Shown here: in pieces, positions 1 through 64,000 of the stretch | Layout of the letters: each line of letters opens with the position of its first letter | How positions within the stretch are numbered: position 1 is the first letter of the stretch | Virus record (IMG/VR): IMGVR_UViG_3300029305_002265 | Source of the DNA: a virus | Taxonomy: Duplodnaviria > Heunggongvirae > Uroviricota > Caudoviricetes | Length of the DNA: 64,000 nt | Reading direction: 5' to 3' (one strand) | Made by a program: the position numbers and the translations under genes | Notes under the pieces: generated by a model | What the model was told of the DNA's origin: nothing | What the model saw: the letters and a program-made list of their open reading frames with translations, nothing else | Databases searched by the model: none

Positions 1-245
1 AGCCAGGTCAGTCTTGCACAATAACGTGCAAGGTATTTAGTTGGGACGATGATATAACCGAGAAAGTTAAAACCGCAGGTGGAAAATTCTCTTGGGTTCG
101 TAGCTCTAATTCAGACGACTCTATATGGAATGCCTCTCATTCGGCACAAACGTCCAACATAATTACTATAACAAACGAAGATATTGTAAAGAACGCACAA
201 TTTTCTTGTGAAGTTCAATTTGATGACGAAAAAATAACATCCTAA
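1..245 (+). CDS. Partial CDS, C-terminal end of an upstream (probably structural/tail) gene; start lies outside the window
   Basis: Frame 3 is open from nt 3 to the TAA at 243-245 (...NEDIVKNAQFSCEVQFDDEKITS*); it is co-oriented with and immediately upstream of the tail-fibre gene. Confidence 0.45.
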   Translation, partial: PGQSCTITCKVFSWDDDITEKVKTAGGKFSWVRSSNSDDSIWNASHSAQTSNIITITNEDIVKNAQFSCEVQFDDEKITS

Positions 246-261
246 GAAGGGAGGATATATT

Positions 262-3200
262 ATGGCAAGCAAAACACTGCATTCATCAAACATAACATTT
301 ATGGACACAACGGATGATCGTAAATTAGATATTTATATTTCTAGTAATCATCCTACTGTCCAAATTTATAATTCCAACACCAAAGTATATACTCCCGACT
401 GGAGTACTACAAATCTGCAACTTAGCGCAGAAATATATCTCGACTCAAAAGATGTAACAACTGACGCTCAAACAATAATCGGATGGTATACGAAAATTGG
501 CACTACAGAAACATTAGTTGGAACTGGAGCAAATCTAACCATATCTACTAATGCTTTAGTGACCAACCCAATTATTACTTACATCTGTAAAGCGGAATAC
601 CAGAATATTGACGCATTGTCCCAGCAAACATTTACTCGTGTAGACACAGGACTTAACGGTAGTGATGGTACCAGTGTAAATATCAAAGGTACCGCGACTT
701 CTGCTACATCGGTTACAAATACTGATTATTATACCATTACCTATGACGGTAGTAATATATCTGCTGCAGAATTAAATGACGCTTATATGTATAACGGCGA
801 TTTGTATGTATGTGTAGACTCTAGAGATGGGATAGATTACTTCATTAATGTTGGTAGAATTCAAGGTCCAGCGGGTGAGAATGCTAAAAACATTGTCCTT
901 AGCGGCAGTGCCCAAGTATTCAAAATTAACAAAGCTAATGTGTATGCTCCCGCTACCATCTCGGTTACCGCACATACATTCAACACCTCAGCAACGACTT
1001 GGACTTATAGCATAAATGGAGGTCAAACTTTTCTAAGTACCGTTCCAACTGGTGTAACACGTAACGGAAATATCGTAACTGTCACTGGTTCAACCCTTGC
1101 TTCAAATTCGCTGGTTGTTAAGGCATCTGACGGCACTGTTGAGGACGTGTTTACTATATACAAAGCATTTGACGGTACGGACGGCTCGACTGGAGCACCA
1201 GGAACTCCTGCGCCGCTTGTATTTTTAACTAACGAGAATATCTCTTTTGCGGCGAACGCAAGCGGTCAAATAGCGACAACGGCATTTACTACGAATGTTG
1301 TAGCATATAGTGGCACAACAAAAGTAACTCCTACTATAGGTACAATTACCGGTCTGCCAGCAGGCATGACCGTTAGTACTCCCGTCACTACGGCAAATGA
1401 GCAAATTCTAACATTTAGTATAGCCAATAATTCAACTTTAGGTGCGACTACAAGCAATAGCGGCACAATTACTATCCCCATCACAAGCCCCGTAAGCACC
1501 AACCTAAAACTGAGTTGGAGCAAAATTAATACTGGAGCAACTGGTGTTGGAATTAAATCAACTACTGTAACATACGGTGTATCAGATTCTTCTACTATTC
1601 AACCAACAGAATGGCAATCGACTATTCCTACGGTTGCAGATGGTAAATATCTTTGGACCCGCACTGTTACGGATTACACAGATGACGCAATAGCAGATAC
1701 TGTTACTTACATTTATGCTAAGCAAGGCACAGTGGGTGATACTGGCCCTAGCGGTTCGTCTGTTACGGTGTCCTCTATTCAATACCAAGAAGGTTCAACT
1801 GCTACGACCGCACCGACAGGTACATGGTCTAACGCAGTAGTTGCAGTTGCAGATGGTAAATATCTTTGGACCAAAACAACATTCTCGGATAGTAAAGTTG
1901 CCTACGGCGTTGCTAAACAGGGTTCCGCTGGTACTGCTGCATCACTTGTGAATATTACACCGTCAGCCTTGTATTTTAAATCAACAACTGGTAAAGATGG
2001 TGTATTTACACCCGATTATATCTATCTTTATCCTAGGTTCCAAACTGTAACTTATAGTGGTTGGCAATATTCTGTTGACGGTGGTACTACTTGGGTTAAT
2101 GCGTCTGGAGCTAATGGATTGACAATAGGCACATATAATTCTGTGGCAAATTCTTTAAGAATAAGCAAAAGTTCAACTTTGTATACGGATGCTATTACTT
2201 CGATATCGTTTAAGTGTAATAGCAACAATAGTTCTGTTTATGATGTTGTCTCTATAGCAAAGATATATGATGTTGTTGATTTGCAAATTGGTAGTAGAAA
2301 TTTAGCGAGATTTACCGACAGCGAATATTGGTCTCATTATGGTTCCGCAACTACCAACATAAGTTTTTCAGAGGGTACCAGAAGCAGAAGAATTAAGGTA
2401 GAATGTACAATTACAGACACCTCATCTTCCGCGTATTTTGGAGTTCAGCAGACGCCACAAGCCAGATTGATGAAATTACAACCGAATCAGGAATACACTT
2501 TGTCGTTTTTAGTACGTGGTAATGTATCTAATATTAATTATACATACTTGATGAATTCGGGTTCTACTAATATACCAATACGTATGATTAATACGCCATC
2601 AATTTCAGAAACAGAGTTTACAAAAATTGTCCAAACCTTTACCACCACTGACAGCGTAACAACATCAACGGGATCTTATTTGATGTTGAGTTATTTGGGT
2701 GCAAAAGATCCAACAATGTGGTTTGAATTAGAGGAAATTCAGTTAGAGGCTGGTAATGTAGCAACAGACTGGGGCAAGGCGCCAGAAGATTTAATAGAAG
2801 AAGCATCTAATGTTAATATAATGCTAAGTAACGAATCTCATCTTTTTGAGGCAACTGCAAGCGGTGTACCTACTGAAACAAGCGTCACATTAGATGTTGT
2901 AGGATATAAAGGTTCGATTTTATCTGAGACAACAGTTGGCACAATTGCTGGATTGCCATCTGCTGGAATGACCGCAGTAGTTTCCGATAATGGAACGACC
3001 AACACAAAAATAACTATCAGCGTAACATCTGCTTTAACATCAGATATAGCCGATTACGGAGTACTTACAATTCCTGTGACTGTCAATGGTAATACAATCA
3101 ATAAACTATTTAGTTGGTTAAAAGCTAAGGCTGGCGAAATGGGTGCTGCTGGTGGAGATGCCGTTACATTCCAAGTTTATTCGAGCAATGGGTATGCACT

Positions 3201-3960
3201 ATCTATCAATACGCCTACTGTAACATTACAAACTTTTGCTTATGTTGGCGATACCGAAATTACGGCCGGTGCAACATATCAATGGTATTCGTACAATGAC
3301 GGTGTTTGGAGTGCAATTTCTGGAGAAACACTTGGATATTTAGACGTGTCTCGCGAAGATGTGTCCTTTAGTAACAGTTATATGTGTAAAATGACATTTG
3401 ACGGAGTTGAATATTCTGGCGTTGCAACTGTTGATGATAAAAATGATAGTAACGCATTCTTTTCTTCAAAACCAACTTCATATACGGCGGGTGATTTCTG
3501 GCTTACTGCGGCAGATTATACACCGCCAGGACATAGCGTTGGTACGTTGCTTAGAGCAGAACATACAAATTCTATATATTCAGATGATGACTGGGTGATA
3601 GGCTCGAAGTATGACGCAGATATTTCTGATCTTAAAAAGGATATAGACACATATAATCAACACTTTTCATTCGATTCTGTAAATGGCGTAAAGATTAGTG
3701 CTAGAAGCGATGACGGCTCTCTATCTGAGTTTTCGACAACATTGACGAATGAAAGGTTGTCGTTTAATTACGGCAATAACGCTGTCGCATATATTGATGC
3801 TACAAAAATGAATATTAAAGAAGCAGAGATTGAATCTCCGTTAACCATTACAGGTAAATATTCTGGTAGCACGATGGAACAGGCGCCAATAATTAATATT
3901 GGTAATTTTAGTATAGTAGTTGAGAGCAATGGTAGCCTCTCAATTGTAGCAAACACATAA
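262..3960 (+). CDS. Tail fibre / receptor-binding protein (1232 aa), S/T/G-rich with a collagen-like GxxGxxG patch and internal repeats
   Basis: Strong RBS AAGGGAGG upstream; length and composition typical of phage fibres; repeated ADGKYLWT(R/K)T motif; sits next to a second fibre-like ORF. Confidence 0.7.
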   Translation: MASKTLHSSNITFMDTTDDRKLDIYISSNHPTVQIYNSNTKVYTPDWSTTNLQLSAEIYLDSKDVTTDAQTIIGWYTKIGTTETLVGTGANLTISTNALVTNPIITYICKAEYQNIDALSQQTFTRVDTGLNGSDGTSVNIKGTATSATSVTNTDYYTITYDGSNISAAELNDAYMYNGDLYVCVDSRDGIDYFINVGRIQGPAGENAKNIVLSGSAQVFKINKANVYAPATISVTAHTFNTSATTWTYSINGGQTFLSTVPTGVTRNGNIVTVTGSTLASNSLVVKASDGTVEDVFTIYKAFDGTDGSTGAPGTPAPLVFLTNENISFAANASGQIATTAFTTNVVAYSGTTKVTPTIGTITGLPAGMTVSTPVTTANEQILTFSIANNSTLGATTSNSGTITIPITSPVSTNLKLSWSKINTGATGVGIKSTTVTYGVSDSSTIQPTEWQSTIPTVADGKYLWTRTVTDYTDDAIADTVTYIYAKQGTVGDTGPSGSSVTVSSIQYQEGSTATTAPTGTWSNAVVAVADGKYLWTKTTFSDSKVAYGVAKQGSAGTAASLVNITPSALYFKSTTGKDGVFTPDYIYLYPRFQTVTYSGWQYSVDGGTTWVNASGANGLTIGTYNSVANSLRISKSSTLYTDAITSISFKCNSNNSSVYDVVSIAKIYDVVDLQIGSRNLARFTDSEYWSHYGSATTNISFSEGTRSRRIKVECTITDTSSSAYFGVQQTPQARLMKLQPNQEYTLSFLVRGNVSNINYTYLMNSGSTNIPIRMINTPSISETEFTKIVQTFTTTDSVTTSTGSYLMLSYLGAKDPTMWFELEEIQLEAGNVATDWGKAPEDLIEEASNVNIMLSNESHLFEATASGVPTETSVTLDVVGYKGSILSETTVGTIAGLPSAGMTAVVSDNGTTNTKITISVTSALTSDIADYGVLTIPVTVNGNTINKLFSWLKAKAGEMGAAGGDAVTFQVYSSNGYALSINTPTVTLQTFAYVGDTEITAGATYQWYSYNDGVWSAISGETLGYLDVSREDVSFSNSYMCKMTFDGVEYSGVATVDDKNDSNAFFSSKPTSYTAGDFWLTAADYTPPGHSVGTLLRAEHTNSIYSDDDWVIGSKYDADISDLKKDIDTYNQHFSFDSVNGVKISARSDDGSLSEFSTTLTNERLSFNYGNNAVAYIDATKMNIKEAEIESPLTITGKYSGSTMEQAPIINIGNFSIVVESNGSLSIVANT
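1629..1877 (+). repeat. Intragenic direct repeat: the 27-nt exact copy gttgcagatggtaaatatctttggacc occurs at 1632-1658 and 1846-1872
   Basis: Read directly from the sequence; it encodes the duplicated VADGKYLWT peptide. Confidence 0.8.
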
Positions 3961-3975
3961 GAGAGGTGAAAAAGA

Positions 3976-6246
3976 ATGGCAATTATTAACGGAACTTCGG
4001 TGGAGGGAATGACCCTCCAAGCCGATTATTCATATACTCAAAATATATCAGCTAATACATCAACTGTGACGGTTACGCTAAAATTAGTAAACCATTATGC
4101 GCTATATGCGTCCGCACTTAGCGGCTCGTATATTTCTGTTGGTGGTAATAAAACAAACTACAGTAAATCAATTAGTTATGGCGGTTCTACTACAACCACA
4201 ACTACATTGGCAACAAAAACAGTAACAGTTACACACAATAGCAACGGAACTGGAACTTGTGCTATCGGTGGTACATTTGTTATGAACGGTACTTATCGTA
4301 GTACTTATGTTGGTACTATGTCAGTAAGTTCAACGATAACATTACCAACCATTCCTAGATCTTCTGGTTTAACTGTGCCGTCAAGCATTAATACTGGAGC
4401 GACATTATCAGGAACGGTATCTCCATCTTCGACCGTATTTAACCATAAAGTCATACTTAAGACCGGTTCGACTGTAAGAAACACTATTAGTTTGGCTGCC
4501 GGTACGACCGCATTTAGCGACGTGGTTGAACATAACTGGTTTCCAAGTAGTACTAGCGGAACCGTTACTGTGGTTTTAGAAACATATAATGGAACTTCCT
4601 TAGTGGCAACAACCTCAAAGTCTGTAACTGCTAATGTGCCGACATCTGTTGTGCCTTCCGTAAGTGCATTTACTGCGGCAATAGCAGCCAATGGGCTAAG
4701 TGGCTTATATGTTCAAGGCAAAACCACTGCAAAGTTAACGGCTACCGCAACGGCTGGTGCGGGAAGTAGCATTAAGTCTTATACTTATAGTGGACCAAAT
4801 GTAACTTCGTCGTCAAACTCAACAACAATTACGGCGAATACAATAACCACTGCGGCAATTAAATCGTCTGGCACTTTGACTTATACCGTACAGGTACAAG
4901 ATGCCCGCGGTAGAACGGCTAGCAAGACTGTATCAATATCTGTTTACGCATATAGTGCGCCTAAAATTGGATCTATATCTGTTCAGCGTTGTACATCTGA
5001 CGGTACGCTTTCCGATAGTGGCACATATGCAAGATATACCGTTAACTCGTCCTATGCCTCTGTTGGTGGTAAAAACACTCGAACGGTAACGGTTGCTTAT
5101 AGTAGCAATAATGGCTCTACATATTCTGCTACTACGACACTACAGGCGGCAACAGATACTGCCAATTCTAAAACCGGCACATATGGCGGTGGAGCTTTTG
5201 CGGTAGCAAGTTCATATTTGGTTAAGTTTACAATTACAGATGCCTATGGAGCAACGCATAGTGCGACAGCTTCGTTGCAGTCTGCGGCAAGGCCAATTAA
5301 TATTCGCTCGAATGGTAAGGGCGTAGCGATTGGTGCTATGTCCACCAAAGACGCGTTCGAAGTTGCTATGCCTGCAGATTTTAATTCAAGTGTCAACATT
5401 GATGGAAAGTTAACACTGACAGGAGGGTTGTCTACCCCATTATCTATTGCAAATGGTGGAACAGGTGTATCGGCAGCTAGTTCTCTTGCTAGAACCCATA
5501 TTCACAACGACATAGCTGGAGCGTCTAGTTCTGGTGGTACGTTGGGATATCTTCGAATTGCGAGAGTACAAATCACGGCAGGTTATGTAAATCAACCGAT
5601 TGAAATTAAATTTAGTAGAAGACTAGATTCTAGACCCACAACTGTATCTTTATTGTTCCACAACTCTGCGAATCTCGATCCTGGGTATGCCGCATTTGTA
5701 GTTGACGGGCCAGCACCAACATGGTTATATAAGGCTGGAACTAGTATATGGGATATCTATGTGCAAAAAGCAGAATCTTATGATTATATTGGCATATTGG
5801 ACGCGAAATATACTGATAATCTTGTAGAAAAATTAACTATAGCATTTACAGATGTGTTTGCATCAAGTGTGCCAAGCGGTGCAATTGCAGCAACAGAACT
5901 TTATGAGGACTATGTTGTTGAAACTGGCGCCTCTAATGGATGGACGTGGAGGAAATGGCGTGGTGGACGAATGGAACTTTATGGTTCCGCAAGTCATAAC
6001 CCGACGGCACTTAACGATGGAATTAATAGCATGACTGTCACCATGCCAGTATCATTTGTAAATACATCGTTTATGGTTTATCTTACCCCTGCGAAGTGTG
6101 GATTACTTGTCACAAGATTTGGAGATTGTGCTAGTAATAATGATATTACTCATACAAATAATAGTTTTGTTTTATCATATAGGTATAATCATGGAACCGT
6201 GTACACTGTCAATTTCAATGTAATGGTCGTTGGCGGATGGAAATAA
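3976..6246 (+). CDS. Second tail fibre / tail-associated structural protein (756 aa), T/S-rich
   Basis: RBS GAGAGGTGAAAAAGA before the ATG; long low-complexity T/S N-terminus and a C-terminal globular domain; position after the first fibre. Confidence 0.6.
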   Translation: MAIINGTSVEGMTLQADYSYTQNISANTSTVTVTLKLVNHYALYASALSGSYISVGGNKTNYSKSISYGGSTTTTTTLATKTVTVTHNSNGTGTCAIGGTFVMNGTYRSTYVGTMSVSSTITLPTIPRSSGLTVPSSINTGATLSGTVSPSSTVFNHKVILKTGSTVRNTISLAAGTTAFSDVVEHNWFPSSTSGTVTVVLETYNGTSLVATTSKSVTANVPTSVVPSVSAFTAAIAANGLSGLYVQGKTTAKLTATATAGAGSSIKSYTYSGPNVTSSSNSTTITANTITTAAIKSSGTLTYTVQVQDARGRTASKTVSISVYAYSAPKIGSISVQRCTSDGTLSDSGTYARYTVNSSYASVGGKNTRTVTVAYSSNNGSTYSATTTLQAATDTANSKTGTYGGGAFAVASSYLVKFTITDAYGATHSATASLQSAARPINIRSNGKGVAIGAMSTKDAFEVAMPADFNSSVNIDGKLTLTGGLSTPLSIANGGTGVSAASSLARTHIHNDIAGASSSGGTLGYLRIARVQITAGYVNQPIEIKFSRRLDSRPTTVSLLFHNSANLDPGYAAFVVDGPAPTWLYKAGTSIWDIYVQKAESYDYIGILDAKYTDNLVEKLTIAFTDVFASSVPSGAIAATELYEDYVVETGASNGWTWRKWRGGRMELYGSASHNPTALNDGINSMTVTMPVSFVNTSFMVYLTPAKCGLLVTRFGDCASNNDITHTNNSFVLSYRYNHGTVYTVNFNVMVVGGWK

Positions 6247-6308
6247 AAAGAAACCTCCAATCGGAGTAAAAGAACAAACATAATTTACGCTAAGGAGGTG
6301 ATTTATCT

Positions 6309-6992
6309 ATGAAAGACTTGTTAGAAGGGATAGAATTTTTGGGTATCCCAACTATAGTAGCGATTATTTTAGTCGGGATATATTTGCTTATTGATTTTAA
6401 GGCCAAAATTCTTCCCGAATTTGCTAGTCTTAAAAGATACTTTAAAAAAAGAAAACAAAAGAAAGAAGATGCATTAAAAGAACAACAAGCACAAAAGCAG
6501 ATGCTTGAAGATATGCAGAAGTCATTGGTTGAAATGAAAAATAGTGTTGACAAATCATTGGGAGAAATGAAAAAGAGTGTTGATGCATCTATAAGCGAGA
6601 TGAAATCTCACTATACTCCCGAGAAGCTTGCACAGAGAGATGCGTGGATGGACTGGGTTAATAACAGAGCCGAGGTTTATGATTCTTCGGTTGGGAAATT
6701 AACCGAAGTAACAGACGCACTTCGCGCAAATAATGAATTGACGCTTGATTTGTATATCAACGTTAATAGACACCGTATTATCGATTTTGCTAGCAAAGTA
6801 GTAAATGAAAACATCGCTGTGTCGCGTGAAGAGTTTAACAGAATTTTTCGTGTATACAATGATTACGAGGAAATTCTCAAGAAGCACAATAAGACCAATG
6901 GTGAGGTTGAAGTGTCTATTCGCATAATTCGTGAAGCATATGAAAATCATATGAAGAACCATACATTTATCGAGGATTCTCGTGGATATTAA
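6309..6992 (+). CDS. Membrane-anchored coiled-coil protein: N-terminal TM helix then a K/E-rich coiled coil. Possibly lysis- or tail-assembly-associated
   Basis: RBS AAGGAGGTG; TM segment GIPTIVAIILVGIYLLI followed by charged heptad-like sequence; located directly upstream of the holin. Confidence 0.45.
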   Translation: MKDLLEGIEFLGIPTIVAIILVGIYLLIDFKAKILPEFASLKRYFKKRKQKKEDALKEQQAQKQMLEDMQKSLVEMKNSVDKSLGEMKKSVDASISEMKSHYTPEKLAQRDAWMDWVNNRAEVYDSSVGKLTEVTDALRANNELTLDLYINVNRHRIIDFASKVVNENIAVSREEFNRIFRVYNDYEEILKKHNKTNGEVEVSIRIIREAYENHMKNHTFIEDSRGY

Positions 6993-7025
6993 ACAATACA
7001 AAATGATTAAATGGAGGAATGACTG

Positions 7026-7337
7026 ATGGAAGTTTGGACAACTATTATCTTGCCGATTATATCTGGTTTAGTGGCAGCAATTCCGCTGGTCATTAAGTTA
7101 ATTGATCTTGCGCAAAAGGTACACAAAGAGAAGAATTGGAGTGCCGTTGTACAGCTCGTGCTCAAACTTATGGCTGAGGCCGAACAAAATTATGTCAATG
7201 GCGCAGATAAGAAGGCCTATGTTATGTCTACCATTAAGGCGATGGAAGCGTCGCTACGGTATGACATTGACGAGAAGGCGATTGGTGAACTTATAGATGC
7301 TGTTGTGGCGGCTACAAAGAAAATTAACACTAAATAA
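7026..7337 (+). CDS. Holin, LL-H (Phage_holin_6)-like family, 103 aa
   Basis: N-terminal TM helix followed by an amphipathic A/E/K-rich tail (…ADKKAYVMSTIKAMEAS…), the architecture of Lactobacillus LL-H type holins; RBS GGAGGAATGACTG. Confidence 0.65.
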   Translation: MEVWTTIILPIISGLVAAIPLVIKLIDLAQKVHKEKNWSAVVQLVLKLMAEAEQNYVNGADKKAYVMSTIKAMEASLRYDIDEKAIGELIDAVVAATKKINTK

Positions 7338-7385
7338 AAATTTAGGGGATACAGATTATTTTCTGTATCCCTATTTTTTTACGTC
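7330..7385. terminator. Bidirectional rho-independent terminator (stem GGGATACAG/CTGTATCCC flanked by A-run and T-run)
   Basis: Perfect 9-bp stem with an 8-nt loop; T7 run on the plus strand and a T-rich tract on the minus strand; lies between the holin (+) and the RHH gene (-). Confidence 0.6.
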
Positions 7386-7526
7386 TTTATTATCAATATA
7401 TTCTTGTAATATCACCGTAATTAAATTGTTTGTACTTCTTCTTTCTTTAGACGCAAGTATGTCTAGCCTAATTTTTAATGTGTCAGGAATACGTAGCGTA
7501 AAAGCACATATATCTTCTTTTGCCAT
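7371..7526 (-). CDS. Small ribbon-helix-helix (CopG/Arc/MetJ-like) DNA-binding protein, 51 aa; not in the ORF track (<60 aa)
   Basis: Hand translation of the minus strand gives MAKEDICAFTLRIPDTLKIRLDILASKERRSTNNLITVILQEYIDNKDVKK*; the beta-strand-helix-helix pattern is typical of RHH repressors/centromere-binding proteins; it is divergent from tubR-like/tubZ-like. Confidence 0.5.
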   Translation of the reverse strand: MAKEDICAFTLRIPDTLKIRLDILASKERRSTNNLITVILQEYIDNKDVKK

Positions 7527-7687
7527 TTATATCACCACCCTACTCTATTATAAAATAATAATAATATGGTGTCAAATTGGTATTATTTTTTAAAAGGTAT
7601 TGCATCATTTTAACCAATGTGGTATCATAAAGACACCAAGCAATGGTAAACATTGCATAACAATGAAAAACAATGGGAGGAAATGAT
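7527..7687. promoter_or_regulatory. AT-rich intergenic region with imperfect iterons (TGGTAT / CAATG motifs spaced about 25 bp); candidate centromere/operator
   Basis: ggtatt, ggtatt, ggtatc and ggtaaac recur at about 25-29 bp spacing, and caatg recurs four times; flanked by divergent RHH and TubR-like genes. Confidence 0.3.
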
Positions 7688-7933
7688 ATGAATAGACTAG
7701 CTTTACTTATTTTGGCAACACTTCAACAGTCTAAAGCAACAGTAGTCGTATCGGCGATGAGTGTATATGAAATTCAAAAATATGCGAATTTGCAGCAATC
7801 AATCACCACGTTACATAGGGCTATGAATTTTTTATTAGATGAACAATATATTAAACAGGGATTAAAGGATTCAAAATCAAACACATTTTATTTAACGCCA
7901 ACAGGCGAACAAATTATTAAGGAGATGTTATAA
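7688..7933 (+). CDS. TubR-like small winged-HTH DNA-binding protein (81 aa from the internal ATG; the ORF track begins at 7673)
   Basis: GGGAGG sits 7 nt before the ATG at 7688; predicted helix-turn-helix plus a wing (…QSITTLHRAMNFLLDEQYI…NTFYLTPTG); immediately upstream of and translationally abutting the tubulin-like gene. Confidence 0.45.
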   Translation: MNRLALLILATLQQSKATVVVSAMSVYEIQKYANLQQSITTLHRAMNFLLDEQYIKQGLKDSKSNTFYLTPTGEQIIKEML

Positions 7934-7934
7934 T

Positions 7935-8957
7935 ATGAATGAACAATTTGGAATTATCGGACTTGGGGCTGGAGGCAGTAATATTGCCAATCTATTCGAA
8001 GCTAAAAATTATACCACCATGTATATCAATACGAGTATTGAAGATTTAAACTGTATTAAAGGGGTTCATAAGTTAGCGATTTCTGGGGCGGAAGGGGCTG
8101 CAAAGGATAGAAAAAGAGTTTTACAACTTGCAATGGAATCATTTGGAGATATTGTTCAAAAAATAGAAAGTGTAATCGCGCAAAAGTATGTGGTTGTTAT
8201 CTTTAGTGCTGGGGGCGGTACAGGAAGTGGCTTATCTATTCCCATACTTAAATATTTAACTCAAATAGGAAAAATTTGCATCCCAGTGATGATACTGCCT
8301 GACGGTCACTCTTCGGCTAAGGTAAACGAAAATGCTTATAATGCCTGTGCAGAGCTAATGTCCATTCAAGGATTAGGGGCAACATTCTTACTAGATAACT
8401 CCAGAGGCGACAAATTTGCCATTAATAACCGTTTTGCATGCGAGCTCGACTCTTTTATCAATTTACAAAACTCAAGCGTACATGGCAACATAGACAAGGC
8501 TGAGCGTAAGCAAATGCTTTCTTGTCCAGGCGTTGCTGTTATTGGTAAAGTAAGTAAAGCGAAAAGTGTAGCGTCTGAACTTGTTGATAGTCTTTATAAT
8601 GGAATACATGCCGAAATAACATCTAAAAATGCCTATTATTTAGGCGTAAGTACATCAAATAGATCTTTAGACATAGAAAGTATCACCTCTACTTTCTCAA
8701 GCGTTTACGATGTTTTTACAGGCACATCGGAGGCAACTTCAATAATCATAGCAACTGGCTTACAGTTTCCACAAAAGAAAATTATAGAATTTAGGAATAA
8801 TTTTGAAAAAGTTGTTAAGACTATGAATGACACCAATGTTATGCAGACTTTCGAGCCGTTGGAACCACTTAAGGGATTGTCATTCACACCGACTGCTATT
8901 CAACCTCAAGCACCAACGAGCCCGAGAGATATTCTCTTGGGGCTATTGAACAATTAG
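7935..8957 (+). CDS. tubZ-like: Tubulin/FtsZ-superfamily GTPase, TubZ/PhuZ-like (340 aa)
   Basis: Glycine-rich T1 loop GIIGLGAGGSNIAN, an FtsZ-like NTSIEDL T2 motif, and the canonical tubulin signature GGGTGSG in SAGGGTGSGLS; size matches phage/plasmid TubZ/PhuZ proteins. Confidence 0.7.
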   Translation: MNEQFGIIGLGAGGSNIANLFEAKNYTTMYINTSIEDLNCIKGVHKLAISGAEGAAKDRKRVLQLAMESFGDIVQKIESVIAQKYVVVIFSAGGGTGSGLSIPILKYLTQIGKICIPVMILPDGHSSAKVNENAYNACAELMSIQGLGATFLLDNSRGDKFAINNRFACELDSFINLQNSSVHGNIDKAERKQMLSCPGVAVIGKVSKAKSVASELVDSLYNGIHAEITSKNAYYLGVSTSNRSLDIESITSTFSSVYDVFTGTSEATSIIIATGLQFPQKKIIEFRNNFEKVVKTMNDTNVMQTFEPLEPLKGLSFTPTAIQPQAPTSPRDILLGLLNN

Positions 8958-8986
8958 GGCTACCGAAAGGTAGCCTTATTTTTTTT
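8958..8986 (+). terminator. Rho-independent terminator after the tubZ-like gene (GGCTACC-gaaa-GGTAGCC + T9)
   Basis: 7-bp perfect stem with a GAAA tetraloop, followed by ttatttttttt. Confidence 0.65.
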
Positions 8987-8995
8987 ACGATTATA

Positions 8996-9029
8996 GCCAA
9001 AAGAAAAGCCCTATGCAGATGCATAGGAC
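8996..9029 (-). terminator. Terminator for the minus-strand serine recombinase gene (GCCCTATG..CATAGGGC stem followed by a T-rich tract on the minus strand)
   Basis: Inverted repeat 9008-9029 followed on the minus strand by TTTTCTTTTGG; it is convergent with the plus-strand terminator. Confidence 0.5.
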
Positions 9030-9035
9030 ATTGTA

Positions 9036-18370: not shown

Positions 18371-19175
18371 CGCCTAAGCTTTTGTTGTATGTATTTATAT
18401 TATTTATTTTCTCCTTCAACTCTCGCTTGGTTGGAGCAGCGCCACAACATCTCTCTCCTTCAGGACACCAAAGCAAGTGTCTGCATTGAGGCACCAATTC
18501 CTGTGCAAATTCAGGAGACACAGCATAAACTGCAGCTTTCATCTTCTTTGCAAGTTCTTGAGCAAATTCCTGTGCTCTTGTACAAAGTCTCTTGTGGCAA
18601 AAGTGAATAAGGGCTTCAGGGGTAAAACCAATAACAAATTCTGTGGTTGTTGCACGAGGTAATACAAAATTTGCATCCTCTGTTGCAGCTTCTTTTGGAA
18701 CGCCATTTGCTTCGAGAATGCTTTTGATTTTCCTTCTCTTATCATTAATGATTCCCATAAGCTCATCATATTCCTGCTTCGCTTCGTCACATTCCATAAT
18801 ATCTTTGGGGGTTGCCCACTTAAATCCATCTTTATCAATATATCTGAAGGAAGCCATATTTTTTACAATCTGGTCGGGACTAACATCCTTGACAAGTTCG
18901 GAATAGTCGGCAAATGAATAATTGTCTTGGAATTCAAATGGAACAACCGTGCCAATTTCATGTCTTAATGACTGTTCCGAAGTTCCTCTGTCAAGCCCCG
19001 AAATACGAAACTTAATGTACTCACAACGGCTACCACTCATATGTCCGTCTGCAACGCAGCTTTTACCAACTCTCTCTGCATGTTTTTCAGGAGTGTCGTA
19101 ACAGGTGCAGGCAAACACGCCGTGGTTTTTATAAAGATTTACAAGTACTTCTGGATTTATAATTTCAACATTCAT
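18351..19175 (-). CDS. ThyX-like (flavin-dependent thymidylate synthase family) protein, divergent; start moved to the internal ATG after GGAGG
   Basis: Pattern GH.S…E…F.F.I.G..R….Q.LRH and the later LPRATTTEF…HFCHKRLCTRAQEFAQELA segment parallel ThyX, but the canonical RHR is RHE here. Confidence 0.4.
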   Translation of the reverse strand: MNVEIINPEVLVNLYKNHGVFACTCYDTPEKHAERVGKSCVADGHMSGSRCEYIKFRISGLDRGTSEQSLRHEIGTVVPFEFQDNYSFADYSELVKDVSPDQIVKNMASFRYIDKDGFKWATPKDIMECDEAKQEYDELMGIINDKRRKIKSILEANGVPKEAATEDANFVLPRATTTEFVIGFTPEALIHFCHKRLCTRAQEFAQELAKKMKAAVYAVSPEFAQELVPQCRHLLWCPEGERCCGAAPTKRELKEKINNINTYNKSLGGESNEH

Positions 19176-19322
19176 TTTCAAACCTCCACTTTTGTCACGC
19201 CATATTTTTCTAAGACGCATTCCACGCAACAAAATACTTCGCCTTCATCATTGACATAATACTCGTCGCTTTCGTTCGTAATTCTTTCACCGCAATTCTC
19301 GCAGTATCCGTAGAATTTAACC

Positions 19323-19667
19323 TCATCCATTGTTGCCATCTCCTTCCTCTAAGAACTTTTCTTTCTCATATAGAATGCCATGTTTAGGAGTACTCATAAT
19401 GATGTCCTGGGGAAGACGTCTCGGACCACGAGGGAACTCCTTGTAAGCTTCGTCCATTACGCTATCCCACTGAGGCTTGGTAAGTTCGCACATAACCTTG
19501 TCTCCATACACGGGACTACAATAAGGAAGGAATTGATGATCCGCATAATTAAAGTTATATCTGCGCTTGCGAATACGCTCAACCAATGCCTTCTTTCGGT
19601 CTTCGGTAAATGTAACTACTGGCAACCTGCCTGAAAAACAATCTGTCCATCCTACAACAGAACTCAT
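19323..19667 (-). CDS. Hypothetical protein (114 aa)
   Basis: ORF only. Confidence 0.3.
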   Translation of the reverse strand: MSSVVGWTDCFSGRLPVVTFTEDRKKALVERIRKRRYNFNYADHQFLPYCSPVYGDKVMCELTKPQWDSVMDEAYKEFPRGPRRLPQDIIMSTPKHGILYEKEKFLEEGDGNNG

Positions 19668-20431
19668 ATTTCATCTTCCTCCTGATCAAAATAATTTTTA
19701 ATTAATGTAAGTAGCGGCTCTCTTGTTAAATTTTCGCTCGCCCAAACAAGCCAACCTCTATCTGAAGCAGCAACCTCTGGAATTGTTTTCCCGTTGTGCT
19801 TTCCGAAATTAAGTTTGTATTCGTTGATATCGGGTAATTTCGGCTTATTCTCTTCTCCGTCGAATAAAATATGAATGTCACGCCGACTTGCAATATAGTC
19901 CGAAGTGTGAACAAGTTCTTGAACTAGAGTTTCAGGTGATGGTAAAACTACTTTACTTTTTTTGTTTGTAGTCCATTCTCCAGAATGCGAAGCTATGGCA
20001 TCTGCAATGATATCTCTTACATCCTGGCTTAAAATATCATTCAGTCGATCATCGCTTCTAACAAATTCAGAAGCCAAAACGGGATGAGGGTGAACTGAGA
20101 AACCAGTCTTATTTTCCAACCCATGTTTCAAGCAATCGTGTAACAATGCAGCACAAATCACACAATCCTTTTCGATATCATTTAACTTGCTTTTATACTG
20201 CTGCAAGTTGACGAGATAATTTGCCACTTTAGCAACTGCCTTTGTATGATATACAAGTCCACCAAATCCACACTCTAAGGCCGAATGAAACTGCCCCGAC
20301 GAAGAGGCTGGAACCTCAAAGAAATAATCTGGGACTAAAGTGACTGCCTTTTTGAAGAAACTCTTTACATCTTCTATCTCCATATAGGGGATCTCTTTTT
20401 CAAAGAGGGCAATCTTTTCTTCACTCGTCAT
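19664..20431 (-). CDS. HD-domain phosphohydrolase with a C-terminal short phage-type motif (FGKHNGKTIPEV…WLVW)
   Basis: HD metal-binding residues (H…HD…D) in …ALLHDCLKHG…; the C-terminal FGKHxGKT…WL motif is common in phage proteins. Confidence 0.55.
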   Translation of the reverse strand: MTSEEKIALFEKEIPYMEIEDVKSFFKKAVTLVPDYFFEVPASSSGQFHSALECGFGGLVYHTKAVAKVANYLVNLQQYKSKLNDIEKDCVICAALLHDCLKHGLENKTGFSVHPHPVLASEFVRSDDRLNDILSQDVRDIIADAIASHSGEWTTNKKSKVVLPSPETLVQELVHTSDYIASRRDIHILFDGEENKPKLPDINEYKLNFGKHNGKTIPEVAASDRGWLVWASENLTREPLLTLIKNYFDQEEDEI

Positions 20432-20729
20432 TAGAAACTTCCTCCGTAGTCAAATCATTTTGTACTGTTTCGTCCTGCTTTAACTGTACAGAAACAATCT
20501 CCATAACCCTTTTAATTGCTCGTTCAAAGTCTCTATGGCTCGACTTCATGCCGTCCTTGAGATTTTTCTCAATTGCCCCAGCAACTGCTGCCGAGACAAA
20601 ATAAGCCCCAATCTTCATACCATCGGTGCGAGTGCTTTCGAACCACTTCTCGATTAGTTCTCGCAACTCTTCTTCGGACGCTCCCTTAATTTCGGAAACT
20701 ACTTCTGACATTTTTGCGTTTTCTTCCAT
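20421..20729 (-). CDS. Hypothetical helical protein (102 aa)
   Basis: Promoter-proximal ORF with RBS AAAGGA. Confidence 0.35.
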   Translation of the reverse strand: MEENAKMSEVVSEIKGASEEELRELIEKWFESTRTDGMKIGAYFVSAAVAGAIEKNLKDGMKSSHRDFERAIKRVMEIVSVQLKQDETVQNDLTTEEVSNDE

Positions 20730-20776
20730 GTTAAAATCCTTTCTATTTTACTGTACAATCATTTTGTACTGTTAAT

Positions 20777-20840
20777 ATTATATCACTTTTATTTTATTTG
20801 TCAATACTTTCATTGGCTAGTTTACAATTTATTTACAATT
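20777..20840 (-). promoter_or_regulatory. Sigma70-type promoter (minus strand): TTGACA-N16-TATAAT with upstream TTGTAAATAAATTGTAAA repeats
   Basis: rc of 20799-20804 is TTGACA and rc of 20777-20782 is TATAAT; tandem TTGTAAAT at 20821-20840. Confidence 0.5.
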
Positions 20841-20986
20841 CTGCATCCATAATCTTCTTGAGCTCTTCAAGGATGTTCTCGTGGCTACCCCTTGAAAGAA
20901 CCCACTTGCCATCGATATATAAGTCATAGACGTGATCCTCACGCAGTTTAATAGTAAAATTGTGTACTGTTCTGTTTGCCATAATT

Positions 20987-22954
20987 TTATTCTCCTATCA
21001 TATTAAGAAATTCATCTTCGGTAATAATCGGTATATTTAGTTCGACTGCCTTCTTGTACTTACTACTGCCGCTCTGCTCATTTGTAATTAAGTAGTCTGT
21101 GTTCTTGCTAACTGAACCAGCAGCCTTCGCGCCAAGTTCGGCAATCTTTGCGTTAATACTGTCCCTAGTGAACGAGTTAAGCTTGCCCGTGACACATACT
21201 GTTTTGCCCATAAACGGATTTTCTTTTGCCTCTGTTTTCTTCTGAATAACGAACTTCATCTCAGACGCCAAATCAACGATTTCTGCCTCATTTTCCGTTA
21301 AGTACTTAGTGATATTTTGGTTTGTCTTGTCTCCGATGTCCGAGAGGTCTGCCCAATTATAATGGGTCTTAAATGCCTTATAAAACGCATCAAAATCACC
21401 ATTGAATGCATCGGCAATAGTCTTAGATGCAGACTTACCTACGCCATCTATCGAAAGAGCGCAGATGAAATTTTCAAGTTTAACATTTCTTGAATGATCT
21501 ATAGCATCAAGGATTTTGGCTACGGATTTTTCTCCAAAACCATCGAGCTGCTCCCACTCACGTCCGTGTTGATATAGATAATAAATATCTCTAAACTGTT
21601 TAATCCAACCTTTATCTATAAGAACCTCTAGAATCGCTTCGGAAAGTCCTTCAATATTCATTGCAGGCTTGGATACGAAGAACTTCAATCTACCCAATAA
21701 TTTGCCTAAGCAATTAGGGTTTTTACACATAAGTACTTCGGAAGCGTTCTCGGTCACCACTTCGGTTTCCTCTCCACAAACGGGACAGTACTTAGGGATT
21801 TTTATAGGAGAATCGCCATCCTGGAGGCATTCTTCTACTTGGGGAATAATTTCATTTCGTTTGCTGATTTTTACGGTACAATTATTGGTTAAACCAAGCT
21901 TCTTGATAATAGAAATGTTATGAAGCGATGCTCTTGAAATATCACATCCGTCGATCTGCACGGTTTCAAATACTGCCGTAGGAGTTAGAGCTCCCGTCTT
22001 ACCCATCGTCCACTCTACGTCTGTGAGTTTGGTTTCGTAGAGTTCATCGTAGAATTTATACGCCATACCACCCCTAAAGTGATGTCCCGTTCTACCAGCA
22101 GATTCATATTCTGAACACTTATTCCACTTAAATACAATGCCGTCAATTGGATACTGAGTATATTCATCATTAGCATTTTTAAGCCATCTCGCAGCATTGT
22201 CTAAATCCAGAACCGTAAAAGATATGATTTCAAAATTATAATCTATAAGTTCTGCTAGTTTTTTATTTAAAGTATTACACTTTGTATCACAGCCCTCGAT
22301 ACAATCCCATGCTACAAAGGTTAGTTTTCTTTTAGCACATTCCTTACTATCAAGCAATCTAATGCTTCCAGAGGCAAAGTTTCTAGCGTTTTTATATTCT
22401 CCTTCAAACTCCTTAAAATCATCATGTTTGCAAACGATCTCGCCATCAACTATGAGTCTACCTTTATGAGGAATTCTCTTAGGAATAGAAGGAATAACCA
22501 TAGCGTTGTGAGTAACATCCTCGCCAATTTCGCCGTCACCACGAGTCTCTGCTCTTACAAGCCGACCGTTCTCATACAGAAGTGAGCATGTCAAACCGTC
22601 CAACTTCAACATAGCAATCCAATCTCTGTTGCCAATGAAAGACTTGATTTCCTCAATGTCCTTAGTCTTGTCGAGCGACAACATAGGATGATTATGCTTA
22701 ACCTTCTGTAGTTCATTAACAACGGTATAGTTTACCTTCTGAGTGGGCGAGTTAGGCAGAATATATCCCCTCTCGTGTTCAAGCGCCACAAGCTCAAAAT
22801 ACATATCATCCCACTCTTTGTCGCTAATTTCGGGAGTGCCCTTATCATAAAGCTCTGTGTGTTTGTTTAGTTCTGCAACCAAATATTCAACTCTTGCTTT
22901 TGTGTCAAACTTTTCCATTTTCTTTCTCCTTAATGTACTTTTCCATTTCTTCAA
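20987..22954 (-). CDS. ligA: NAD+-dependent DNA ligase
   Basis: Adenylation motif KLDG (…AMLKLDGLT…), 655 aa, OB/Zn/HhH/BRCT-like C-terminus. Confidence 0.9.
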   Translation of the reverse strand: MKKWKSTLRRKKMEKFDTKARVEYLVAELNKHTELYDKGTPEISDKEWDDMYFELVALEHERGYILPNSPTQKVNYTVVNELQKVKHNHPMLSLDKTKDIEEIKSFIGNRDWIAMLKLDGLTCSLLYENGRLVRAETRGDGEIGEDVTHNAMVIPSIPKRIPHKGRLIVDGEIVCKHDDFKEFEGEYKNARNFASGSIRLLDSKECAKRKLTFVAWDCIEGCDTKCNTLNKKLAELIDYNFEIISFTVLDLDNAARWLKNANDEYTQYPIDGIVFKWNKCSEYESAGRTGHHFRGGMAYKFYDELYETKLTDVEWTMGKTGALTPTAVFETVQIDGCDISRASLHNISIIKKLGLTNNCTVKISKRNEIIPQVEECLQDGDSPIKIPKYCPVCGEETEVVTENASEVLMCKNPNCLGKLLGRLKFFVSKPAMNIEGLSEAILEVLIDKGWIKQFRDIYYLYQHGREWEQLDGFGEKSVAKILDAIDHSRNVKLENFICALSIDGVGKSASKTIADAFNGDFDAFYKAFKTHYNWADLSDIGDKTNQNITKYLTENEAEIVDLASEMKFVIQKKTEAKENPFMGKTVCVTGKLNSFTRDSINAKIAELGAKAAGSVSKNTDYLITNEQSGSSKYKKAVELNIPIITEDEFLNMIGE

Positions 22955-23080
22955 TCAGATCCACAACGCCTTGGAAGTCTGCTGCCAGATTGTCAAAGCT
23001 AATGCGTTTGAAGTACTCAACCTTCTCCAGATACTTTTCCTTCTGCTCATTAAGATGTTCTAATGTCATTTTGTTCTCCT

Positions 23081-23368
23081 TTAATCTTCATCGCCAAGTT
23101 CCATTGGCGTATAACATTCTTCACAAATTCTTTCACCGTTTGTTAGTTTGATATAGTCGCTAGTTATCCATTCGCCGCAAACATTACACTCGTGAGCCTC
23201 AACGTATGCGCCTCCGCAATAAGGACAGCAATCATATTCTTCGTAAGGACCATAATCCAATCCGTGAGTGTTTACATAATGCTCGGGCTCTTCAAAAACG
23301 CGAAAACATTCTTTGCATACTAACATGATTTTCCTCCAATCATTTTGCTTTGTATATATTATACTCAT
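23081..23368 (-). CDS. Small zinc-finger-like protein (95 aa, four CxxC pairs)
   Basis: CKEC…CPYCGG…CNVCGE…CEEC. Confidence 0.35.
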   Translation of the reverse strand: MSIIYTKQNDWRKIMLVCKECFRVFEEPEHYVNTHGLDYGPYEEYDCCPYCGGAYVEAHECNVCGEWITSDYIKLTNGERICEECYTPMELGDED

Positions 23369-23410
23369 TTTTTTAAATTTGTCAAGGGTATAATGAAATT
23401 ATTTACAATT
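23358..23410 (-). promoter_or_regulatory. Sigma70-type promoter TTGACA-N16-TATAAT with an upstream TTGTAAATAA element
   Basis: rc of 23380-23385 is TTGACA and rc of 23358-23363 is TATAAT; followed by the conserved CAAAATGATTGGAGG leader. Confidence 0.5.
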
Positions 23411-23441
23411 CGTTCAAAAAAGAGTGCTAAACAGCACCCTC

Positions 23442-24221
23442 CTATAACTTCTTTGTGTAAGTTAGGCAGATCCAGCCCACACCAGACTTTAGCCTTCCCC
23501 AAACATCGTTGCCAACAACCTTTTCTTCTACTATTGTATAAACCTCATTCTTTTTAACTGTTGTTACAACGTTGTGGTTTGTTCCAGCACCCTTTCTTAC
23601 ATTCAACACATCAGTTGTCACTCTAACTAAATATCTTGCCTGTACGCTCAAGAACGACTCTACTAACTTCCTAAAATCATTCATAGTCTTGCCGTGCTTC
23701 TTAAACCAATGCTCTGGATCTGCATGGTTTGATGCATAACCTTTTCTGTATGCTTCACAGTGCCCTACTATGGTCGCAGGATGAAGATTAAACTGTTTGC
23801 AAAGCATAGCGCAGTACTCTGCCGCAGTACTAAATACCGCATTAAAGTAATTCTTGTTTGTTAAATCGTCCTCGCACATCTCAATCTGTATATGACCAGT
23901 CGGGTTATAGTTATAGCTTCCGTGTTTTCCTCTACCGCATCCCCAGCAGGCATAATTGTATGGCAGAATATTCGCCACTCTTACCTTGTTGTATTTGTCA
24001 TACCCTATAAAACTATGTACGCATTGCTCCCCTATTTTGCTAGATGGATTGTTCCAATGATTGTTGTACCAGTTCTTGCCGCACTCAGACGGACAATCTA
24101 CGTATCTTTTTAAATTTGGGTTGTTTGCCCCTGTGCTATGTAATACAATTCCTACTGGTGTCATTGGTTGCTTAATCACATAGCAATCGTTCTTTGTAGC
24201 ATAAGCTGTAATAATATTCAA
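23442..24221 (-). CDS. Endolysin: N-acetylmuramoyl-L-alanine amidase (Amidase_2/PGRP) + C-terminal SH3b cell-wall-binding domain; TTG start
   Basis: N-terminal IVLHSTG… amidase_2-like; C-terminal ~60 aa SH3b-like (YLVRVTTDVLNVRKGAGTNHNVV…GWICLTY). Confidence 0.7.
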   Translation of the reverse strand: MNIITAYATKNDCYVIKQPMTPVGIVLHSTGANNPNLKRYVDCPSECGKNWYNNHWNNPSSKIGEQCVHSFIGYDKYNKVRVANILPYNYACWGCGRGKHGSYNYNPTGHIQIEMCEDDLTNKNYFNAVFSTAAEYCAMLCKQFNLHPATIVGHCEAYRKGYASNHADPEHWFKKHGKTMNDFRKLVESFLSVQARYLVRVTTDVLNVRKGAGTNHNVVTTVKKNEVYTIVEEKVVGNDVWGRLKSGVGWICLTYTKKL

Positions 24222-24266
24222 AAAACCACATCCTTATATAATCATTTTGTCTTGTTGACATTTTTG

Positions 24267-24296
24267 ATTATATCATAGGATGTGGATTTGTGTCAA
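24267..24296 (-). promoter_or_regulatory. Sigma70-type promoter TTGACA-N18-TATAAT for the endolysin
   Basis: rc of 24291-24296 is TTGACA and rc of 24267-24272 is TATAAT. Confidence 0.4.
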
Positions 24297-24731
24297 TTAT
24301 TTTGTATTGTGAATTTTCTTAGCCTGCTCTCCGAGGAAATTTGCATCTGATTCAAACCAGATAGAATAGTAGTCGGGAAGTTCATTTAAATCCTTTACTT
24401 CACTCATAACTATCAATTTACGATACCACCATCTTACTACGGAGGGGATGCCGATGATAAACGGGAAGAGTGGACCGAAGATGCAACTCTGAATGGCGTG
24501 GCCATGTTCGTGCCACTTGGTAAATTCGCTATCCCTGTCATCTATCACCATTACGGGCCCAAAGCTTACGCCGCCCCAATTGTGACCGACATTGAAGCAC
24601 ATGCAATTACCCCAACGCTTAGGTTTGTGACTAGTAATAACGAGGGCGAGAGCAACGATGGCTCCAATGATTGTCATAATGGAGCCCCAAGTGAACGACA
24701 AAAGATAGAATAAAAATTTGTTGCGCATCAT
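24297..24731 (-). CDS. Small polytopic membrane protein with an HExxH-like (HEHGH) motif; start moved to the internal MM, because the ORF-track N-terminus runs into a tRNA gene
   Basis: RBS AGGAGCG before the ATG at 24731; two or three TM helices; WHEHGHAIQ. Confidence 0.4.
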   Translation of the reverse strand: MMRNKFLFYLLSFTWGSIMTIIGAIVALALVITSHKPKRWGNCMCFNVGHNWGGVSFGPVMVIDDRDSEFTKWHEHGHAIQSCIFGPLFPFIIGIPSVVRWWYRKLIVMSEVKDLNELPDYYSIWFESDANFLGEQAKKIHNTK

Positions 24732-24832
24732 AAATTTAACGCTCCTTATATAATTTGGTCGAATATGTCCGATTCGAACGGCTCCCCGTGCTTCCAATGC
24801 ACGTATGCTACCATTACACCACATACTCGATA

Positions 24833-24908
24833 TGGCTGGCGATGTAGGATTTGAACCTACGAATAACGGAGTCAAAGTCCGCAGTGTTGACCGCTTCACC
24901 AATCGCCA
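24833..24908 (-). tRNA. tRNA-Gln (anticodon TTG), CCA encoded
   Basis: Hand-folded cloverleaf: acceptor TGGCGAT/ATCGCCA, anticodon loop CTTTGAC, T-arm GTAGG-TTCAAAT-CCTAC. Confidence 0.7.
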
Positions 24909-25058
24909 GTATAGATGGCGATTCTTAACTCTTTCGAGAGGCCAATCGCCTTAGCCTTGAGCCGTCTGTTCCCAGCAGATGACTCACTGAATTGTGAAGC
25001 GTATTGCTTCAATAAAAATGTGATTAAATCGTGCGAGGTTCCGTCTTAGAACTTCTGC

Positions 25059-25148
25059 TGGCGCAAAGGGAGGGATTCGAACCCTCGGACTCCGAAGAGT
25101 CGCCGCGTTAGCAGTGCGGTGCAATCGACCAGACTCTGCCACCTTTGC
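25059..25148 (-). tRNA. tRNA-Ser (anticodon GCT), long variable arm, CCA encoded
   Basis: Acceptor GCAAAGG/CCTTTGC, anticodon loop CTGCTAA, variable hairpin GACTC-TTCG-GAGTC, T-arm GAGGG-TTCGAAT-CCCTC. Confidence 0.7.
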
Positions 25149-25654
25149 ATATGAATACGGTTAACTTTCCTCAAGATGACGATCCAAGGAGATTTGAACT
25201 CAGTTCACCGTAAGCATCACACCACGCCAATGCTTAAGACCGCCATATGTAAGAAGAAAGTATAAGTGTCCTTAAGGAACCTTTTCTACACTGGTAGATA
25301 GGCAATTTCACCAAGCAGTATGCCTTAACACAGTACACTACACTCCCTCTGCTTGGGTTTCATTGGGCTGTTCATCTAACTCCATTTCACCACTGCTGCT
25401 ATCTCCTTGTTATACTCATTACAGCAAGAATTTCTTCTTCATTCGAGTTCCTTTTGTGTAACGCCAACACCAAATGCGTCTACCAATCGGAAGGCTTCGT
25501 GGCACCCAACTTAACTTCCTTGATTAGGCGCAAGGGAACGCCACACTTAAGCAGGCGGATATTCCTCCGCAGTAGAATTTCTCATGACCAAATCCTCCTT
25601 TGCTAAGTATCGTAAGCTTTTGAGCTTGTTTTTGTCCTTACGGACTGGAGCGAT

Positions 25655-25765
25655 AGGCTAGATTCGAACTAGCATGTCTACCAAGACTTAAACGGAATCG
25701 AACCGCACGGGCTATAACCCCACTTTACCATTATAGTTTACTATCGCGCATGCCCCACACTTAAC
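25655..25765 (-). pseudogene. tRNA-like element: acceptor-like pairing GCGATAG/CTATCGC + T-arm GCTAG-TTCGAAT-CTAGC + TCCA, but about 100 nt long with no canonical D/anticodon arms. Possible tRNA pseudogene, intron-containing tRNA or other tRNA-like RNA
   Basis: Read on the minus strand; the internal segment has a second TTCGATT T-loop-like motif. Confidence 0.25.
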
Positions 25766-26044
25766 GCTAACAGACTCCTACTGACCAGTGGGCTACGGCT
25801 ATGACATTACTTCATTCTGCTTCGAAGGGACATTTGTTATCCGCATTTCCTTACGGGCAAGACCTGCTTTCACCCATTTGCAATTGGGTTTCTTTTAATA
25901 ATCCTTCGGCTTAACCCCGCCTACCACGCGGGTGCTTTATTTCGAATTACGCATTCTTACTTGCGTACCATTAACCTACAACGCTATTCGACAGGGTTGT
26001 TATAATTTTTTACTAGCAGACCTTAACAACTTATCATACTGCCC

Positions 26045-26120
26045 TGGTGAGTCTGGAGAGATTCGAACTCTCGACCCCGTGATTAAAAGTCACGTGCTCT
26101 GCCAACTGAGCTACAGACTC
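26045..26120 (-). tRNA. tRNA-Lys (anticodon TTT), CCA encoded
   Basis: GAGTCTG acceptor, D-arm TAGCTCAGTTGGCAGAGC, anticodon arm CGTGA-CTTTTAA-TCACG, T-arm GAGAG-TTCGAAT-CTCTC. Confidence 0.85.
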
Positions 26121-26129
26121 ATATAAAGT

Positions 26130-26180
26130 GAGATTTCTAAAACCCTCCACAGTGGGAAACTCCATCTCGATGTTTTTTTA
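26130..26180. ncRNA. Conserved hairpin element 1 (GAGATTTCTAAAACC…GGAAACTCCATCTC + T-run), paralogue of 26392-26440
   Basis: Shares stem position, TCTAAAACC and GGAAACT loop blocks and a trailing T-run with element 2; sits between tRNA-Leu(TAG) and tRNA-Lys. Confidence 0.4.
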
Positions 26181-26209
26181 TTACAGGAGGTGATCGTATG
26201 ATGTACGAA

Positions 26210-26294
26210 TGGTGCAGATACTGGGATTCCAACCCAGACGCCTTGCAGCAATAGATCCTAAGTCTATCGTGTCTTGCAGTTCCACCATATCTGC
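26210..26294 (-). tRNA. tRNA-Leu (anticodon TAG), long variable arm, CCA encoded
   Basis: Acceptor GCAGATA/TATCTGC, anticodon arm ATAGA-CTTAGGA-TCTAT, T-arm CTGGG-TTGGAAT-CCCAG. Confidence 0.7.
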
Positions 26295-26298
26295 ATAT

Positions 26299-26383
26299 TG
26301 GTGCGAATGGTGGGACTTGAACCCACACGCTTTATAGCAATGGTGTTTGAGACCACATCGTCTGCCAATTCCGACACACTCGC
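26299..26383 (-). tRNA. tRNA-Leu (anticodon CAA), long variable arm, CCA encoded
   Basis: Acceptor GCGAGTG/CATTCGC, anticodon arm GTGGT-CTCAAAC-ACCAT, T-arm GTGGG-TTCAAGT-CCCAC. Confidence 0.7.
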
Positions 26384-26391
26384 ATATAGAT

Positions 26392-26440
26392 GAGACGTCT
26401 AAAACCTACTGCAATAGGAAACTTCGTCTCAAGTTTTTTT
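26392..26440. ncRNA. Conserved hairpin element 2 (GAGACGTCTAAAACC…GGAAACTTCGTCTC + T-run)
   Basis: See element 1; located just upstream (minus sense) of tRNA-Leu(CAA). Confidence 0.4.
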
Positions 26441-26591
26441 AACTTTTGGAGGTCTGACGTGCAAACAAATCTCGCTACGTGCTCTCCCTAACAGCGTACA
26501 ACTCCTTACGAGCGTGGGTGTTGCCCTCTTACGAGGTCGCAGGGTTACTGGTTTGGAGAGCGCCTACTACTAACCCTTTTTCGATAGTTAT

Positions 26592-27089
26592 TTATGACAA
26601 GAAATTTTTCGACTTATATTTATGTATGTTCTTGCCCTTATAATTGTCGGTTAAGGCATGACAATTAGGACATAATAATTGTAAATTTTCTATATTGTTA
26701 TTTTCTTTATTTCCATCTTTATGATGTACTTCAAGTGGTATAGGAACATTATTCCATAATGTATTTTTACAACACTCACAAATATGTTCTTTAAGTCCCT
26801 CGCGAAGAAGTTTCTTTCTTATTTTGTTGGTTTGAACATTTTTACTTTTAATATATTCATTAAATGGAACATATCTATCACTTTCATAAGTTTTTCCAGA
26901 TAACCAACCTTGTCCAGTGAAATGAGATATATCGAGATTTAATTCTTGAATCATTGATTGCAAAGTTATATAACTAGAACCGCACTTACTGTATCCTAAT
27001 TTTTGAGATAATGTTGACCAACTATAACTTTCTTTTACATATTGTTCAATCTCTTGTCTGGTGTAATTTCTCCATTTTGCTTTCTTCAT
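26592..27089 (-). mobile_element. HNH homing endonuclease (165 aa) inserted in the tRNA island
   Basis: C-terminal HNH motif EVHHKDGNKENNNIENLQLLCPNCH; N-terminal DNA-binding-like region; AT-rich relative to its flanks; homing endonucleases typically sit in phage tRNA clusters. Confidence 0.75.
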
Positions 27090-27489
27090 ATGATACCCTC
27101 TTCAATATAATTTAAAGAGTAATTTTTCAGGTATCTTTTATCGCATCTTTTATAGAAAAACTACTGCCTTTCGGCTGGTAGGGCGAGAGGGATTCGAACC
27201 CTCAAAACACGGATTTTTGGTGGAAGACCCAAGAATTGAACTCAGACCTCGTTACTAGATTATTGTGCTTCCGTTACACCAATCTCCCAAGTCCGCTGTC
27301 TCTGCCAGTTTGACTACCGCCCCGTTTTGTTTTGTTTGATTGAGCCATCGGACTTCCACCGATGGGATGTGTGGTGAGCTTCGTGTTTGCAACCACTTCT
27401 CACGGTCTTTTTAATCCATCCACTTGCGACCAACATTTTAATTAATTTACACACATTTTTCATATCTTGTACTTTTAAGAGATTTTCTT

Positions 27490-27570
27490 TTCGGTCATCC
27501 TCAGAAGATTCGAACTCCATCTCACCCTGCTATTGGGTGAGCTCTACCCTTGAGCTATCGTTGGACTAAT
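27490..27570 (-). pseudogene. tRNA fragment/pseudogene: canonical D-arm (TAGCTCAAGGGTAGAGC), anticodon-arm-like and T-arm (GGAG-TTCGAAT-CTTC) but no pairable acceptor stem
   Basis: Hand folding of the minus strand; the acceptor halves do not pair. Confidence 0.3.
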
Positions 27571-27688
27571 CTCTGCCACCCATTTCAGAGGTGTACGGTC
27601 TCTTAAGAAATGGTTCGTACTTGTGGCATACTTAATATGGCTTTGTACTCACTACTCAATCATTTTGTCTTGTTTCTGTTGTGCCTAT

Positions 27689-27753
27689 ATTATAGCACAA
27701 CTTTTTCGTTTTGTCAATACCTTTTCGTAATCGTTTACAATCTGTTTACAATT
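27689..27753 (-). promoter_or_regulatory. Sigma70-type promoter (TTGACA-N17-TGcTATAAT) with TTGTAAACAGATTGTAAAC repeats; likely drives the tRNA-island transcript
   Basis: rc of 27712-27717 is TTGACA and rc of 27689-27694 is TATAAT with an extended -10; repeats at 27733-27753. Confidence 0.5.
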
Positions 27754-27969
27754 TTAAATAATCCAAGGAAGGATTATGCCTGAGATGTCCTTATCACAGT
27801 AACAGTAGATTGTCTTCCACTCGACGGTGTAAACCGCCCCCAGTAGCGACTTCGCTGAAACTCTATTACCATCATCGTCTTCAAGGATGACCTTTTCAGT
27901 TACTGTAGACACCGTATCTACAAATGATCGAATATCACTCATAGTATCAAGTCTAATTCTCTGTCTCAT
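27754..27969 (-). CDS. HPr/Crh-like small protein (71 aa): retains the Ser46-region motif (GNRVSAKSLLGAV) but lacks the His15 region
   Basis: Segment LEDDDGNRVSAKSLLGAVYTVEW parallels HPr [21 protein letters not shown]; own promoter and RBS. Confidence 0.35.
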   Translation of the reverse strand: MRQRIRLDTMSDIRSFVDTVSTVTEKVILEDDDGNRVSAKSLLGAVYTVEWKTIYCYCDKDISGIILPWII

Positions 27970-28001
27970 TCTTTTTATGTCCTCTCTTATGTTGTGCTAA
28001 T

Positions 28002-28030
28002 ATTATATCATAATCATTCTGTTTTGTCAA
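28002..28030 (-). promoter_or_regulatory. Sigma70-type promoter TTGACA-N17-TATAAT for the HPr-like gene
   Basis: rc of 28025-28030 is TTGACA and rc of 28002-28007 is TATAAT. Confidence 0.45.
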
Positions 28031-28081
28031 TATGCAAAATGTACAAAAATTATAGTTATTATTTTGTATATATTGTACAAA

Positions 28082-28990
28082 CTAGTGGGCCGCCTTATCG
28101 GCTTCGTGAAGTTGCATTATATCATTATACAATTCTTCTCCCCAAAGCCTACGATACTTATTGTGCAACTTCTCATTATTATCCTTTTCCCAGAAGTAAG
28201 GTTGCATGTGCCAACGAATTAAAACTGCAACATACAGCAGATCTATCTTATCAGAAAAATCTTCGCGATAAAATAAACTATCATAGCTGCCTGTGTGCTC
28301 GTGGTTGTAATAATGAGCTTGTTCGGTTATCTCACCTTTTGTATTTTTGAATGTCTTGCAAAATGGTTTACCGCAATCGTGCAGCATTCCAGCGAATTTA
28401 AGTTCCTTCGACGTATTATTTAATTTAACACATACTGCTTCACAATGCTCGCCTAACGTTAAAGTATGATGTGTATTATGTTGATTAAAATGTTTATTCG
28501 CAAGATAAAAATTGTTAGGGAGTCTATAATTCGTATCATAATGCATAACTATTATATCATCCCATCCCTCATAGTCCCACGGCGGATCAAAATTCGTATA
28601 CATTCTTTTGATAACATACTCAGGCACTTTTCTGTCTCTTTTTGCACTACGCTCAAGACAGGTCTCGTATGGAGTCGCCATTAATACACAGACTTTTTTA
28701 CAGGGAATATTCTTTAATTCCTGTAAAAACGCTTTACGCTCCTTATAGTGGACACAACAAGCATCATATATACAACTTTTCCCACTCCTTAAATCATCCT
28801 TAACGCGCTGATGGAGTGTCTTGAAGACTAAGACGTTGTTTTCTTGATTATTAGTGTCTCCTGTAAGCTCCTCACGAATAGCGTCACTAGAATGAATATT
28901 GGCGTTGTAGTTCTTGGCAAGTCTTATGGCTTCTGTGGATTTGCCACTACAGGGTAAACCGCACATCATCCAAAAAGTCGGTCTATTCAT
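28082..28990 (-). CDS. Bifunctional P-loop kinase + HD phosphohydrolase (Pnkp-like polynucleotide kinase/phosphoesterase candidate)
   Basis: N-terminal Walker A MMCGLPCSGKST (T4 Pnk/AAA_33-like); C-terminal HD motifs (…MLHDCGKP…H…HEH…). Confidence 0.5.
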   Translation of the reverse strand: MNRPTFWMMCGLPCSGKSTEAIRLAKNYNANIHSSDAIREELTGDTNNQENNVLVFKTLHQRVKDDLRSGKSCIYDACCVHYKERKAFLQELKNIPCKKVCVLMATPYETCLERSAKRDRKVPEYVIKRMYTNFDPPWDYEGWDDIIVMHYDTNYRLPNNFYLANKHFNQHNTHHTLTLGEHCEAVCVKLNNTSKELKFAGMLHDCGKPFCKTFKNTKGEITEQAHYYNHEHTGSYDSLFYREDFSDKIDLLYVAVLIRWHMQPYFWEKDNNEKLHNKYRRLWGEELYNDIMQLHEADKAAH

Positions 28991-29784
28991 TTGTCTATTT
29001 CCTTTCTAAAACTATGCTTTAACACATCAAATAACACGCTATTCATAATCTCATCAACCTCAGAGTCGATAACCAATGGGTGGGTATCCATATATTCTTG
29101 CTTTGTAAGTTTAACAAGATATTCAATGTTATTTGCCATTTGCCTTGCTTCTTCCAATGAATGAATATACTCAGCCTTAACGTTGATTAAATACTGAGGG
29201 TTCGTAGGAATAAGACATTCTGCATAAGAAGTTCCAGCGATATACCTATTAAGAAACTCTTCACAACGAATAATGTGGTGCAATTGTTTATTGTCGTAAC
29301 CATACTTTTTGATCTTTTCAATAAGTGTGGGATACGGATGTTCCATCGCTTTATGCTTTTCGTACACCATTCCTGCAATGCAATTAACCGCCGCATAGTT
29401 ATTATAGTGCGCTATCTTTTCATTGCTATCAAACATAGGTTGATATAAATCTGCATATTCTGGATTAAGATACTTATATTTCGTGAATAGGATTTCTATG
29501 AAGTTGATATTTTGCTTACGAAAACAATCGTGCATTAATCTGATATCTTTAATATCTATATGTTCGTTGCTCGGCAATATTAATGTTGTGCTTGCAGGTT
29601 TACGATTAAGCACGAAGTCTTCAAATGCGGGAATGACTATCGCCTTAGTGTCGATATCGCTGCCCTCATAATCAAGATGGTAGTTTTGGGAGCCTTGAAG
29701 AAAAACTCCCAAAACCTTATAGCCCAAAGAGGCGGCATAATCAAAATCGGATTTCAGTCTATTGAAAATTTTATCATCTTTCAT
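28987..29784 (-). CDS. Pol-beta-superfamily nucleotidyltransferase (265 aa); function unknown, possibly an RNA 3-prime-end modifying/CCA-type or MNT-type NTase
   Basis: hG[GS]x9-13Dh[DE] NTase signature in LQGSQNYHLDYEGSDIDTKAIV. Confidence 0.4.
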   Translation of the reverse strand: MKDDKIFNRLKSDFDYAASLGYKVLGVFLQGSQNYHLDYEGSDIDTKAIVIPAFEDFVLNRKPASTTLILPSNEHIDIKDIRLMHDCFRKQNINFIEILFTKYKYLNPEYADLYQPMFDSNEKIAHYNNYAAVNCIAGMVYEKHKAMEHPYPTLIEKIKKYGYDNKQLHHIIRCEEFLNRYIAGTSYAECLIPTNPQYLINVKAEYIHSLEEARQMANNIEYLVKLTKQEYMDTHPLVIDSEVDEIMNSVLFDVLKHSFRKEIDK

Positions 29785-29794
29785 TTAAATCTCC

Positions 29795-31012
29795 TTAATT
29801 TCCAATCTCAATCAAATACTTAATAGTCATCTGGTCTTCCTTATACACTACAATCTCATCATTTCGAAGCATACCTCTATCGGCGTGTGCATGTAGGCAG
29901 TTTGCTCCCTGCTTAAACTGTTGTAACTTATTATAATCAAGGTTATAATACTTGCTGTCAAAATTGTACACATCATAAGGCGTTCCATAAGCCACATCAA
30001 AGATTGCCATATAAGCAGTGTTGTTACCGCCGTGAGCCCAATAAGAACCAGAGAGCGAGGTATAACCAATACTCTTTGCACACTTGGGGGCGTAATACAC
30101 TCCGTACCCAAACATCTTTCCTGTAATTACGGCATTAGTAGGTCTAAGTACTAAGCCTGTCTTAATAATAGACCAGAAATTCTCACTACGACTGCCATGG
30201 AACAGAAGTCTAGTGTCCTTGATGTCATTCTCCTTAACAAACTTATCAAAACGCTCCTGAGTCTTCAGATTGGTAACTCTCCAAGCCTTTTTAAACTTAT
30301 CAGCGGATTCTTTCATCAAAGTCTTAATTAGGGCAATATCATCTTTTGTAGTTTCTTCCATAACAAGACCAAGCTCTTCGAGAATGGTCTGCTGTTTCTT
30401 TTCGGTTGTGGTAACAGACTCAATCTCTGGCTTCACATAAATCTGTCCACGCATTACATCAAGAAGATCTTGCTCCTTGGTGATAATCTTTGAAAAATCT
30501 TCTGTCTTATTTGCCAGACAATAACGTACATCACTCATTCTTCTAGGAATAACTGTAAACAAGTTAAGCAGATTGGCATTAAACGCATCAACGGTTATGC
30601 TATTATTGGCGAGCTCATCAATAATCTTCTGTGCTGCATCCACCATATCCTGAGTAACAGCAGATGCTTTTACAGTATAGTTCTTGTTAATAGTCTCACG
30701 GGCAAGACTCTGAAGCTTATCCACAATTGCTTTTATGGCTGCGTTCTCAATGTCCTTGTATGGGCTTTCAGGATTGGTAGAGGAAACTTCCTCCACCAAG
30801 TCCTTCTTAAGATCAGTTACATCCTGGTAACCCTTTTTGAGTTTTGATTTGATTTGTGAATCCCATTTAGACATAGGATAATATGCTGTTGTTTTAGTTG
30901 CATCTACTCTGCCGTATTCAACACGGAACTGATTGCCTTCTGGAAAAAGATTATAGTACTTATTATTATTTGCCGTAGTTACCATAATCAAATAAGTAGG
31001 TCTTACTTCCAT
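29795..31012 (-). CDS. PARP-like ADP-ribosyltransferase: N-terminal WGR-like domain, helical linker, C-terminal PARP catalytic domain with the H-Y-E triad
   Basis: LLFHGSRSENFWSIIKTGL (PARP1 LLWHGSRTTNFAGILSQGL), GYGVYYA (GKGIYFA), RNDEIVVY (YNEYIVY); N-terminal …FRVEYGRVD…KLKKGYQ WGR pattern. Confidence 0.7.
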   Translation of the reverse strand: MEVRPTYLIMVTTANNNKYYNLFPEGNQFRVEYGRVDATKTTAYYPMSKWDSQIKSKLKKGYQDVTDLKKDLVEEVSSTNPESPYKDIENAAIKAIVDKLQSLARETINKNYTVKASAVTQDMVDAAQKIIDELANNSITVDAFNANLLNLFTVIPRRMSDVRYCLANKTEDFSKIITKEQDLLDVMRGQIYVKPEIESVTTTEKKQQTILEELGLVMEETTKDDIALIKTLMKESADKFKKAWRVTNLKTQERFDKFVKENDIKDTRLLFHGSRSENFWSIIKTGLVLRPTNAVITGKMFGYGVYYAPKCAKSIGYTSLSGSYWAHGGNNTAYMAIFDVAYGTPYDVYNFDSKYYNLDYNKLQQFKQGANCLHAHADRGMLRNDEIVVYKEDQMTIKYLIEIGN

Positions 31013-31024
31013 AGCACCCTCCTA

Positions 31025-31450
31025 TCAAATCTCACAAAACAGAATTTCAACATCCGTATCTTCAAAGACTTCACAAATAATATCGTAAACCTTGTCCCAA
31101 TCGAGACGGTCGAGTCCCGATGCAATTTTCGGCATTGCAAGCTTAGTAGTAGCATTCGTTTCCATTATGTCTCTCATAGTCTCAAGCGCTTCTTTAACCG
31201 CCTCGTATCTTGGCTTATGATAACACTTAGGCTTAGTTACAAGGTTAAATACATTATCAATAAGAAGCGCATCTCCGCCTTTGTAAGAGTACATATCATA
31301 CTCTCTGAAGAGCTTAAATCTCATATTGTAAACTTCATCAAAAGTCTTTGCTATACCTGCACCAAGTGCAAAATCTGCACTAATGCAATGAGCAAGATAA
31401 TAACCCTGAGGTACCGTAAATAAATCTCTCTGTTCAATGGTAATATTCAT
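31025..31450 (-). CDS. Macrodomain protein (ADP-ribose binding/hydrolase family)
   Basis: N-terminal RDLFTVP…AHCISADFALGAGIAKTF and C-terminal MPKIASGLDRLDW match the macro-domain core pattern (GDLF…N.x…GxGIA…; P.IGtG…). Confidence 0.55.
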   Translation of the reverse strand: MNITIEQRDLFTVPQGYYLAHCISADFALGAGIAKTFDEVYNMRFKLFREYDMYSYKGGDALLIDNVFNLVTKPKCYHKPRYEAVKEALETMRDIMETNATTKLAMPKIASGLDRLDWDKVYDIICEVFEDTDVEILFCEI

Positions 31451-31468
31451 AATACTTCTCCTTCGTTA

Positions 31469-32524
31469 TTACTTTCCTTCATCGAAAATATCGGACGGAA
31501 GAATATACCGACCATCACTGCCTACCACAAGCGGAAGTTCTCCATTCCAACCTTCTGCCATAATCTTTTCAATAAGGGCATCGGTAATAGACTCTGCAAT
31601 CTGCTTGTTCGCCTCTGCCTCTGCGGCAGCCTGAATTTTAAGCGCCTCGGCCTTTGCCTTTGCGATCTCAATTTCTGCCTGAGCCTCCTTAAGCTTTGCC
31701 TGTGCCTTTGCTTCTGCGGCAATAACTTCTGCCTTTGCTTCAGCATCTGCTTTTGCAAGGTTGGCCTCATTCTTGTTCTCTTGGATAATCAAATCCTGCT
31801 CAGATGCAAACTTAGCATCAATTGCCTCCTGGATATCGGGATTCTCAAAAGAAAATCCTTCCTTAATGCCAAGAACAGTAATGGTAATACCATATTCCTT
31901 GAAATATTCAACTACGGCAGTCTTGACCTTTTCTACAATTTCTGCCTTATGAGTATGAAGCTCAGTGCTCTTATACTGGCTAGTTGCGATATTAAACTGA
32001 TCCTCAACCATCTTCTTGATATCAGTATCAATAATGGTTTCAAGAGGAGTATTGTTATAACGGTAAAGGAACTTAGCAGCATCCTTTTCCTCAATCATAG
32101 CCGTGCAGTTCATACCGACATAAATTCCAATGGCATCGGATGTTTCACCAAAAATAGCCTTATTGCTACTGGTTGCAGCAGAATCGCCAGATTCCCAAGA
32201 ACGAGATACGGGCTTGCGCTCAACAACAATTACAGTTGCAGAAGGACGCCAGTTACCCATCCAATGACGACGACCAGTCTGGACCCAGCGATGCGGGATC
32301 TGAATCTCTTTGGTTGCAACCTTGGTTTCGAGAAGCAGAGCCTCAGACTCAAAAGTGCCCTGATTGGTGGTGTCGCCTATAAGAGGAATGAGGAACGCAG
32401 TCTGCGAGGGTTCGATAGTCATAAATTCGGGCTTGTCGTAAGGTTTGCGGCAACTAGTGAAGCAGCAAAGAATGAGAGTAAGAAGTGTTGCGAGAATAAA
32501 AGTTCTAAAAATAGTCTTTTTCAT
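31469..32524 (-). CDS. SPFH/band-7 (prohibitin/HflK-like) lipoprotein with a C-terminal A/K/E-rich coiled coil
   Basis: Lipobox LILCCFTSC; SPFH-like core followed by (AEAKA)n low-complexity. Confidence 0.55.
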   Translation of the reverse strand: MKKTIFRTFILATLLTLILCCFTSCRKPYDKPEFMTIEPSQTAFLIPLIGDTTNQGTFESEALLLETKVATKEIQIPHRWVQTGRRHWMGNWRPSATVIVVERKPVSRSWESGDSAATSSNKAIFGETSDAIGIYVGMNCTAMIEEKDAAKFLYRYNNTPLETIIDTDIKKMVEDQFNIATSQYKSTELHTHKAEIVEKVKTAVVEYFKEYGITITVLGIKEGFSFENPDIQEAIDAKFASEQDLIIQENKNEANLAKADAEAKAEVIAAEAKAQAKLKEAQAEIEIAKAKAEALKIQAAAEAEANKQIAESITDALIEKIMAEGWNGELPLVVGSDGRYILPSDIFDEGK

Positions 32525-32808
32525 TATATATTAAGTTCCTTTTCTAATTTATTCATATAAATAGCGGAGTAAATGTTTCTTCCGCAGATAATACAAGTGA
32601 GAAGACGAATGATAGTAAATATCATAGGGACATAGTTCCAGAGCCTCCAAGTGGCATAGCTCATATCATCGTTTTCAAGCTGACCTAGAGCCATGTCATT
32701 GGTAAATGTGGGCATAAATGCGTCAGAGATAATTGTCAATGCTATAAAAATTACAATTACCACAATGAGATTTATAATAATTTTCTTAACCATTATTTTC
32801 CTCCACAA
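32524..32808 (-). CDS. Small membrane protein (94 aa, three TM helices)
   Basis: Hydrophobic ORF coupled to neighbouring genes. Confidence 0.35.
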   Translation of the reverse strand: MWRKIMVKKIIINLIVVIVIFIALTIISDAFMPTFTNDMALGQLENDDMSYATWRLWNYVPMIFTIIRLLTCIICGRNIYSAIYMNKLEKELNI

Positions 32809-33146
32809 AAAGGACAGTTGCTTGAAGAGAAGAGGATATAAGTGCCCTCAGCGCAGAAAATATTATCATACTCTGCGGTTTTTACCTCAATGCCTGAACC
32901 TTCGTTTTCATACCACTTTTCAATGGTTGCGCAATGACCTTCTACTCCGTTGAAGAAGTGGATATGCCTAAAATCGTAGCTTCCCCAACCTATGCTCCTA
33001 TTGTTTGCGCTCACTTCAGTGGGGCATAGAGTGATGAACGCGGAGACCATCATAGCTGATACAAGCAATGCGCAAATAACAATAACTACTTTATTCATTA
33101 TTTGATTCCTCCTGGCTCTCTTCCATATCAGGAGCCTCTGCTTCAA
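32793..33146 (-). CDS. Small secreted/membrane Cys-containing protein (117 aa)
   Basis: N-terminal hydrophobic segment; C-terminal CPFCGG. Confidence 0.3.
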   Translation of the reverse strand: MKQRLLIWKRARRNQIMNKVVIVICALLVSAMMVSAFITLCPTEVSANNRSIGWGSYDFRHIHFFNGVEGHCATIEKWYENEGSGIEVKTAEYDNIFCAEGTYILFSSSNCPFCGGK

Positions 33147-34494
33147 CCTTCACAATGCCCTCAAGAGCCTTGAAGAACCAATTCTTATGCTTATATGCAC
33201 AGAACTTAGGACGGTTGATAATACGAACCACTACACCCTCACGAACATGCGTCTTACCAATGGGATCGGGTCCATCATAGAACTCTTCGGCAGCTTTTAT
33301 AACCATATCACCAACCGTGCCATCACCAATTAGATAATCGTGGTCATATCCATCTGGAGCAACTAGATGCAGTCTATCGCTGCTTATTGTTGCCGTTCCA
33401 AATACAGGAACGCACTTAACACCCATCTGCTCACAACGATAACGCATAAAGTCAGGAGTGTATTCTACGGTAAAGCCATCCTCATTGGTCATCGTCATAC
33501 GATATACATAGATATCAGACTGAGGACCAACCCACACGACATCTTCATAGTGACCTTCGTCGGTGCCTTCGGGATCACATCCGTAAGAGAATACAGTAGT
33601 CTGTCCATACTGCTTAACAAAATCCTTATCATTAAGCTTCTTATTGTCGCCACTTGCCATAATGGGAGCCCCAGTATGAGTGAATCCTACGACTTCGTAG
33701 AAAATCTCCTCGCCCTTATTCAGCTTACCCTCAAAGAACTTTGAGTGTGCTTCACGGAACTCATTAGAACCATAATATCCACCTTCAAAATTCTCAAGTA
33801 CGGTACGACGGGTACCAGATACATATCCCCAATCGTAGATAGGCTTACCTTCACGACGGAGAACCTTATCAATAAGAGTTCTCTTATACTTCTTGAACAC
33901 GGGAAGATAACCAGTTCTCTGACTCGTTCCGTGCATCTTGAGCGTAATTTCAATCTCATCACCAGGCTTAAACGCTGCGAGGTTGTACGCAAGCTGCTCA
34001 GTGTCTGCGTGTTCTGCAAAAAGGGGCGCCACAGGAACCTTCTTCTTGCGAGTCTTATTACCCTCGGAATAATGTCCTCTTCTATTTTGCTTTCGAGGGA
34101 TGTACTTACAACAAATCTCGTGACCATTGAAGTTGTCAATTCTATCACCCTCACGAAGAGCAGTAATGTCTCCAAAGGATTCGAGCGCCTTTAGAGGAAG
34201 GAAGAGACCATCCGACTTCTCTCCACGAAGTTTGATTGCGGTTACATTTCTCTTGTCTGGGTCCATATAACCGCCGATGTTGTTTCCTGCATCATCCTTC
34301 TTGCGAAGCAAATTATTTGCCTCAGCGAACTCGACTGAGAGCTGACCATCCGAAGGAAAATACACACCGAGCTGATTGTCTTCATACTCCATCGATACGA
34401 TTACTGCGTTTCCAAAACACTCACCAATCTGAAGTCTATCGGCATTAGGATGCTTATGTAGATTCTTAATTCTTGTAATATAAGCGTTATACAT
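33091..34494 (-). CDS. ATP-dependent RNA ligase (Rnl-type nucleotidyltransferase) fused to an N-terminal tRNA-binding (Myf/EMAP-like) domain
   Basis: N-terminal IKNLHKHPNADRLQIGECFGNAVIVS resembles the tRNA_bind motif (HPNADKL…V.VG); ligase motifs I KMHGTS, III EIFYEVVGF, IV REGVVVR, V AYKHK. Confidence 0.55.
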   Translation of the reverse strand: MYNAYITRIKNLHKHPNADRLQIGECFGNAVIVSMEYEDNQLGVYFPSDGQLSVEFAEANNLLRKKDDAGNNIGGYMDPDKRNVTAIKLRGEKSDGLFLPLKALESFGDITALREGDRIDNFNGHEICCKYIPRKQNRRGHYSEGNKTRKKKVPVAPLFAEHADTEQLAYNLAAFKPGDEIEITLKMHGTSQRTGYLPVFKKYKRTLIDKVLRREGKPIYDWGYVSGTRRTVLENFEGGYYGSNEFREAHSKFFEGKLNKGEEIFYEVVGFTHTGAPIMASGDNKKLNDKDFVKQYGQTTVFSYGCDPEGTDEGHYEDVVWVGPQSDIYVYRMTMTNEDGFTVEYTPDFMRYRCEQMGVKCVPVFGTATISSDRLHLVAPDGYDHDYLIGDGTVGDMVIKAAEEFYDGPDPIGKTHVREGVVVRIINRPKFCAYKHKNWFFKALEGIVKVEAEAPDMEESQEESNNE

Positions 34495-35119
34495 TCTTCT
34501 TCATCTCCTCTGCTCTTACAATGGCCTCTGCCATCTCCTGGATTCGCTTCTCTCTTTCCATAGCACGCTTCTTCGCCCAATGTGCCTTCACCTTCTGATA
34601 ATTCTTTTCGGCCTTTGCCTTCTTTCGAGCTTCCTCTTCTGCTCTCTTCTTCTTGTCTGCTTCTGCCTTGTCGTAAAACTTAGTCGCATAAGAAAGCAAC
34701 TTGCTAAGAACGGCTGTGCCTTCCTTACCAATCATTTCCTTGACAATACAACGAAGAAGTCCGTCCTCAAAGAAGTAGGGATCGTTACCCTGGACGGTCG
34801 CCGTCTGAGTGTCACCGTTTACAAAAGTCATCTTGATGGTGTTTTCGTTAAACACGCCGATAGACTTGATTGCAGGAATGAGATCCTGGCTGCCATCAAA
34901 GAAACCGTCCTTGTAGTATCGTGCAACAATTCGACCAAACTCAACTTCAAGCGACGAACGCTGGTCAGGTCTGACCTCAGGCTTCTTAGTTGCCTCTTCT
35001 ATTGCAGAGGTTATATTGGAAAGTGAGTTGGAAGTTACAACCTCATTGACGAAATTCCAACAAGGCTCGCCGTCGTAAGTGTAAGTTACATTGCCATTAT
35101 GGCCCGCTTTAATTGTCAT
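34487..35119 (-). CDS. Hypothetical protein with a C-terminal K/E/A-rich coiled coil; start set at the second ATG after AAGGAG
   Basis: Promoter-proximal; the first ATG belongs to the conserved leader motif. Confidence 0.35.
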   Translation of the reverse strand: MTIKAGHNGNVTYTYDGEPCWNFVNEVVTSNSLSNITSAIEEATKKPEVRPDQRSSLEVEFGRIVARYYKDGFFDGSQDLIPAIKSIGVFNENTIKMTFVNGDTQTATVQGNDPYFFEDGLLRCIVKEMIGKEGTAVLSKLLSYATKFYDKAEADKKKRAEEEARKKAKAEKNYQKVKAHWAKKRAMEREKRIQEMAEAIVRAEEMKKNV

Positions 35120-35154
35120 TTTCTTTTTCTCCTTAATCATTTCGTTGTGTGCAT

Positions 35155-35219
35155 ATTATAGCACAGTTTCTTTTATTTGTCAATAGACTTTGTGTATCGT
35201 TTACATTTTATTTACAATC
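35155..35219 (-). promoter_or_regulatory. Sigma70-type promoter TTGACA-N17-TGcTATAAT with TTGTAAATAAAATGTAAAC repeats
   Basis: rc of 35178-35183 is TTGACA and rc of 35155-35160 is TATAAT; repeats at 35198-35219. Confidence 0.5.
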
Positions 35220-35969
35220 AGGCTTAAATGTCGGTATTGGATTTAATTTGAATAAATTCTTCTGGTGAAGGTGATCAATTTTTGCCTTTGCTACTTCATC
35301 TTCGCATACACCAGTGCGAATATATTTATTCAATACTTCATAGGTAAACCCAAAGTTATCCTCGTCAGTTTTGCCACAGAGACCGTCTGAAGGTGTCTTG
35401 TGAGTCAACTCATATGGAAGTCCACAGGCATCGCCAATAGCAACCACTTCATCAGAAGTAAAGTTTAGTATGGGCATTAAATCTGCTACATTATCGCCCC
35501 ACCTGGTGGAATAACCTATATATGCTTCTGAGGCATTATCTGTTCCAACAACACGTCCATTTACACTTTGAGATATGGCATAAAGCGTTGCCATACGAAT
35601 ACGAGGAGGAAGATTTATGGTTGTCTGCTTGCTAATTTCAATATCCGTCGGAAACTGATTGTCAATACCAACAACAGCATCCCAAATATTCATAGTATAA
35701 CTTTTAATCCCAAGACATTGAATAAGTTTATTAGAATCATCGATATCAGGCTGTACACCACAGGGCATCTTTACACCGATTACTCTGTCCTTGCCAAGAG
35801 CTTCTACGCAAAGCGCAGCTACAACGCTTGAGTCTTTACCACCACTAATACCAATTACAGCATTACAACCTTTTCCATTCTGTTCAAACCACCCTCTAAT
35901 CCAAGCGACAATTCTATCTTTAATCTCTATCGCATTAAAATTATTCATGTGTAATCTCCCCATTTTCAA
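35208..35969 (-). CDS. nadE: NH3-dependent NAD+ synthetase
   Basis: PP-loop ATP pyrophosphatase motif GISGGKDSS; 253 aa, NadE-like. Confidence 0.8.
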   Translation of the reverse strand: MKMGRLHMNNFNAIEIKDRIVAWIRGWFEQNGKGCNAVIGISGGKDSSVVAALCVEALGKDRVIGVKMPCGVQPDIDDSNKLIQCLGIKSYTMNIWDAVVGIDNQFPTDIEISKQTTINLPPRIRMATLYAISQSVNGRVVGTDNASEAYIGYSTRWGDNVADLMPILNFTSDEVVAIGDACGLPYELTHKTPSDGLCGKTDEDNFGFTYEVLNKYIRTGVCEDEVAKAKIDHLHQKNLFKLNPIPTFKPDCK

Positions 35970-36348
35970 TTTTAGTAATTAATTTATCCAACATTCTATA
36001 TACAGAAGGCAAGCCACCTCTATCATCAATATAAGCATTTGCATATGTTTTGCGCCCACCAAAAGATATAGAACTGTCACAGTTAATACCTTTATATTTA
36101 ATGCCTACATTTTCCATATACTCCTTGATTATTGGATGCTGCGCTTCGCCATTTCCTGTTAAAATAACAACCTCTGAATAAGGCTCCCAACGTTTGAGGA
36201 GCGTAATAACATCACTATAAGAACGACCAAGTTTATGAAAATCATAGATGGTATCATCGAAGTCTACGCAAAAGATGAGTTTGCCATACTTCTTGAATTC
36301 ATCTTCAAGTCTTTGATAGCAATTTTCTTCAGAAAGATAAAAATCCAT
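35941..36348 (-). CDS. Small HAD-superfamily phosphatase (135 aa)
   Basis: DxDxT motif CVDFDDTIY; size similar to stand-alone polynucleotide/nucleotide phosphatase domains. Confidence 0.45.
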   Translation of the reverse strand: MDFYLSEENCYQRLEDEFKKYGKLIFCVDFDDTIYDFHKLGRSYSDVITLLKRWEPYSEVVILTGNGEAQHPIIKEYMENVGIKYKGINCDSSISFGGRKTYANAYIDDRGGLPSVYRMLDKLITKIENGEITHE

Positions 36349-37826
36349 TAAAAATTACCTCCGTGCAATCTATCTCTAATTTCTGCAAGAGTCTGCTCTT
36401 TAGTCATTACTCCATCTTTGAATATGGTGACTAAATGATTCTGATAATCATATTTTGCTTCATCCCATGTAGCACCATCTATATAAACAAGTGCTTCTTT
36501 CTCTCGACTCCATCTAACGGAACAACATCCCTTCTGCGACTTCTTAAAACCACCATCTTTAGGATTCTTGAATATCGGATATGGCTTACCGTCAATCTCA
36601 CAATAAGTCGCCTTGATGCAAGAACTAAAAGTATCTCTTGTGAAAGGCTTCAGAATACCATCTTCCTCAACACACTGGAACGAGAACGAACCAACACCAA
36701 GAGCAACATTGGAACAAGCAAATCCATTTTCCATAAGAATTTGATAAATCTGTTCGCAACGCTGGATAGTAATACTGTCGCCATAAATTGCTTTCACATG
36801 AGGATTAAGCACTTTATATCCCTTACTATTAATAGTACCACCAAAGATATCCCAAAGTTTAAAAACGGTTTTGGTTACAACCTCAACACAGTCACCAGAG
36901 TCACCACGCATAAGCATGCAACCATTGTGTGCAAGGATTTCTTCCTTAAGTCTAGGAAGAATATTGTCAATTACATTCCAATAATCATAAGAGTCAAGTA
37001 CAGCAGAAAAACTTGTGTTAGGGTAAATTTCTGTAAGCAGTCTTCTAAGAAGAGTTTCCTCATCGCCATCAACGGCATAGTTACTGCACATTACAGAATG
37101 CTCAGTAGAAGGCGAACCAAAAGCCACAGGTTCTTTTGTACAATCACAGTTATAATTTGCCTCAAGGTAAGGAATTGTAGGAACAGTTGCCGTATTCAAG
37201 AAGGATAGACACCAACCAGCTCCCGCCTTTTCAGCAGATTGTAGACATTCTTCACCTCTAAAGTCGAATGCACCAAGTGCTCTTGCTCTCGGAATATTGT
37301 CATCACAAGTGAGGTCATAATACTTGTTGACAATTTCTCTATATGTATAACCAACAGTAGCAGCAAGCATTGGATGCCATATCTCAGCAGAAATAAGGGA
37401 TTCTAAACTCTGAGGCAACCACGCAAAATCAGGGTGAGTGTTTGTAATACCAAACATCGGCACATGCATAGGTACAAGCGTTCCTTCGGGAAGTGCTACA
37501 ATTTCAATAGGAAGATAGCCAAGCTTGTGAAGATGTTCAATTTTATCAATTTTATATGTGTCCTTGCCAAGAGTTGCATCCATAACTCTCTTATATTCAG
37601 AGATTACTTCATCAAAAGACTTGTTAAAGAATTCGTTGTTAAAATAATCAATAAGATAGGTCTTAATGAATCCCTGAAGTCCAAACATTACCACCTTGTC
37701 CCATCTCTTTACTCTGCTCATGCGAGGAGTAAAGTAAGATACGGACTTAGTAATGCCCTTGGGGAGCATTTCGGCATGGACAGCCTTATAGAAATCAATT
37801 AACAACATAGGATTTGTTCTTCTCAT
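36348..37826 (-). CDS. Nicotinamide phosphoribosyltransferase family protein (NAMPT/NadV or Namat-like)
   Basis: N-terminus NPMLLIDFYKAVHAEMLPKGITKSVSYFTPR parallels NAMPT NILLATDSYKVTHYKQYPP…VYSYFECR; 492 aa. Confidence 0.8.
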   Translation of the reverse strand: MRRTNPMLLIDFYKAVHAEMLPKGITKSVSYFTPRMSRVKRWDKVVMFGLQGFIKTYLIDYFNNEFFNKSFDEVISEYKRVMDATLGKDTYKIDKIEHLHKLGYLPIEIVALPEGTLVPMHVPMFGITNTHPDFAWLPQSLESLISAEIWHPMLAATVGYTYREIVNKYYDLTCDDNIPRARALGAFDFRGEECLQSAEKAGAGWCLSFLNTATVPTIPYLEANYNCDCTKEPVAFGSPSTEHSVMCSNYAVDGDEETLLRRLLTEIYPNTSFSAVLDSYDYWNVIDNILPRLKEEILAHNGCMLMRGDSGDCVEVVTKTVFKLWDIFGGTINSKGYKVLNPHVKAIYGDSITIQRCEQIYQILMENGFACSNVALGVGSFSFQCVEEDGILKPFTRDTFSSCIKATYCEIDGKPYPIFKNPKDGGFKKSQKGCCSVRWSREKEALVYIDGATWDEAKYDYQNHLVTIFKDGVMTKEQTLAEIRDRLHGGNF

Positions 37827-38629
37827 AATTCAAATACCTCAATCTTTTCGTGTTCCTTTGTAAAAATACTGTTAGTCGTATAAACTCTTTCAATGAAACC
37901 GCTTGTAAGAAGTTCGCCTTCGAGGATAGTGTTTTCACAATGAGTTATATAAAGATATATGTTCTTAGCACCAGCCTCTTTGAGTGCTTTAGCAGAATGA
38001 TAGAAAGTGCCACCACGAGAACAAATGTCGTCAATAATTAAAACATCTCTATCTTTTACAACATCTTTGTTCATTAGTTCAAGACCAAGAATCTTTCCTG
38101 TTTCCCAATCACGCTTTTTAATTCCGAAAGCATAAGCACCCTTTACATAATCTGTGCCACGCTTCATTGCGCCTTCATCTGGATAAAAAGCAACCAAGCC
38201 ATTTTTATTTGGGATAGCTTCAATTGTCCTAGTAATCATTTCCAGTGGATGTTTAACCTTAACATTGTTAATAAGCGCTGCACAAACATTGCTGTGCGGG
38301 TCAAGAATTCTCACTTCAGTAAAATTGAGACCGTTAATCACATCTGCGAAATGCTTCAGAGTAAAAAATTCATTAGAGCTTTTTACTCTGTCCATACGAG
38401 CGTGTGGACAATAAGGCATTTCAAGAATCATATCTTGTCTATCAAAATGTTTGCGAATGCAAATTATAGTAAACAGTTCGGCGTCGTTTTCATAGTGCCA
38501 AGTGAGTATCTTTGGAGATTTGCCAAACCAATCCAAACTAAAAATAGGCTCTGTATAATCGGTTTCAATTCTTAAAGAGTTGTCTGGAAAACGAGCCTGT
38601 GTTATAAGCTTATCATTTATTTTAATCAT
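37823..38629 (-). CDS. Ribose-phosphate pyrophosphokinase family protein (Prs or Adps-like); start moved to MIKINDK after GGAGAATAATT
   Basis: PRPP-binding loop VLIIDDICSRGGT; 4-nt overlap with the NAMPT-like gene. Confidence 0.7.
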   Translation of the reverse strand: MIKINDKLITQARFPDNSLRIETDYTEPIFSLDWFGKSPKILTWHYENDAELFTIICIRKHFDRQDMILEMPYCPHARMDRVKSSNEFFTLKHFADVINGLNFTEVRILDPHSNVCAALINNVKVKHPLEMITRTIEAIPNKNGLVAFYPDEGAMKRGTDYVKGAYAFGIKKRDWETGKILGLELMNKDVVKDRDVLIIDDICSRGGTFYHSAKALKEAGAKNIYLYITHCENTILEGELLTSGFIERVYTTNSIFTKEHEKIEVFEL

Positions 38630-38631
38630 AA

Positions 38632-39141
38632 TTATTCTCCAATCACATTTATCTGGCACATTTTCATTGTGGTAAGTGCCGCCTGATGAGTCTCAGGAGT
38701 TACACCAGCACAACAACTTGCATCTACTGTAATGCTGATTTCGGGGAACTGAGCCTTGAGAATAAGTGCATTAGACACTACGCAAATGTCGGTGCAAAGA
38801 CCTACGAGTTCAATTTCTTCAAAATCAAACAAGTCGTTCCAATATGTGCAACCGAAGGTGTATTTATCGACGTGAACACATTCTGGAGAATTAATTTCCT
38901 TTGTTATAAGCCAGCCCTCGGTGCCACGAATACAGTGTTCGACAGGCAAGTGCTTGCCCTCGTTGGTGGTAAGATAATATGCTGAATGAGTATCTCTTGT
39001 AAAGATAATCTCATCTCCACGAGCCTTATACTCTTCAATCTTCCTCTTTACATTTGGCACAATAGCCTGCGCCTCCTTAGTTCCGAGGGCGCCGTCAATA
39101 AAATCATTCTGCATGTCAATTACAATAAGCGTTCTTTTCAT
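38632..39141 (-). CDS. Isochorismatase-family cysteine hydrolase, nicotinamidase (PncA)-like
   Basis: VIDMQNDF (Asp), GLCTDICV (catalytic Cys) arrangement as in PncA. Confidence 0.65.
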   Translation of the reverse strand: MKRTLIVIDMQNDFIDGALGTKEAQAIVPNVKRKIEEYKARGDEIIFTRDTHSAYYLTTNEGKHLPVEHCIRGTEGWLITKEINSPECVHVDKYTFGCTYWNDLFDFEEIELVGLCTDICVVSNALILKAQFPEISITVDASCCAGVTPETHQAALTTMKMCQINVIGE

Positions 39142-39183
39142 TTGTTTTCTCCTTTGATTTTTAAATCATTTTGTTGTGTCTGT

Positions 39184-39248
39184 ATTTTATCATATATTTT
39201 TAAATTTGTCAATAACTTACGCTTCTTATTTACATTTTATTTACATTT
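39184..39248 (-). promoter_or_regulatory. Sigma70-type promoter TTGACA-N17-TAAAAT with TTGTAAATAAAATGTAAATAAG repeats
   Basis: rc of 39207-39212 is TTGACA and rc of 39184-39189 is TAAAAT; repeats at 39226-39248. Confidence 0.45.
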
Positions 39249-39306
39249 GCACCTCACAGTCCTCAAAAGGTGCAAATATTGCACTTTTAAAGGGTGCTGT
39301 AGGTGC
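39245..39306. repeat. Cluster of GGTGCAAAT / ATTTGCACC repeats (one perfect 9-bp inverted repeat plus a further direct copy): operator-like
   Basis: atttgcacc at 39245-39253; ggtgcaaat at 39271-39279 and 39296-39304; the partial GCAC…GGTGC repeat lies between them. Confidence 0.4.
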
Positions 39307-39309
39307 AAA

Positions 39310-42300
39310 TTATTCGATAGTATAGGATGTAAGCCAGACGTCTTCTCTGCTATAATCCTGCACCCAGTTCTCTCCGTCCTTTTTCCACGCAGGTTTCTTT
39401 GTTGTACGATAGTCGATAATCATGCCTGATGCAAGAGGGTTGCTCTCGTAGTCCTTTTTCTTTAGCTTAGCGTTAACCGTCTGACCATCGTAGAGTCTGT
39501 ATAATGAAAGTTTCGGAGTATACTTGGTATTAATATCTAAGACAACTGCCTTGGTAGGTTTGGTAGGATCGACAAGGTCAATGTATCCTAGGAACTCCTT
39601 TTGTGCCTCAATTTGAGATAAGATAGGCAGTTCTTGATCTGGTACCATAGAACACAGTTCGGATAACATTGTTGTCATACCTTCTGACTCAAAGCGGTAT
39701 TGCTTCTCGGTAGATGATTTGGCATACTTCTCAATAATCTCGACTGGTAAATCTAGTTTCTCCTTCTTTAAAACCTTCTTGCCATTGTACTTATCATAAA
39801 GTTCGGCTATCTTTAAGAGTTTTAGGCTGCCTCCAAACTCGGAGAAGTAATTTAAGCGAGTGAGTATTTCTCTCTGTCTGCTATTTCCAGGGAATACGGA
39901 TAGTAGATCCACAAAAGAGTCAAACTTCTGATCTTTCATAGAATATAATTGCTCTGATACTTCCGAGTTCATATATTTAAGGCTCGATAAGCCTTTATAG
40001 ATGCTATTCGTTTCTTTTTCCATGTTATAATTCGCACGAGAGTGACGGAACTTGATCGGATTCAAGGTAATACCGAAGTATGGCATCTCTGCAGTTAACT
40101 TTGCAGTTCTATCAAGGTCATCGCTATATAAAGATAATGCCACCGTAAAGTATTCATTTGGATATGTCGCTTTCAAATAAGCTCCATATAAACTATCAAT
40201 TGCAACAGAGAGACTATGCGAAGCATTAAATGAATAATGCGCTGCATCTTCTACAACCTGCCATGTCTCGTTAAAACCCTCTTCACGACCAACGTTCTTA
40301 ACCCAGCCTGCACGAAGCTGAGACTTAAGTTCGTTTAGCTCTTCTTCCTTGAACTTTTTCTTTGCAATCTTTTTAATAATATCATATGTACCCTTTTCCT
40401 CTACACCAAGCCAAACAAGATATTTCATTATCGACTCTTGGTACATTAAGTAATGGAAGGAATCTTTGAGAATATCATCAAGCTCCTTGACACCCGTTGT
40501 ATACGGCATTCTATCTACAAAATTGTTAAGTAGTGATGCAAATCCAGGACGAATAGCGGCAACATATGCCGACAACTCCGACAGGTTTCTAGGTTTATAC
40601 TTCTTCAGTATCTGTTTATCGTAGTCGGAGTCTGCCTGGTTGATGGTCGTCGTCAATCCCTTGGCATAAACATCCCATACCTTATCATCACAATTCGCAA
40701 CAAGGGTGTTAATGTCATCCATCGGCTTCCCAAGGAGTTTATAAACATCACTAATAAGTTGGTAAACCGTTACTGTCAGATAGTCATTCTTCAGGAACTT
40801 GTAAACATCACAGTTATAACCATCAAGGCAGCAGCAAGTAACATCTCCCACCTTAACCAATCCAACCATCTCGGAAATCTTATCATTGGAAAGCAAGAAC
40901 GAGCAAGGCGACGGAGCAACACTCTCTACTACGCCTCGGAATTTTTTACTGCCCTCAATCAAATCTTTCCACTTCTCATCATTTTCATATGTTTCAAGGT
41001 TTTTGGCGACTTCATCATACTCGGAGATATGCATATCGTGAGCCTTGCACCAAAGTCTAAATGCTGAAGACTCTTGCAAAGGTTTGTATGCAATCATATA
41101 ATAGATGCCATCTTCACCAAGTAAGTCTTTACTTGCTTGAATAACAGGGGTAACATCTGCCCAGTTAAGGTCGATATCGGGAAGGCTGCGGCTGGAGAGG
41201 ATACGTTCTGCCGACATAAATCTTGTAGGATAAAGAGTAATCGGAGCACTGATTCTATCGACCTCGGTAAGTCCCAACAGTTTATTAACGTAAAATGAAA
41301 CCGCACTACCTCTTCCACTCTTAGTCAGAATTGCATCATATTCCTTAACTGCTCTGTCAACGATATAATGGTCGAGGATGAAGTAATCTGCCATACCACA
41401 GTCTTCGATAATCTTGTATTCATACTTGATTTGTTCAATATACTCGGACCATCTTTCCTTAGGTACGTTGCTGCGCTCCTTTGCCCAGCCTTCATTGATG
41501 AGCTTCTTAAGAACTTTATTGCTATCTCCCTCTGTAATCTTAGGGATTTTGAACTCTTTGTCAATAGTTATGCCTTCGGCATTATCGAAAACAAGTGTAT
41601 TCTGCAGTGCCTCTGTTACCTCGTCCTCTGTGAGAATGCCTTGTATTTTATATCTTCGATAAATCTCATCGGAGTCTGGATAATCAAGACAAAAACCACT
41701 TTCTTCTTCATATACAATGCCCTTTGCTTTTAAGAATAAATCTCTATATTTAGCATCTTCGGGATAAATATAATGCGAGTCATTGGCGTGGATAATGGGA
41801 ATATTGTATTTTCTATGAACTTCCATTATCTTTTTATTATATTCTGCCTGATCGTGATCCGCATGAGATTGTACCTCAAGATAGAAGTTTGCTCCAAAAT
41901 GTTCTTTTACAGGCACCAAGAAGTCCGTATACCAAGAATCTTCTCCAACTGCTATTGTTTTATAAATAGGTCTTTCTTCTTCGTGTCCTGTGGTATCTAT
42001 ATAACCTGGGCCACTATCATATACTCGAACCTTTTCATACCCAATTATTTCTTTGGTTTTTTCGAAACTTTTGGGCTTAAACATCCTTCCTGCAACACAG
42101 GCAGTAGTCACAACGACCTCATCTCCTGGTAAAGAAAGCAAGAGGTTAAGATCGATTCTCGGCTTATAGTAGTAACCATTGGTATTTGCCGTAGACATTA
42201 TTCTATTGATTTGTCTTCTGGCATTCTCCGTCATTGCAACGAGGATTATATGGTACATTGCTCTTGATGACTTATCATTGATATCATCAACATAATATGC

Positions 42301-42507
42301 CTCGACTCCATAAATACACTTTAGGCCATTCTCTTGACACAATGTATATGCCTCGAAGATGTTTCCTTGGTATCCATGCTCGGTTGTAAAATATGTAGTG
42401 TGTCCTAATTCTTTAGCTCTGTTGACATAATCAATAGGCTTTGATACGCAGTCAAGCGTTCTTAGGTTTGAGTACATAGTATGTTTATGATAGTTGTTGT
42501 ATCTCAT
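39310..42507 (-). CDS. dnaE: DNA polymerase III alpha subunit, DnaE-type (PHP domain N-terminal); start at the second ATG after AGGAG
   Basis: About 1065 aa; PHP-domain N-terminus (HKHTMYS…TEHG) and Pol III alpha core-like length/architecture. Confidence 0.8.
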   Translation of the reverse strand: MRYNNYHKHTMYSNLRTLDCVSKPIDYVNRAKELGHTTYFTTEHGYQGNIFEAYTLCQENGLKCIYGVEAYYVDDINDKSSRAMYHIILVAMTENARRQINRIMSTANTNGYYYKPRIDLNLLLSLPGDEVVVTTACVAGRMFKPKSFEKTKEIIGYEKVRVYDSGPGYIDTTGHEEERPIYKTIAVGEDSWYTDFLVPVKEHFGANFYLEVQSHADHDQAEYNKKIMEVHRKYNIPIIHANDSHYIYPEDAKYRDLFLKAKGIVYEEESGFCLDYPDSDEIYRRYKIQGILTEDEVTEALQNTLVFDNAEGITIDKEFKIPKITEGDSNKVLKKLINEGWAKERSNVPKERWSEYIEQIKYEYKIIEDCGMADYFILDHYIVDRAVKEYDAILTKSGRGSAVSFYVNKLLGLTEVDRISAPITLYPTRFMSAERILSSRSLPDIDLNWADVTPVIQASKDLLGEDGIYYMIAYKPLQESSAFRLWCKAHDMHISEYDEVAKNLETYENDEKWKDLIEGSKKFRGVVESVAPSPCSFLLSNDKISEMVGLVKVGDVTCCCLDGYNCDVYKFLKNDYLTVTVYQLISDVYKLLGKPMDDINTLVANCDDKVWDVYAKGLTTTINQADSDYDKQILKKYKPRNLSELSAYVAAIRPGFASLLNNFVDRMPYTTGVKELDDILKDSFHYLMYQESIMKYLVWLGVEEKGTYDIIKKIAKKKFKEEELNELKSQLRAGWVKNVGREEGFNETWQVVEDAAHYSFNASHSLSVAIDSLYGAYLKATYPNEYFTVALSLYSDDLDRTAKLTAEMPYFGITLNPIKFRHSRANYNMEKETNSIYKGLSSLKYMNSEVSEQLYSMKDQKFDSFVDLLSVFPGNSRQREILTRLNYFSEFGGSLKLLKIAELYDKYNGKKVLKKEKLDLPVEIIEKYAKSSTEKQYRFESEGMTTMLSELCSMVPDQELPILSQIEAQKEFLGYIDLVDPTKPTKAVVLDINTKYTPKLSLYRLYDGQTVNAKLKKKDYESNPLASGMIIDYRTTKKPAWKKDGENWVQDYSREDVWLTSYTIE

Positions 42508-42537
42508 TCTTTCACTCCTAATCATTTTGTTGTGTAA

Positions 42538-42603
42538 AGTATAGCACCAAAGTTTTAATTTGTCAAGATACTTCGGTGCTAATTTACAATTTATTTACAA
42601 TTA
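42538..42603 (-). promoter_or_regulatory. Sigma70-type promoter TTGACA-N17-TGcTATACT with TTGTAAATAAATTGTAAA repeats
   Basis: rc of 42561-42566 is TTGACA and rc of 42538-42543 is TATACT; repeats at 42584-42603. Confidence 0.5.
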
Positions 42604-43206
42604 AATCTCGTCCTCTTCTTCGGCCGAGCCCTCATTCAAGAATGCCGTAAACTCGTCATACTTCCGCTGCTTAATTTTTCCAGGTTTCCCCTTGATATTG
42701 TAGGTAAGATACTTGTCGAAGAGCTCCTTGATTTCGCGCTGGGTATTTTTTCTTCCTTGCTGGAGCCCATCTCTGTAGCCTTTATTCGACTTGGCGTCAC
42801 CGAGTGCCGCCTTGCCCTCGCCTTGGCTACCAGTTGTCTTATTACGCAGTTGAAATCCTTGGTCAGCGTAACACTTAATCCAATACTGCTCTCTGCCATC
42901 AAGCTCGTCTTCTGGGCAATGGCAGATTATCTCAACGTGGTAACCATAGGGATTGGTTTCTTCATCATAAAACTTATGTTTCTTAATACTACAGTCGATA
43001 TGTTGATATCCACTAAGATGTTCTGCAAGTCTCTTTAATAAGTTCTTGGCTTGCCCAACATAAGCAAACTTAAAACCGTTCTCGTCTGTACGATAAAATA
43101 CATAAAGGCCTGAATCTTCCGTTGCAATAGGACACACCTTCCGTATCTTATCTTCATTAGCTTTTCTTATAGCCATTATCTGTCTGTAATTCGTAGCCAT
43201 AACCAA
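42601..43206 (-). CDS. GIY-YIG nuclease-domain protein
   Basis: GLYVFY…FAYVGQAKNLLKRLAEH matches the GIY-(x10)-YIG …R…E pattern. Confidence 0.6.
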   Translation of the reverse strand: MVMATNYRQIMAIRKANEDKIRKVCPIATEDSGLYVFYRTDENGFKFAYVGQAKNLLKRLAEHLSGYQHIDCSIKKHKFYDEETNPYGYHVEIICHCPEDELDGREQYWIKCYADQGFQLRNKTTGSQGEGKAALGDAKSNKGYRDGLQQGRKNTQREIKELFDKYLTYNIKGKPGKIKQRKYDEFTAFLNEGSAEEEDEI

Positions 43207-43211
43207 TCTCC

Positions 43212-44813
43212 TTAATCATTTTGTTGCGTATATTCATCAATTGTAAGTTGCAAAAATTTGTTTTTCCCATAGAACGGATTTGCAAGCACGCCTACCGCCA
43301 CAATCTCACCGTCATTACCAAGAGTTTGCCAATCCATACAGTTCCACTTAACAACAATAACTCCAGTCTCATTATCAATAATCTTAAGGTGTTTCTTGGT
43401 TGAGAACGTACTAACCTCATAATCGTTGGTTCTTACCAATACCTTAACTGGAGGAAAACCCTCCCCGCTAATACGATTGATTGCGTTCAGTTGCTTCACC
43501 AAATTCTCATTAATCTGACTCGGAGCAAGTTCTATATCTGCCTCTATATTAACAGAGAACTCAACATCTTTTAGTTCTTCCTCAATGACAGTCTTGAACT
43601 GCTCAAACTTATCTGCATCTATAAACGCACCCGCAGCATTGGGGTGTCCCTGGCAAAGACACAGTCCTGTACCATTTGCGATCTCAAGGAAGTTCTCGGT
43701 TCCCATACTTCTCATACTTCCCGCATATTGTTCATCTCGCTCTTTTAAAATAAATAGTGGCCTCTGATACATTGCTAGAAGCTTATTTGCAATAAGCCCC
43801 GTGATTTCTGCATCCGTGTCATTGTCGAGCATAAAGAACATACACTTCCTATCGAGCTGTAACTCGCCCTGCTCAAGTAATCCATCAAGCAAATCTGCTA
43901 CGACTTTATTCTGTTCTTCTCTGCAGTTTTTCAGATCCTTAACTAACTCGTCAATTTCATCCTCGTCTTCCGCAAGAAAAACATTCATTGCCTTTTCATT
44001 CTGATGCATTCTCATAGCAGCATTAACCAACGGTCCAATACTGAAACTGACCGACTGACTGTCAAATGTGTAATTACCGACCATCTTCTGCACCATAGGA
44101 TTTCTGAACTGTGCCAATCCTCGATATGCAATATATCTATTCTCTGGTTCCGCCATACTTGACATATCTGCTATAAGTCCTATCGCTGCATATGCCCATA
44201 AATCATCACTATAATCAGTTAGATTTTGGTAATCGCAATATTGCACGAATTTAAGACAAACTCCCGCACCCGACAAGAACTCATTTGGATATCCGTTTGC
44301 CGAACTCACGAGCACAAAATCCAAATCTGCGTCAAATAATCTTTGCTCAGGTAAGTGATGGTCAAATACCACAAGTTTTACGCCAGTGTCAAGAATTCGC
44401 TTGTAGACTTCAGGATCGTTGTTGAGAGAATCGACGATGATCATCACATCAACGCCATTAAGTAGCTTCAAATCAAAATCTTCGGCACCATGTTTCTTAC
44501 CATCATTGATAACGCACTTAACATCCGCACCACACTTACGCAAATATCGTGTGATAATGGCATTGCTGCTACAACCATCTGCATCCACGTCTGCCAACAC
44601 AAGGAACTTTTCTCCCATTGTAATGGCATCGTCTATAATCTGATATGCCTCGTCAAGTCCTTTTAATTCTTCGAACGGTATCATATCATCTTCCGTTGGT
44701 TTGAGGAAGTCGGAAATATCCTCGATTCCTCTCGAATCCAATATCGCCTCAATTATTTCAAAATCATCTTCCATCTGCCTGCCATCGATCTTGGCAGTAA
44801 GTTGTTTTATCAA
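43212..44813 (-). CDS. DHH-family phosphoesterase, RecJ-like ssDNA exonuclease (TTG start)
   Basis: DHH motifs VLADVDADG, VVFDHH and the DHHA1 GHPNAAG. Confidence 0.7.
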   Translation of the reverse strand: MIKQLTAKIDGRQMEDDFEIIEAILDSRGIEDISDFLKPTEDDMIPFEELKGLDEAYQIIDDAITMGEKFLVLADVDADGCSSNAIITRYLRKCGADVKCVINDGKKHGAEDFDLKLLNGVDVMIIVDSLNNDPEVYKRILDTGVKLVVFDHHLPEQRLFDADLDFVLVSSANGYPNEFLSGAGVCLKFVQYCDYQNLTDYSDDLWAYAAIGLIADMSSMAEPENRYIAYRGLAQFRNPMVQKMVGNYTFDSQSVSFSIGPLVNAAMRMHQNEKAMNVFLAEDEDEIDELVKDLKNCREEQNKVVADLLDGLLEQGELQLDRKCMFFMLDNDTDAEITGLIANKLLAMYQRPLFILKERDEQYAGSMRSMGTENFLEIANGTGLCLCQGHPNAAGAFIDADKFEQFKTVIEEELKDVEFSVNIEADIELAPSQINENLVKQLNAINRISGEGFPPVKVLVRTNDYEVSTFSTKKHLKIIDNETGVIVVKWNCMDWQTLGNDGEIVAVGVLANPFYGKNKFLQLTIDEYTQQND

Positions 44814-44816
44814 TTC

Positions 44817-45155
44817 TCATCCCTCCAACAAATCCTTCGGTATACCTAAAGTTTCATAAAGCTTATTACGTTGTTCGTCGATCCGCTTCGCCGTATCTGC
44901 GTCAGGATTGCATATCTTATAAACATTATCTAAACCAGTCCCATAAGTAATCTTCCAATTGCTTTTACACGGACATGCATCCACCCACGGTGCCACTCCT
45001 CGTCCACACACAGGGCAAATCCATCCTTCTTGCTTGCCGAAGCCCTGGGGCATAGGCATATCACAATTAGACAGACCACCTATAGATTTATCGTCTGCCA
45101 TATTATTTTTAAAATACGCTTCTTCTATATCGTCTAAATGAAAACCAATAGTCAT
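44817..45155 (-). CDS. Small Cys-rich (zinc-ribbon-like) hypothetical protein
   Basis: CPVCG…CPC. Confidence 0.3.
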   Translation of the reverse strand: MTIGFHLDDIEEAYFKNNMADDKSIGGLSNCDMPMPQGFGKQEGWICPVCGRGVAPWVDACPCKSNWKITYGTGLDNVYKICNPDADTAKRIDEQRNKLYETLGIPKDLLEG

Positions 45156-45157
45156 AA

Positions 45158-45526
45158 TTAATCCTCCACTTTAACTGCAAACTTATCAAAATAATCATTG
45201 GCATGCCACTTAGGCAAACTTAATGCCTTTTCACTTAACTCTTTATTGAAATAAACAAAAGGTTTATCATTCATTTGCGTTTCAACATAATATGAGGGAT
45301 CGTTGTCTGTTTCATCAATCCTTCCACAAATATTACATACCTTTGTAGGAAGAATGGTTTGCCTAATTTCTGGGCGACCTGTTTTGAAATTAGTAGTATG
45401 CCAATCTCGATACAACAATACCGTTTCATAAGTATGTTTATGATCGGCACGAGGTTGACCTTTCTTTTTTGATTTCTTTTTATATGCAGGAATTTCATCA
45501 TCGATTAAATTTATTTTATCATTCAT
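45158..45526 (-). CDS. Small hypothetical protein with a CNICGR zinc-finger-like motif
   Basis: ORF with RBS. Confidence 0.3.
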   Translation of the reverse strand: MNDKINLIDDEIPAYKKKSKKKGQPRADHKHTYETVLLYRDWHTTNFKTGRPEIRQTILPTKVCNICGRIDETDNDPSYYVETQMNDKPFVYFNKELSEKALSLPKWHANDYFDKFAVKVED

Positions 45527-45551
45527 ATCGATACCTCTTAAAACTCTATTT

Positions 45552-45782
45552 TTATATCACTAAATATCCAAGCCAACAACGACAAACAGTACCTTCTTTG
45601 ATAATATAGCCACAGGGTTCTACATTACACACATAAGCAAGTTGGCAAGTAAGCCATTCATCTGGAATAACTGGTTTACGCAGAGTTTGGGTTGCGGGGT
45701 CGATAATGTATAAGTCGTTATTATGAATAATTTCTCCCGCTGTGCGAGAAACTATTGTCCCATGTTGAAATCTATTTAACAT
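45552..45782 (-). CDS. Small Cys-rich hypothetical protein
   Basis: ORF. Confidence 0.25.
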   Translation of the reverse strand: MLNRFQHGTIVSRTAGEIIHNNDLYIIDPATQTLRKPVIPDEWLTCQLAYVCNVEPCGYIIKEGTVCRCWLGYLVI

Positions 45783-45813
45783 AATATACCTCTTAAAATT
45801 TTATTTTTATGTG

Positions 45814-46044
45814 CTAAATAACACCGTCTTTGGCAGCACAAACTATTCTATATGTAAAGTCAATGTGGTCTTTATCCACAAAAATAGTAGGAAATCTATT
45901 GCCTTTCATAACTTCAACGGCTTCATCTATGCCGCCATATGGCTTAAGTTTACTCAATGCGTGTGCATACTCACAAGCATTATCGCATTCTTCTGTATAC
46001 TGTTTACCATATCTATTTAAACATTCAAAGCATGGATTATACAT
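45814..46044 (-). CDS. Small Cys-rich hypothetical protein
   Basis: ORF. Confidence 0.25.
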   Translation of the reverse strand: MYNPCFECLNRYGKQYTEECDNACEYAHALSKLKPYGGIDEAVEVMKGNRFPTIFVDKDHIDFTYRIVCAAKDGVI

Positions 46045-46330
46045 CTTCTACCTCACTTTCAAGCCACATCTTTACAATCTCCTTGCAGTCAGGCACATCA
46101 TCGTGATCGGGGAAGTAACGACACCTATTTTCAAGTTCGCACCATGCAAATTCGCATTCTCTCTGACCAAAATCATCCTCCACGGTTGCCTTAACAGATT
46201 CACACCGTTGACAATATGTAGAATCAAACCACTTACTCCAAGGAGAATTGTCCCACATACCGTTTGCGTCGAGCCAATCGGCAAGCTGGTCTATATCTAA
46301 CGACTTCCAATTTTCAAAATTAGTTTTCAT
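46037..46330 (-). CDS. Small acidic Cys-containing hypothetical protein
   Basis: ORF, overlaps neighbours by a few nt (operon). Confidence 0.3.
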   Translation of the reverse strand: MKTNFENWKSLDIDQLADWLDANGMWDNSPWSKWFDSTYCQRCESVKATVEDDFGQRECEFAWCELENRCRYFPDHDDVPDCKEIVKMWLESEVEDV

Positions 46331-46501
46331 AATTACCTTAACCTATAATCACATACTTCTGTTTACGCATACTTTCAGGTGCTCGTTCAGGAAGAAACGG
46401 ATACACCTCTTCTTCTATATATTGTATATCTTCATATTCATAACTCAAAACTTCCATATCTTCAGGAAACTGCTCCAACTTCTCTTTGAGTTCTTTAACG
46501 G

Positions 46502-46762
46502 TCATTGTCCTTTCTCCTTTTCTGCAAGTGCTTTCTTGGCTTCCTCTTTTGTGTGGAATATGAATTTGCCGAAGTCTTCAAATTTACCACAGATGTTTTT
46601 GAAATAAGGCTCATCGTCAAATCCTTCGTGGCATATAAACAGATAATTACCTGTATTACGAATATCAATGGAACCAACATATCCTCGATGTATTGCTGTA
46701 GTGTTTGTTTCAGTATTGAGAGATACTGCATATACTATATCGCCCACTTTACAAGGAGGCAC
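46502..46762 (-). CDS. Small hypothetical protein
   Basis: ORF. Confidence 0.25.
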   Translation of the reverse strand: MPPCKVGDIVYAVSLNTETNTTAIHRGYVGSIDIRNTGNYLFICHEGFDDEPYFKNICGKFEDFGKFIFHTKEEAKKALAEKEKGQ

Positions 46763-46877
46763 TATAACACCGTTGGCGAGAAGGTAGTCGGCAAGTTTTC
46801 GTCCAACTCTTCAGAATACCAATGACTGACATCTACGCCATGAATGAAATCATCTATCAACTCAATAAGCCTATCTC

Positions 46878-47210
46878 TCATTTCCCGTCCTCCGCGTATT
46901 TCTGAAAAACTTTACAAATAGCCATGCCAATATACCCTGCGTACATTTCACCAGCACGGCATAACGACTCACGAAAATCCAAAACGCTTATATTATTTAT
47001 TACTGCTTTATCTGCTTCTGCAATACCGCTTTCCATAGCTCGCATAGTCTCCTCAAAAATCTCCCTCGCAACCTCTGCCCTCGGTGCGACATCGGCAATC
47101 GGAGCTTCGACCATAAGTTTTCTCGCGCCTCCTGCGGGACCGACGTGTACTCTGTCGTATTCGGCTATGAGCTTATCAATATCTGTATATCGTGCCATAT
47201 CATTCACCAC
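46878..47210 (-). CDS. Small hypothetical protein
   Basis: ORF. Confidence 0.25.
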   Translation of the reverse strand: MVNDMARYTDIDKLIAEYDRVHVGPAGGARKLMVEAPIADVAPRAEVAREIFEETMRAMESGIAEADKAVINNISVLDFRESLCRAGEMYAGYIGMAICKVFQKYAEDGK

Positions 47211-47571
47211 CTTTCATCTTCGCACCACAATTACAATAAGGTTCTTTAACATGTTCATTTCTTCCACAAATACTACACCTATAAGCTATGTATTGATGAA
47301 TAACAAGACGACCTTCTTCGTCGAATGTCGCAGGAATCATTGACTCGAATGGTTCTTCAAGCCACTCTCCCTCTATCTGTTTGCGATAGCCTGCATCGTA
47401 GAGTTGTTCCGCAACGCAATGTTTGCAATCAATCTTAGTATGACACTCATCAATTGAAGTATCTCTACAAAATTTCAATACTCTCGCCATTTCCTCAATC
47501 TGCTTCTCTTTGCTCATTTTCTTTTCTTTCTCCGTAACTACAAAACGCATTTGGCCCCGTTGGAACATCAT
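47200..47571 (-). CDS. Small Cys-rich (CxxC x3) hypothetical protein
   Basis: ORF. Confidence 0.3.
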   Translation of the reverse strand: MMFQRGQMRFVVTEKEKKMSKEKQIEEMARVLKFCRDTSIDECHTKIDCKHCVAEQLYDAGYRKQIEGEWLEEPFESMIPATFDEEGRLVIHQYIAYRCSICGRNEHVKEPYCNCGAKMKGGE

Positions 47572-47761
47572 AGTCTACGGTCCATTTCATACAAGTTGTG
47601 TAATCTCCCCAATCTCTATAATGCTTGCAATCCTTGCATCTCACAACTTCTACAACATTTGCAGCATCTTTGTATGCTGTGCAATCTGCTACAATAGCCC
47701 CTTTATGAGTTGCAAGAAACTGACAATTTTCCTTATATAAACACTTTTCACACTTATCCAT
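47495..47761 (-). CDS. Small Cys-rich hypothetical protein
   Basis: ORF. Confidence 0.25.
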   Translation of the reverse strand: MDKCEKCLYKENCQFLATHKGAIVADCTAYKDAANVVEVVRCKDCKHYRDWGDYTTCMKWTVDYDVPTGPNAFCSYGERKENEQREAD

Positions 47762-48095
47762 TGTTTTCCTCCAACAATTCTCTTGCGACCTTTTCTACAT
47801 CAAAAACATCAATATATCCAACATAAGGATATTTATTAAGTGCCTTATCGCTCAACATATCTCTCATCTTCCGAACAGCGTCGGCTTTAATTGTCTTGAT
47901 TTCTTTCCGCAACTTCCCATTATCTTCTACCCAAGCTTCGTTGTACTGCTGTGCCTCTTTGATGAGATCCTGCAATCTTTCAATCTCCGTATTCTGACAA
48001 TGATACTCACAGTAGTCTCTTGTCTTTTTATAACAATTGCCGTCTTGACACCAATGGCAATTTTTAAAATTACACCTAGGCAAGTCTATTCTCAT
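47754..48095 (-). CDS. Small Cys-rich hypothetical protein
   Basis: ORF. Confidence 0.25.
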   Translation of the reverse strand: MRIDLPRCNFKNCHWCQDGNCYKKTRDYCEYHCQNTEIERLQDLIKEAQQYNEAWVEDNGKLRKEIKTIKADAVRKMRDMLSDKALNKYPYVGYIDVFDVEKVARELLEENNG

Positions 48096-49147
48096 ATTTC
48101 GTCCTCTTCTTCTAAATTTTCTATTGGTTCTATTTCGTGTTTAAGTATATACTCAAACTCCACCTTGGTGTCATCACAAGGTGCTGATTTATTATCAAGA
48201 GTTAAATTATCTTCCCAATTCCAATATCGGATCTCCAACTGCCTCATAGTACAAAATGTCTTGAGCAAATCTGCATTCCTTTTGGTGTTATCAAGCGGCA
48301 AACTCTTGTCTAACATAAAAGTGATTCGCTTTGGATTCAATGAAATGAGCAGCTTTGCCTGGGTTGGGCTCAATGAGTTACTACCAAGAGCAACCACATT
48401 GTTATAACCCCAAGAGTCTAATATAAGCACCGATTTCTCACTCTCTACCACAAGGATCTCATTCTCATATAGCGAACTGTAATTTTCTGAGTACCCGAAA
48501 AGAGTTTGAGACATTGGACCATTCTCAAGGTATAGATACTTAGGCTCAAACTCTTCTGGTATCCCATTAAGTCTGCCCTTTATCGCCATGATTTCTCCCG
48601 TAGAAGTTCTGATAGGCAGTGTAATTCTTTGGCTCAGAACATCGTAACCTATGCCCCATTTTCGTTGAGTACTTAGCGAAATTCCATCCTTAAGCCAAAG
48701 AGTATTTGGCGTATTGCCGTATTGCTCAAGTATCTCTTCTGGGTAAGTAGTTACGGCTATTTCGCCATTAGAACGATTTAGACCGTCATATATCCCCCCA
48801 AAGAGCCCCAACTTGCGTTTGTAGTTATATATGGAATCAAGATGTAATTCCTGTTTGATAACATTCATTACATCTTTAAAGGAAATGTTCTTGCTTTTGA
48901 CAAGGTAGTTGATTAGGTCTAACGAGAGGTTTCGCTCATAGTCTTTCACGAATAAATTCTCATTGTCTTGTAATCTAATCACCACCGCAGTCGGATTCAT
49001 TCCGTCCTCAAAAGCACACCTGATTTCTCGGTGACCTCTGCGTATTTTAGAAAAACCAAAGGTGTCGAGGATATGCTCTATGGACTCTGGTTGCTCTAAT
49101 AAACGTTCTTTTACTTCTTTGAACACATCTCTGACACCTCCAATCAT
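48092..49147 (-). CDS. DNA primase-like (TOPRIM-containing, DnaG-like) protein
   Basis: TOPRIM-like acidic cluster (…ILVVESEKSVLILD…) and N-terminal Cys/His region; sits between helicase and polymerase genes. Confidence 0.5.
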   Translation of the reverse strand: MIGGVRDVFKEVKERLLEQPESIEHILDTFGFSKIRRGHREIRCAFEDGMNPTAVVIRLQDNENLFVKDYERNLSLDLINYLVKSKNISFKDVMNVIKQELHLDSIYNYKRKLGLFGGIYDGLNRSNGEIAVTTYPEEILEQYGNTPNTLWLKDGISLSTQRKWGIGYDVLSQRITLPIRTSTGEIMAIKGRLNGIPEEFEPKYLYLENGPMSQTLFGYSENYSSLYENEILVVESEKSVLILDSWGYNNVVALGSNSLSPTQAKLLISLNPKRITFMLDKSLPLDNTKRNADLLKTFCTMRQLEIRYWNWEDNLTLDNKSAPCDDTKVEFEYILKHEIEPIENLEEEDEI

Positions 49148-49164
49148 TTCGTATTGTTAATTAA

Positions 49165-49755
49165 TTATCTTAATGAAGCTTTAAAGTTACTATATGTTCC
49201 AAACTTTTCTTTCCATCCAGCAACGATCTCCGTGGGATTCAGATTGAACTCCTTGCAAACATATGTGATATACTCATTCTCATATAGTTTCTTCCTACGT
49301 TTATTAAACTTCTTAACCTCGGCAAAAACTTCGTCTCTTGAAACACCATACTCCTTAAGGAGATATGTGCTCAAATCGCATTCTGAGTACTCAATAAACT
49401 GGCAGATGGGACACATACACTCAGGTACATCATAATTATAACCACTAGAACAAAAGTCATCAAACAATGTATCCTCATCCATAACTATTAGCTCCTCTTC
49501 AGAAAAATCTCTATAGCTATGAGTGGTGCCATCCCATTTTTCCTTGTTCCATTCATTTTCCATAATCATCTTAAGCATTTCTTGTTTAGTGGGTCTTTCA
49601 AGTGCCTCATCACAACAGAAAATATGTCCATTGACGCACTCCATCATTTCGCAGTCACTCAAAGACAAGTCATAACCGCTTTCATTACGTCCACAAATTT
49701 CGCAGATATAACTCGAACTACTACTATTAGTCACAAAATCTTTTCTAAACTTCAT
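49165..49755 (-). CDS. Paralogue 1 of the MK(I/V)RxDFVTNSSSSS(F/Y) family; Cys-rich (several CxxC) variable C-terminus
   Basis: N-terminus MKFRKDFVTNSSSSSYI shared with four upstream paralogues. Confidence 0.5.
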   Translation of the reverse strand: MKFRKDFVTNSSSSSYICEICGRNESGYDLSLSDCEMMECVNGHIFCCDEALERPTKQEMLKMIMENEWNKEKWDGTTHSYRDFSEEELIVMDEDTLFDDFCSSGYNYDVPECMCPICQFIEYSECDLSTYLLKEYGVSRDEVFAEVKKFNKRRKKLYENEYITYVCKEFNLNPTEIVAGWKEKFGTYSNFKASLR

Positions 49756-49760
49756 AATCG

Positions 49761-50177
49761 TCACCCATTAAAACCTGCACCATACTGAACATCAATATCT
49801 GCAAATCCGTTTTCCTCTTCAATATTATCAATTATTTCTGTGTTAAAATCCTCATAAGACACATCGTAATCTACCTCGCCATCTTCGTCCGCATAAAGAT
49901 CGTCATAATCTCTTACGACAACAAATCTAGAATCCGAATGTTCCATAATATATTCCTTGCTTGGCGTAGCATTTATTCCTGCCCAATCATATTCAAGCCA
50001 CTCAGACCATCTACTATGACGAATTTCATCCAGCACCTCTTCAGATGTGTAAATTTCAATTTGCTTACCATACTTGTCAAGTATGGTCTTTGCCTTTTCT
50101 TCATCTGCAATTCTTGCAAAGCAAACAATATAACTGCTAGAACTGCTATTTGTAACAAAATCTGTTCTAATTTTCAT
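49761..50177 (-). CDS. Paralogue 2 of the MKIRTDFVTNSSSSSY family; highly acidic, Trp-containing C-terminus
   Basis: Conserved N-terminal 17 aa; divergent acidic remainder. Confidence 0.5.
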   Translation of the reverse strand: MKIRTDFVTNSSSSSYIVCFARIADEEKAKTILDKYGKQIEIYTSEEVLDEIRHSRWSEWLEYDWAGINATPSKEYIMEHSDSRFVVVRDYDDLYADEDGEVDYDVSYEDFNTEIIDNIEEENGFADIDVQYGAGFNG

Positions 50178-50189
50178 ATTAAATTCTCC

Positions 50190-50660
50190 TTAATGATGTG
50201 ATATTCTTTGAATTGTGCACGCCACATTAGGCATGATATCATGCTCCAAATCAGAGTTGCAACAATCATCATATTCAACTTCTACAAATACGGTTTTATC
50301 TTCCATATCTTTAAGAATATTATTAACAATATTATCGAGATGTTTTTTAACTTCTTCTGCCCCTTCTTTTGTCTTTACATAATCTACTGAAGCCGAATAA
50401 GAACATCTAGTGCGTCTACGATATGCTTCTTCTACATCCCACTTTACTGTCCATTTGAGCCCATCTCTTACTCTATTAATCGCTTCGTCTTTATCGAATT
50501 TTTCTGCCTCGTCAATATCTCTTATTACTATGCCAACTTTATCGATCGCCCAATTTGGAAACCCAGATACTAGTTCGCTATATATTGTATCTTTGCCCTT
50601 AAATCCAAGAATAAAGCTTGAGCTACTACTATTAGTTACATAATCTGTTCTAATCTTCAT
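50190..50660 (-). CDS. Paralogue 3 of the MKIRTDYVTNSSSSSF family
   Basis: Conserved N-terminal motif. Confidence 0.5.
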   Translation of the reverse strand: MKIRTDYVTNSSSSSFILGFKGKDTIYSELVSGFPNWAIDKVGIVIRDIDEAEKFDKDEAINRVRDGLKWTVKWDVEEAYRRRTRCSYSASVDYVKTKEGAEEVKKHLDNIVNNILKDMEDKTVFVEVEYDDCCNSDLEHDIMPNVACTIQRISHH

Positions 50661-50982
50661 ACAACAAGTCCCTCCAATCTACTTCGTCATCATTTTTATC
50701 TGGCAAATCAAAGCTCCAATCGCTCCAATCAACCTTATTCATATCGACATCAATTTTTTCTAAAAACTCGTACATATCAAAATTGTCCATAGTAGTAGAA
50801 CCTGTAATATAACCATCGCTTTCTCTGATACCCCAAGATTCTTCCGAATAATCAATCCCTAATTTTTCTCCCAATTCTGAGTGGCGTCGGATTGCCTCAA
50901 TCTGGTCGTTATCAAGGTGCTTTTTAGCAATCAAAAAACTACTGCTTGATGAATTAGTTACAAAGTCGTGTCTAATTTTCAT
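50650..50982 (-). CDS. Paralogue 4 of the MKIRHDFVTNSSSSSF family; very acidic
   Basis: Conserved N-terminal motif. Confidence 0.5.
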   Translation of the reverse strand: MKIRHDFVTNSSSSSFLIAKKHLDNDQIEAIRRHSELGEKLGIDYSEESWGIRESDGYITGSTTMDNFDMYEFLEKIDVDMNKVDWSDWSFDLPDKNDDEVDWRDLLYED

Positions 50983-50994
50983 ATTTTCACCTCA

Positions 50995-51366
50995 TCAATC
51001 ACAATAACCATATTCCCAAGGAATATTATATTTACCTAAAATATCTTCAATAATATCCCAATCATATCTACCACAATCATCGTTGTCAATAATAAAATGA
51101 TTATCATACTTTGTATCATCATCCCATCCCCATCCGTTACGGATTTTTGTTGGGTTATCTGTTGTTGCTTCATCAATGTGATATCTACGAGCCACGCATT
51201 CATCAGTTACATCGTCTAAAGTATATTCCTCATCAGCCCATTTTTTACACTCTAGATTTGCAATTTCAAGCAAAATTTCAATTAATCTATCACGAGAAAC
51301 ATCATTTCTGCTAATAATAAAACTACTACTAGAACTATTAGTCACAAAATCTCTGCGTACTTTCAT
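50995..51366 (-). CDS. Paralogue 5 of the MKVRRDFVTNSSSSSF family; acidic/Trp-rich; overlaps the upstream enzyme gene by 29 nt
   Basis: Conserved N-terminal motif; translational coupling to 51338-52438. Confidence 0.5.
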   Translation of the reverse strand: MKVRRDFVTNSSSSSFIISRNDVSRDRLIEILLEIANLECKKWADEEYTLDDVTDECVARRYHIDEATTDNPTKIRNGWGWDDDTKYDNHFIIDNDDCGRYDWDIIEDILGKYNIPWEYGYCD

Positions 51367-52438
51367 ACAGATCTTTCTCCTCTCTATTACACAACACTAT
51401 CTGTCTTCTAATGGGGCATCCACCACGACATTCGCACTGTCTACCGCAACCCTTGCAAGAATGTCTGAAATGATCACGAAAATCTTCAAATTGCTTACTA
51501 TCCCAAGCATTCTGTACAGTGTCATTTGAAATATCATATGCCCATCTCATATCTTGATTGTCAAAACTGCAAGGCAGCATCTTCATATCAGAAGTAATAT
51601 AAGCAGACCATCTGCCACCCTCACAAGTGTCGAAACTATCTTCGTTGATATTAGATGTCATATTGATGAGTGCAGGAACCGTGCAAGAGTCAAATCCAAT
51701 CTTAAAATCAAACTGGTGCGTATCAATAATATGAAAGAACTCCTTTACTCTCTCATCTTCAATGTTCAGAACATTACTCTCCTGACCCAGTCCAACGGGC
51801 TTATGAAGCAGAAAGATAATTGCGTTAACACCCTTGGGAAAGTCATTATTCTTGAGCCTCTCAATTGCCTCGTCAATAGAGTTATTTCCCAATACATAAT
51901 GAATATTAGTCTTTACTCCTGCATCTAAAAGCATCTGAATTGCCCTATAGGTATGCTCCTGGCGATACCAACTAATTGCCACTGCTCCACAAAGTTCCTT
52001 GCAGAGAGCCACAATCTCATCAGTAAATCCAAGACCAGAAGATGTGAAGTTGGGTACGATTTTATTGGCTCTGCAATATCTTAGAATCTTTTCAAAATCT
52101 TCGTGCTGGTCCACATCTCCACGTCCACCAAGAGCAAACTGAAATGTTTTACCTTTACACTCATCAACAATTCTTTTGAAATTATCGAATGACATATTGG
52201 GAAACTTAGTCTTTAGTCCATTCTGATAACACTGAACGCCTGACTTAATACACAGGCCACTAGCGCCGTGAACACAATGTCCCATTACGCCGATATCTAA
52301 CAATTCAGGGAAAGAAGTCATAAATGGATCTACTCCTGTATCCTTGCCGTCCTCAATAACTCCACTACGCACATAAAATCCTGTGTCGGGATTAAACATA
52401 GATACGAACTTATTCTTCTTGTCAATTTTTCTAATCAT
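51338..52438 (-). CDS. Radical-SAM-fold-like enzyme with a C-terminal SPASM/twitch-like Cys cluster (atypical N-terminal Cys spacing CX7CX6C)
   Basis: Order of elements LLDIGVMGHC…C…C / FALGGRGD (GGE-like) / NFTSSG / IHYVLG / AIIFLL, then C…CKGCGRQCECRGGC. Confidence 0.45.
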   Translation of the reverse strand: MIRKIDKKNKFVSMFNPDTGFYVRSGVIEDGKDTGVDPFMTSFPELLDIGVMGHCVHGASGLCIKSGVQCYQNGLKTKFPNMSFDNFKRIVDECKGKTFQFALGGRGDVDQHEDFEKILRYCRANKIVPNFTSSGLGFTDEIVALCKELCGAVAISWYRQEHTYRAIQMLLDAGVKTNIHYVLGNNSIDEAIERLKNNDFPKGVNAIIFLLHKPVGLGQESNVLNIEDERVKEFFHIIDTHQFDFKIGFDSCTVPALINMTSNINEDSFDTCEGGRWSAYITSDMKMLPCSFDNQDMRWAYDISNDTVQNAWDSKQFEDFRDHFRHSCKGCGRQCECRGGCPIRRQIVLCNREEKDLYESTQRFCD

Positions 52439-52472
52439 CTTTCGTTTCTCCTAATCATTTTGTCGTGCCATT

Positions 52473-52536
52473 ATTATAATACAAATTCCTTAATTTGTCA
52501 AGGTGGTTTGGGACTTATTTACAATTTATTTACAAT
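52473..52536 (-). promoter_or_regulatory. Sigma70-type promoter TTGACA-N17-TATAAT with TTGTAAATAAATTGTAAAT repeats; heads the rSAM-paralogue-primase operon
   Basis: rc of 52496-52501 is TTGACA and rc of 52473-52478 is TATAAT; repeats at 52517-52536. Confidence 0.5.
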
Positions 52537-54101
52537 TACTGAATATATCCGTGCTTGAATTTCGCTTTTGCTGCGTCGCTCCAAAGTCCCCACGCGCCCT
52601 GGAACGAGAAAATATACCCTATACCAGTATCTGAACTAACCGCTCCAGATGAACGGCTCTTCTCAATAAACACCGCTCTATACACCATATCGTCCTTTGG
52701 CTGCCATCCAACATTCTCCCATTGATTAGTATTCTTGTTTAATACCGTCTTGAAGGGATTGCAATAATACTTGCTCGAAGGATCGAACTCCTCTTGATAC
52801 ATTGAACGACACAGAATCATCAAGTCGCATACCTCTTTAATCTGCTTACTCATTGATAATACTGAACTATCAAGGAATAACTTGCCAAGCGTATTAATCG
52901 CAAGCTGAAGTGTACAAATTACTTGAGTTCCTGGATACTTACGAGAAAGTGTCTCAAATCTGCGGCTATCCTGAATAAGAGAAAGCCAGCTATTGTCATT
53001 GTTAGTTGAGAGGTCAATCTTAAATGTGTCATACACGCAAGTGTTTACACCTCTATTAAGAATATACAGACGCATCTTCTTAATTGCCAAGCTTACATCA
53101 CTATCTGGAATGCTAATAAAATAAAGTTGCCCCTTATATCTGTCTCTCCAATACTCCTGGGCCTTTGTGATGTATTCCCTGTCTTCCTTACTGATGTTTC
53201 CGTTTATCAGTTTAGTCTTTGTTAAGTTATAATAGTTGAAATGCTTAGTCAATATCAACAAAAGGAAGCCTATCTTAAACGCCTTAGATCTCTGCTCGTT
53301 GGAAATTATCATACATTTGCGACCCTCGTGCATCATCGACATAAGAATGCTAAGAACCATCGTCGTCTTACCTACGTTGGAATATCCACCGATGATAGTC
53401 ATACCATCTGGAATGCCGTTGACCTGTTTCGAGAAATATCTTAAAGCTTCTACTGGATTCCCCATACAATCATCATCGAAGTATTCAAATGGAGTTCCAG
53501 CCTCCTCTCCTCTTTCAAGAGATTCAATAAATTCATCCGTGATATCTAATTCTTCTTCTTCAAGAACCTTACTTGAATACCCCGTGCCAAAACTTTCAAG
53601 TTTCGATGTGTACCAGTCGGTAACCTGTTCACTCGACATTCTAGTAAAAAGTCTCAATGGGTTAATTGTTTTACCCTCATATTGGATAGGTTCAAGTAGA
53701 TTAAAACCAAACTTGTGCATATCAATAATCATATTTGATTTCAGAAGATTGTCAAGGTAGCTCTCGTAGTTCTGATTATTCACGCAATCCGCCATATTCT
53801 TAATTGCCTTGAAACCACCGCTCTCTTCAAGCTTCTCTCTCACATCTTCTGATACATATGTTAAAACGGACACCTCGTCAAACACCGTACACTTTTTATC
53901 TCTAAGTGTCTTCAAGATGCCGTAAATTAATCTCGCATCCTTTGTTAAAAATTTGGAGCTATCGATATTTGTGTCCTCTACCAGCAACATATCATTAACC
54001 ATACTGCCAATCACGTTCGCCTCGATATTGACACGCCCCTCAAGTAATTCCTTGGGAATTTTCTCGGTAACTCCACTTATATATAAATTATTCATTAACA
54101 A
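52536..54101 (-). CDS. Replicative DNA helicase, DnaB-like
   Basis: Walker A GYSNVGKTT, RecA-like C-terminal domain and an N-terminal helical domain; 521 aa. Confidence 0.75.
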   Translation of the reverse strand: MLMNNLYISGVTEKIPKELLEGRVNIEANVIGSMVNDMLLVEDTNIDSSKFLTKDARLIYGILKTLRDKKCTVFDEVSVLTYVSEDVREKLEESGGFKAIKNMADCVNNQNYESYLDNLLKSNMIIDMHKFGFNLLEPIQYEGKTINPLRLFTRMSSEQVTDWYTSKLESFGTGYSSKVLEEEELDITDEFIESLERGEEAGTPFEYFDDDCMGNPVEALRYFSKQVNGIPDGMTIIGGYSNVGKTTMVLSILMSMMHEGRKCMIISNEQRSKAFKIGFLLLILTKHFNYYNLTKTKLINGNISKEDREYITKAQEYWRDRYKGQLYFISIPDSDVSLAIKKMRLYILNRGVNTCVYDTFKIDLSTNNDNSWLSLIQDSRRFETLSRKYPGTQVICTLQLAINTLGKLFLDSSVLSMSKQIKEVCDLMILCRSMYQEEFDPSSKYYCNPFKTVLNKNTNQWENVGWQPKDDMVYRAVFIEKSRSSGAVSSDTGIGYIFSFQGAWGLWSDAAKAKFKHGYIQ

Positions 54102-54592
54102 TCCTCCTCAAAATCCAAAAGAGCTTGTCTAGCTTTTGGCTTGTATTTTGTTTCATAGTGCTCTTCTACTACAACCTTAGGAGGAGCAACTTCTATTGTC
54201 TTCGGCTTAAACGCCTTAATTTTATTCCTAATAATCGCCGACAAATAGCGTATACGCGCGTACTCGGAAGACCCCAACCTAGCAATCGCCGAAGTTAAGT
54301 AATCCTTATTTTCTGCTAAGTACTTAGCGATTTTTGCGTTATCTGCGACCTTATTCCAGACCTGCCATTCCTTGAACAACGCAGTGCTAATTATCTCCTT
54401 CTCGCCCATAATATCGCATATCAAACGATACACTTTATCCTTGTCTTCCTGGGCCTTTTTCTTACGCTCTTCTTCTGCCTCAAACTCAGAGGCTGAGCAA
54501 AAGTATTTGTTCTTATTATTCTTATCTGTGACTTTATATGCCGTCTTCGTGTCAAGCTCTGTGCCACAGATTTTGCATTTGCATCTTGCCAT
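54095..54592 (-). CDS. Hypothetical protein (165 aa) with an N-terminal CxxC pair
   Basis: ORF. Confidence 0.3.
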   Translation of the reverse strand: MARCKCKICGTELDTKTAYKVTDKNNKNKYFCSASEFEAEEERKKKAQEDKDKVYRLICDIMGEKEIISTALFKEWQVWNKVADNAKIAKYLAENKDYLTSAIARLGSSEYARIRYLSAIIRNKIKAFKPKTIEVAPPKVVVEEHYETKYKPKARQALLDFEEDC

Positions 54593-54604
54593 CTCAATCC
54601 CTCC

Positions 54605-54937
54605 TCAAACACGCTTATTAATCTGCCAATCCTTATATCCCATATCCTTATATGCCGCTCTTTTAGCTATCTCTGCCTTCGTGGCGTCCCAATGCTCATC
54701 ACGAATATGATAACGAATGTCTGTAAACACCATGCCCATCTCTTCAAGCGTTTGTTTCACTCGTGAGGCCAAATGTCTGCCACTCATTTCTACGCCTTTA
54801 GCACCGATATGATACGAAGATTTAGGAACCGTAAATAGCAAAATAACACCCTCATCCACATCATCAAATTTATCAATTACAACGCCCATCTCCGCATAAG
54901 TAACGAGCATTGCTTTACCCATCATACCATTGTTCAT
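54605..54937 (-). CDS. Hypothetical protein (110 aa)
   Basis: ORF. Confidence 0.3.
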   Translation of the reverse strand: MNNGMMGKAMLVTYAEMGVVIDKFDDVDEGVILLFTVPKSSYHIGAKGVEMSGRHLASRVKQTLEEMGMVFTDIRYHIRDEHWDATKAEIAKRAAYKDMGYKDWQINKRV

Positions 54938-55003
54938 CTCAAGTCTCTCCTTATGTCAAAAATAAGGAGTAGTGGCCCTGCCACCACTCCTATATATCAA
55001 TTA

Positions 55004-64000: not shown

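What the first reader, a model, noticed from the sequence alone, without database searches (positions are those of the whole stretch)
24833..27760. tRNA island with only five canonical tRNAs in about 2.8 kb, plus tRNA-like fragments, an inserted HNH endonuclease and about 1 kb of ORF-free, hairpin-rich sequence
Seen in sequence:
- Five cloverleaf-foldable tRNAs (Gln-TTG, Ser-GCT, Lys-TTT, Leu-TAG, Leu-CAA), all on the minus strand and downstream of a consensus promoter at 27689-27753.
- Between and around them are:
  - a ~100-nt element with tRNA-like acceptor pairing and a perfect T-arm but no normal D/anticodon arms (25655-25765);
  - a D-arm + anticodon-arm + T-arm unit lacking an acceptor stem (27490-27570);
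  - further T-loop-like motifs (about 25186 and 27190-27260) that do not fold into tRNAs;
  - strong local hairpins (GGCGATT…AATCGCC at 24917-24950; GCGGA-tattcc-TCCGC at 25553-25570);
  - an AT-rich HNH homing endonuclease gene (26592-27089).
- Region 25150-26040 has no plausible ORF on either strand.

Inference:
- Possibilities are decayed tRNAs left by repeated homing-endonuclease activity, non-canonical or permuted tRNA-like RNAs, or an unrecognised structured ncRNA.
- No canonical tmRNA or RNase P motifs were spotted by eye.
Basis: partly seen in the sequence, partly recalled or inferred. Interest (0 to 1): 0.55.

Follow-up and report, generated by a model that had tools for sequence, protein, structure and literature searches.

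The report
New structured RNAs between phage tRNAs
The gene-free stretches between the tRNA genes of this large gut phage are mostly not tRNA wreckage: they hold at least two conserved, intricately folded RNAs of unknown function that match no catalogued RNA family, and their ends usually sit next to tRNAs or tRNA-like elements.

Summary
All features lie on the minus strand, behind a perfect promoter (27717-27689). There are six canonical tRNAs (Pro-TGG lies just outside the given range), an HNH gene, and several tRNA-like pieces.

The "fragments" are mostly not decay products:
- **Split tRNA.** 27323-27176 is a tRNA(UAA). A 71-nt tRNA-like element lacking an anticodon arm (27288-27218) sits exactly between U34 and A35. 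A related phage has the same tRNA intact.
- **Leader RNA.** The unit at 27490-27570 is the centre of a ~325-350-nt leader RNA (about 27682-27325). It is conserved in three other phages, with 29 of 71 predicted pairs compensatory.
- **Block A.** 26044-25748 is a ~297-nt RNA found at 11 other metagenomic loci.
  - Its ~113-nt core is 75-99% identical to the window, although a neighbouring protein is about 56% identical.
  - Covariation is strong: 99% of cells paired, and 12 of 21 pairs changed on both sides.
  - It ends in a self-complementary hexamer in all 12 sequences (three variants), usually directly before a tRNA or tRNA-like element whose identity varies.

No Rfam family matches, including GOLLD, ROOL, tmRNA, RNase P and group I introns.

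Best reading: a tRNA-punctuated transcript that releases new stable structured RNAs, with block A possibly self-pairing. Function is unknown.

The parts
27689..27717 (-). Sigma-70-type promoter of the island (TTGACA, 17 nt, TG-TATAAT).
   Evidence: 12/12 consensus match with a TG extension. The promoter region is alignable in L019 and L017.
27325..27682 (-). Leader RNA, about 325-350 nt. It is closed by a terminal helix, GAUUGAG (27661-27655) with CUCAAUC (27344-27338).
   Evidence: Homologs: L019 3812-4140, L037 6738-7100 and L017 5222-5640. RNAalifold gives 71 pairs, 29 of them with compensatory changes in four sequences. No Rfam hit. No match in GenBank phages. The 5' end is inferred from the promoter, not mapped.
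27490..27585 (-). tRNA-like elbow domain inside the leader RNA: a D-arm-like hairpin, a variable hairpin and a T-arm (GGAGUUCGAAUCU).
   Evidence: The T-arm is invariant. The D-like and anticodon-like hairpins covary. The enclosing helix AGAGAUU/AAUCUCU becomes AAAGUUU/AAACUUU in L017.
27176..27323 (-). tRNA(UAA) gene interrupted in its anticodon. The 5' half is 27323-27289 and the 3' half is 27217-27176.
   Evidence: ARAGORN intron mode finds it. The two halves match one contiguous, intact tRNA in L117 at 86% and 88% identity. Removing 27288-27218 restores a 77-nt tRNA with the anticodon loop CUUAAAA, as in L117.
27218..27288 (-). 71-nt tRNA-like insert: acceptor stem, D-arm, T-arm and a CCACCA end, with 14 nt in place of the anticodon arm. 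It sits between U34 and A35 of the host tRNA.
   Evidence: Rfam tRNA 26.9 bits, below the 29-bit threshold.. A similar element lies immediately upstream of block A in L117.
26592..27089 (-). Free-standing HNH homing-endonuclease gene (165 aa).
   Evidence: Pfam HNH_3 and PHROG HNH endonuclease. Absent from the syntenic tRNA run of L117.
26454..26591 (-). GC-rich stretch after the HNH gene, with GUAA-loop hairpins. No homolog was found.
   Evidence: Fold z-score -0.7. No BLAST match in any locus. Its status as a structured RNA is not established.
26384..26453 (-). D2a spacer element before tRNA-Leu(CAA).
   Evidence: Repeat family D2. The pattern occurs twice against 0.00 expected. Fold z-score -2.1.
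26210..26383 (-). tRNA-Leu(CAA) 26299-26383 and tRNA-Leu(TAG) 26210-26294.
26121..26209 (-). D2b spacer element before tRNA-Lys. It contains GAUCACCUCCU (26195-26185).
   Evidence: A homolog precedes tRNA-Trp in L110.
26045..26120 (-). tRNA-Lys(TTT). Its CCA end abuts block A.
   Evidence: 74.8 bits.
25748..26044 (-). Block A RNA, 297 nt.
- A proposed 5' H-type pseudoknot.
- A hairpin GCGU/ACGC.
- A long-range helix GUAAGA/UCUUGC enclosing variable hairpins.
- A hairpin ACCCA/UGGGU whose loop holds UUGCAA (25883-25878).
- A conserved core with helices CCGUA/UGCGG, CUUCG/UGAAG, CCCAC/GUGGG and CAG/CUG.
- A 3'-terminal palindrome GCAUGC (25753-25748).
   Evidence: Homologs in L017, L021, L107, L109-L114, L117 and L118. 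Alignments A9 and A10. Covariation: 99.2% of cells paired, 12 of 21 pairs changed on both sides, 0 of 500 shuffles reach this. Palindrome in 12 of 12 sequences. No Rfam hit.
25646..25747 (-). 102-nt tRNA-like element directly after block A: acceptor GCGAUAG/CUAUCGC plus UCCA, and two T-arm-like hairpins.
   Evidence: At the same position other loci carry tRNAs or tRNA-like elements of different identity.
25547..25600 (-). Shine-Dalgarno sequence AAGGAGG plus a 12-codon ORF (ATG at 25585, TAA ending at 25547; MRNSTAEEYPPA). It overlaps the hairpin GCGGA-GGAAUA-UCCGC.
   Evidence: Same length, start and stop in L111 (MRNSIKEETPPN) and L117 (MRNSITEETPPN).
25255..25546 (-). Downstream conserved RNA blocks, in the same order as in relatives, separated by variable inserts:
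- a proposed pseudoknot at about 25544-25511;
- GGUGCCACGAAGCC at 25506-25493;
- block B at 25403-25366;
- GCCUAUCUACCAGUGUAGAAAAGGUUCC at about 25305-25274.
   Evidence: Block B is also present in L017, L019, L021, L111 and L117.
25163..25245 (-). tRNA-like element with a 7-bp acceptor-like stem, one long hairpin and a degenerate T-arm. No homolog was detected.
   Evidence: ARAGORN finds it only at a relaxed threshold. Fold z-score -0.3. No BLAST match. This is the best candidate for a decayed tRNA.
24917..24950 (-). Minihelix GGCGAUU...AAUCGCC that copies the acceptor stem of the following tRNA-Gln.
   Evidence: 90% identical over 42 nt in L111 and covered by longer 73-78% matches in L117 and L019. 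L111 has the compensatory form GGCGACU/AGUCGCC. Fold z-score -2.25.
24756..25148 (-). tRNA-Ser(GCT) 25059-25148, tRNA-Gln(TTG) 24833-24908 and tRNA-Pro(TGG) 24756-24829. They are followed by the 144-aa membrane-protein gene (24731-24297).
   Evidence: No terminator-like site on the minus strand between 27689 and 24297.

Best explanation
**Proposed mechanism.** The island is one transcription unit. It starts at the promoter at 27717-27689 and probably runs through the 144-aa gene that ends at 24297. tRNAs and tRNA-like elements act as punctuation in this transcript. Host RNase P and the tRNA 3'-end processing enzymes cut at each of them. This releases the six tRNAs, the HNH mRNA and at least two stable structured RNAs that belong to no described family.

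**The two RNAs.**
- The leader RNA (about 325-350 nt) has a built-in tRNA-like elbow.
- Block A (297 nt) has a very strongly conserved core.
- Block A gets its 5' end from the CCA end of tRNA-Lys. It gets its 3' end from RNase P cleavage in front of the tRNA-like element at 25747.
- That cut would expose a self-complementary hexamer, through which two copies could pair. A second palindrome in a hairpin loop could provide another contact.

**Status of each step.**
- Shown: the two RNAs are real, conserved and structured on this strand. Their borders usually coincide with the ends of tRNAs or tRNA-like elements. The tRNA(UAA) is interrupted by a tRNA-like insert.
- Inferred: co-transcription, cleavage by RNase P and the 3'-end enzymes, and self-pairing.
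- Unknown: what the RNAs do. My guess is that they serve the phage's tRNA and RNA-repair agenda during infection, for example by binding or decoying a host factor that recognises tRNA.
For: **Block A is conserved far beyond its surroundings.**
- Eleven other loci carry it.
- Its 113-column core is 75-99% identical to the window.
- The flanking 144-aa protein is only 56% identical in L017, and its gene 61%.

**The block A structure is supported by covariation.**
- 99.2% of cells pair, and 12 of 21 pairs changed on both sides.
- 0 of 500 shuffles reach this, and slid controls pair at only 26-45%.
- Invariant U-G and G-U pairs fix the strand as the tRNA strand.
- The divergent L117 and L118 copies carry compensatory changes in CCGUA/UGCGG and CUUCG/UGAAG, and L117 also in the long-range helix.

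**The palindromes are conserved as palindromes.**
- The hexamer after GUUAAGUGUGGG is a palindrome in 12 of 12 sequences: GCAUGC in 7, AGAUCU in 3, AUGCAU in 2. All three pairs covary.
- A 6-nt palindrome sits at the equivalent hairpin position in 9 of 10 sequences: UUGCAA, UAGCUA or GAGCUC.

**Borders coincide with tRNA ends.**
- The 5' side follows the CCA of tRNA-Lys, Gly or Trp, of a tRNA-like element, or of a half-tRNA. In L107 it follows a promoter-like sequence.
- The 3' side abuts a tRNA or tRNA-like element of varying identity in 10 of 12 loci. ARAGORN's calls there are Lys, Ala, Arg and Thr, plus a chimeric Ile in L107, and other loci have odd elements. L118 has a tRNA-Ser after six extra bases.
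- These partners keep the acceptor stem, T-arm and NCCA end, which established knowledge says make up the minimal RNase P substrate. Their anticodon arms are often aberrant.

**The leader RNA is conserved and structured.** 71 pairs, 29 compensatory. In the window, L019 and L117 it is followed within about 15-22 nt by a tRNA.

**Transcription context.** One consensus promoter lies upstream, and no terminator-like site lies on this strand within the island.
Against: - There are no expression data. Transcription, cleavage sites and RNA stability are all inferred.
- Single-sequence folding energies are not better than shuffles (z = -0.4 for the 896-nt region).
- L112 has no recognisable tRNA after its block A, and L118 has six extra bases before its tRNA.
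- L017 has an ORF, not a tRNA, on the 5' side of block A and after its leader RNA.
- Only about 12 block A and 4 leader sequences are available. Several are close relatives, so the pair counts are not independent events.
- The loop palindrome is absent in L117 and may lie partly within a stem in L021 and L113.
- The palindromes could be recognised at the DNA level instead.
- The conserved 12-codon ORF shows that part of the 'non-coding' region may be translated.
Confidence: 0.6

Rival explanations
1. The ORF-free sequence is a graveyard of decayed tRNA genes and rearrangement scars, left by recombination and homing-endonuclease activity. It has no function of its own.
For: - Several pieces look tRNA-derived. 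These include 25245-25163 (ARAGORN only at a relaxed threshold, no homolog) and block B, which resembles a T-arm region (family D7).
- Half-tRNAs sit upstream of block A in L113 and L118, and a tRNA 3' half lies inside the variable region of L107.
- An HNH gene sits in the island.
- One tRNA is clearly disrupted.
Against: - Block A and the leader RNA are conserved with compensatory changes across phages whose neighbouring protein has diverged to about 56% identity.
- In BLAST comparisons with the same phages, the block A core is more conserved than the tRNAs themselves, which are 73-81% identical.
- The HNH gene is absent from the relatives that carry block A.
Confidence: 0.1
2. The 900-nt region is a very divergent member of GOLLD (or ROOL), the known ornate RNAs of phage tRNA islands. 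Block A would be the 5' domain, the tRNA-like element the linker, and 25645-25250 the 3' domain.
For: - The genomic niche is the same: phage tRNA islands.
- GOLLD has a 5' and a 3' domain, and tRNAs are sometimes present in its linker (PMC12286853).
- The total length here is about 900 nt, and about 1,300 nt in L117.
- There are conserved blocks separated by variable inserts.
Against: - There is no GOLLD or ROOL hit even at E <= 10 on 311-, 911- and 3,901-nt slices of the window, or at E <= 5 on eight related loci.
- In GOLLD the 3' region is the universally conserved one. Here the 5' module is the best conserved.
- The two modules occur independently. L019 has block B without block A, and L109 has block A without a detectable match to the window's downstream blocks.
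Confidence: 0.04
3. The conserved elements are only cis-acting spacers of the pre-tRNA transcript. They would be folding chaperones or processing and decay signals that control tRNA maturation, with no product that acts after cleavage.
For: - They always sit inside tRNA operons on the tRNA strand.
- Block A is usually fused to a downstream tRNA-like element.
- The short D2 spacer elements and the minihelix look like processing signals.
Against: - A 297-nt RNA with a proposed pseudoknot, a multi-helix junction and a core that is 75-99% identical is far more than processing signals usually need.
- The tRNA that follows changes identity and is often non-canonical, so the conserved partner is block A, not a particular tRNA.
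- Conserved palindromes point to intermolecular contacts.
Confidence: 0.2
4. The conservation acts on DNA or on small proteins, not on RNA structure. The region could be a replication or packaging site, a protein-binding palindrome, or a set of micro-ORFs.
For: - The hexamers are palindromes in DNA too.
- A 12-codon ORF with a strong Shine-Dalgarno sequence is conserved in three phages.
Against: - Covariation keeps G-U and U-G pairs, which are mismatches on the other strand or in duplex DNA.
- Three different palindromes at one site do not fit one conserved DNA-binding protein.
- No ORF of 40 aa or more lies within block A apart from a 64-aa opposite-strand ORF that runs on through tRNA-Lys. 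The micro-ORF lies outside block A.
Confidence: 0.05

Closest known systems
GOLLD and ROOL RNAs (Rfam families; cryo-EM in PMC12286853)
   Same: - They are large, intricately folded RNAs of unknown function, encoded in phages and prophages, often next to tRNA islands.
- GOLLD can carry tRNAs in its linker.
- Both assemble into homo-oligomers through self-complementary kissing loops.
- Here the niche is the same, a tRNA-like element is attached, and self-complementary hexamers are conserved.
   Different: - No sequence or structure match to either covariance model.
- The RNAs here are much smaller units (297 and about 325-350 nt).
- The best-conserved part is the 3' end of the 5' module.
- Oligomerisation here is only inferred.
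tRNA punctuation of mitochondrial transcripts, and the MALAT1-mascRNA arrangement (from my own knowledge of the field)
   Same: A tRNA or tRNA-like structure embedded in a long transcript directs RNase P and RNase Z, and so defines the ends of the neighbouring RNA. In MALAT1, RNase P cleavage before a tRNA-like element creates the mature 3' end of a stable non-coding RNA.
   Different: - Those are eukaryotic or organellar systems. Here the setting is a phage of bacteria.
- Cleavage has not been shown.
- MALAT1 protects its 3' end with a triple helix. Block A ends in a helix followed by a palindromic hexamer.
Small stable RNAs (species 1 and 2, rnaC/rnaD) in the phage T4 tRNA gene cluster (from memory, not checked here)
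   Same: Non-tRNA stable RNAs that are co-transcribed and co-processed with phage tRNAs. Their function is unknown.
   Different: - They are much smaller.
- No sequence relation was tested.
- No match in GenBank phages for block A or the leader RNA.
Free-standing homing endonucleases in phage tRNA clusters (T4 SegB, T5 HNH nickases; from memory)
   Same: An HNH gene sits among the tRNA genes, next to a tRNA whose sequence differs from the allele in relatives.
   Different: - Cleavage specificity is unknown.
- The neighbouring tRNA is not merely polymorphic. It is interrupted by a 71-nt tRNA-like insert.
Group I intron of bacterial and plastid tRNA-Leu(UAA) (from my own knowledge)
   Same: The insert interrupts a tRNA with anticodon UAA between U34 and A35, the classic intron position.
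   Different: - The insert is 71 nt and tRNA-shaped.
- It has no group I core, and there is no Rfam Intron_gpI hit.
- No splicing mechanism is evident.
Bacterial Y RNA-like YrlA and tmRNA (RNAs with an embedded tRNA-like domain)
   Same: The leader RNA has an internal module of D-loop-like hairpin plus T-arm, set in a larger RNA whose 5' and 3' ends pair.
   Different: - YrlA scores only 17 bits, and over tRNA-Ser rather than the leader.
- ARAGORN finds no tmRNA at default settings, and Rfam finds no tmRNA family.
- No Ro or SmpB gene was looked for.

Membership tests
GOLLD RNA (Rfam) | Match to the family covariance model, especially the universally conserved 3' region. | tested here: not met
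   No hit at E <= 10 on the window slices 24200-28100, 25140-26050 and 25740-26050, or at E <= 5 on eight related loci.
GOLLD RNA (Rfam) | Encoded in a phage or prophage near a tRNA island, sometimes with a tRNA in the linker. | tested here: met
   Block A lies between tRNA-Lys and a tRNA-like element, inside a six-tRNA island of a ~172-kb phage contig.
ROOL RNA (Rfam) | Match to the family covariance model. | tested here: not met
   No hit.
RNA-only homo-oligomer (the ROOL/GOLLD/OLE type of assembly) | Forms defined multimers without protein. | not testable with these tools
   Only indirect evidence: self-complementary hexamers conserved as palindromes in 12 of 12 sequences (3' end) and 9 of 10 sequences (hairpin position).
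tRNA (Rfam RF00005), for 25747-25646 | Cloverleaf scoring at or above the gathering threshold, with a 7-nt anticodon loop. | tested here: not met
   No RF00005 hit. tRNA-Sec scores 18.7 bits against a threshold of 47. The acceptor stem, T-arm and UCCA end are present, along with an extra T-arm-like hairpin.
tRNA (Rfam RF00005), for 27288-27218 | Cloverleaf scoring at or above the gathering threshold. | tested here: not met
   26.9 bits against a threshold of 29. The anticodon arm is replaced by 14 nt.
tRNA, for 27323-27176 with the insert removed | Cloverleaf with a 7-nt anticodon loop, and homology to an intact tRNA. | tested here: met
   Once the insert is removed, ARAGORN calls a 77-nt tRNA(taa). 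The halves are 86% and 88% identical to the contiguous L117 tRNA.
Group I intron | Conserved catalytic core (Rfam Intron_gpI). | tested here: not met
   No hit anywhere in 24200-28100 at E <= 10.
tmRNA (standard or permuted) | tRNA-like domain formed by the RNA's ends, plus a tag reading frame. Detected by ARAGORN or by Rfam tmRNA models. | tested here: not met
   ARAGORN finds none at default settings. It gives only low-threshold 'permuted' calls with atypical tags. No Rfam tmRNA hit.
RNase P RNA | Match to a bacterial RNase P model, with the conserved regions CR-I to CR-V. | tested here: not met
   No Rfam hit. The GGAAGUCC in the leader RNA is not conserved in its homologs.
HNH homing endonuclease, for 26592-27089 | HNH nuclease motif. 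| tested here: met
   Pfam HNH_3 29.6 bits (cut-off 24.8). PHROG HNH endonuclease E 7e-41. Nuclease activity and target are not testable here.
RNase P substrate (minimal: acceptor stem stacked on T-arm, NCCA end) | A 7-bp acceptor stem plus a 5-bp T-stem with a 7-nt T-loop and a 3' NCCA. | tested here: inconclusive
   These features are present in 25747-25646 and in most of its positional equivalents. Cleavage itself is not testable here.

The most novel reading that the evidence does not exclude
Block A is a third, unrelated class of phage tRNA-island RNA that assembles with itself. Assembly would run through its 3'-terminal palindrome, exposed by RNase P, and a palindromic hairpin loop. The attached tRNA-like elements would serve as handles or decoys for host tRNA-binding factors, for example anticodon nucleases of anti-phage defence. 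In the same transcript, the tRNA(UAA) split by a tRNA-shaped insert might be cut by RNase P and the 3'-end enzymes and re-joined by phage RNA-repair enzymes. That would be a new route of tRNA splicing in bacteria.
Probability: 0.12. Interest if true: 0.88.

Novelty: new variant of a known kind. Interest (0 to 1): 0.68.

Why it matters
Phage tRNA islands are known to harbour two enigmatic ornate RNAs, GOLLD and ROOL. Their function is still unknown even though their cage-like structures have been solved. Finding further, unrelated structured RNAs in the same niche suggests the niche itself matters: tRNA operons may be a general launch pad for phage non-coding RNAs. They are strongly transcribed and come with built-in end-processing.

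The RNAs here are small (about 300 nt). They are strongly conserved, bordered by tRNA-like elements, and carry covarying self-complementary hexamers. That makes them tractable for RNase P assays, native gels and cryo-EM.

The locus also gives a clean natural example of a tRNA-like element nested in the anticodon of another tRNA. It sits about 1.2 kb downstream of the first of a pair of phage genes for a polynucleotide-kinase-like enzyme and a nucleotidyltransferase. That arrangement makes the question of tRNA cutting and rejoining during infection directly testable.

Tried and rejected
**Known RNA families.**
- Four Rfam scans of the window, from all 64 kb down to a 311-nt slice, and two of related loci found only tRNAs and chance-level hits.

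**Thermodynamic folding.**
- Z-scores are uninformative: -0.4 and -1.05 for the two strands of the 896-nt region, and -0.3 to -2.25 for the small elements.

**Relatives found through neighbouring proteins.**
- Relatives found through the kinase-HD protein (L001-L009) have no tRNA island at that site, and no homolog of any of the RNAs.
- Of 80 IMG/VR loci found through the 144-aa protein family, only L037 carries the leader RNA and none carries block A.
- Three further contig look-ups gave unrelated contexts.

**DNA-pattern scans.**
- A pattern from the double T-arm element and the D2 pattern found nothing in IMG/VR.
- Two patterns found no bacterial genome copy. L116 is a chance match, and so is L108.

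**An rRNA link.**
- L107 seemed to place block A in a bacterial rRNA operon, but it is an assembly chimera. Its first 24 tRNA bases equal the phage tRNA-Lys of L114, the rest is a bacterial tRNA-Ile(GAU), and the resulting acceptor stem pairs poorly.
- By eye the core resembled 5S rRNA, the L11-binding region of 23S rRNA and RNase P conserved regions. Local alignment scores are not above shuffles (23S: 23 against 21.6 ± 2.0; 5S: p about 0.06). I dropped these.

**Other checks.**
- A model of the block A core found no convincing extra copy in 1.25 Mb of loci. The best was L097 at 21.6 bits.
- No paper in the held library contains the core sequence strings.
- GenBank phages lack both RNAs.

Full report
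**1. What is in the sequence**

Everything of interest is on the minus strand.
- ARAGORN and Rfam agree on six canonical tRNAs.
- A perfect sigma-70-type promoter with an extended -10 lies at 27717-27689. Three more perfect promoters lie at 28030, 24296 and 23385, all on this strand.
- No terminator-like site occurs on this strand inside the island. The simplest reading is one transcript from about 27682 through the 144-aa gene ending at 24297. This is inferred, not shown.
- The ORF at 26592-27089 is an HNH endonuclease.
- No ORF of 40 aa or more lies in 25607-25931. Only short mechanical ORFs overlap the rest of 25150-26040.

**2. Where the window comes from**

- The window is 100% identical over the 3.9-kb island region compared to a 172-kb metagenomic contig. 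Proteins flanking the island recur in about 30 samples, and the sampled copies show almost no variation.
- The best protein matches of its DNA ligase are uncultured phages from human faeces and Clostridium phage c-st, at about 41-42% identity. It is therefore probably a large phage of gut Firmicutes.
- Upstream of the island lie a polynucleotide-kinase-like protein with an HD domain (28082-28990) and a nucleotidyltransferase (28987-29784). Further upstream are PARP, NAMPT and NAD synthase genes.

**3. The interrupted tRNA (27323-27176)**

- In intron mode, ARAGORN reports a tRNA with a 71-nt insert.
- The two flanks, 27330-27289 and 27217-27176, match one contiguous, intact tRNA in the related locus L117 at 86% and 88% identity.
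- Deleting 27288-27218 restores a 77-nt tRNA whose anticodon loop, CUUAAAA, is the same as in L117. The insert therefore sits between U34 and A35 of a UAA anticodon.
- The insert itself has an acceptor stem, a D-arm, a T-arm and a CCACCA end, but 14 nt in place of the anticodon arm. Rfam scores it at 26.9 bits, just below threshold.
- A similar element lacking an anticodon arm lies immediately upstream of block A in L117.
- I cannot tell whether the host tRNA is simply inactivated or is cut and re-joined.
- The HNH gene starts 86 nt downstream and is absent from L117. A link to homing is plausible but untested.

**4. The leader RNA (about 27682-27325)**

Homologs exist in L019 (74% identity over 803 nt, including the upstream gene), L037 (72%) and L017 (61%).
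- RNAalifold on the four sequences gives 71 pairs, 29 of them with compensatory changes.
- The 5' and 3' ends pair: GAUUGAG with CUCAAUC, which becomes AAUUGAG with CUCAAUU in L037.
- The tRNA-like module keeps an invariant T-arm, while its other hairpins covary. It is enclosed by AGAGAUU/AAUCUCU, which becomes AAAGUUU/AAACUUU in L017.
- In the window, L019 and L117 a tRNA follows within about 15-22 nt. In L017 an ORF follows.
- No Rfam family matches, and neither does any GenBank phage.

**5. Block A (26044-25748)**

How the homologs were found:
- The first hit was L017, at 76% over 259 nt, with a stretch of about 120 nt that is almost identical.
- DNA patterns taken from that stretch found L021, L107 and L109-L114, then L117 and L118.
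- L108 and L116 are chance matches.

Conservation:
- The 113-column core is 75-99% identical to the window.
- The neighbouring 144-aa protein of L017 is only 56% identical.
- In BLAST comparisons with the same phages, the shared tRNAs are 73-81% identical.

Structure and covariation:
- On the 12-sequence core alignment I named four helices plus the terminal hexamer.
- 99.2% of cells pair, and 12 of 21 pairs have changes on both sides. No shuffle out of 500 reaches this.
- Sliding the partner columns drops pairing to 26-45%.
- Invariant U-G and G-U pairs show that the structure belongs to the tRNA strand.

Further helices:

| Helix | Variants seen |
|---|---|
| Long-range GUAAGA/UCUUGC | UAGAG/CUCUA in L117 |
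| Hairpin GCGU/ACGC | third and fourth pairs covary |
| Hairpin ACCCA/UGGGU | ACAUA/UAUGU, GCGUA/UACGC, GUUUG/CAAAC |

- I also propose a 5' H-type pseudoknot. Its second stem changes from GUUG/CAAC to GUAG/CUAC or GUUU/AAAC.
- I read the pseudoknot by eye and did not test it statistically. The divergent L118 copy appears to lack it.

**6. Palindromes in block A**

- In all 12 sequences, the six bases after GUUAAGUGUGGG are self-complementary: GCAUGC in seven, AGAUCU in three and AUGCAU in two.
- All three positions covary (helix 5).
- A hexamer cannot fold on itself. The simplest RNA-level reading is pairing between two molecules.
- A second 6-nt palindrome lies in or next to the ACCCA/UGGGU hairpin loop in 9 of 10 sequences: UUGCAA in six, UAGCUA in one and GAGCUC in two. 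L117 has none.
- Self-complementary contacts hold ROOL and GOLLD cages together (PMC12286853). That makes self-assembly a reasonable inference here, but it is unproven.

**7. Borders**

- On its 5' side, block A starts right after the CCA of tRNA-Lys (window), tRNA-Gly (L109) or tRNA-Trp (L021, L110).
- In other loci it starts after a tRNA-like element (L117), after a half-tRNA ending in CCA (L113, L118), or after a promoter-like sequence (L107).
- On its 3' side, the palindrome directly abuts a tRNA or tRNA-like element in 10 of 12 loci. In L118 six extra bases intervene. L112 has no recognisable tRNA there.
- ARAGORN calls that partner Lys, Ala, Arg or Thr in different loci (Ser in L118, and a chimeric Ile in L107). 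Several are non-canonical. They keep the acceptor stem, T-arm and NCCA end.
- From established knowledge of RNase P, those are the features it needs. This is the basis for the punctuation model, which resembles mitochondrial transcripts and MALAT1-mascRNA.
- The window's partner is the 102-nt element at 25747-25646, with two T-arm-like hairpins.

**8. Downstream of block A**

- L111 and L117 are colinear with the window.
- They share a Shine-Dalgarno sequence plus a 12-codon ORF of the same length (window 25585-25547).
- They also share a proposed pseudoknot (about 25544-25511), in which CCUUG/CAAGG becomes UCUUG/CAAGA in L111, and three further blocks separated by variable inserts.
- Block B (25403-25366) also occurs in L017, L019 and L021.
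- L019 lacks block A, and L109 has block A without a detectable match to these downstream blocks. They are therefore separate modules.
- I did not model this region fully.
- The element at 25245-25163 has no detected homolog and may be a decayed tRNA.
- The minihelix at 24950-24917 copies the acceptor stem of tRNA-Gln. It is conserved in L019, L111 and L117, with a compensatory change in L111.

**9. Comparison with what is known**

- No Rfam family fits: not GOLLD, ROOL, tmRNA, RNase P RNA, group I introns or Y RNA-like RNAs.
- The held literature contains none of the core strings.
- In niche and style, the closest known RNAs are GOLLD and ROOL. Membership was tested and not met.
- I therefore rate the finding as a new variant of a known kind: unrelated structured RNA families occupying the phage tRNA-island niche.

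**10. Limits**

- There are no expression or cleavage data.
- Sequences are few, and some are closely related.
- The function is unknown.
- The decoy and self-assembly ideas are hypotheses.

Noticed in passing
window 26453-26384 and 26209-26121 (minus strand); L110 about 2350-2425: A repeated ~70-nt spacer element precedes tRNA-Leu(CAA), tRNA-Lys and, in L110, tRNA-Trp. It consists of ACCUCC(U), an A-run, and a two-level hairpin (GAGAYG...AGUUUCC-hairpin-GGUUUUAGA...CRUCUC) with compensatory changes.
   Followed up: partly
window 26195-26185 (minus strand): GATCACCTCCT matches 11 bases at the 3' end of E. coli 16S rRNA, ending two bases before its terminus (the anti-Shine-Dalgarno region). It occurs once in the window, against 0.03 expected. 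It could pair with the strong Shine-Dalgarno sequence at 25600-25594.
   Followed up: partly
L107 (OQVL01025847.1), whole contig: This public contig joins phage block A and the first 24 nt of a phage tRNA-Lys to a bacterial tRNA-Ile(GAU) and 23S rRNA. The hybrid tRNA has a poorly paired acceptor stem, so it is an assembly chimera rather than a bacterial home for block A.
   Followed up: yes
window 25585-25547 (minus strand), with SD at 25600-25594: A 12-codon ORF (MRNSTAEEYPPA) with a perfect Shine-Dalgarno sequence. Its length, start and stop are conserved in L111 and L117, with several amino-acid changes. It may be a translated micro-ORF, or only an RNA hairpin.
   Followed up: partly
window 28082-29784 (minus strand) and further upstream: Directly upstream of the island lie a polynucleotide-kinase-like protein with an HD domain and a nucleotidyltransferase. 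Beyond them are PARP, NAMPT and NAD synthase genes. Together these suggest RNA repair and NAD replenishment, possibly counter-defence.
   Followed up: partly
window 28030-28002, 27717-27689, 24296-24267, 23385-23358 (minus strand): Four 12/12 matches to the sigma-70 consensus in 6 kb, three with a TG extension, all on the coding strand. The surrounding sequence is similar in related phages.
   Followed up: no
window 26591-26454 (minus strand): A GC-rich 140-nt stretch after the HNH stop codon, with two GUAA-loop hairpins and a long-range GCUCUCC/GGGAGAGC helix. No homolog was found and the fold z-score is only -0.7, so its status is open.
   Followed up: partly
L019 about 4636-4680 and 4746-4790: The block B motif (AAAUGGAG...GAACAGCC) occurs twice in L019, about 110 nt apart, in a phage that lacks block A.
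   Followed up: no
L107 about 1990-1950 (minus strand); L113 8925-8957; L118 about 3521-3481 (minus strand): tRNA 3' halves (T-arm, acceptor strand and CCA) occur inside the variable region of one block A copy and just upstream of two others. This suggests that tRNA-derived modules are repeatedly recruited into these RNAs.
   Followed up: no
L118 from about 2865 down to 2550 and beyond (minus strand): Just after the tRNA run that follows the L118 copy of block A, there is an ORF with a DYGCADG motif. By eye this looks like a class I SAM-dependent methyltransferase. No family search was run.
   Followed up: no

Follow-up and report, generated by a model that had tools for sequence, protein, structure and literature searches.

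The reading that we consider reasonably probable for the phage region analyzed here is one of three separable modules, in which the NAD+ cassette would be a deamidated variant of NARP1 and the macrodomain and PARP genes form a conserved two-gene unit, the third module being a set of RNA-repair genes. The preliminary description had taken the PARP, macrodomain and NAD+ genes for one system; all the genes that it named are real and were found on the minus strand (Table 1), but they are distributed over three modules. The proximity of the NAD+ cassette to the macrodomain-PARP pair (4 kb apart) is lineage specific, since, among 87 related viral loci, just 3 have any NAD+ gene within 8 to 10 kb of PARP.

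The window (the whole 64-kb stretch of DNA that was analyzed) derives from a phage of roughly 170 kb, and the region is a portion of its replication and nucleotide-metabolism arm. The host is probably an anaerobic gut species of Clostridia, as relatives are found in Clostridia MAGs and isolates and the window also encodes NrdD and an Amidase_2+SH3 lysin and has sigma-70 consensus promoters. The phage carries TubZ and recombinases of the serine and tyrosine types, which would fit lysogeny or a plasmid state. An identical PARP protein was found on 25 metagenomic contigs; the gene order is unchanged on the full-length loci listed (including one 172-kb contig), and 21 further places have mostly the same neighbors. 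With 4498 homologues at E<=1e-5 in addition, the open reading frames of the region are not a product of chance.

Table 1. Features of the region, with window coordinates and main supporting matches.
Feature	Coordinates	Strand	Evidence
NAD+-dependent DNA ligase LigA	20987..22954	-	NF005932 531 bits vs cut-off 369
P-loop kinase + HD phosphohydrolase, 302 aa, PNK-like RNA-repair enzyme (predicted)	28082..28990	-	AAA_33 E=1e-22; HD E=3e-5
Pol-beta-type nucleotidyltransferase (RlaP-like), 265 aa	28987..29784	-	PHROG 388 E=1e-9
PARP: WGR (YGR) domain + helical regulatory domain + ART domain, H-Y-E triad, 405 aa	29795..31012	-	Pfam, PHROG, alignments
TARG1/OARD1-like macrodomain, 141 aa, predicted ADP-ribosyl hydrolase	31025..31450	-	Human TARG1 structures E=6e-24
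Lineage-specific insertion: 101/117-aa protein, 89/94-aa membrane protein, SPFH-like lipoprotein (351 aa)	31469..33146	-	PHROG, Pfam
RNA ligase (DRB0094/PHA02142 type), 467 aa	33091..34494	-	PHROG 968 E=1.4e-61; TIGR02306 E=4e-15
217-aa protein, first gene of second unit	34487..35140	-	63% identity beside RNA ligase in L008 and L009
Sigma-70 promoter-like site, TTGACA-17-TGnTATAAT, opening second transcription unit	35155..35183	-	Perfect, 12/12 matches; gap NadE / 217-aa gene
NH3-dependent NAD+ synthetase NadE, 246 aa from ATG	35208..35948	-	Pfam NAD_synthase E=2e-50; TIGR00552 171 bits vs cut-off 63.65
Small capless HAD-type phosphatase, 135 aa, PHROG 1238	35941..36348	-	HAD motifs
Namat-like transferase, variant subtype, 492 aa	36348..37826	-	406 bits to SPbetaL1 Namat structures 9w5x/9w5w
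Adps-like PRPS-fold enzyme, predicted ADP-ribose pyrophosphokinase, 268 aa from ATG	37823..38629	-	SPbetaL1 Adps match
PncA-type nicotinamidase, 169 aa	38632..39141	-	Isochorismatase Pfam E=6e-28
Promoter-like site ahead of NAD+ cassette, TTGACA-17-TAAAAT with TG extension	39184..39212	-	11/12 matches; in 168-bp gap PolIII-alpha / PncA

Two promoter-like sites, both with an extended -10, precede PncA and the gene of the 217-aa protein, which had no match in Pfam or PHROG. No terminator was predicted on the minus strand between the two units, so read-through co-transcription is possible. RNA-repair genes stand between the NAD+ cassette and the macrodomain-PARP pair. Their module comprises the RNA ligase, the RlaP-like nucleotidyltransferase (the counterpart of which in locus L107 matches Pfam RlaP, E=2e-13) and the kinase/HD enzyme, all with predicted activities. 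The SPFH protein of the insertion matched PHROG 200 "lipoprotein" (E=2e-25) and, under the cut-off, Band_7 of Pfam (E=9e-4). It had been suggested that this protein and two small membrane proteins may tie the block to the membrane, but the three genes are missing in the closest relatives (L006 to L009), in which the RNA ligase directly abuts the macrodomain gene.

It is doubtful that the whole 9.3-kb block acts as one system, with the NAD+ cassette feeding PARP and recycling its products in a cycle in which NAD+ would yield an ADP-ribosylated target and nicotinamide, the macrodomain would free ADP-ribose (ADPR) and the cassette would remake NAD+. The genes of the block are co-directional, with small gaps and no intervening minus-strand terminator, and the established chemistry of PARP, TARG1 and NARP1 does close a cycle. 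Nicotinamide is a PARP inhibitor, and PncA could relieve this product inhibition. Moreover, at least 14 of the 49 contigs that carry the cassette also encode PARP (13 of 25 when counting those of >=100 kb), and NAD+ cassettes of differing kinds lie within 10 kb of macrodomain-PARP pairs in L010, L107 and L157. However, the two units have separate consensus promoters, the 3/87 frequency is no higher than expected if the genes were placed at random in a genome of 160 kb, the cassette is conserved in about 45 of the 49 loci that have no PARP within 10 kb, the spacing on shared contigs is roughly 20 to 90 kb, and the phage has other NAD+ consumers, such as LigA. The idea of a self-contained module with its own NAD+ supply does not fit these promoters and frequencies, nor the presence of the cassette at about 50 loci with no PARP in 10 kb. 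We retain separable modules; some functional link between PARP and the cassette may exist, given the shared contigs and the several lineages (the window, L010, L107 and L157) in which they are found within 10 kb.

The NAD+ cassette runs from 39141 down to 35208, in the order PncA, Adps-like, Namat-like, HAD and NadE. The closest solved relative of PncA is the Pyrococcus horikoshii nicotinamidase (PDB 1IM5), with which the catalytic D9/K93/C126 and metal-binding D50/H52/H69 align, and PncA is the first cassette gene in about 50 related loci. The Adps-like reading frame, which extends up to a GTG at 38659, overlaps the Namat-like gene by 4 nt (37823-37826), as described previously for a PRPP-synthetase-family and a NAMPT-family gene. 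Its product has a short, Adps-type C-terminus and 37.6% identity (157 bits) to the validated SPbetaL1 Adps, against <=60 bits for any solved PRPP synthetase, while the Namat-like protein scored far higher with SPbetaL1 Namat than with bacterial or human NAMPT (157 to 176 bits). Judged by these match scores, the pair is of the NARP1 type, closest to the validated SPbetaL1 Adps and Namat, rather than NadV/Prs. The other assignments also stood: NadE and the nicotinamidase-like hydrolase by their profile matches, and the HAD phosphatase, which had no match in Pfam, by four motifs (D29xD31xT33, T64, K100 and D108D109) that are invariant in 20 homologues. An AF2 model of the latter (pLDDT 80.6) gave weak Foldseek matches to HAD IIIA and CTD phosphatases. 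Its gene occupies the slot that an Adpp-like macrodomain gene has in L010 and L068, and homologues lie 3' of Namat in Bacillus phage BPS10C and 5' of it in L157.

The Namat-like protein retains the adenine-clamp residues Arg40 and Phe392 and carries Asp215->Ala, Ala242->Ser and Tyr396->Cys, with 9 aa inserted into its selectivity-clamp helix. Asp215 is replaced by Ala or Ser, together with Ala242->Ser, in every Namat-like protein from cassettes with PncA and/or NadE (the window, 49 loci, L010, L399 and another 79 loci; 47 to 100% identity), and PncA or NadE is missing from such cassettes only at truncated loci. By contrast, Asp215 and Ala242 are present in each of the 81 canonical Namat loci, none of which has PncA or NadE. 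The variants fall into eight clusters at 70% identity and probably form a single clade that divides into an Ala and a Ser branch, so that this covariation may reflect one or two evolutionary events. In SPbetaL1 Namat, D215A cuts the output 8.1-fold (PMC12774641), and in NAMPT, Asp219 governs substrate specificity, which D219S switches (PMC7096376, PMC4919578). The absence of the nicotinamide-binding Asp had been overlooked in the preliminary description.

This residue pattern and its association with PncA and NadE point to a deamidated route, in which the two enzymes would be present because the Namat-like enzyme lacks the nicotinamide-binding Asp. PncA would form nicotinate from the nicotinamide that NADases, or the PARP of the phage itself, set free; Adps would pyrophosphorylate ADPR to ADPR-PP; the Namat-like enzyme, having lost the amide-binding Asp215, would combine nicotinate and ADPR-PP into NaAD; and NadE would amidate NaAD to NAD+. 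The HAD enzyme, which stands where other cassettes have the Adpp macrodomain, probably trims a phosphorylated ADPR species to ADPR. ADPR would still be the substrate, since Adpp-type macrodomain genes occur in many cassettes with PncA and NadE. The deamidated route is also favored by L107, where a PncB::NaMNAT fusion takes the place of the Adps and Namat-like pair between PncA and NadE.

The altered clamp helix leaves the use of ADPR-PP less than assured, and PRPP with the host NadD could be an alternative. PncA and NadE could also merely boost the host Preiss-Handler pathway beside an ordinary NARP1. A PRPP-based salvage, in which the Prs-like enzyme would make PRPP, the NAMPT-like enzyme NaMN (or NMN), host NadD would form NaAD and phage NadE would finish, again boosting the Preiss-Handler pathway, appears unlikely to us. 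It would agree with the disrupted clamp helix, with the NCBIfam label of the 492-aa protein (NF006629 "nicotinate phosphoribosyltransferase," 438 bits versus a cut-off of 405), with the activity that Namat keeps on PRPP in vitro (PMC12774641), and with L107, a related phage encoding the whole Preiss-Handler pathway, in which a PncB::NaMNAT fusion lies between PncA and NadE, in the same slot as the Adps and Namat-like pair of the window. It is at odds with a Prs-like protein much nearer to validated Adps than to any PRPS and with its short C-terminus, with the retained Arg40 and Phe392, with the Adpp-slot macrodomains (product ADPR) of many such cassettes, and with the window itself, in which no NadD or NMNAT was found.

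The cassette resembles NARP1 and NARP1-AP (Adps and Namat with or without Adpp; Osterman et al., bioRxiv 10.1101/2024.02.11.579819, 10.64898/2026.01.28.702374; structures in PMC12774641 and PMC13586617) in its adjacent, overlapping genes of the same order and in an accessory hydrolase gene inside the operon. It differs in the Namat-like substitutions and insertion, in the PncA and NadE that the variant operon always adds, and in having the HAD phosphatase where sister cassettes have Adpp. As in the Preiss-Handler pathway (PncA-PncB-NadD-NadE), PncA would be the first enzyme and NadE the last, but the steps between them would fall to an Adps/Namat-type pair, and no adenylyltransferase would be needed. 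The lack of an NMNAT sets the window apart from phage NARP2 (Nampt and NMNAT, e.g., KVP40).

The PARP catalytic domain was recovered with Pfam (E=1.1e-23, 84 bits versus a cut-off of 26.7), and a profile covered full-length PARP2 (profile positions 7 to 347) and the HD and ART domains of PARP1 (100 to 404), confirming the N-terminal WGR noted previously as well as the helical domain. In the H-Y-E triad, His272, Tyr306 and Glu386 align with H862, Y896 and E988 of PARP1 and are invariant across eight divergent phage homologues. The predicted structure was of low quality (pLDDT 36.6). The domain order and triad are those of the bacterial PARPs of Herpetosiphon (HaPARP) and Clostridioides difficile (CdPARP; PMC5966428, PMC8120803) and of human PARP2 and PARP3, and its WGR motif has the YGR form that is typical among bacterial PARPs. 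Unlike these, the enzyme is phage encoded and its partner is a TARG1-like macrodomain instead of PARG; in the 64-kb window, no gene for PARG, ARH or Nudix was found. Chromosomal Cytophagales PARPs, unlike the phage PARP, have no adjacent macrodomain gene. The supposition that phage PARPs are rare was not supported: they form a PHROG family (23333), are annotated in a few phages (Cellulophaga phi4:1, Xanthomonas XacN1 and Klebsiella FBKp34), with unannotated matches in Stenotrophomonas phages, rank among the most frequent viral ARTs (PMC9503650) and have also been noted elsewhere (PMC7824862).

The neighboring macrodomain, placed by the preliminary description about 100 bp from PARP, is indeed there, at a distance of 12 bp. 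The protein is homologous to human TARG1/OARD1 over its full length (residues 3 to 137), with K73 and D114 equivalent to Lys84 and Asp125, and also matched PHROG 335 "phosphatase" (E=5e-24) and the DarG model (E=7e-9), while Poa1p (6LFQ) gave no match at E<=1. By similarity it is therefore of the TARG1 type and differs from Adpp, the Poa1p-like macrodomain described recently in NARP1, a distinction that had been missed. Since a macrodomain gene lies directly upstream of PARP in 83 of the 87 related loci, the proposed pairing of PARP writer and macrodomain eraser is genuine. LigA was found within 8 to 10 kb of PARP in 47 of these loci, abutting the pair directly in some, and PolIII-alpha near it in 43.

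The pair could instead serve a temperate or plasmid-like phage as a module for superinfection exclusion or as a toxin-antitoxin system resembling DarTG, with PARP as the toxin and the TARG1/DarG-like macrodomain as the antidote, which we consider quite unlikely. The DarG match, the tight pairing with the antidote gene first, the recombinase and TubZ genes and the sirtuin-macro and ART-ARG toxin-antitoxin pairs known in phages (PMC9503650) would favor it. Nevertheless, the pair is embedded in a co-directional replication and repair array and lacks its own promoter and terminator, its recurrent neighbors are LigA, PolIII-alpha and RNA-repair genes, and PARP retains two features of break-activated PARPs, the autoinhibitory helical domain and the WGR sensor. 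The macrodomain resembles human TARG1/OARD1 and the DarG macrodomain in full-length similarity and in the catalytic Lys and Asp, and, as in DarTG, it is paired with an ART-fold enzyme, but here the partner is of the PARP1-3 type rather than DarT, and the eraser gene comes first. It is very improbable that the macrodomain is the phosphatase Adpp (ADPR-1''-phosphate to ADPR), serving the cassette rather than PARP: macrodomains accompany 15% of NARP1 operons, Adpp is validated (10.64898/2026.01.28.702374) and PHROG 335 is named a phosphatase, but the gene is separated from Namat by about 4.5 kb and seven genes, belongs to a different predicted transcription unit, matches TARG1 and not Poa1p, adjoins PARP whether NAD+ genes are near or not, and coexists in L010 with a separate Adpp-slot macrodomain in the cassette.

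With its PARP1-3 core (WGR-HD-ART), the writer of the pair, PARP, would probably be activated by nucleic-acid breaks or ends. Using NAD+, it would ADP-ribosylate proteins or the ends of nucleic acids, from which the TARG1-like eraser would release the ADP-ribose. LigA is a second NAD+ consumer of this phage, and the modules have NAD+, nicotinamide and ADPR as common metabolites, although they are not a conserved operon. Phage PARPs and NARP1 were both known already, but the proposed deamidated, nicotinic-acid version of NARP1 looks undescribed.

The minus-strand region from 28082 to 39141 is a compact gene array in which neighboring genes are separated by 2 to 168 bp or overlap slightly (see the table). 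Profile searches backed the gene identities throughout the array and confirmed the genes named in the preliminary description. A PARP identical to that of the window was found on 25 metagenomic contigs, and the full-length contigs displayed, one of them of 172 kb, have the same gene order. The block had no megablast match among 50,697 phage records, so no cultured phage is close to it at the DNA level. In a promoter scan, the five best sites all fell on the minus strand, and four of them were intergenic, directly 5' of PolIII-alpha, PncA, the gene for the 217-aa protein and a small gene that follows the kinase/HD gene. From the positions of these sites two transcription units are predicted, one from PncA to NadE (promoter at 39212) and the other beginning with the 217-aa gene and ending with the kinase/HD gene, including the macrodomain and PARP (promoter at 35183), with no terminator predicted between them. 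The closest relatives lack both small membrane genes and the SPFH gene, and their macrodomain gene directly follows the RNA ligase; the three extra genes are therefore a lineage-specific insertion, and a tie to the membrane through the SPFH protein, as had been proposed, is rejected.

Features of the window and of related loci (coordinates refer to the window unless a locus is named)
Feature	Coordinates	Strand	Remarks
PncA-type nicotinamidase	38632-39141	-	1st in transcription order
PRPS-fold protein (Adps-like)	37823-38629	-	2nd
NAMPT-family protein	36348-37826	-	3rd; 4-nt overlap with PRPS-fold gene
HAD-like protein, 135 aa	35941-36348	-	4th
NadE	35208-35948	-	5th
217-aa protein		-	6th; after NadE
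RNA ligase		-	7th; after 217-aa gene
Two small proteins		-	8th and 9th; after RNA ligase
SPFH-like lipoprotein		-	10th; after the two small genes
Macrodomain, 141 aa	31025-31450	-	11th
PARP, 405 aa	29795-31012	-	12th; 12-bp gap to macrodomain gene
Pol-beta nucleotidyltransferase		-	13th; after PARP
P-loop kinase/HD protein		-	14th, last of the array
Sigma-70 sites, perfect, extended -10, 12/12 matches	27689-27717, 28002-28030	-	Just past kinase/HD gene; 27689-27717 precedes a 71-aa ORF
Six-tRNA cluster (Pro, Gln, Ser, Lys, Leu, Leu), then HNH endonuclease	24756-26383, 26592-27089		Just downstream of RNA-repair/PARP unit
LigA	20987-22954
TubZ-like tubulin adjoining large serine recombinase	7935-11018
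Two tyrosine recombinases	58792-60812		Near the other end of the window
PncA, 584-aa fusion, NadE	L107:125-3201
Canonical Namat	L157:738-2474, L402:6881-8599		L402, Bacillus phage Tsamsa (gp189); 572-578 aa, ~85-aa insertion mid-enzyme
HAD homologue	L401:7274-7666, L157:272-700		L401, Bacillus phage BPS10C (BPS10C_011), after Namat; L157, before Namat
Thg1-like tRNA-His guanylyltransferase and YqeY-like genes	L010:719-1615, 11590-12036; L002:9767-10174		L002, Klebsiella phage FBKp34

Much of bacterial antiviral immunity revolves around depleting NAD+, and the phage pathways that reconstitute it (NARP1-3, Adpp, RyDEP) are coming to light singly. The NAMPT-family protein scored 406 bits against the Namat structures of SPbetaL1 and 157 to 176 bits against NAMPTs, while the PRPS-fold protein shared 38% identity (157 bits) with SPbetaL1 Adps and reached at most 60 bits with solved PRPP synthetases. 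Each is thus nearer to its validated SPbetaL1 counterpart than to NAMPT or PRPS, and the overlapping pair is of NARP1 type, as had been anticipated. NARP2 (Nampt plus NMNAT) does not fit, the window enzyme being of the Namat clade; the ~57 window ORFs scanned included none with a CTP_transf_like or NMNAT domain, and no PARG, ARH, Nudix, SIR2, PncB or NMNAT genes were found within the window. The Cys-hydrolase triad and the metal-binding Asp/His/His site of PncA align with those of Pyrococcus horikoshii 1IM5, and its NCBIfam equivalog score lies under the cut-off. A search with the Namat protein gave 49 loci, and the order PncA-Adps-Namat-(HAD or second macrodomain)-NadE recurs as a conserved unit in about 45 of them; these loci all lack a PARP within 10 kb of the cassette.

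The nicotinamide pocket of SPbetaL1 Namat is formed by Phe189, Arg192, Asp215, Ala242 and Arg306, with Asp215 hydrogen-bonding the amide, and the D215A mutation brings output down 8.1-fold (PMC12774641). The substrate specificity of human NAMPT depends on Asp219 as its determinant and is switched in the D219S mutant (PMC7096376, PMC4919578). The canonical pocket is incomplete in the Namat-like protein of the window (Namat*), which retains Phe189, Arg192 and Arg306 and has Ala in place of Asp215 and Ser in place of Ala242. At the selectivity clamp, it retains Phe392 and the equivalent of Arg40 (R38), has Cys in place of Tyr396 and carries a nine-residue insertion ahead of the TRD motif. These residue states go with the partner genes. 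The variant enzymes (two overlapping sets of 50 and 79 loci, 47 to 100% identity) have Ala at position 215 (Ser in the branch of 47 to 52% identity) and Ser at 242, with both PncA and NadE near, or one of them at an incomplete locus; the canonical enzymes (81 loci plus those of the Alicyclobacillus phage, BPS10C, Tsamsa and L157) have Asp and Ala, with neither PncA nor NadE near. The variant enzymes probably form a single clade (eight clusters at 70% identity), in which case the covariation of residues and genes would reflect few independent events.

One related locus, L107 (IMGVR_UViG_3300045988_148852), carries a different gene between PncA and NadE, 4 kb upstream of its macrodomain and PARP genes. 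This gene encodes a fusion of a cytidylyltransferase-like (NaMNAT-type) nucleotidyltransferase domain with a full, true PncB nicotinate phosphoribosyltransferase and was seen in no other locus examined; with its two neighbors, it is by its predicted functions a complete phage-encoded Preiss-Handler set. Taken together, the residue states, the partner genes and the occupant of this slot in L107 suggest that the products of the genes flanked by PncA and NadE turn nicotinate into NaAD. The synthesis encoded by the window would pass through ADPR-PP, with Namat* acting as a nicotinate ADP-ribose transferase that converts ADPR-PP and nicotinate directly to NaAD, PncA supplying the nicotinate and NadE completing NAD+ synthesis. 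A nicotinate route is thus what both the residues and the operon partners of this NARP1 variant suggest. The cassette would be previously undescribed, and the literature searched yielded no paper that connects ADPR-PP to nicotinate or NaAD.

The small HAD-like protein has the four HAD motifs, all invariant. It gave no Pfam match, and a PDB sequence search was also empty; its model (pLDDT of 80.6) matched HAD IIIA and CTD phosphatases best in Foldseek, weakly (E≥3.7e-3, TM of ~0.45). Motifs and predicted Rossmannoid fold place it in the HAD phosphatase superfamily. It corresponds to PHROG 1238, annotated as "phosphoheptose isomerase." A HAD-like gene lies beside Namat in 11 of the 81 canonical NARP1 loci, Bacillus phage BPS10C and L157 among the phages with homologues, and also in variant cassettes, which carry either this gene or one for an Adpp-type macrodomain at that position; the protein may thus be an unrecognized NARP1 accessory phosphatase. 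In two related loci, L010 and L068, the slot between Namat and NadE is held by a Pfam-Macro protein of 152 to 171 aa.

The macrodomain of the window is a different protein. It is homologous over its full length to human TARG1/OARD1 (E=6e-24, residues 3 to 137), with a weak match to DarG, and its K73 and D114 are the equivalents of Lys84 and Asp125, the catalytic residues of TARG1; among 66 aligned sequences, the Lys is kept in 95% and the Asp in 70%. The preliminary description rightly placed a macrodomain gene beside that of the PARP, at a distance that turned out to be 12 bp rather than ~100 bp. We considered whether it could be Adpp, taken as a Poa1p-like macrodomain encoded no more than two genes from Adps or Namat. 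This was rejected: the gene lies seven genes from Namat, in a separate predicted transcription unit, and yeast Poa1p (6LFQ), the Adpp reference, was absent among its PDB matches at E≤1. The assignment is also contradicted by the position of the macrodomain upstream of PARP in most relatives (83/87, see below) and by L010, which has one macrodomain in the Adpp slot and a TARG1-like one beside PARP, thus separating the two roles.

The catalytic domain of the PARP matched Pfam PF00644 with 84.2 bits (cut-off of 26.7, residues 238 to 403). Its HGS, GVYYA and NDEIVVY motifs are in register with H862, Y896 and E988 of PARP1, upholding the H-Y-E triad named in the preliminary description, and the corresponding H272, Y306 and E386 are invariant among aligned phage homologues down to 28% identity. 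The Pfam models WGR and PARP_reg gave no match to this protein at E≤0.01. In a profile of its homologues, positions 7 to 347 aligned with full-length PARP2 chains (WGR through ART) and positions 100 to 404 with the HD and ART of PARP1; the protein therefore has the WGR-HD-ART core of break-activated PARPs, with the N-terminal WGR-like domain already suspected and a helical regulatory domain. This architecture is based on profile-to-PDB alignment and not on the AF2 model (20 homologues of 88 to 100% identity), which was poor except in the WGR region (pLDDT of 36.6). The WGR motif reads YGR, the usual variant among bacterial PARPs (PMC5966428). The putative activity is NAD+-dependent ADP-ribosyl transfer triggered by nucleic-acid breaks. 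Phage PARPs as such are already known, and the preliminary claim that they are rare is not supported: they were noted by Iyer et al. (PMC7824862, PMC9503650), homologues are encoded in 16 phage records, and PHROG 23333 matches the protein over its full length. No experimental characterization of any of them was found in the literature searched.

To describe the surroundings of the PARP, we used 87 non-redundant viral loci (PARP of 51 to 91% identity), with ~10 kb on either side of the match. The TARG1-like gene was directly upstream on the same strand in 83 of the 87 loci, and this pair is deeply conserved across a large phage clade. The NAD+-dependent DNA ligase LigA was within reach of PARP in 47 loci, often adjoining the pair directly, PolIII-alpha was near in 43, RNA-repair genes in 10 to 18, and any NAD+ salvage gene in just three (L010, L107 and L157). 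In many of these phages (e.g., L112 to L114 and L146 to L152) LigA lies directly upstream, forming a LigA-macrodomain-PARP trio, which hints at the pair acting at DNA nicks or ends. The pair is also present in Clostridia MAGs and isolates. No macrodomain gene was found beside Cytophagales chromosomal PARPs; the small genes after PARP in Cellulophaga phage phi4:1 and Klebsiella phage FBKp34 are not macrodomains either, so that only the Clostridia-phage clade has this pairing. Thg1-like and YqeY-like genes recur near PARP, the latter two genes downstream of it in the Clostridia-phage clade and the Klebsiella phage alike.

The cassette and the PARP pair had been interpreted as a single self-contained module. 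At least 14 of the 49 contigs with the cassette also carry PARP (13 of the 25 contigs of ≥100 kb), typically ~20 to 90 kb away, a co-occurrence that shared ancestry may account for, and adjacency of PARP and NAD+ genes (3/87) does not exceed random placement. Their chemistry would be complementary, PARP releasing nicotinamide, the TARG1-like enzyme releasing ADPR and the cassette consuming both. This supports a metabolic link and not a dedicated operon, and the integrated-system interpretation finds support only in part. That the cassette is a self-sufficient deamidated NARP1, making NaAD directly from ADPR-PP and in this phage clade also recycling the nicotinamide and ADP-ribose made by the phage PARP and TARG1-like enzyme, is a tentative reading to which we give somewhat less than an even chance.

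The window also contains TubZ, a serine recombinase and two tyrosine recombinases, which suggest a temperate or plasmid-prophage lifestyle, together with LigA, six tRNAs, replication genes and several genes of nucleotide metabolism (NrdD/NrdG, dUTPase, NT5C and ThyX). Given its genes for anaerobic nucleotide reduction, its Amidase_2+SH3 lysin, its sigma-70 consensus promoters and the presence of relatives in Clostridia assemblies, the phage probably infects Clostridia.

If the nicotinate route is true, the conversion of ADPR-PP and nicotinate to NaAD would be a new biochemical reaction and would explain why PncA and NadE were added to the pathway in a large group of apparently gut-associated phages. 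It would also provide a residue rule for annotating Namat homologues (Asp215/Ala242 versus Ala or Ser215/Ser242). For break-activated ADP-ribosylation, the macrodomain-PARP pair is a tractable model from a bacterial virus. Should the recycling reading hold, the ADP-ribosylation economy of this phage would be a closed one that does not rely on NAD+ salvage by the host.
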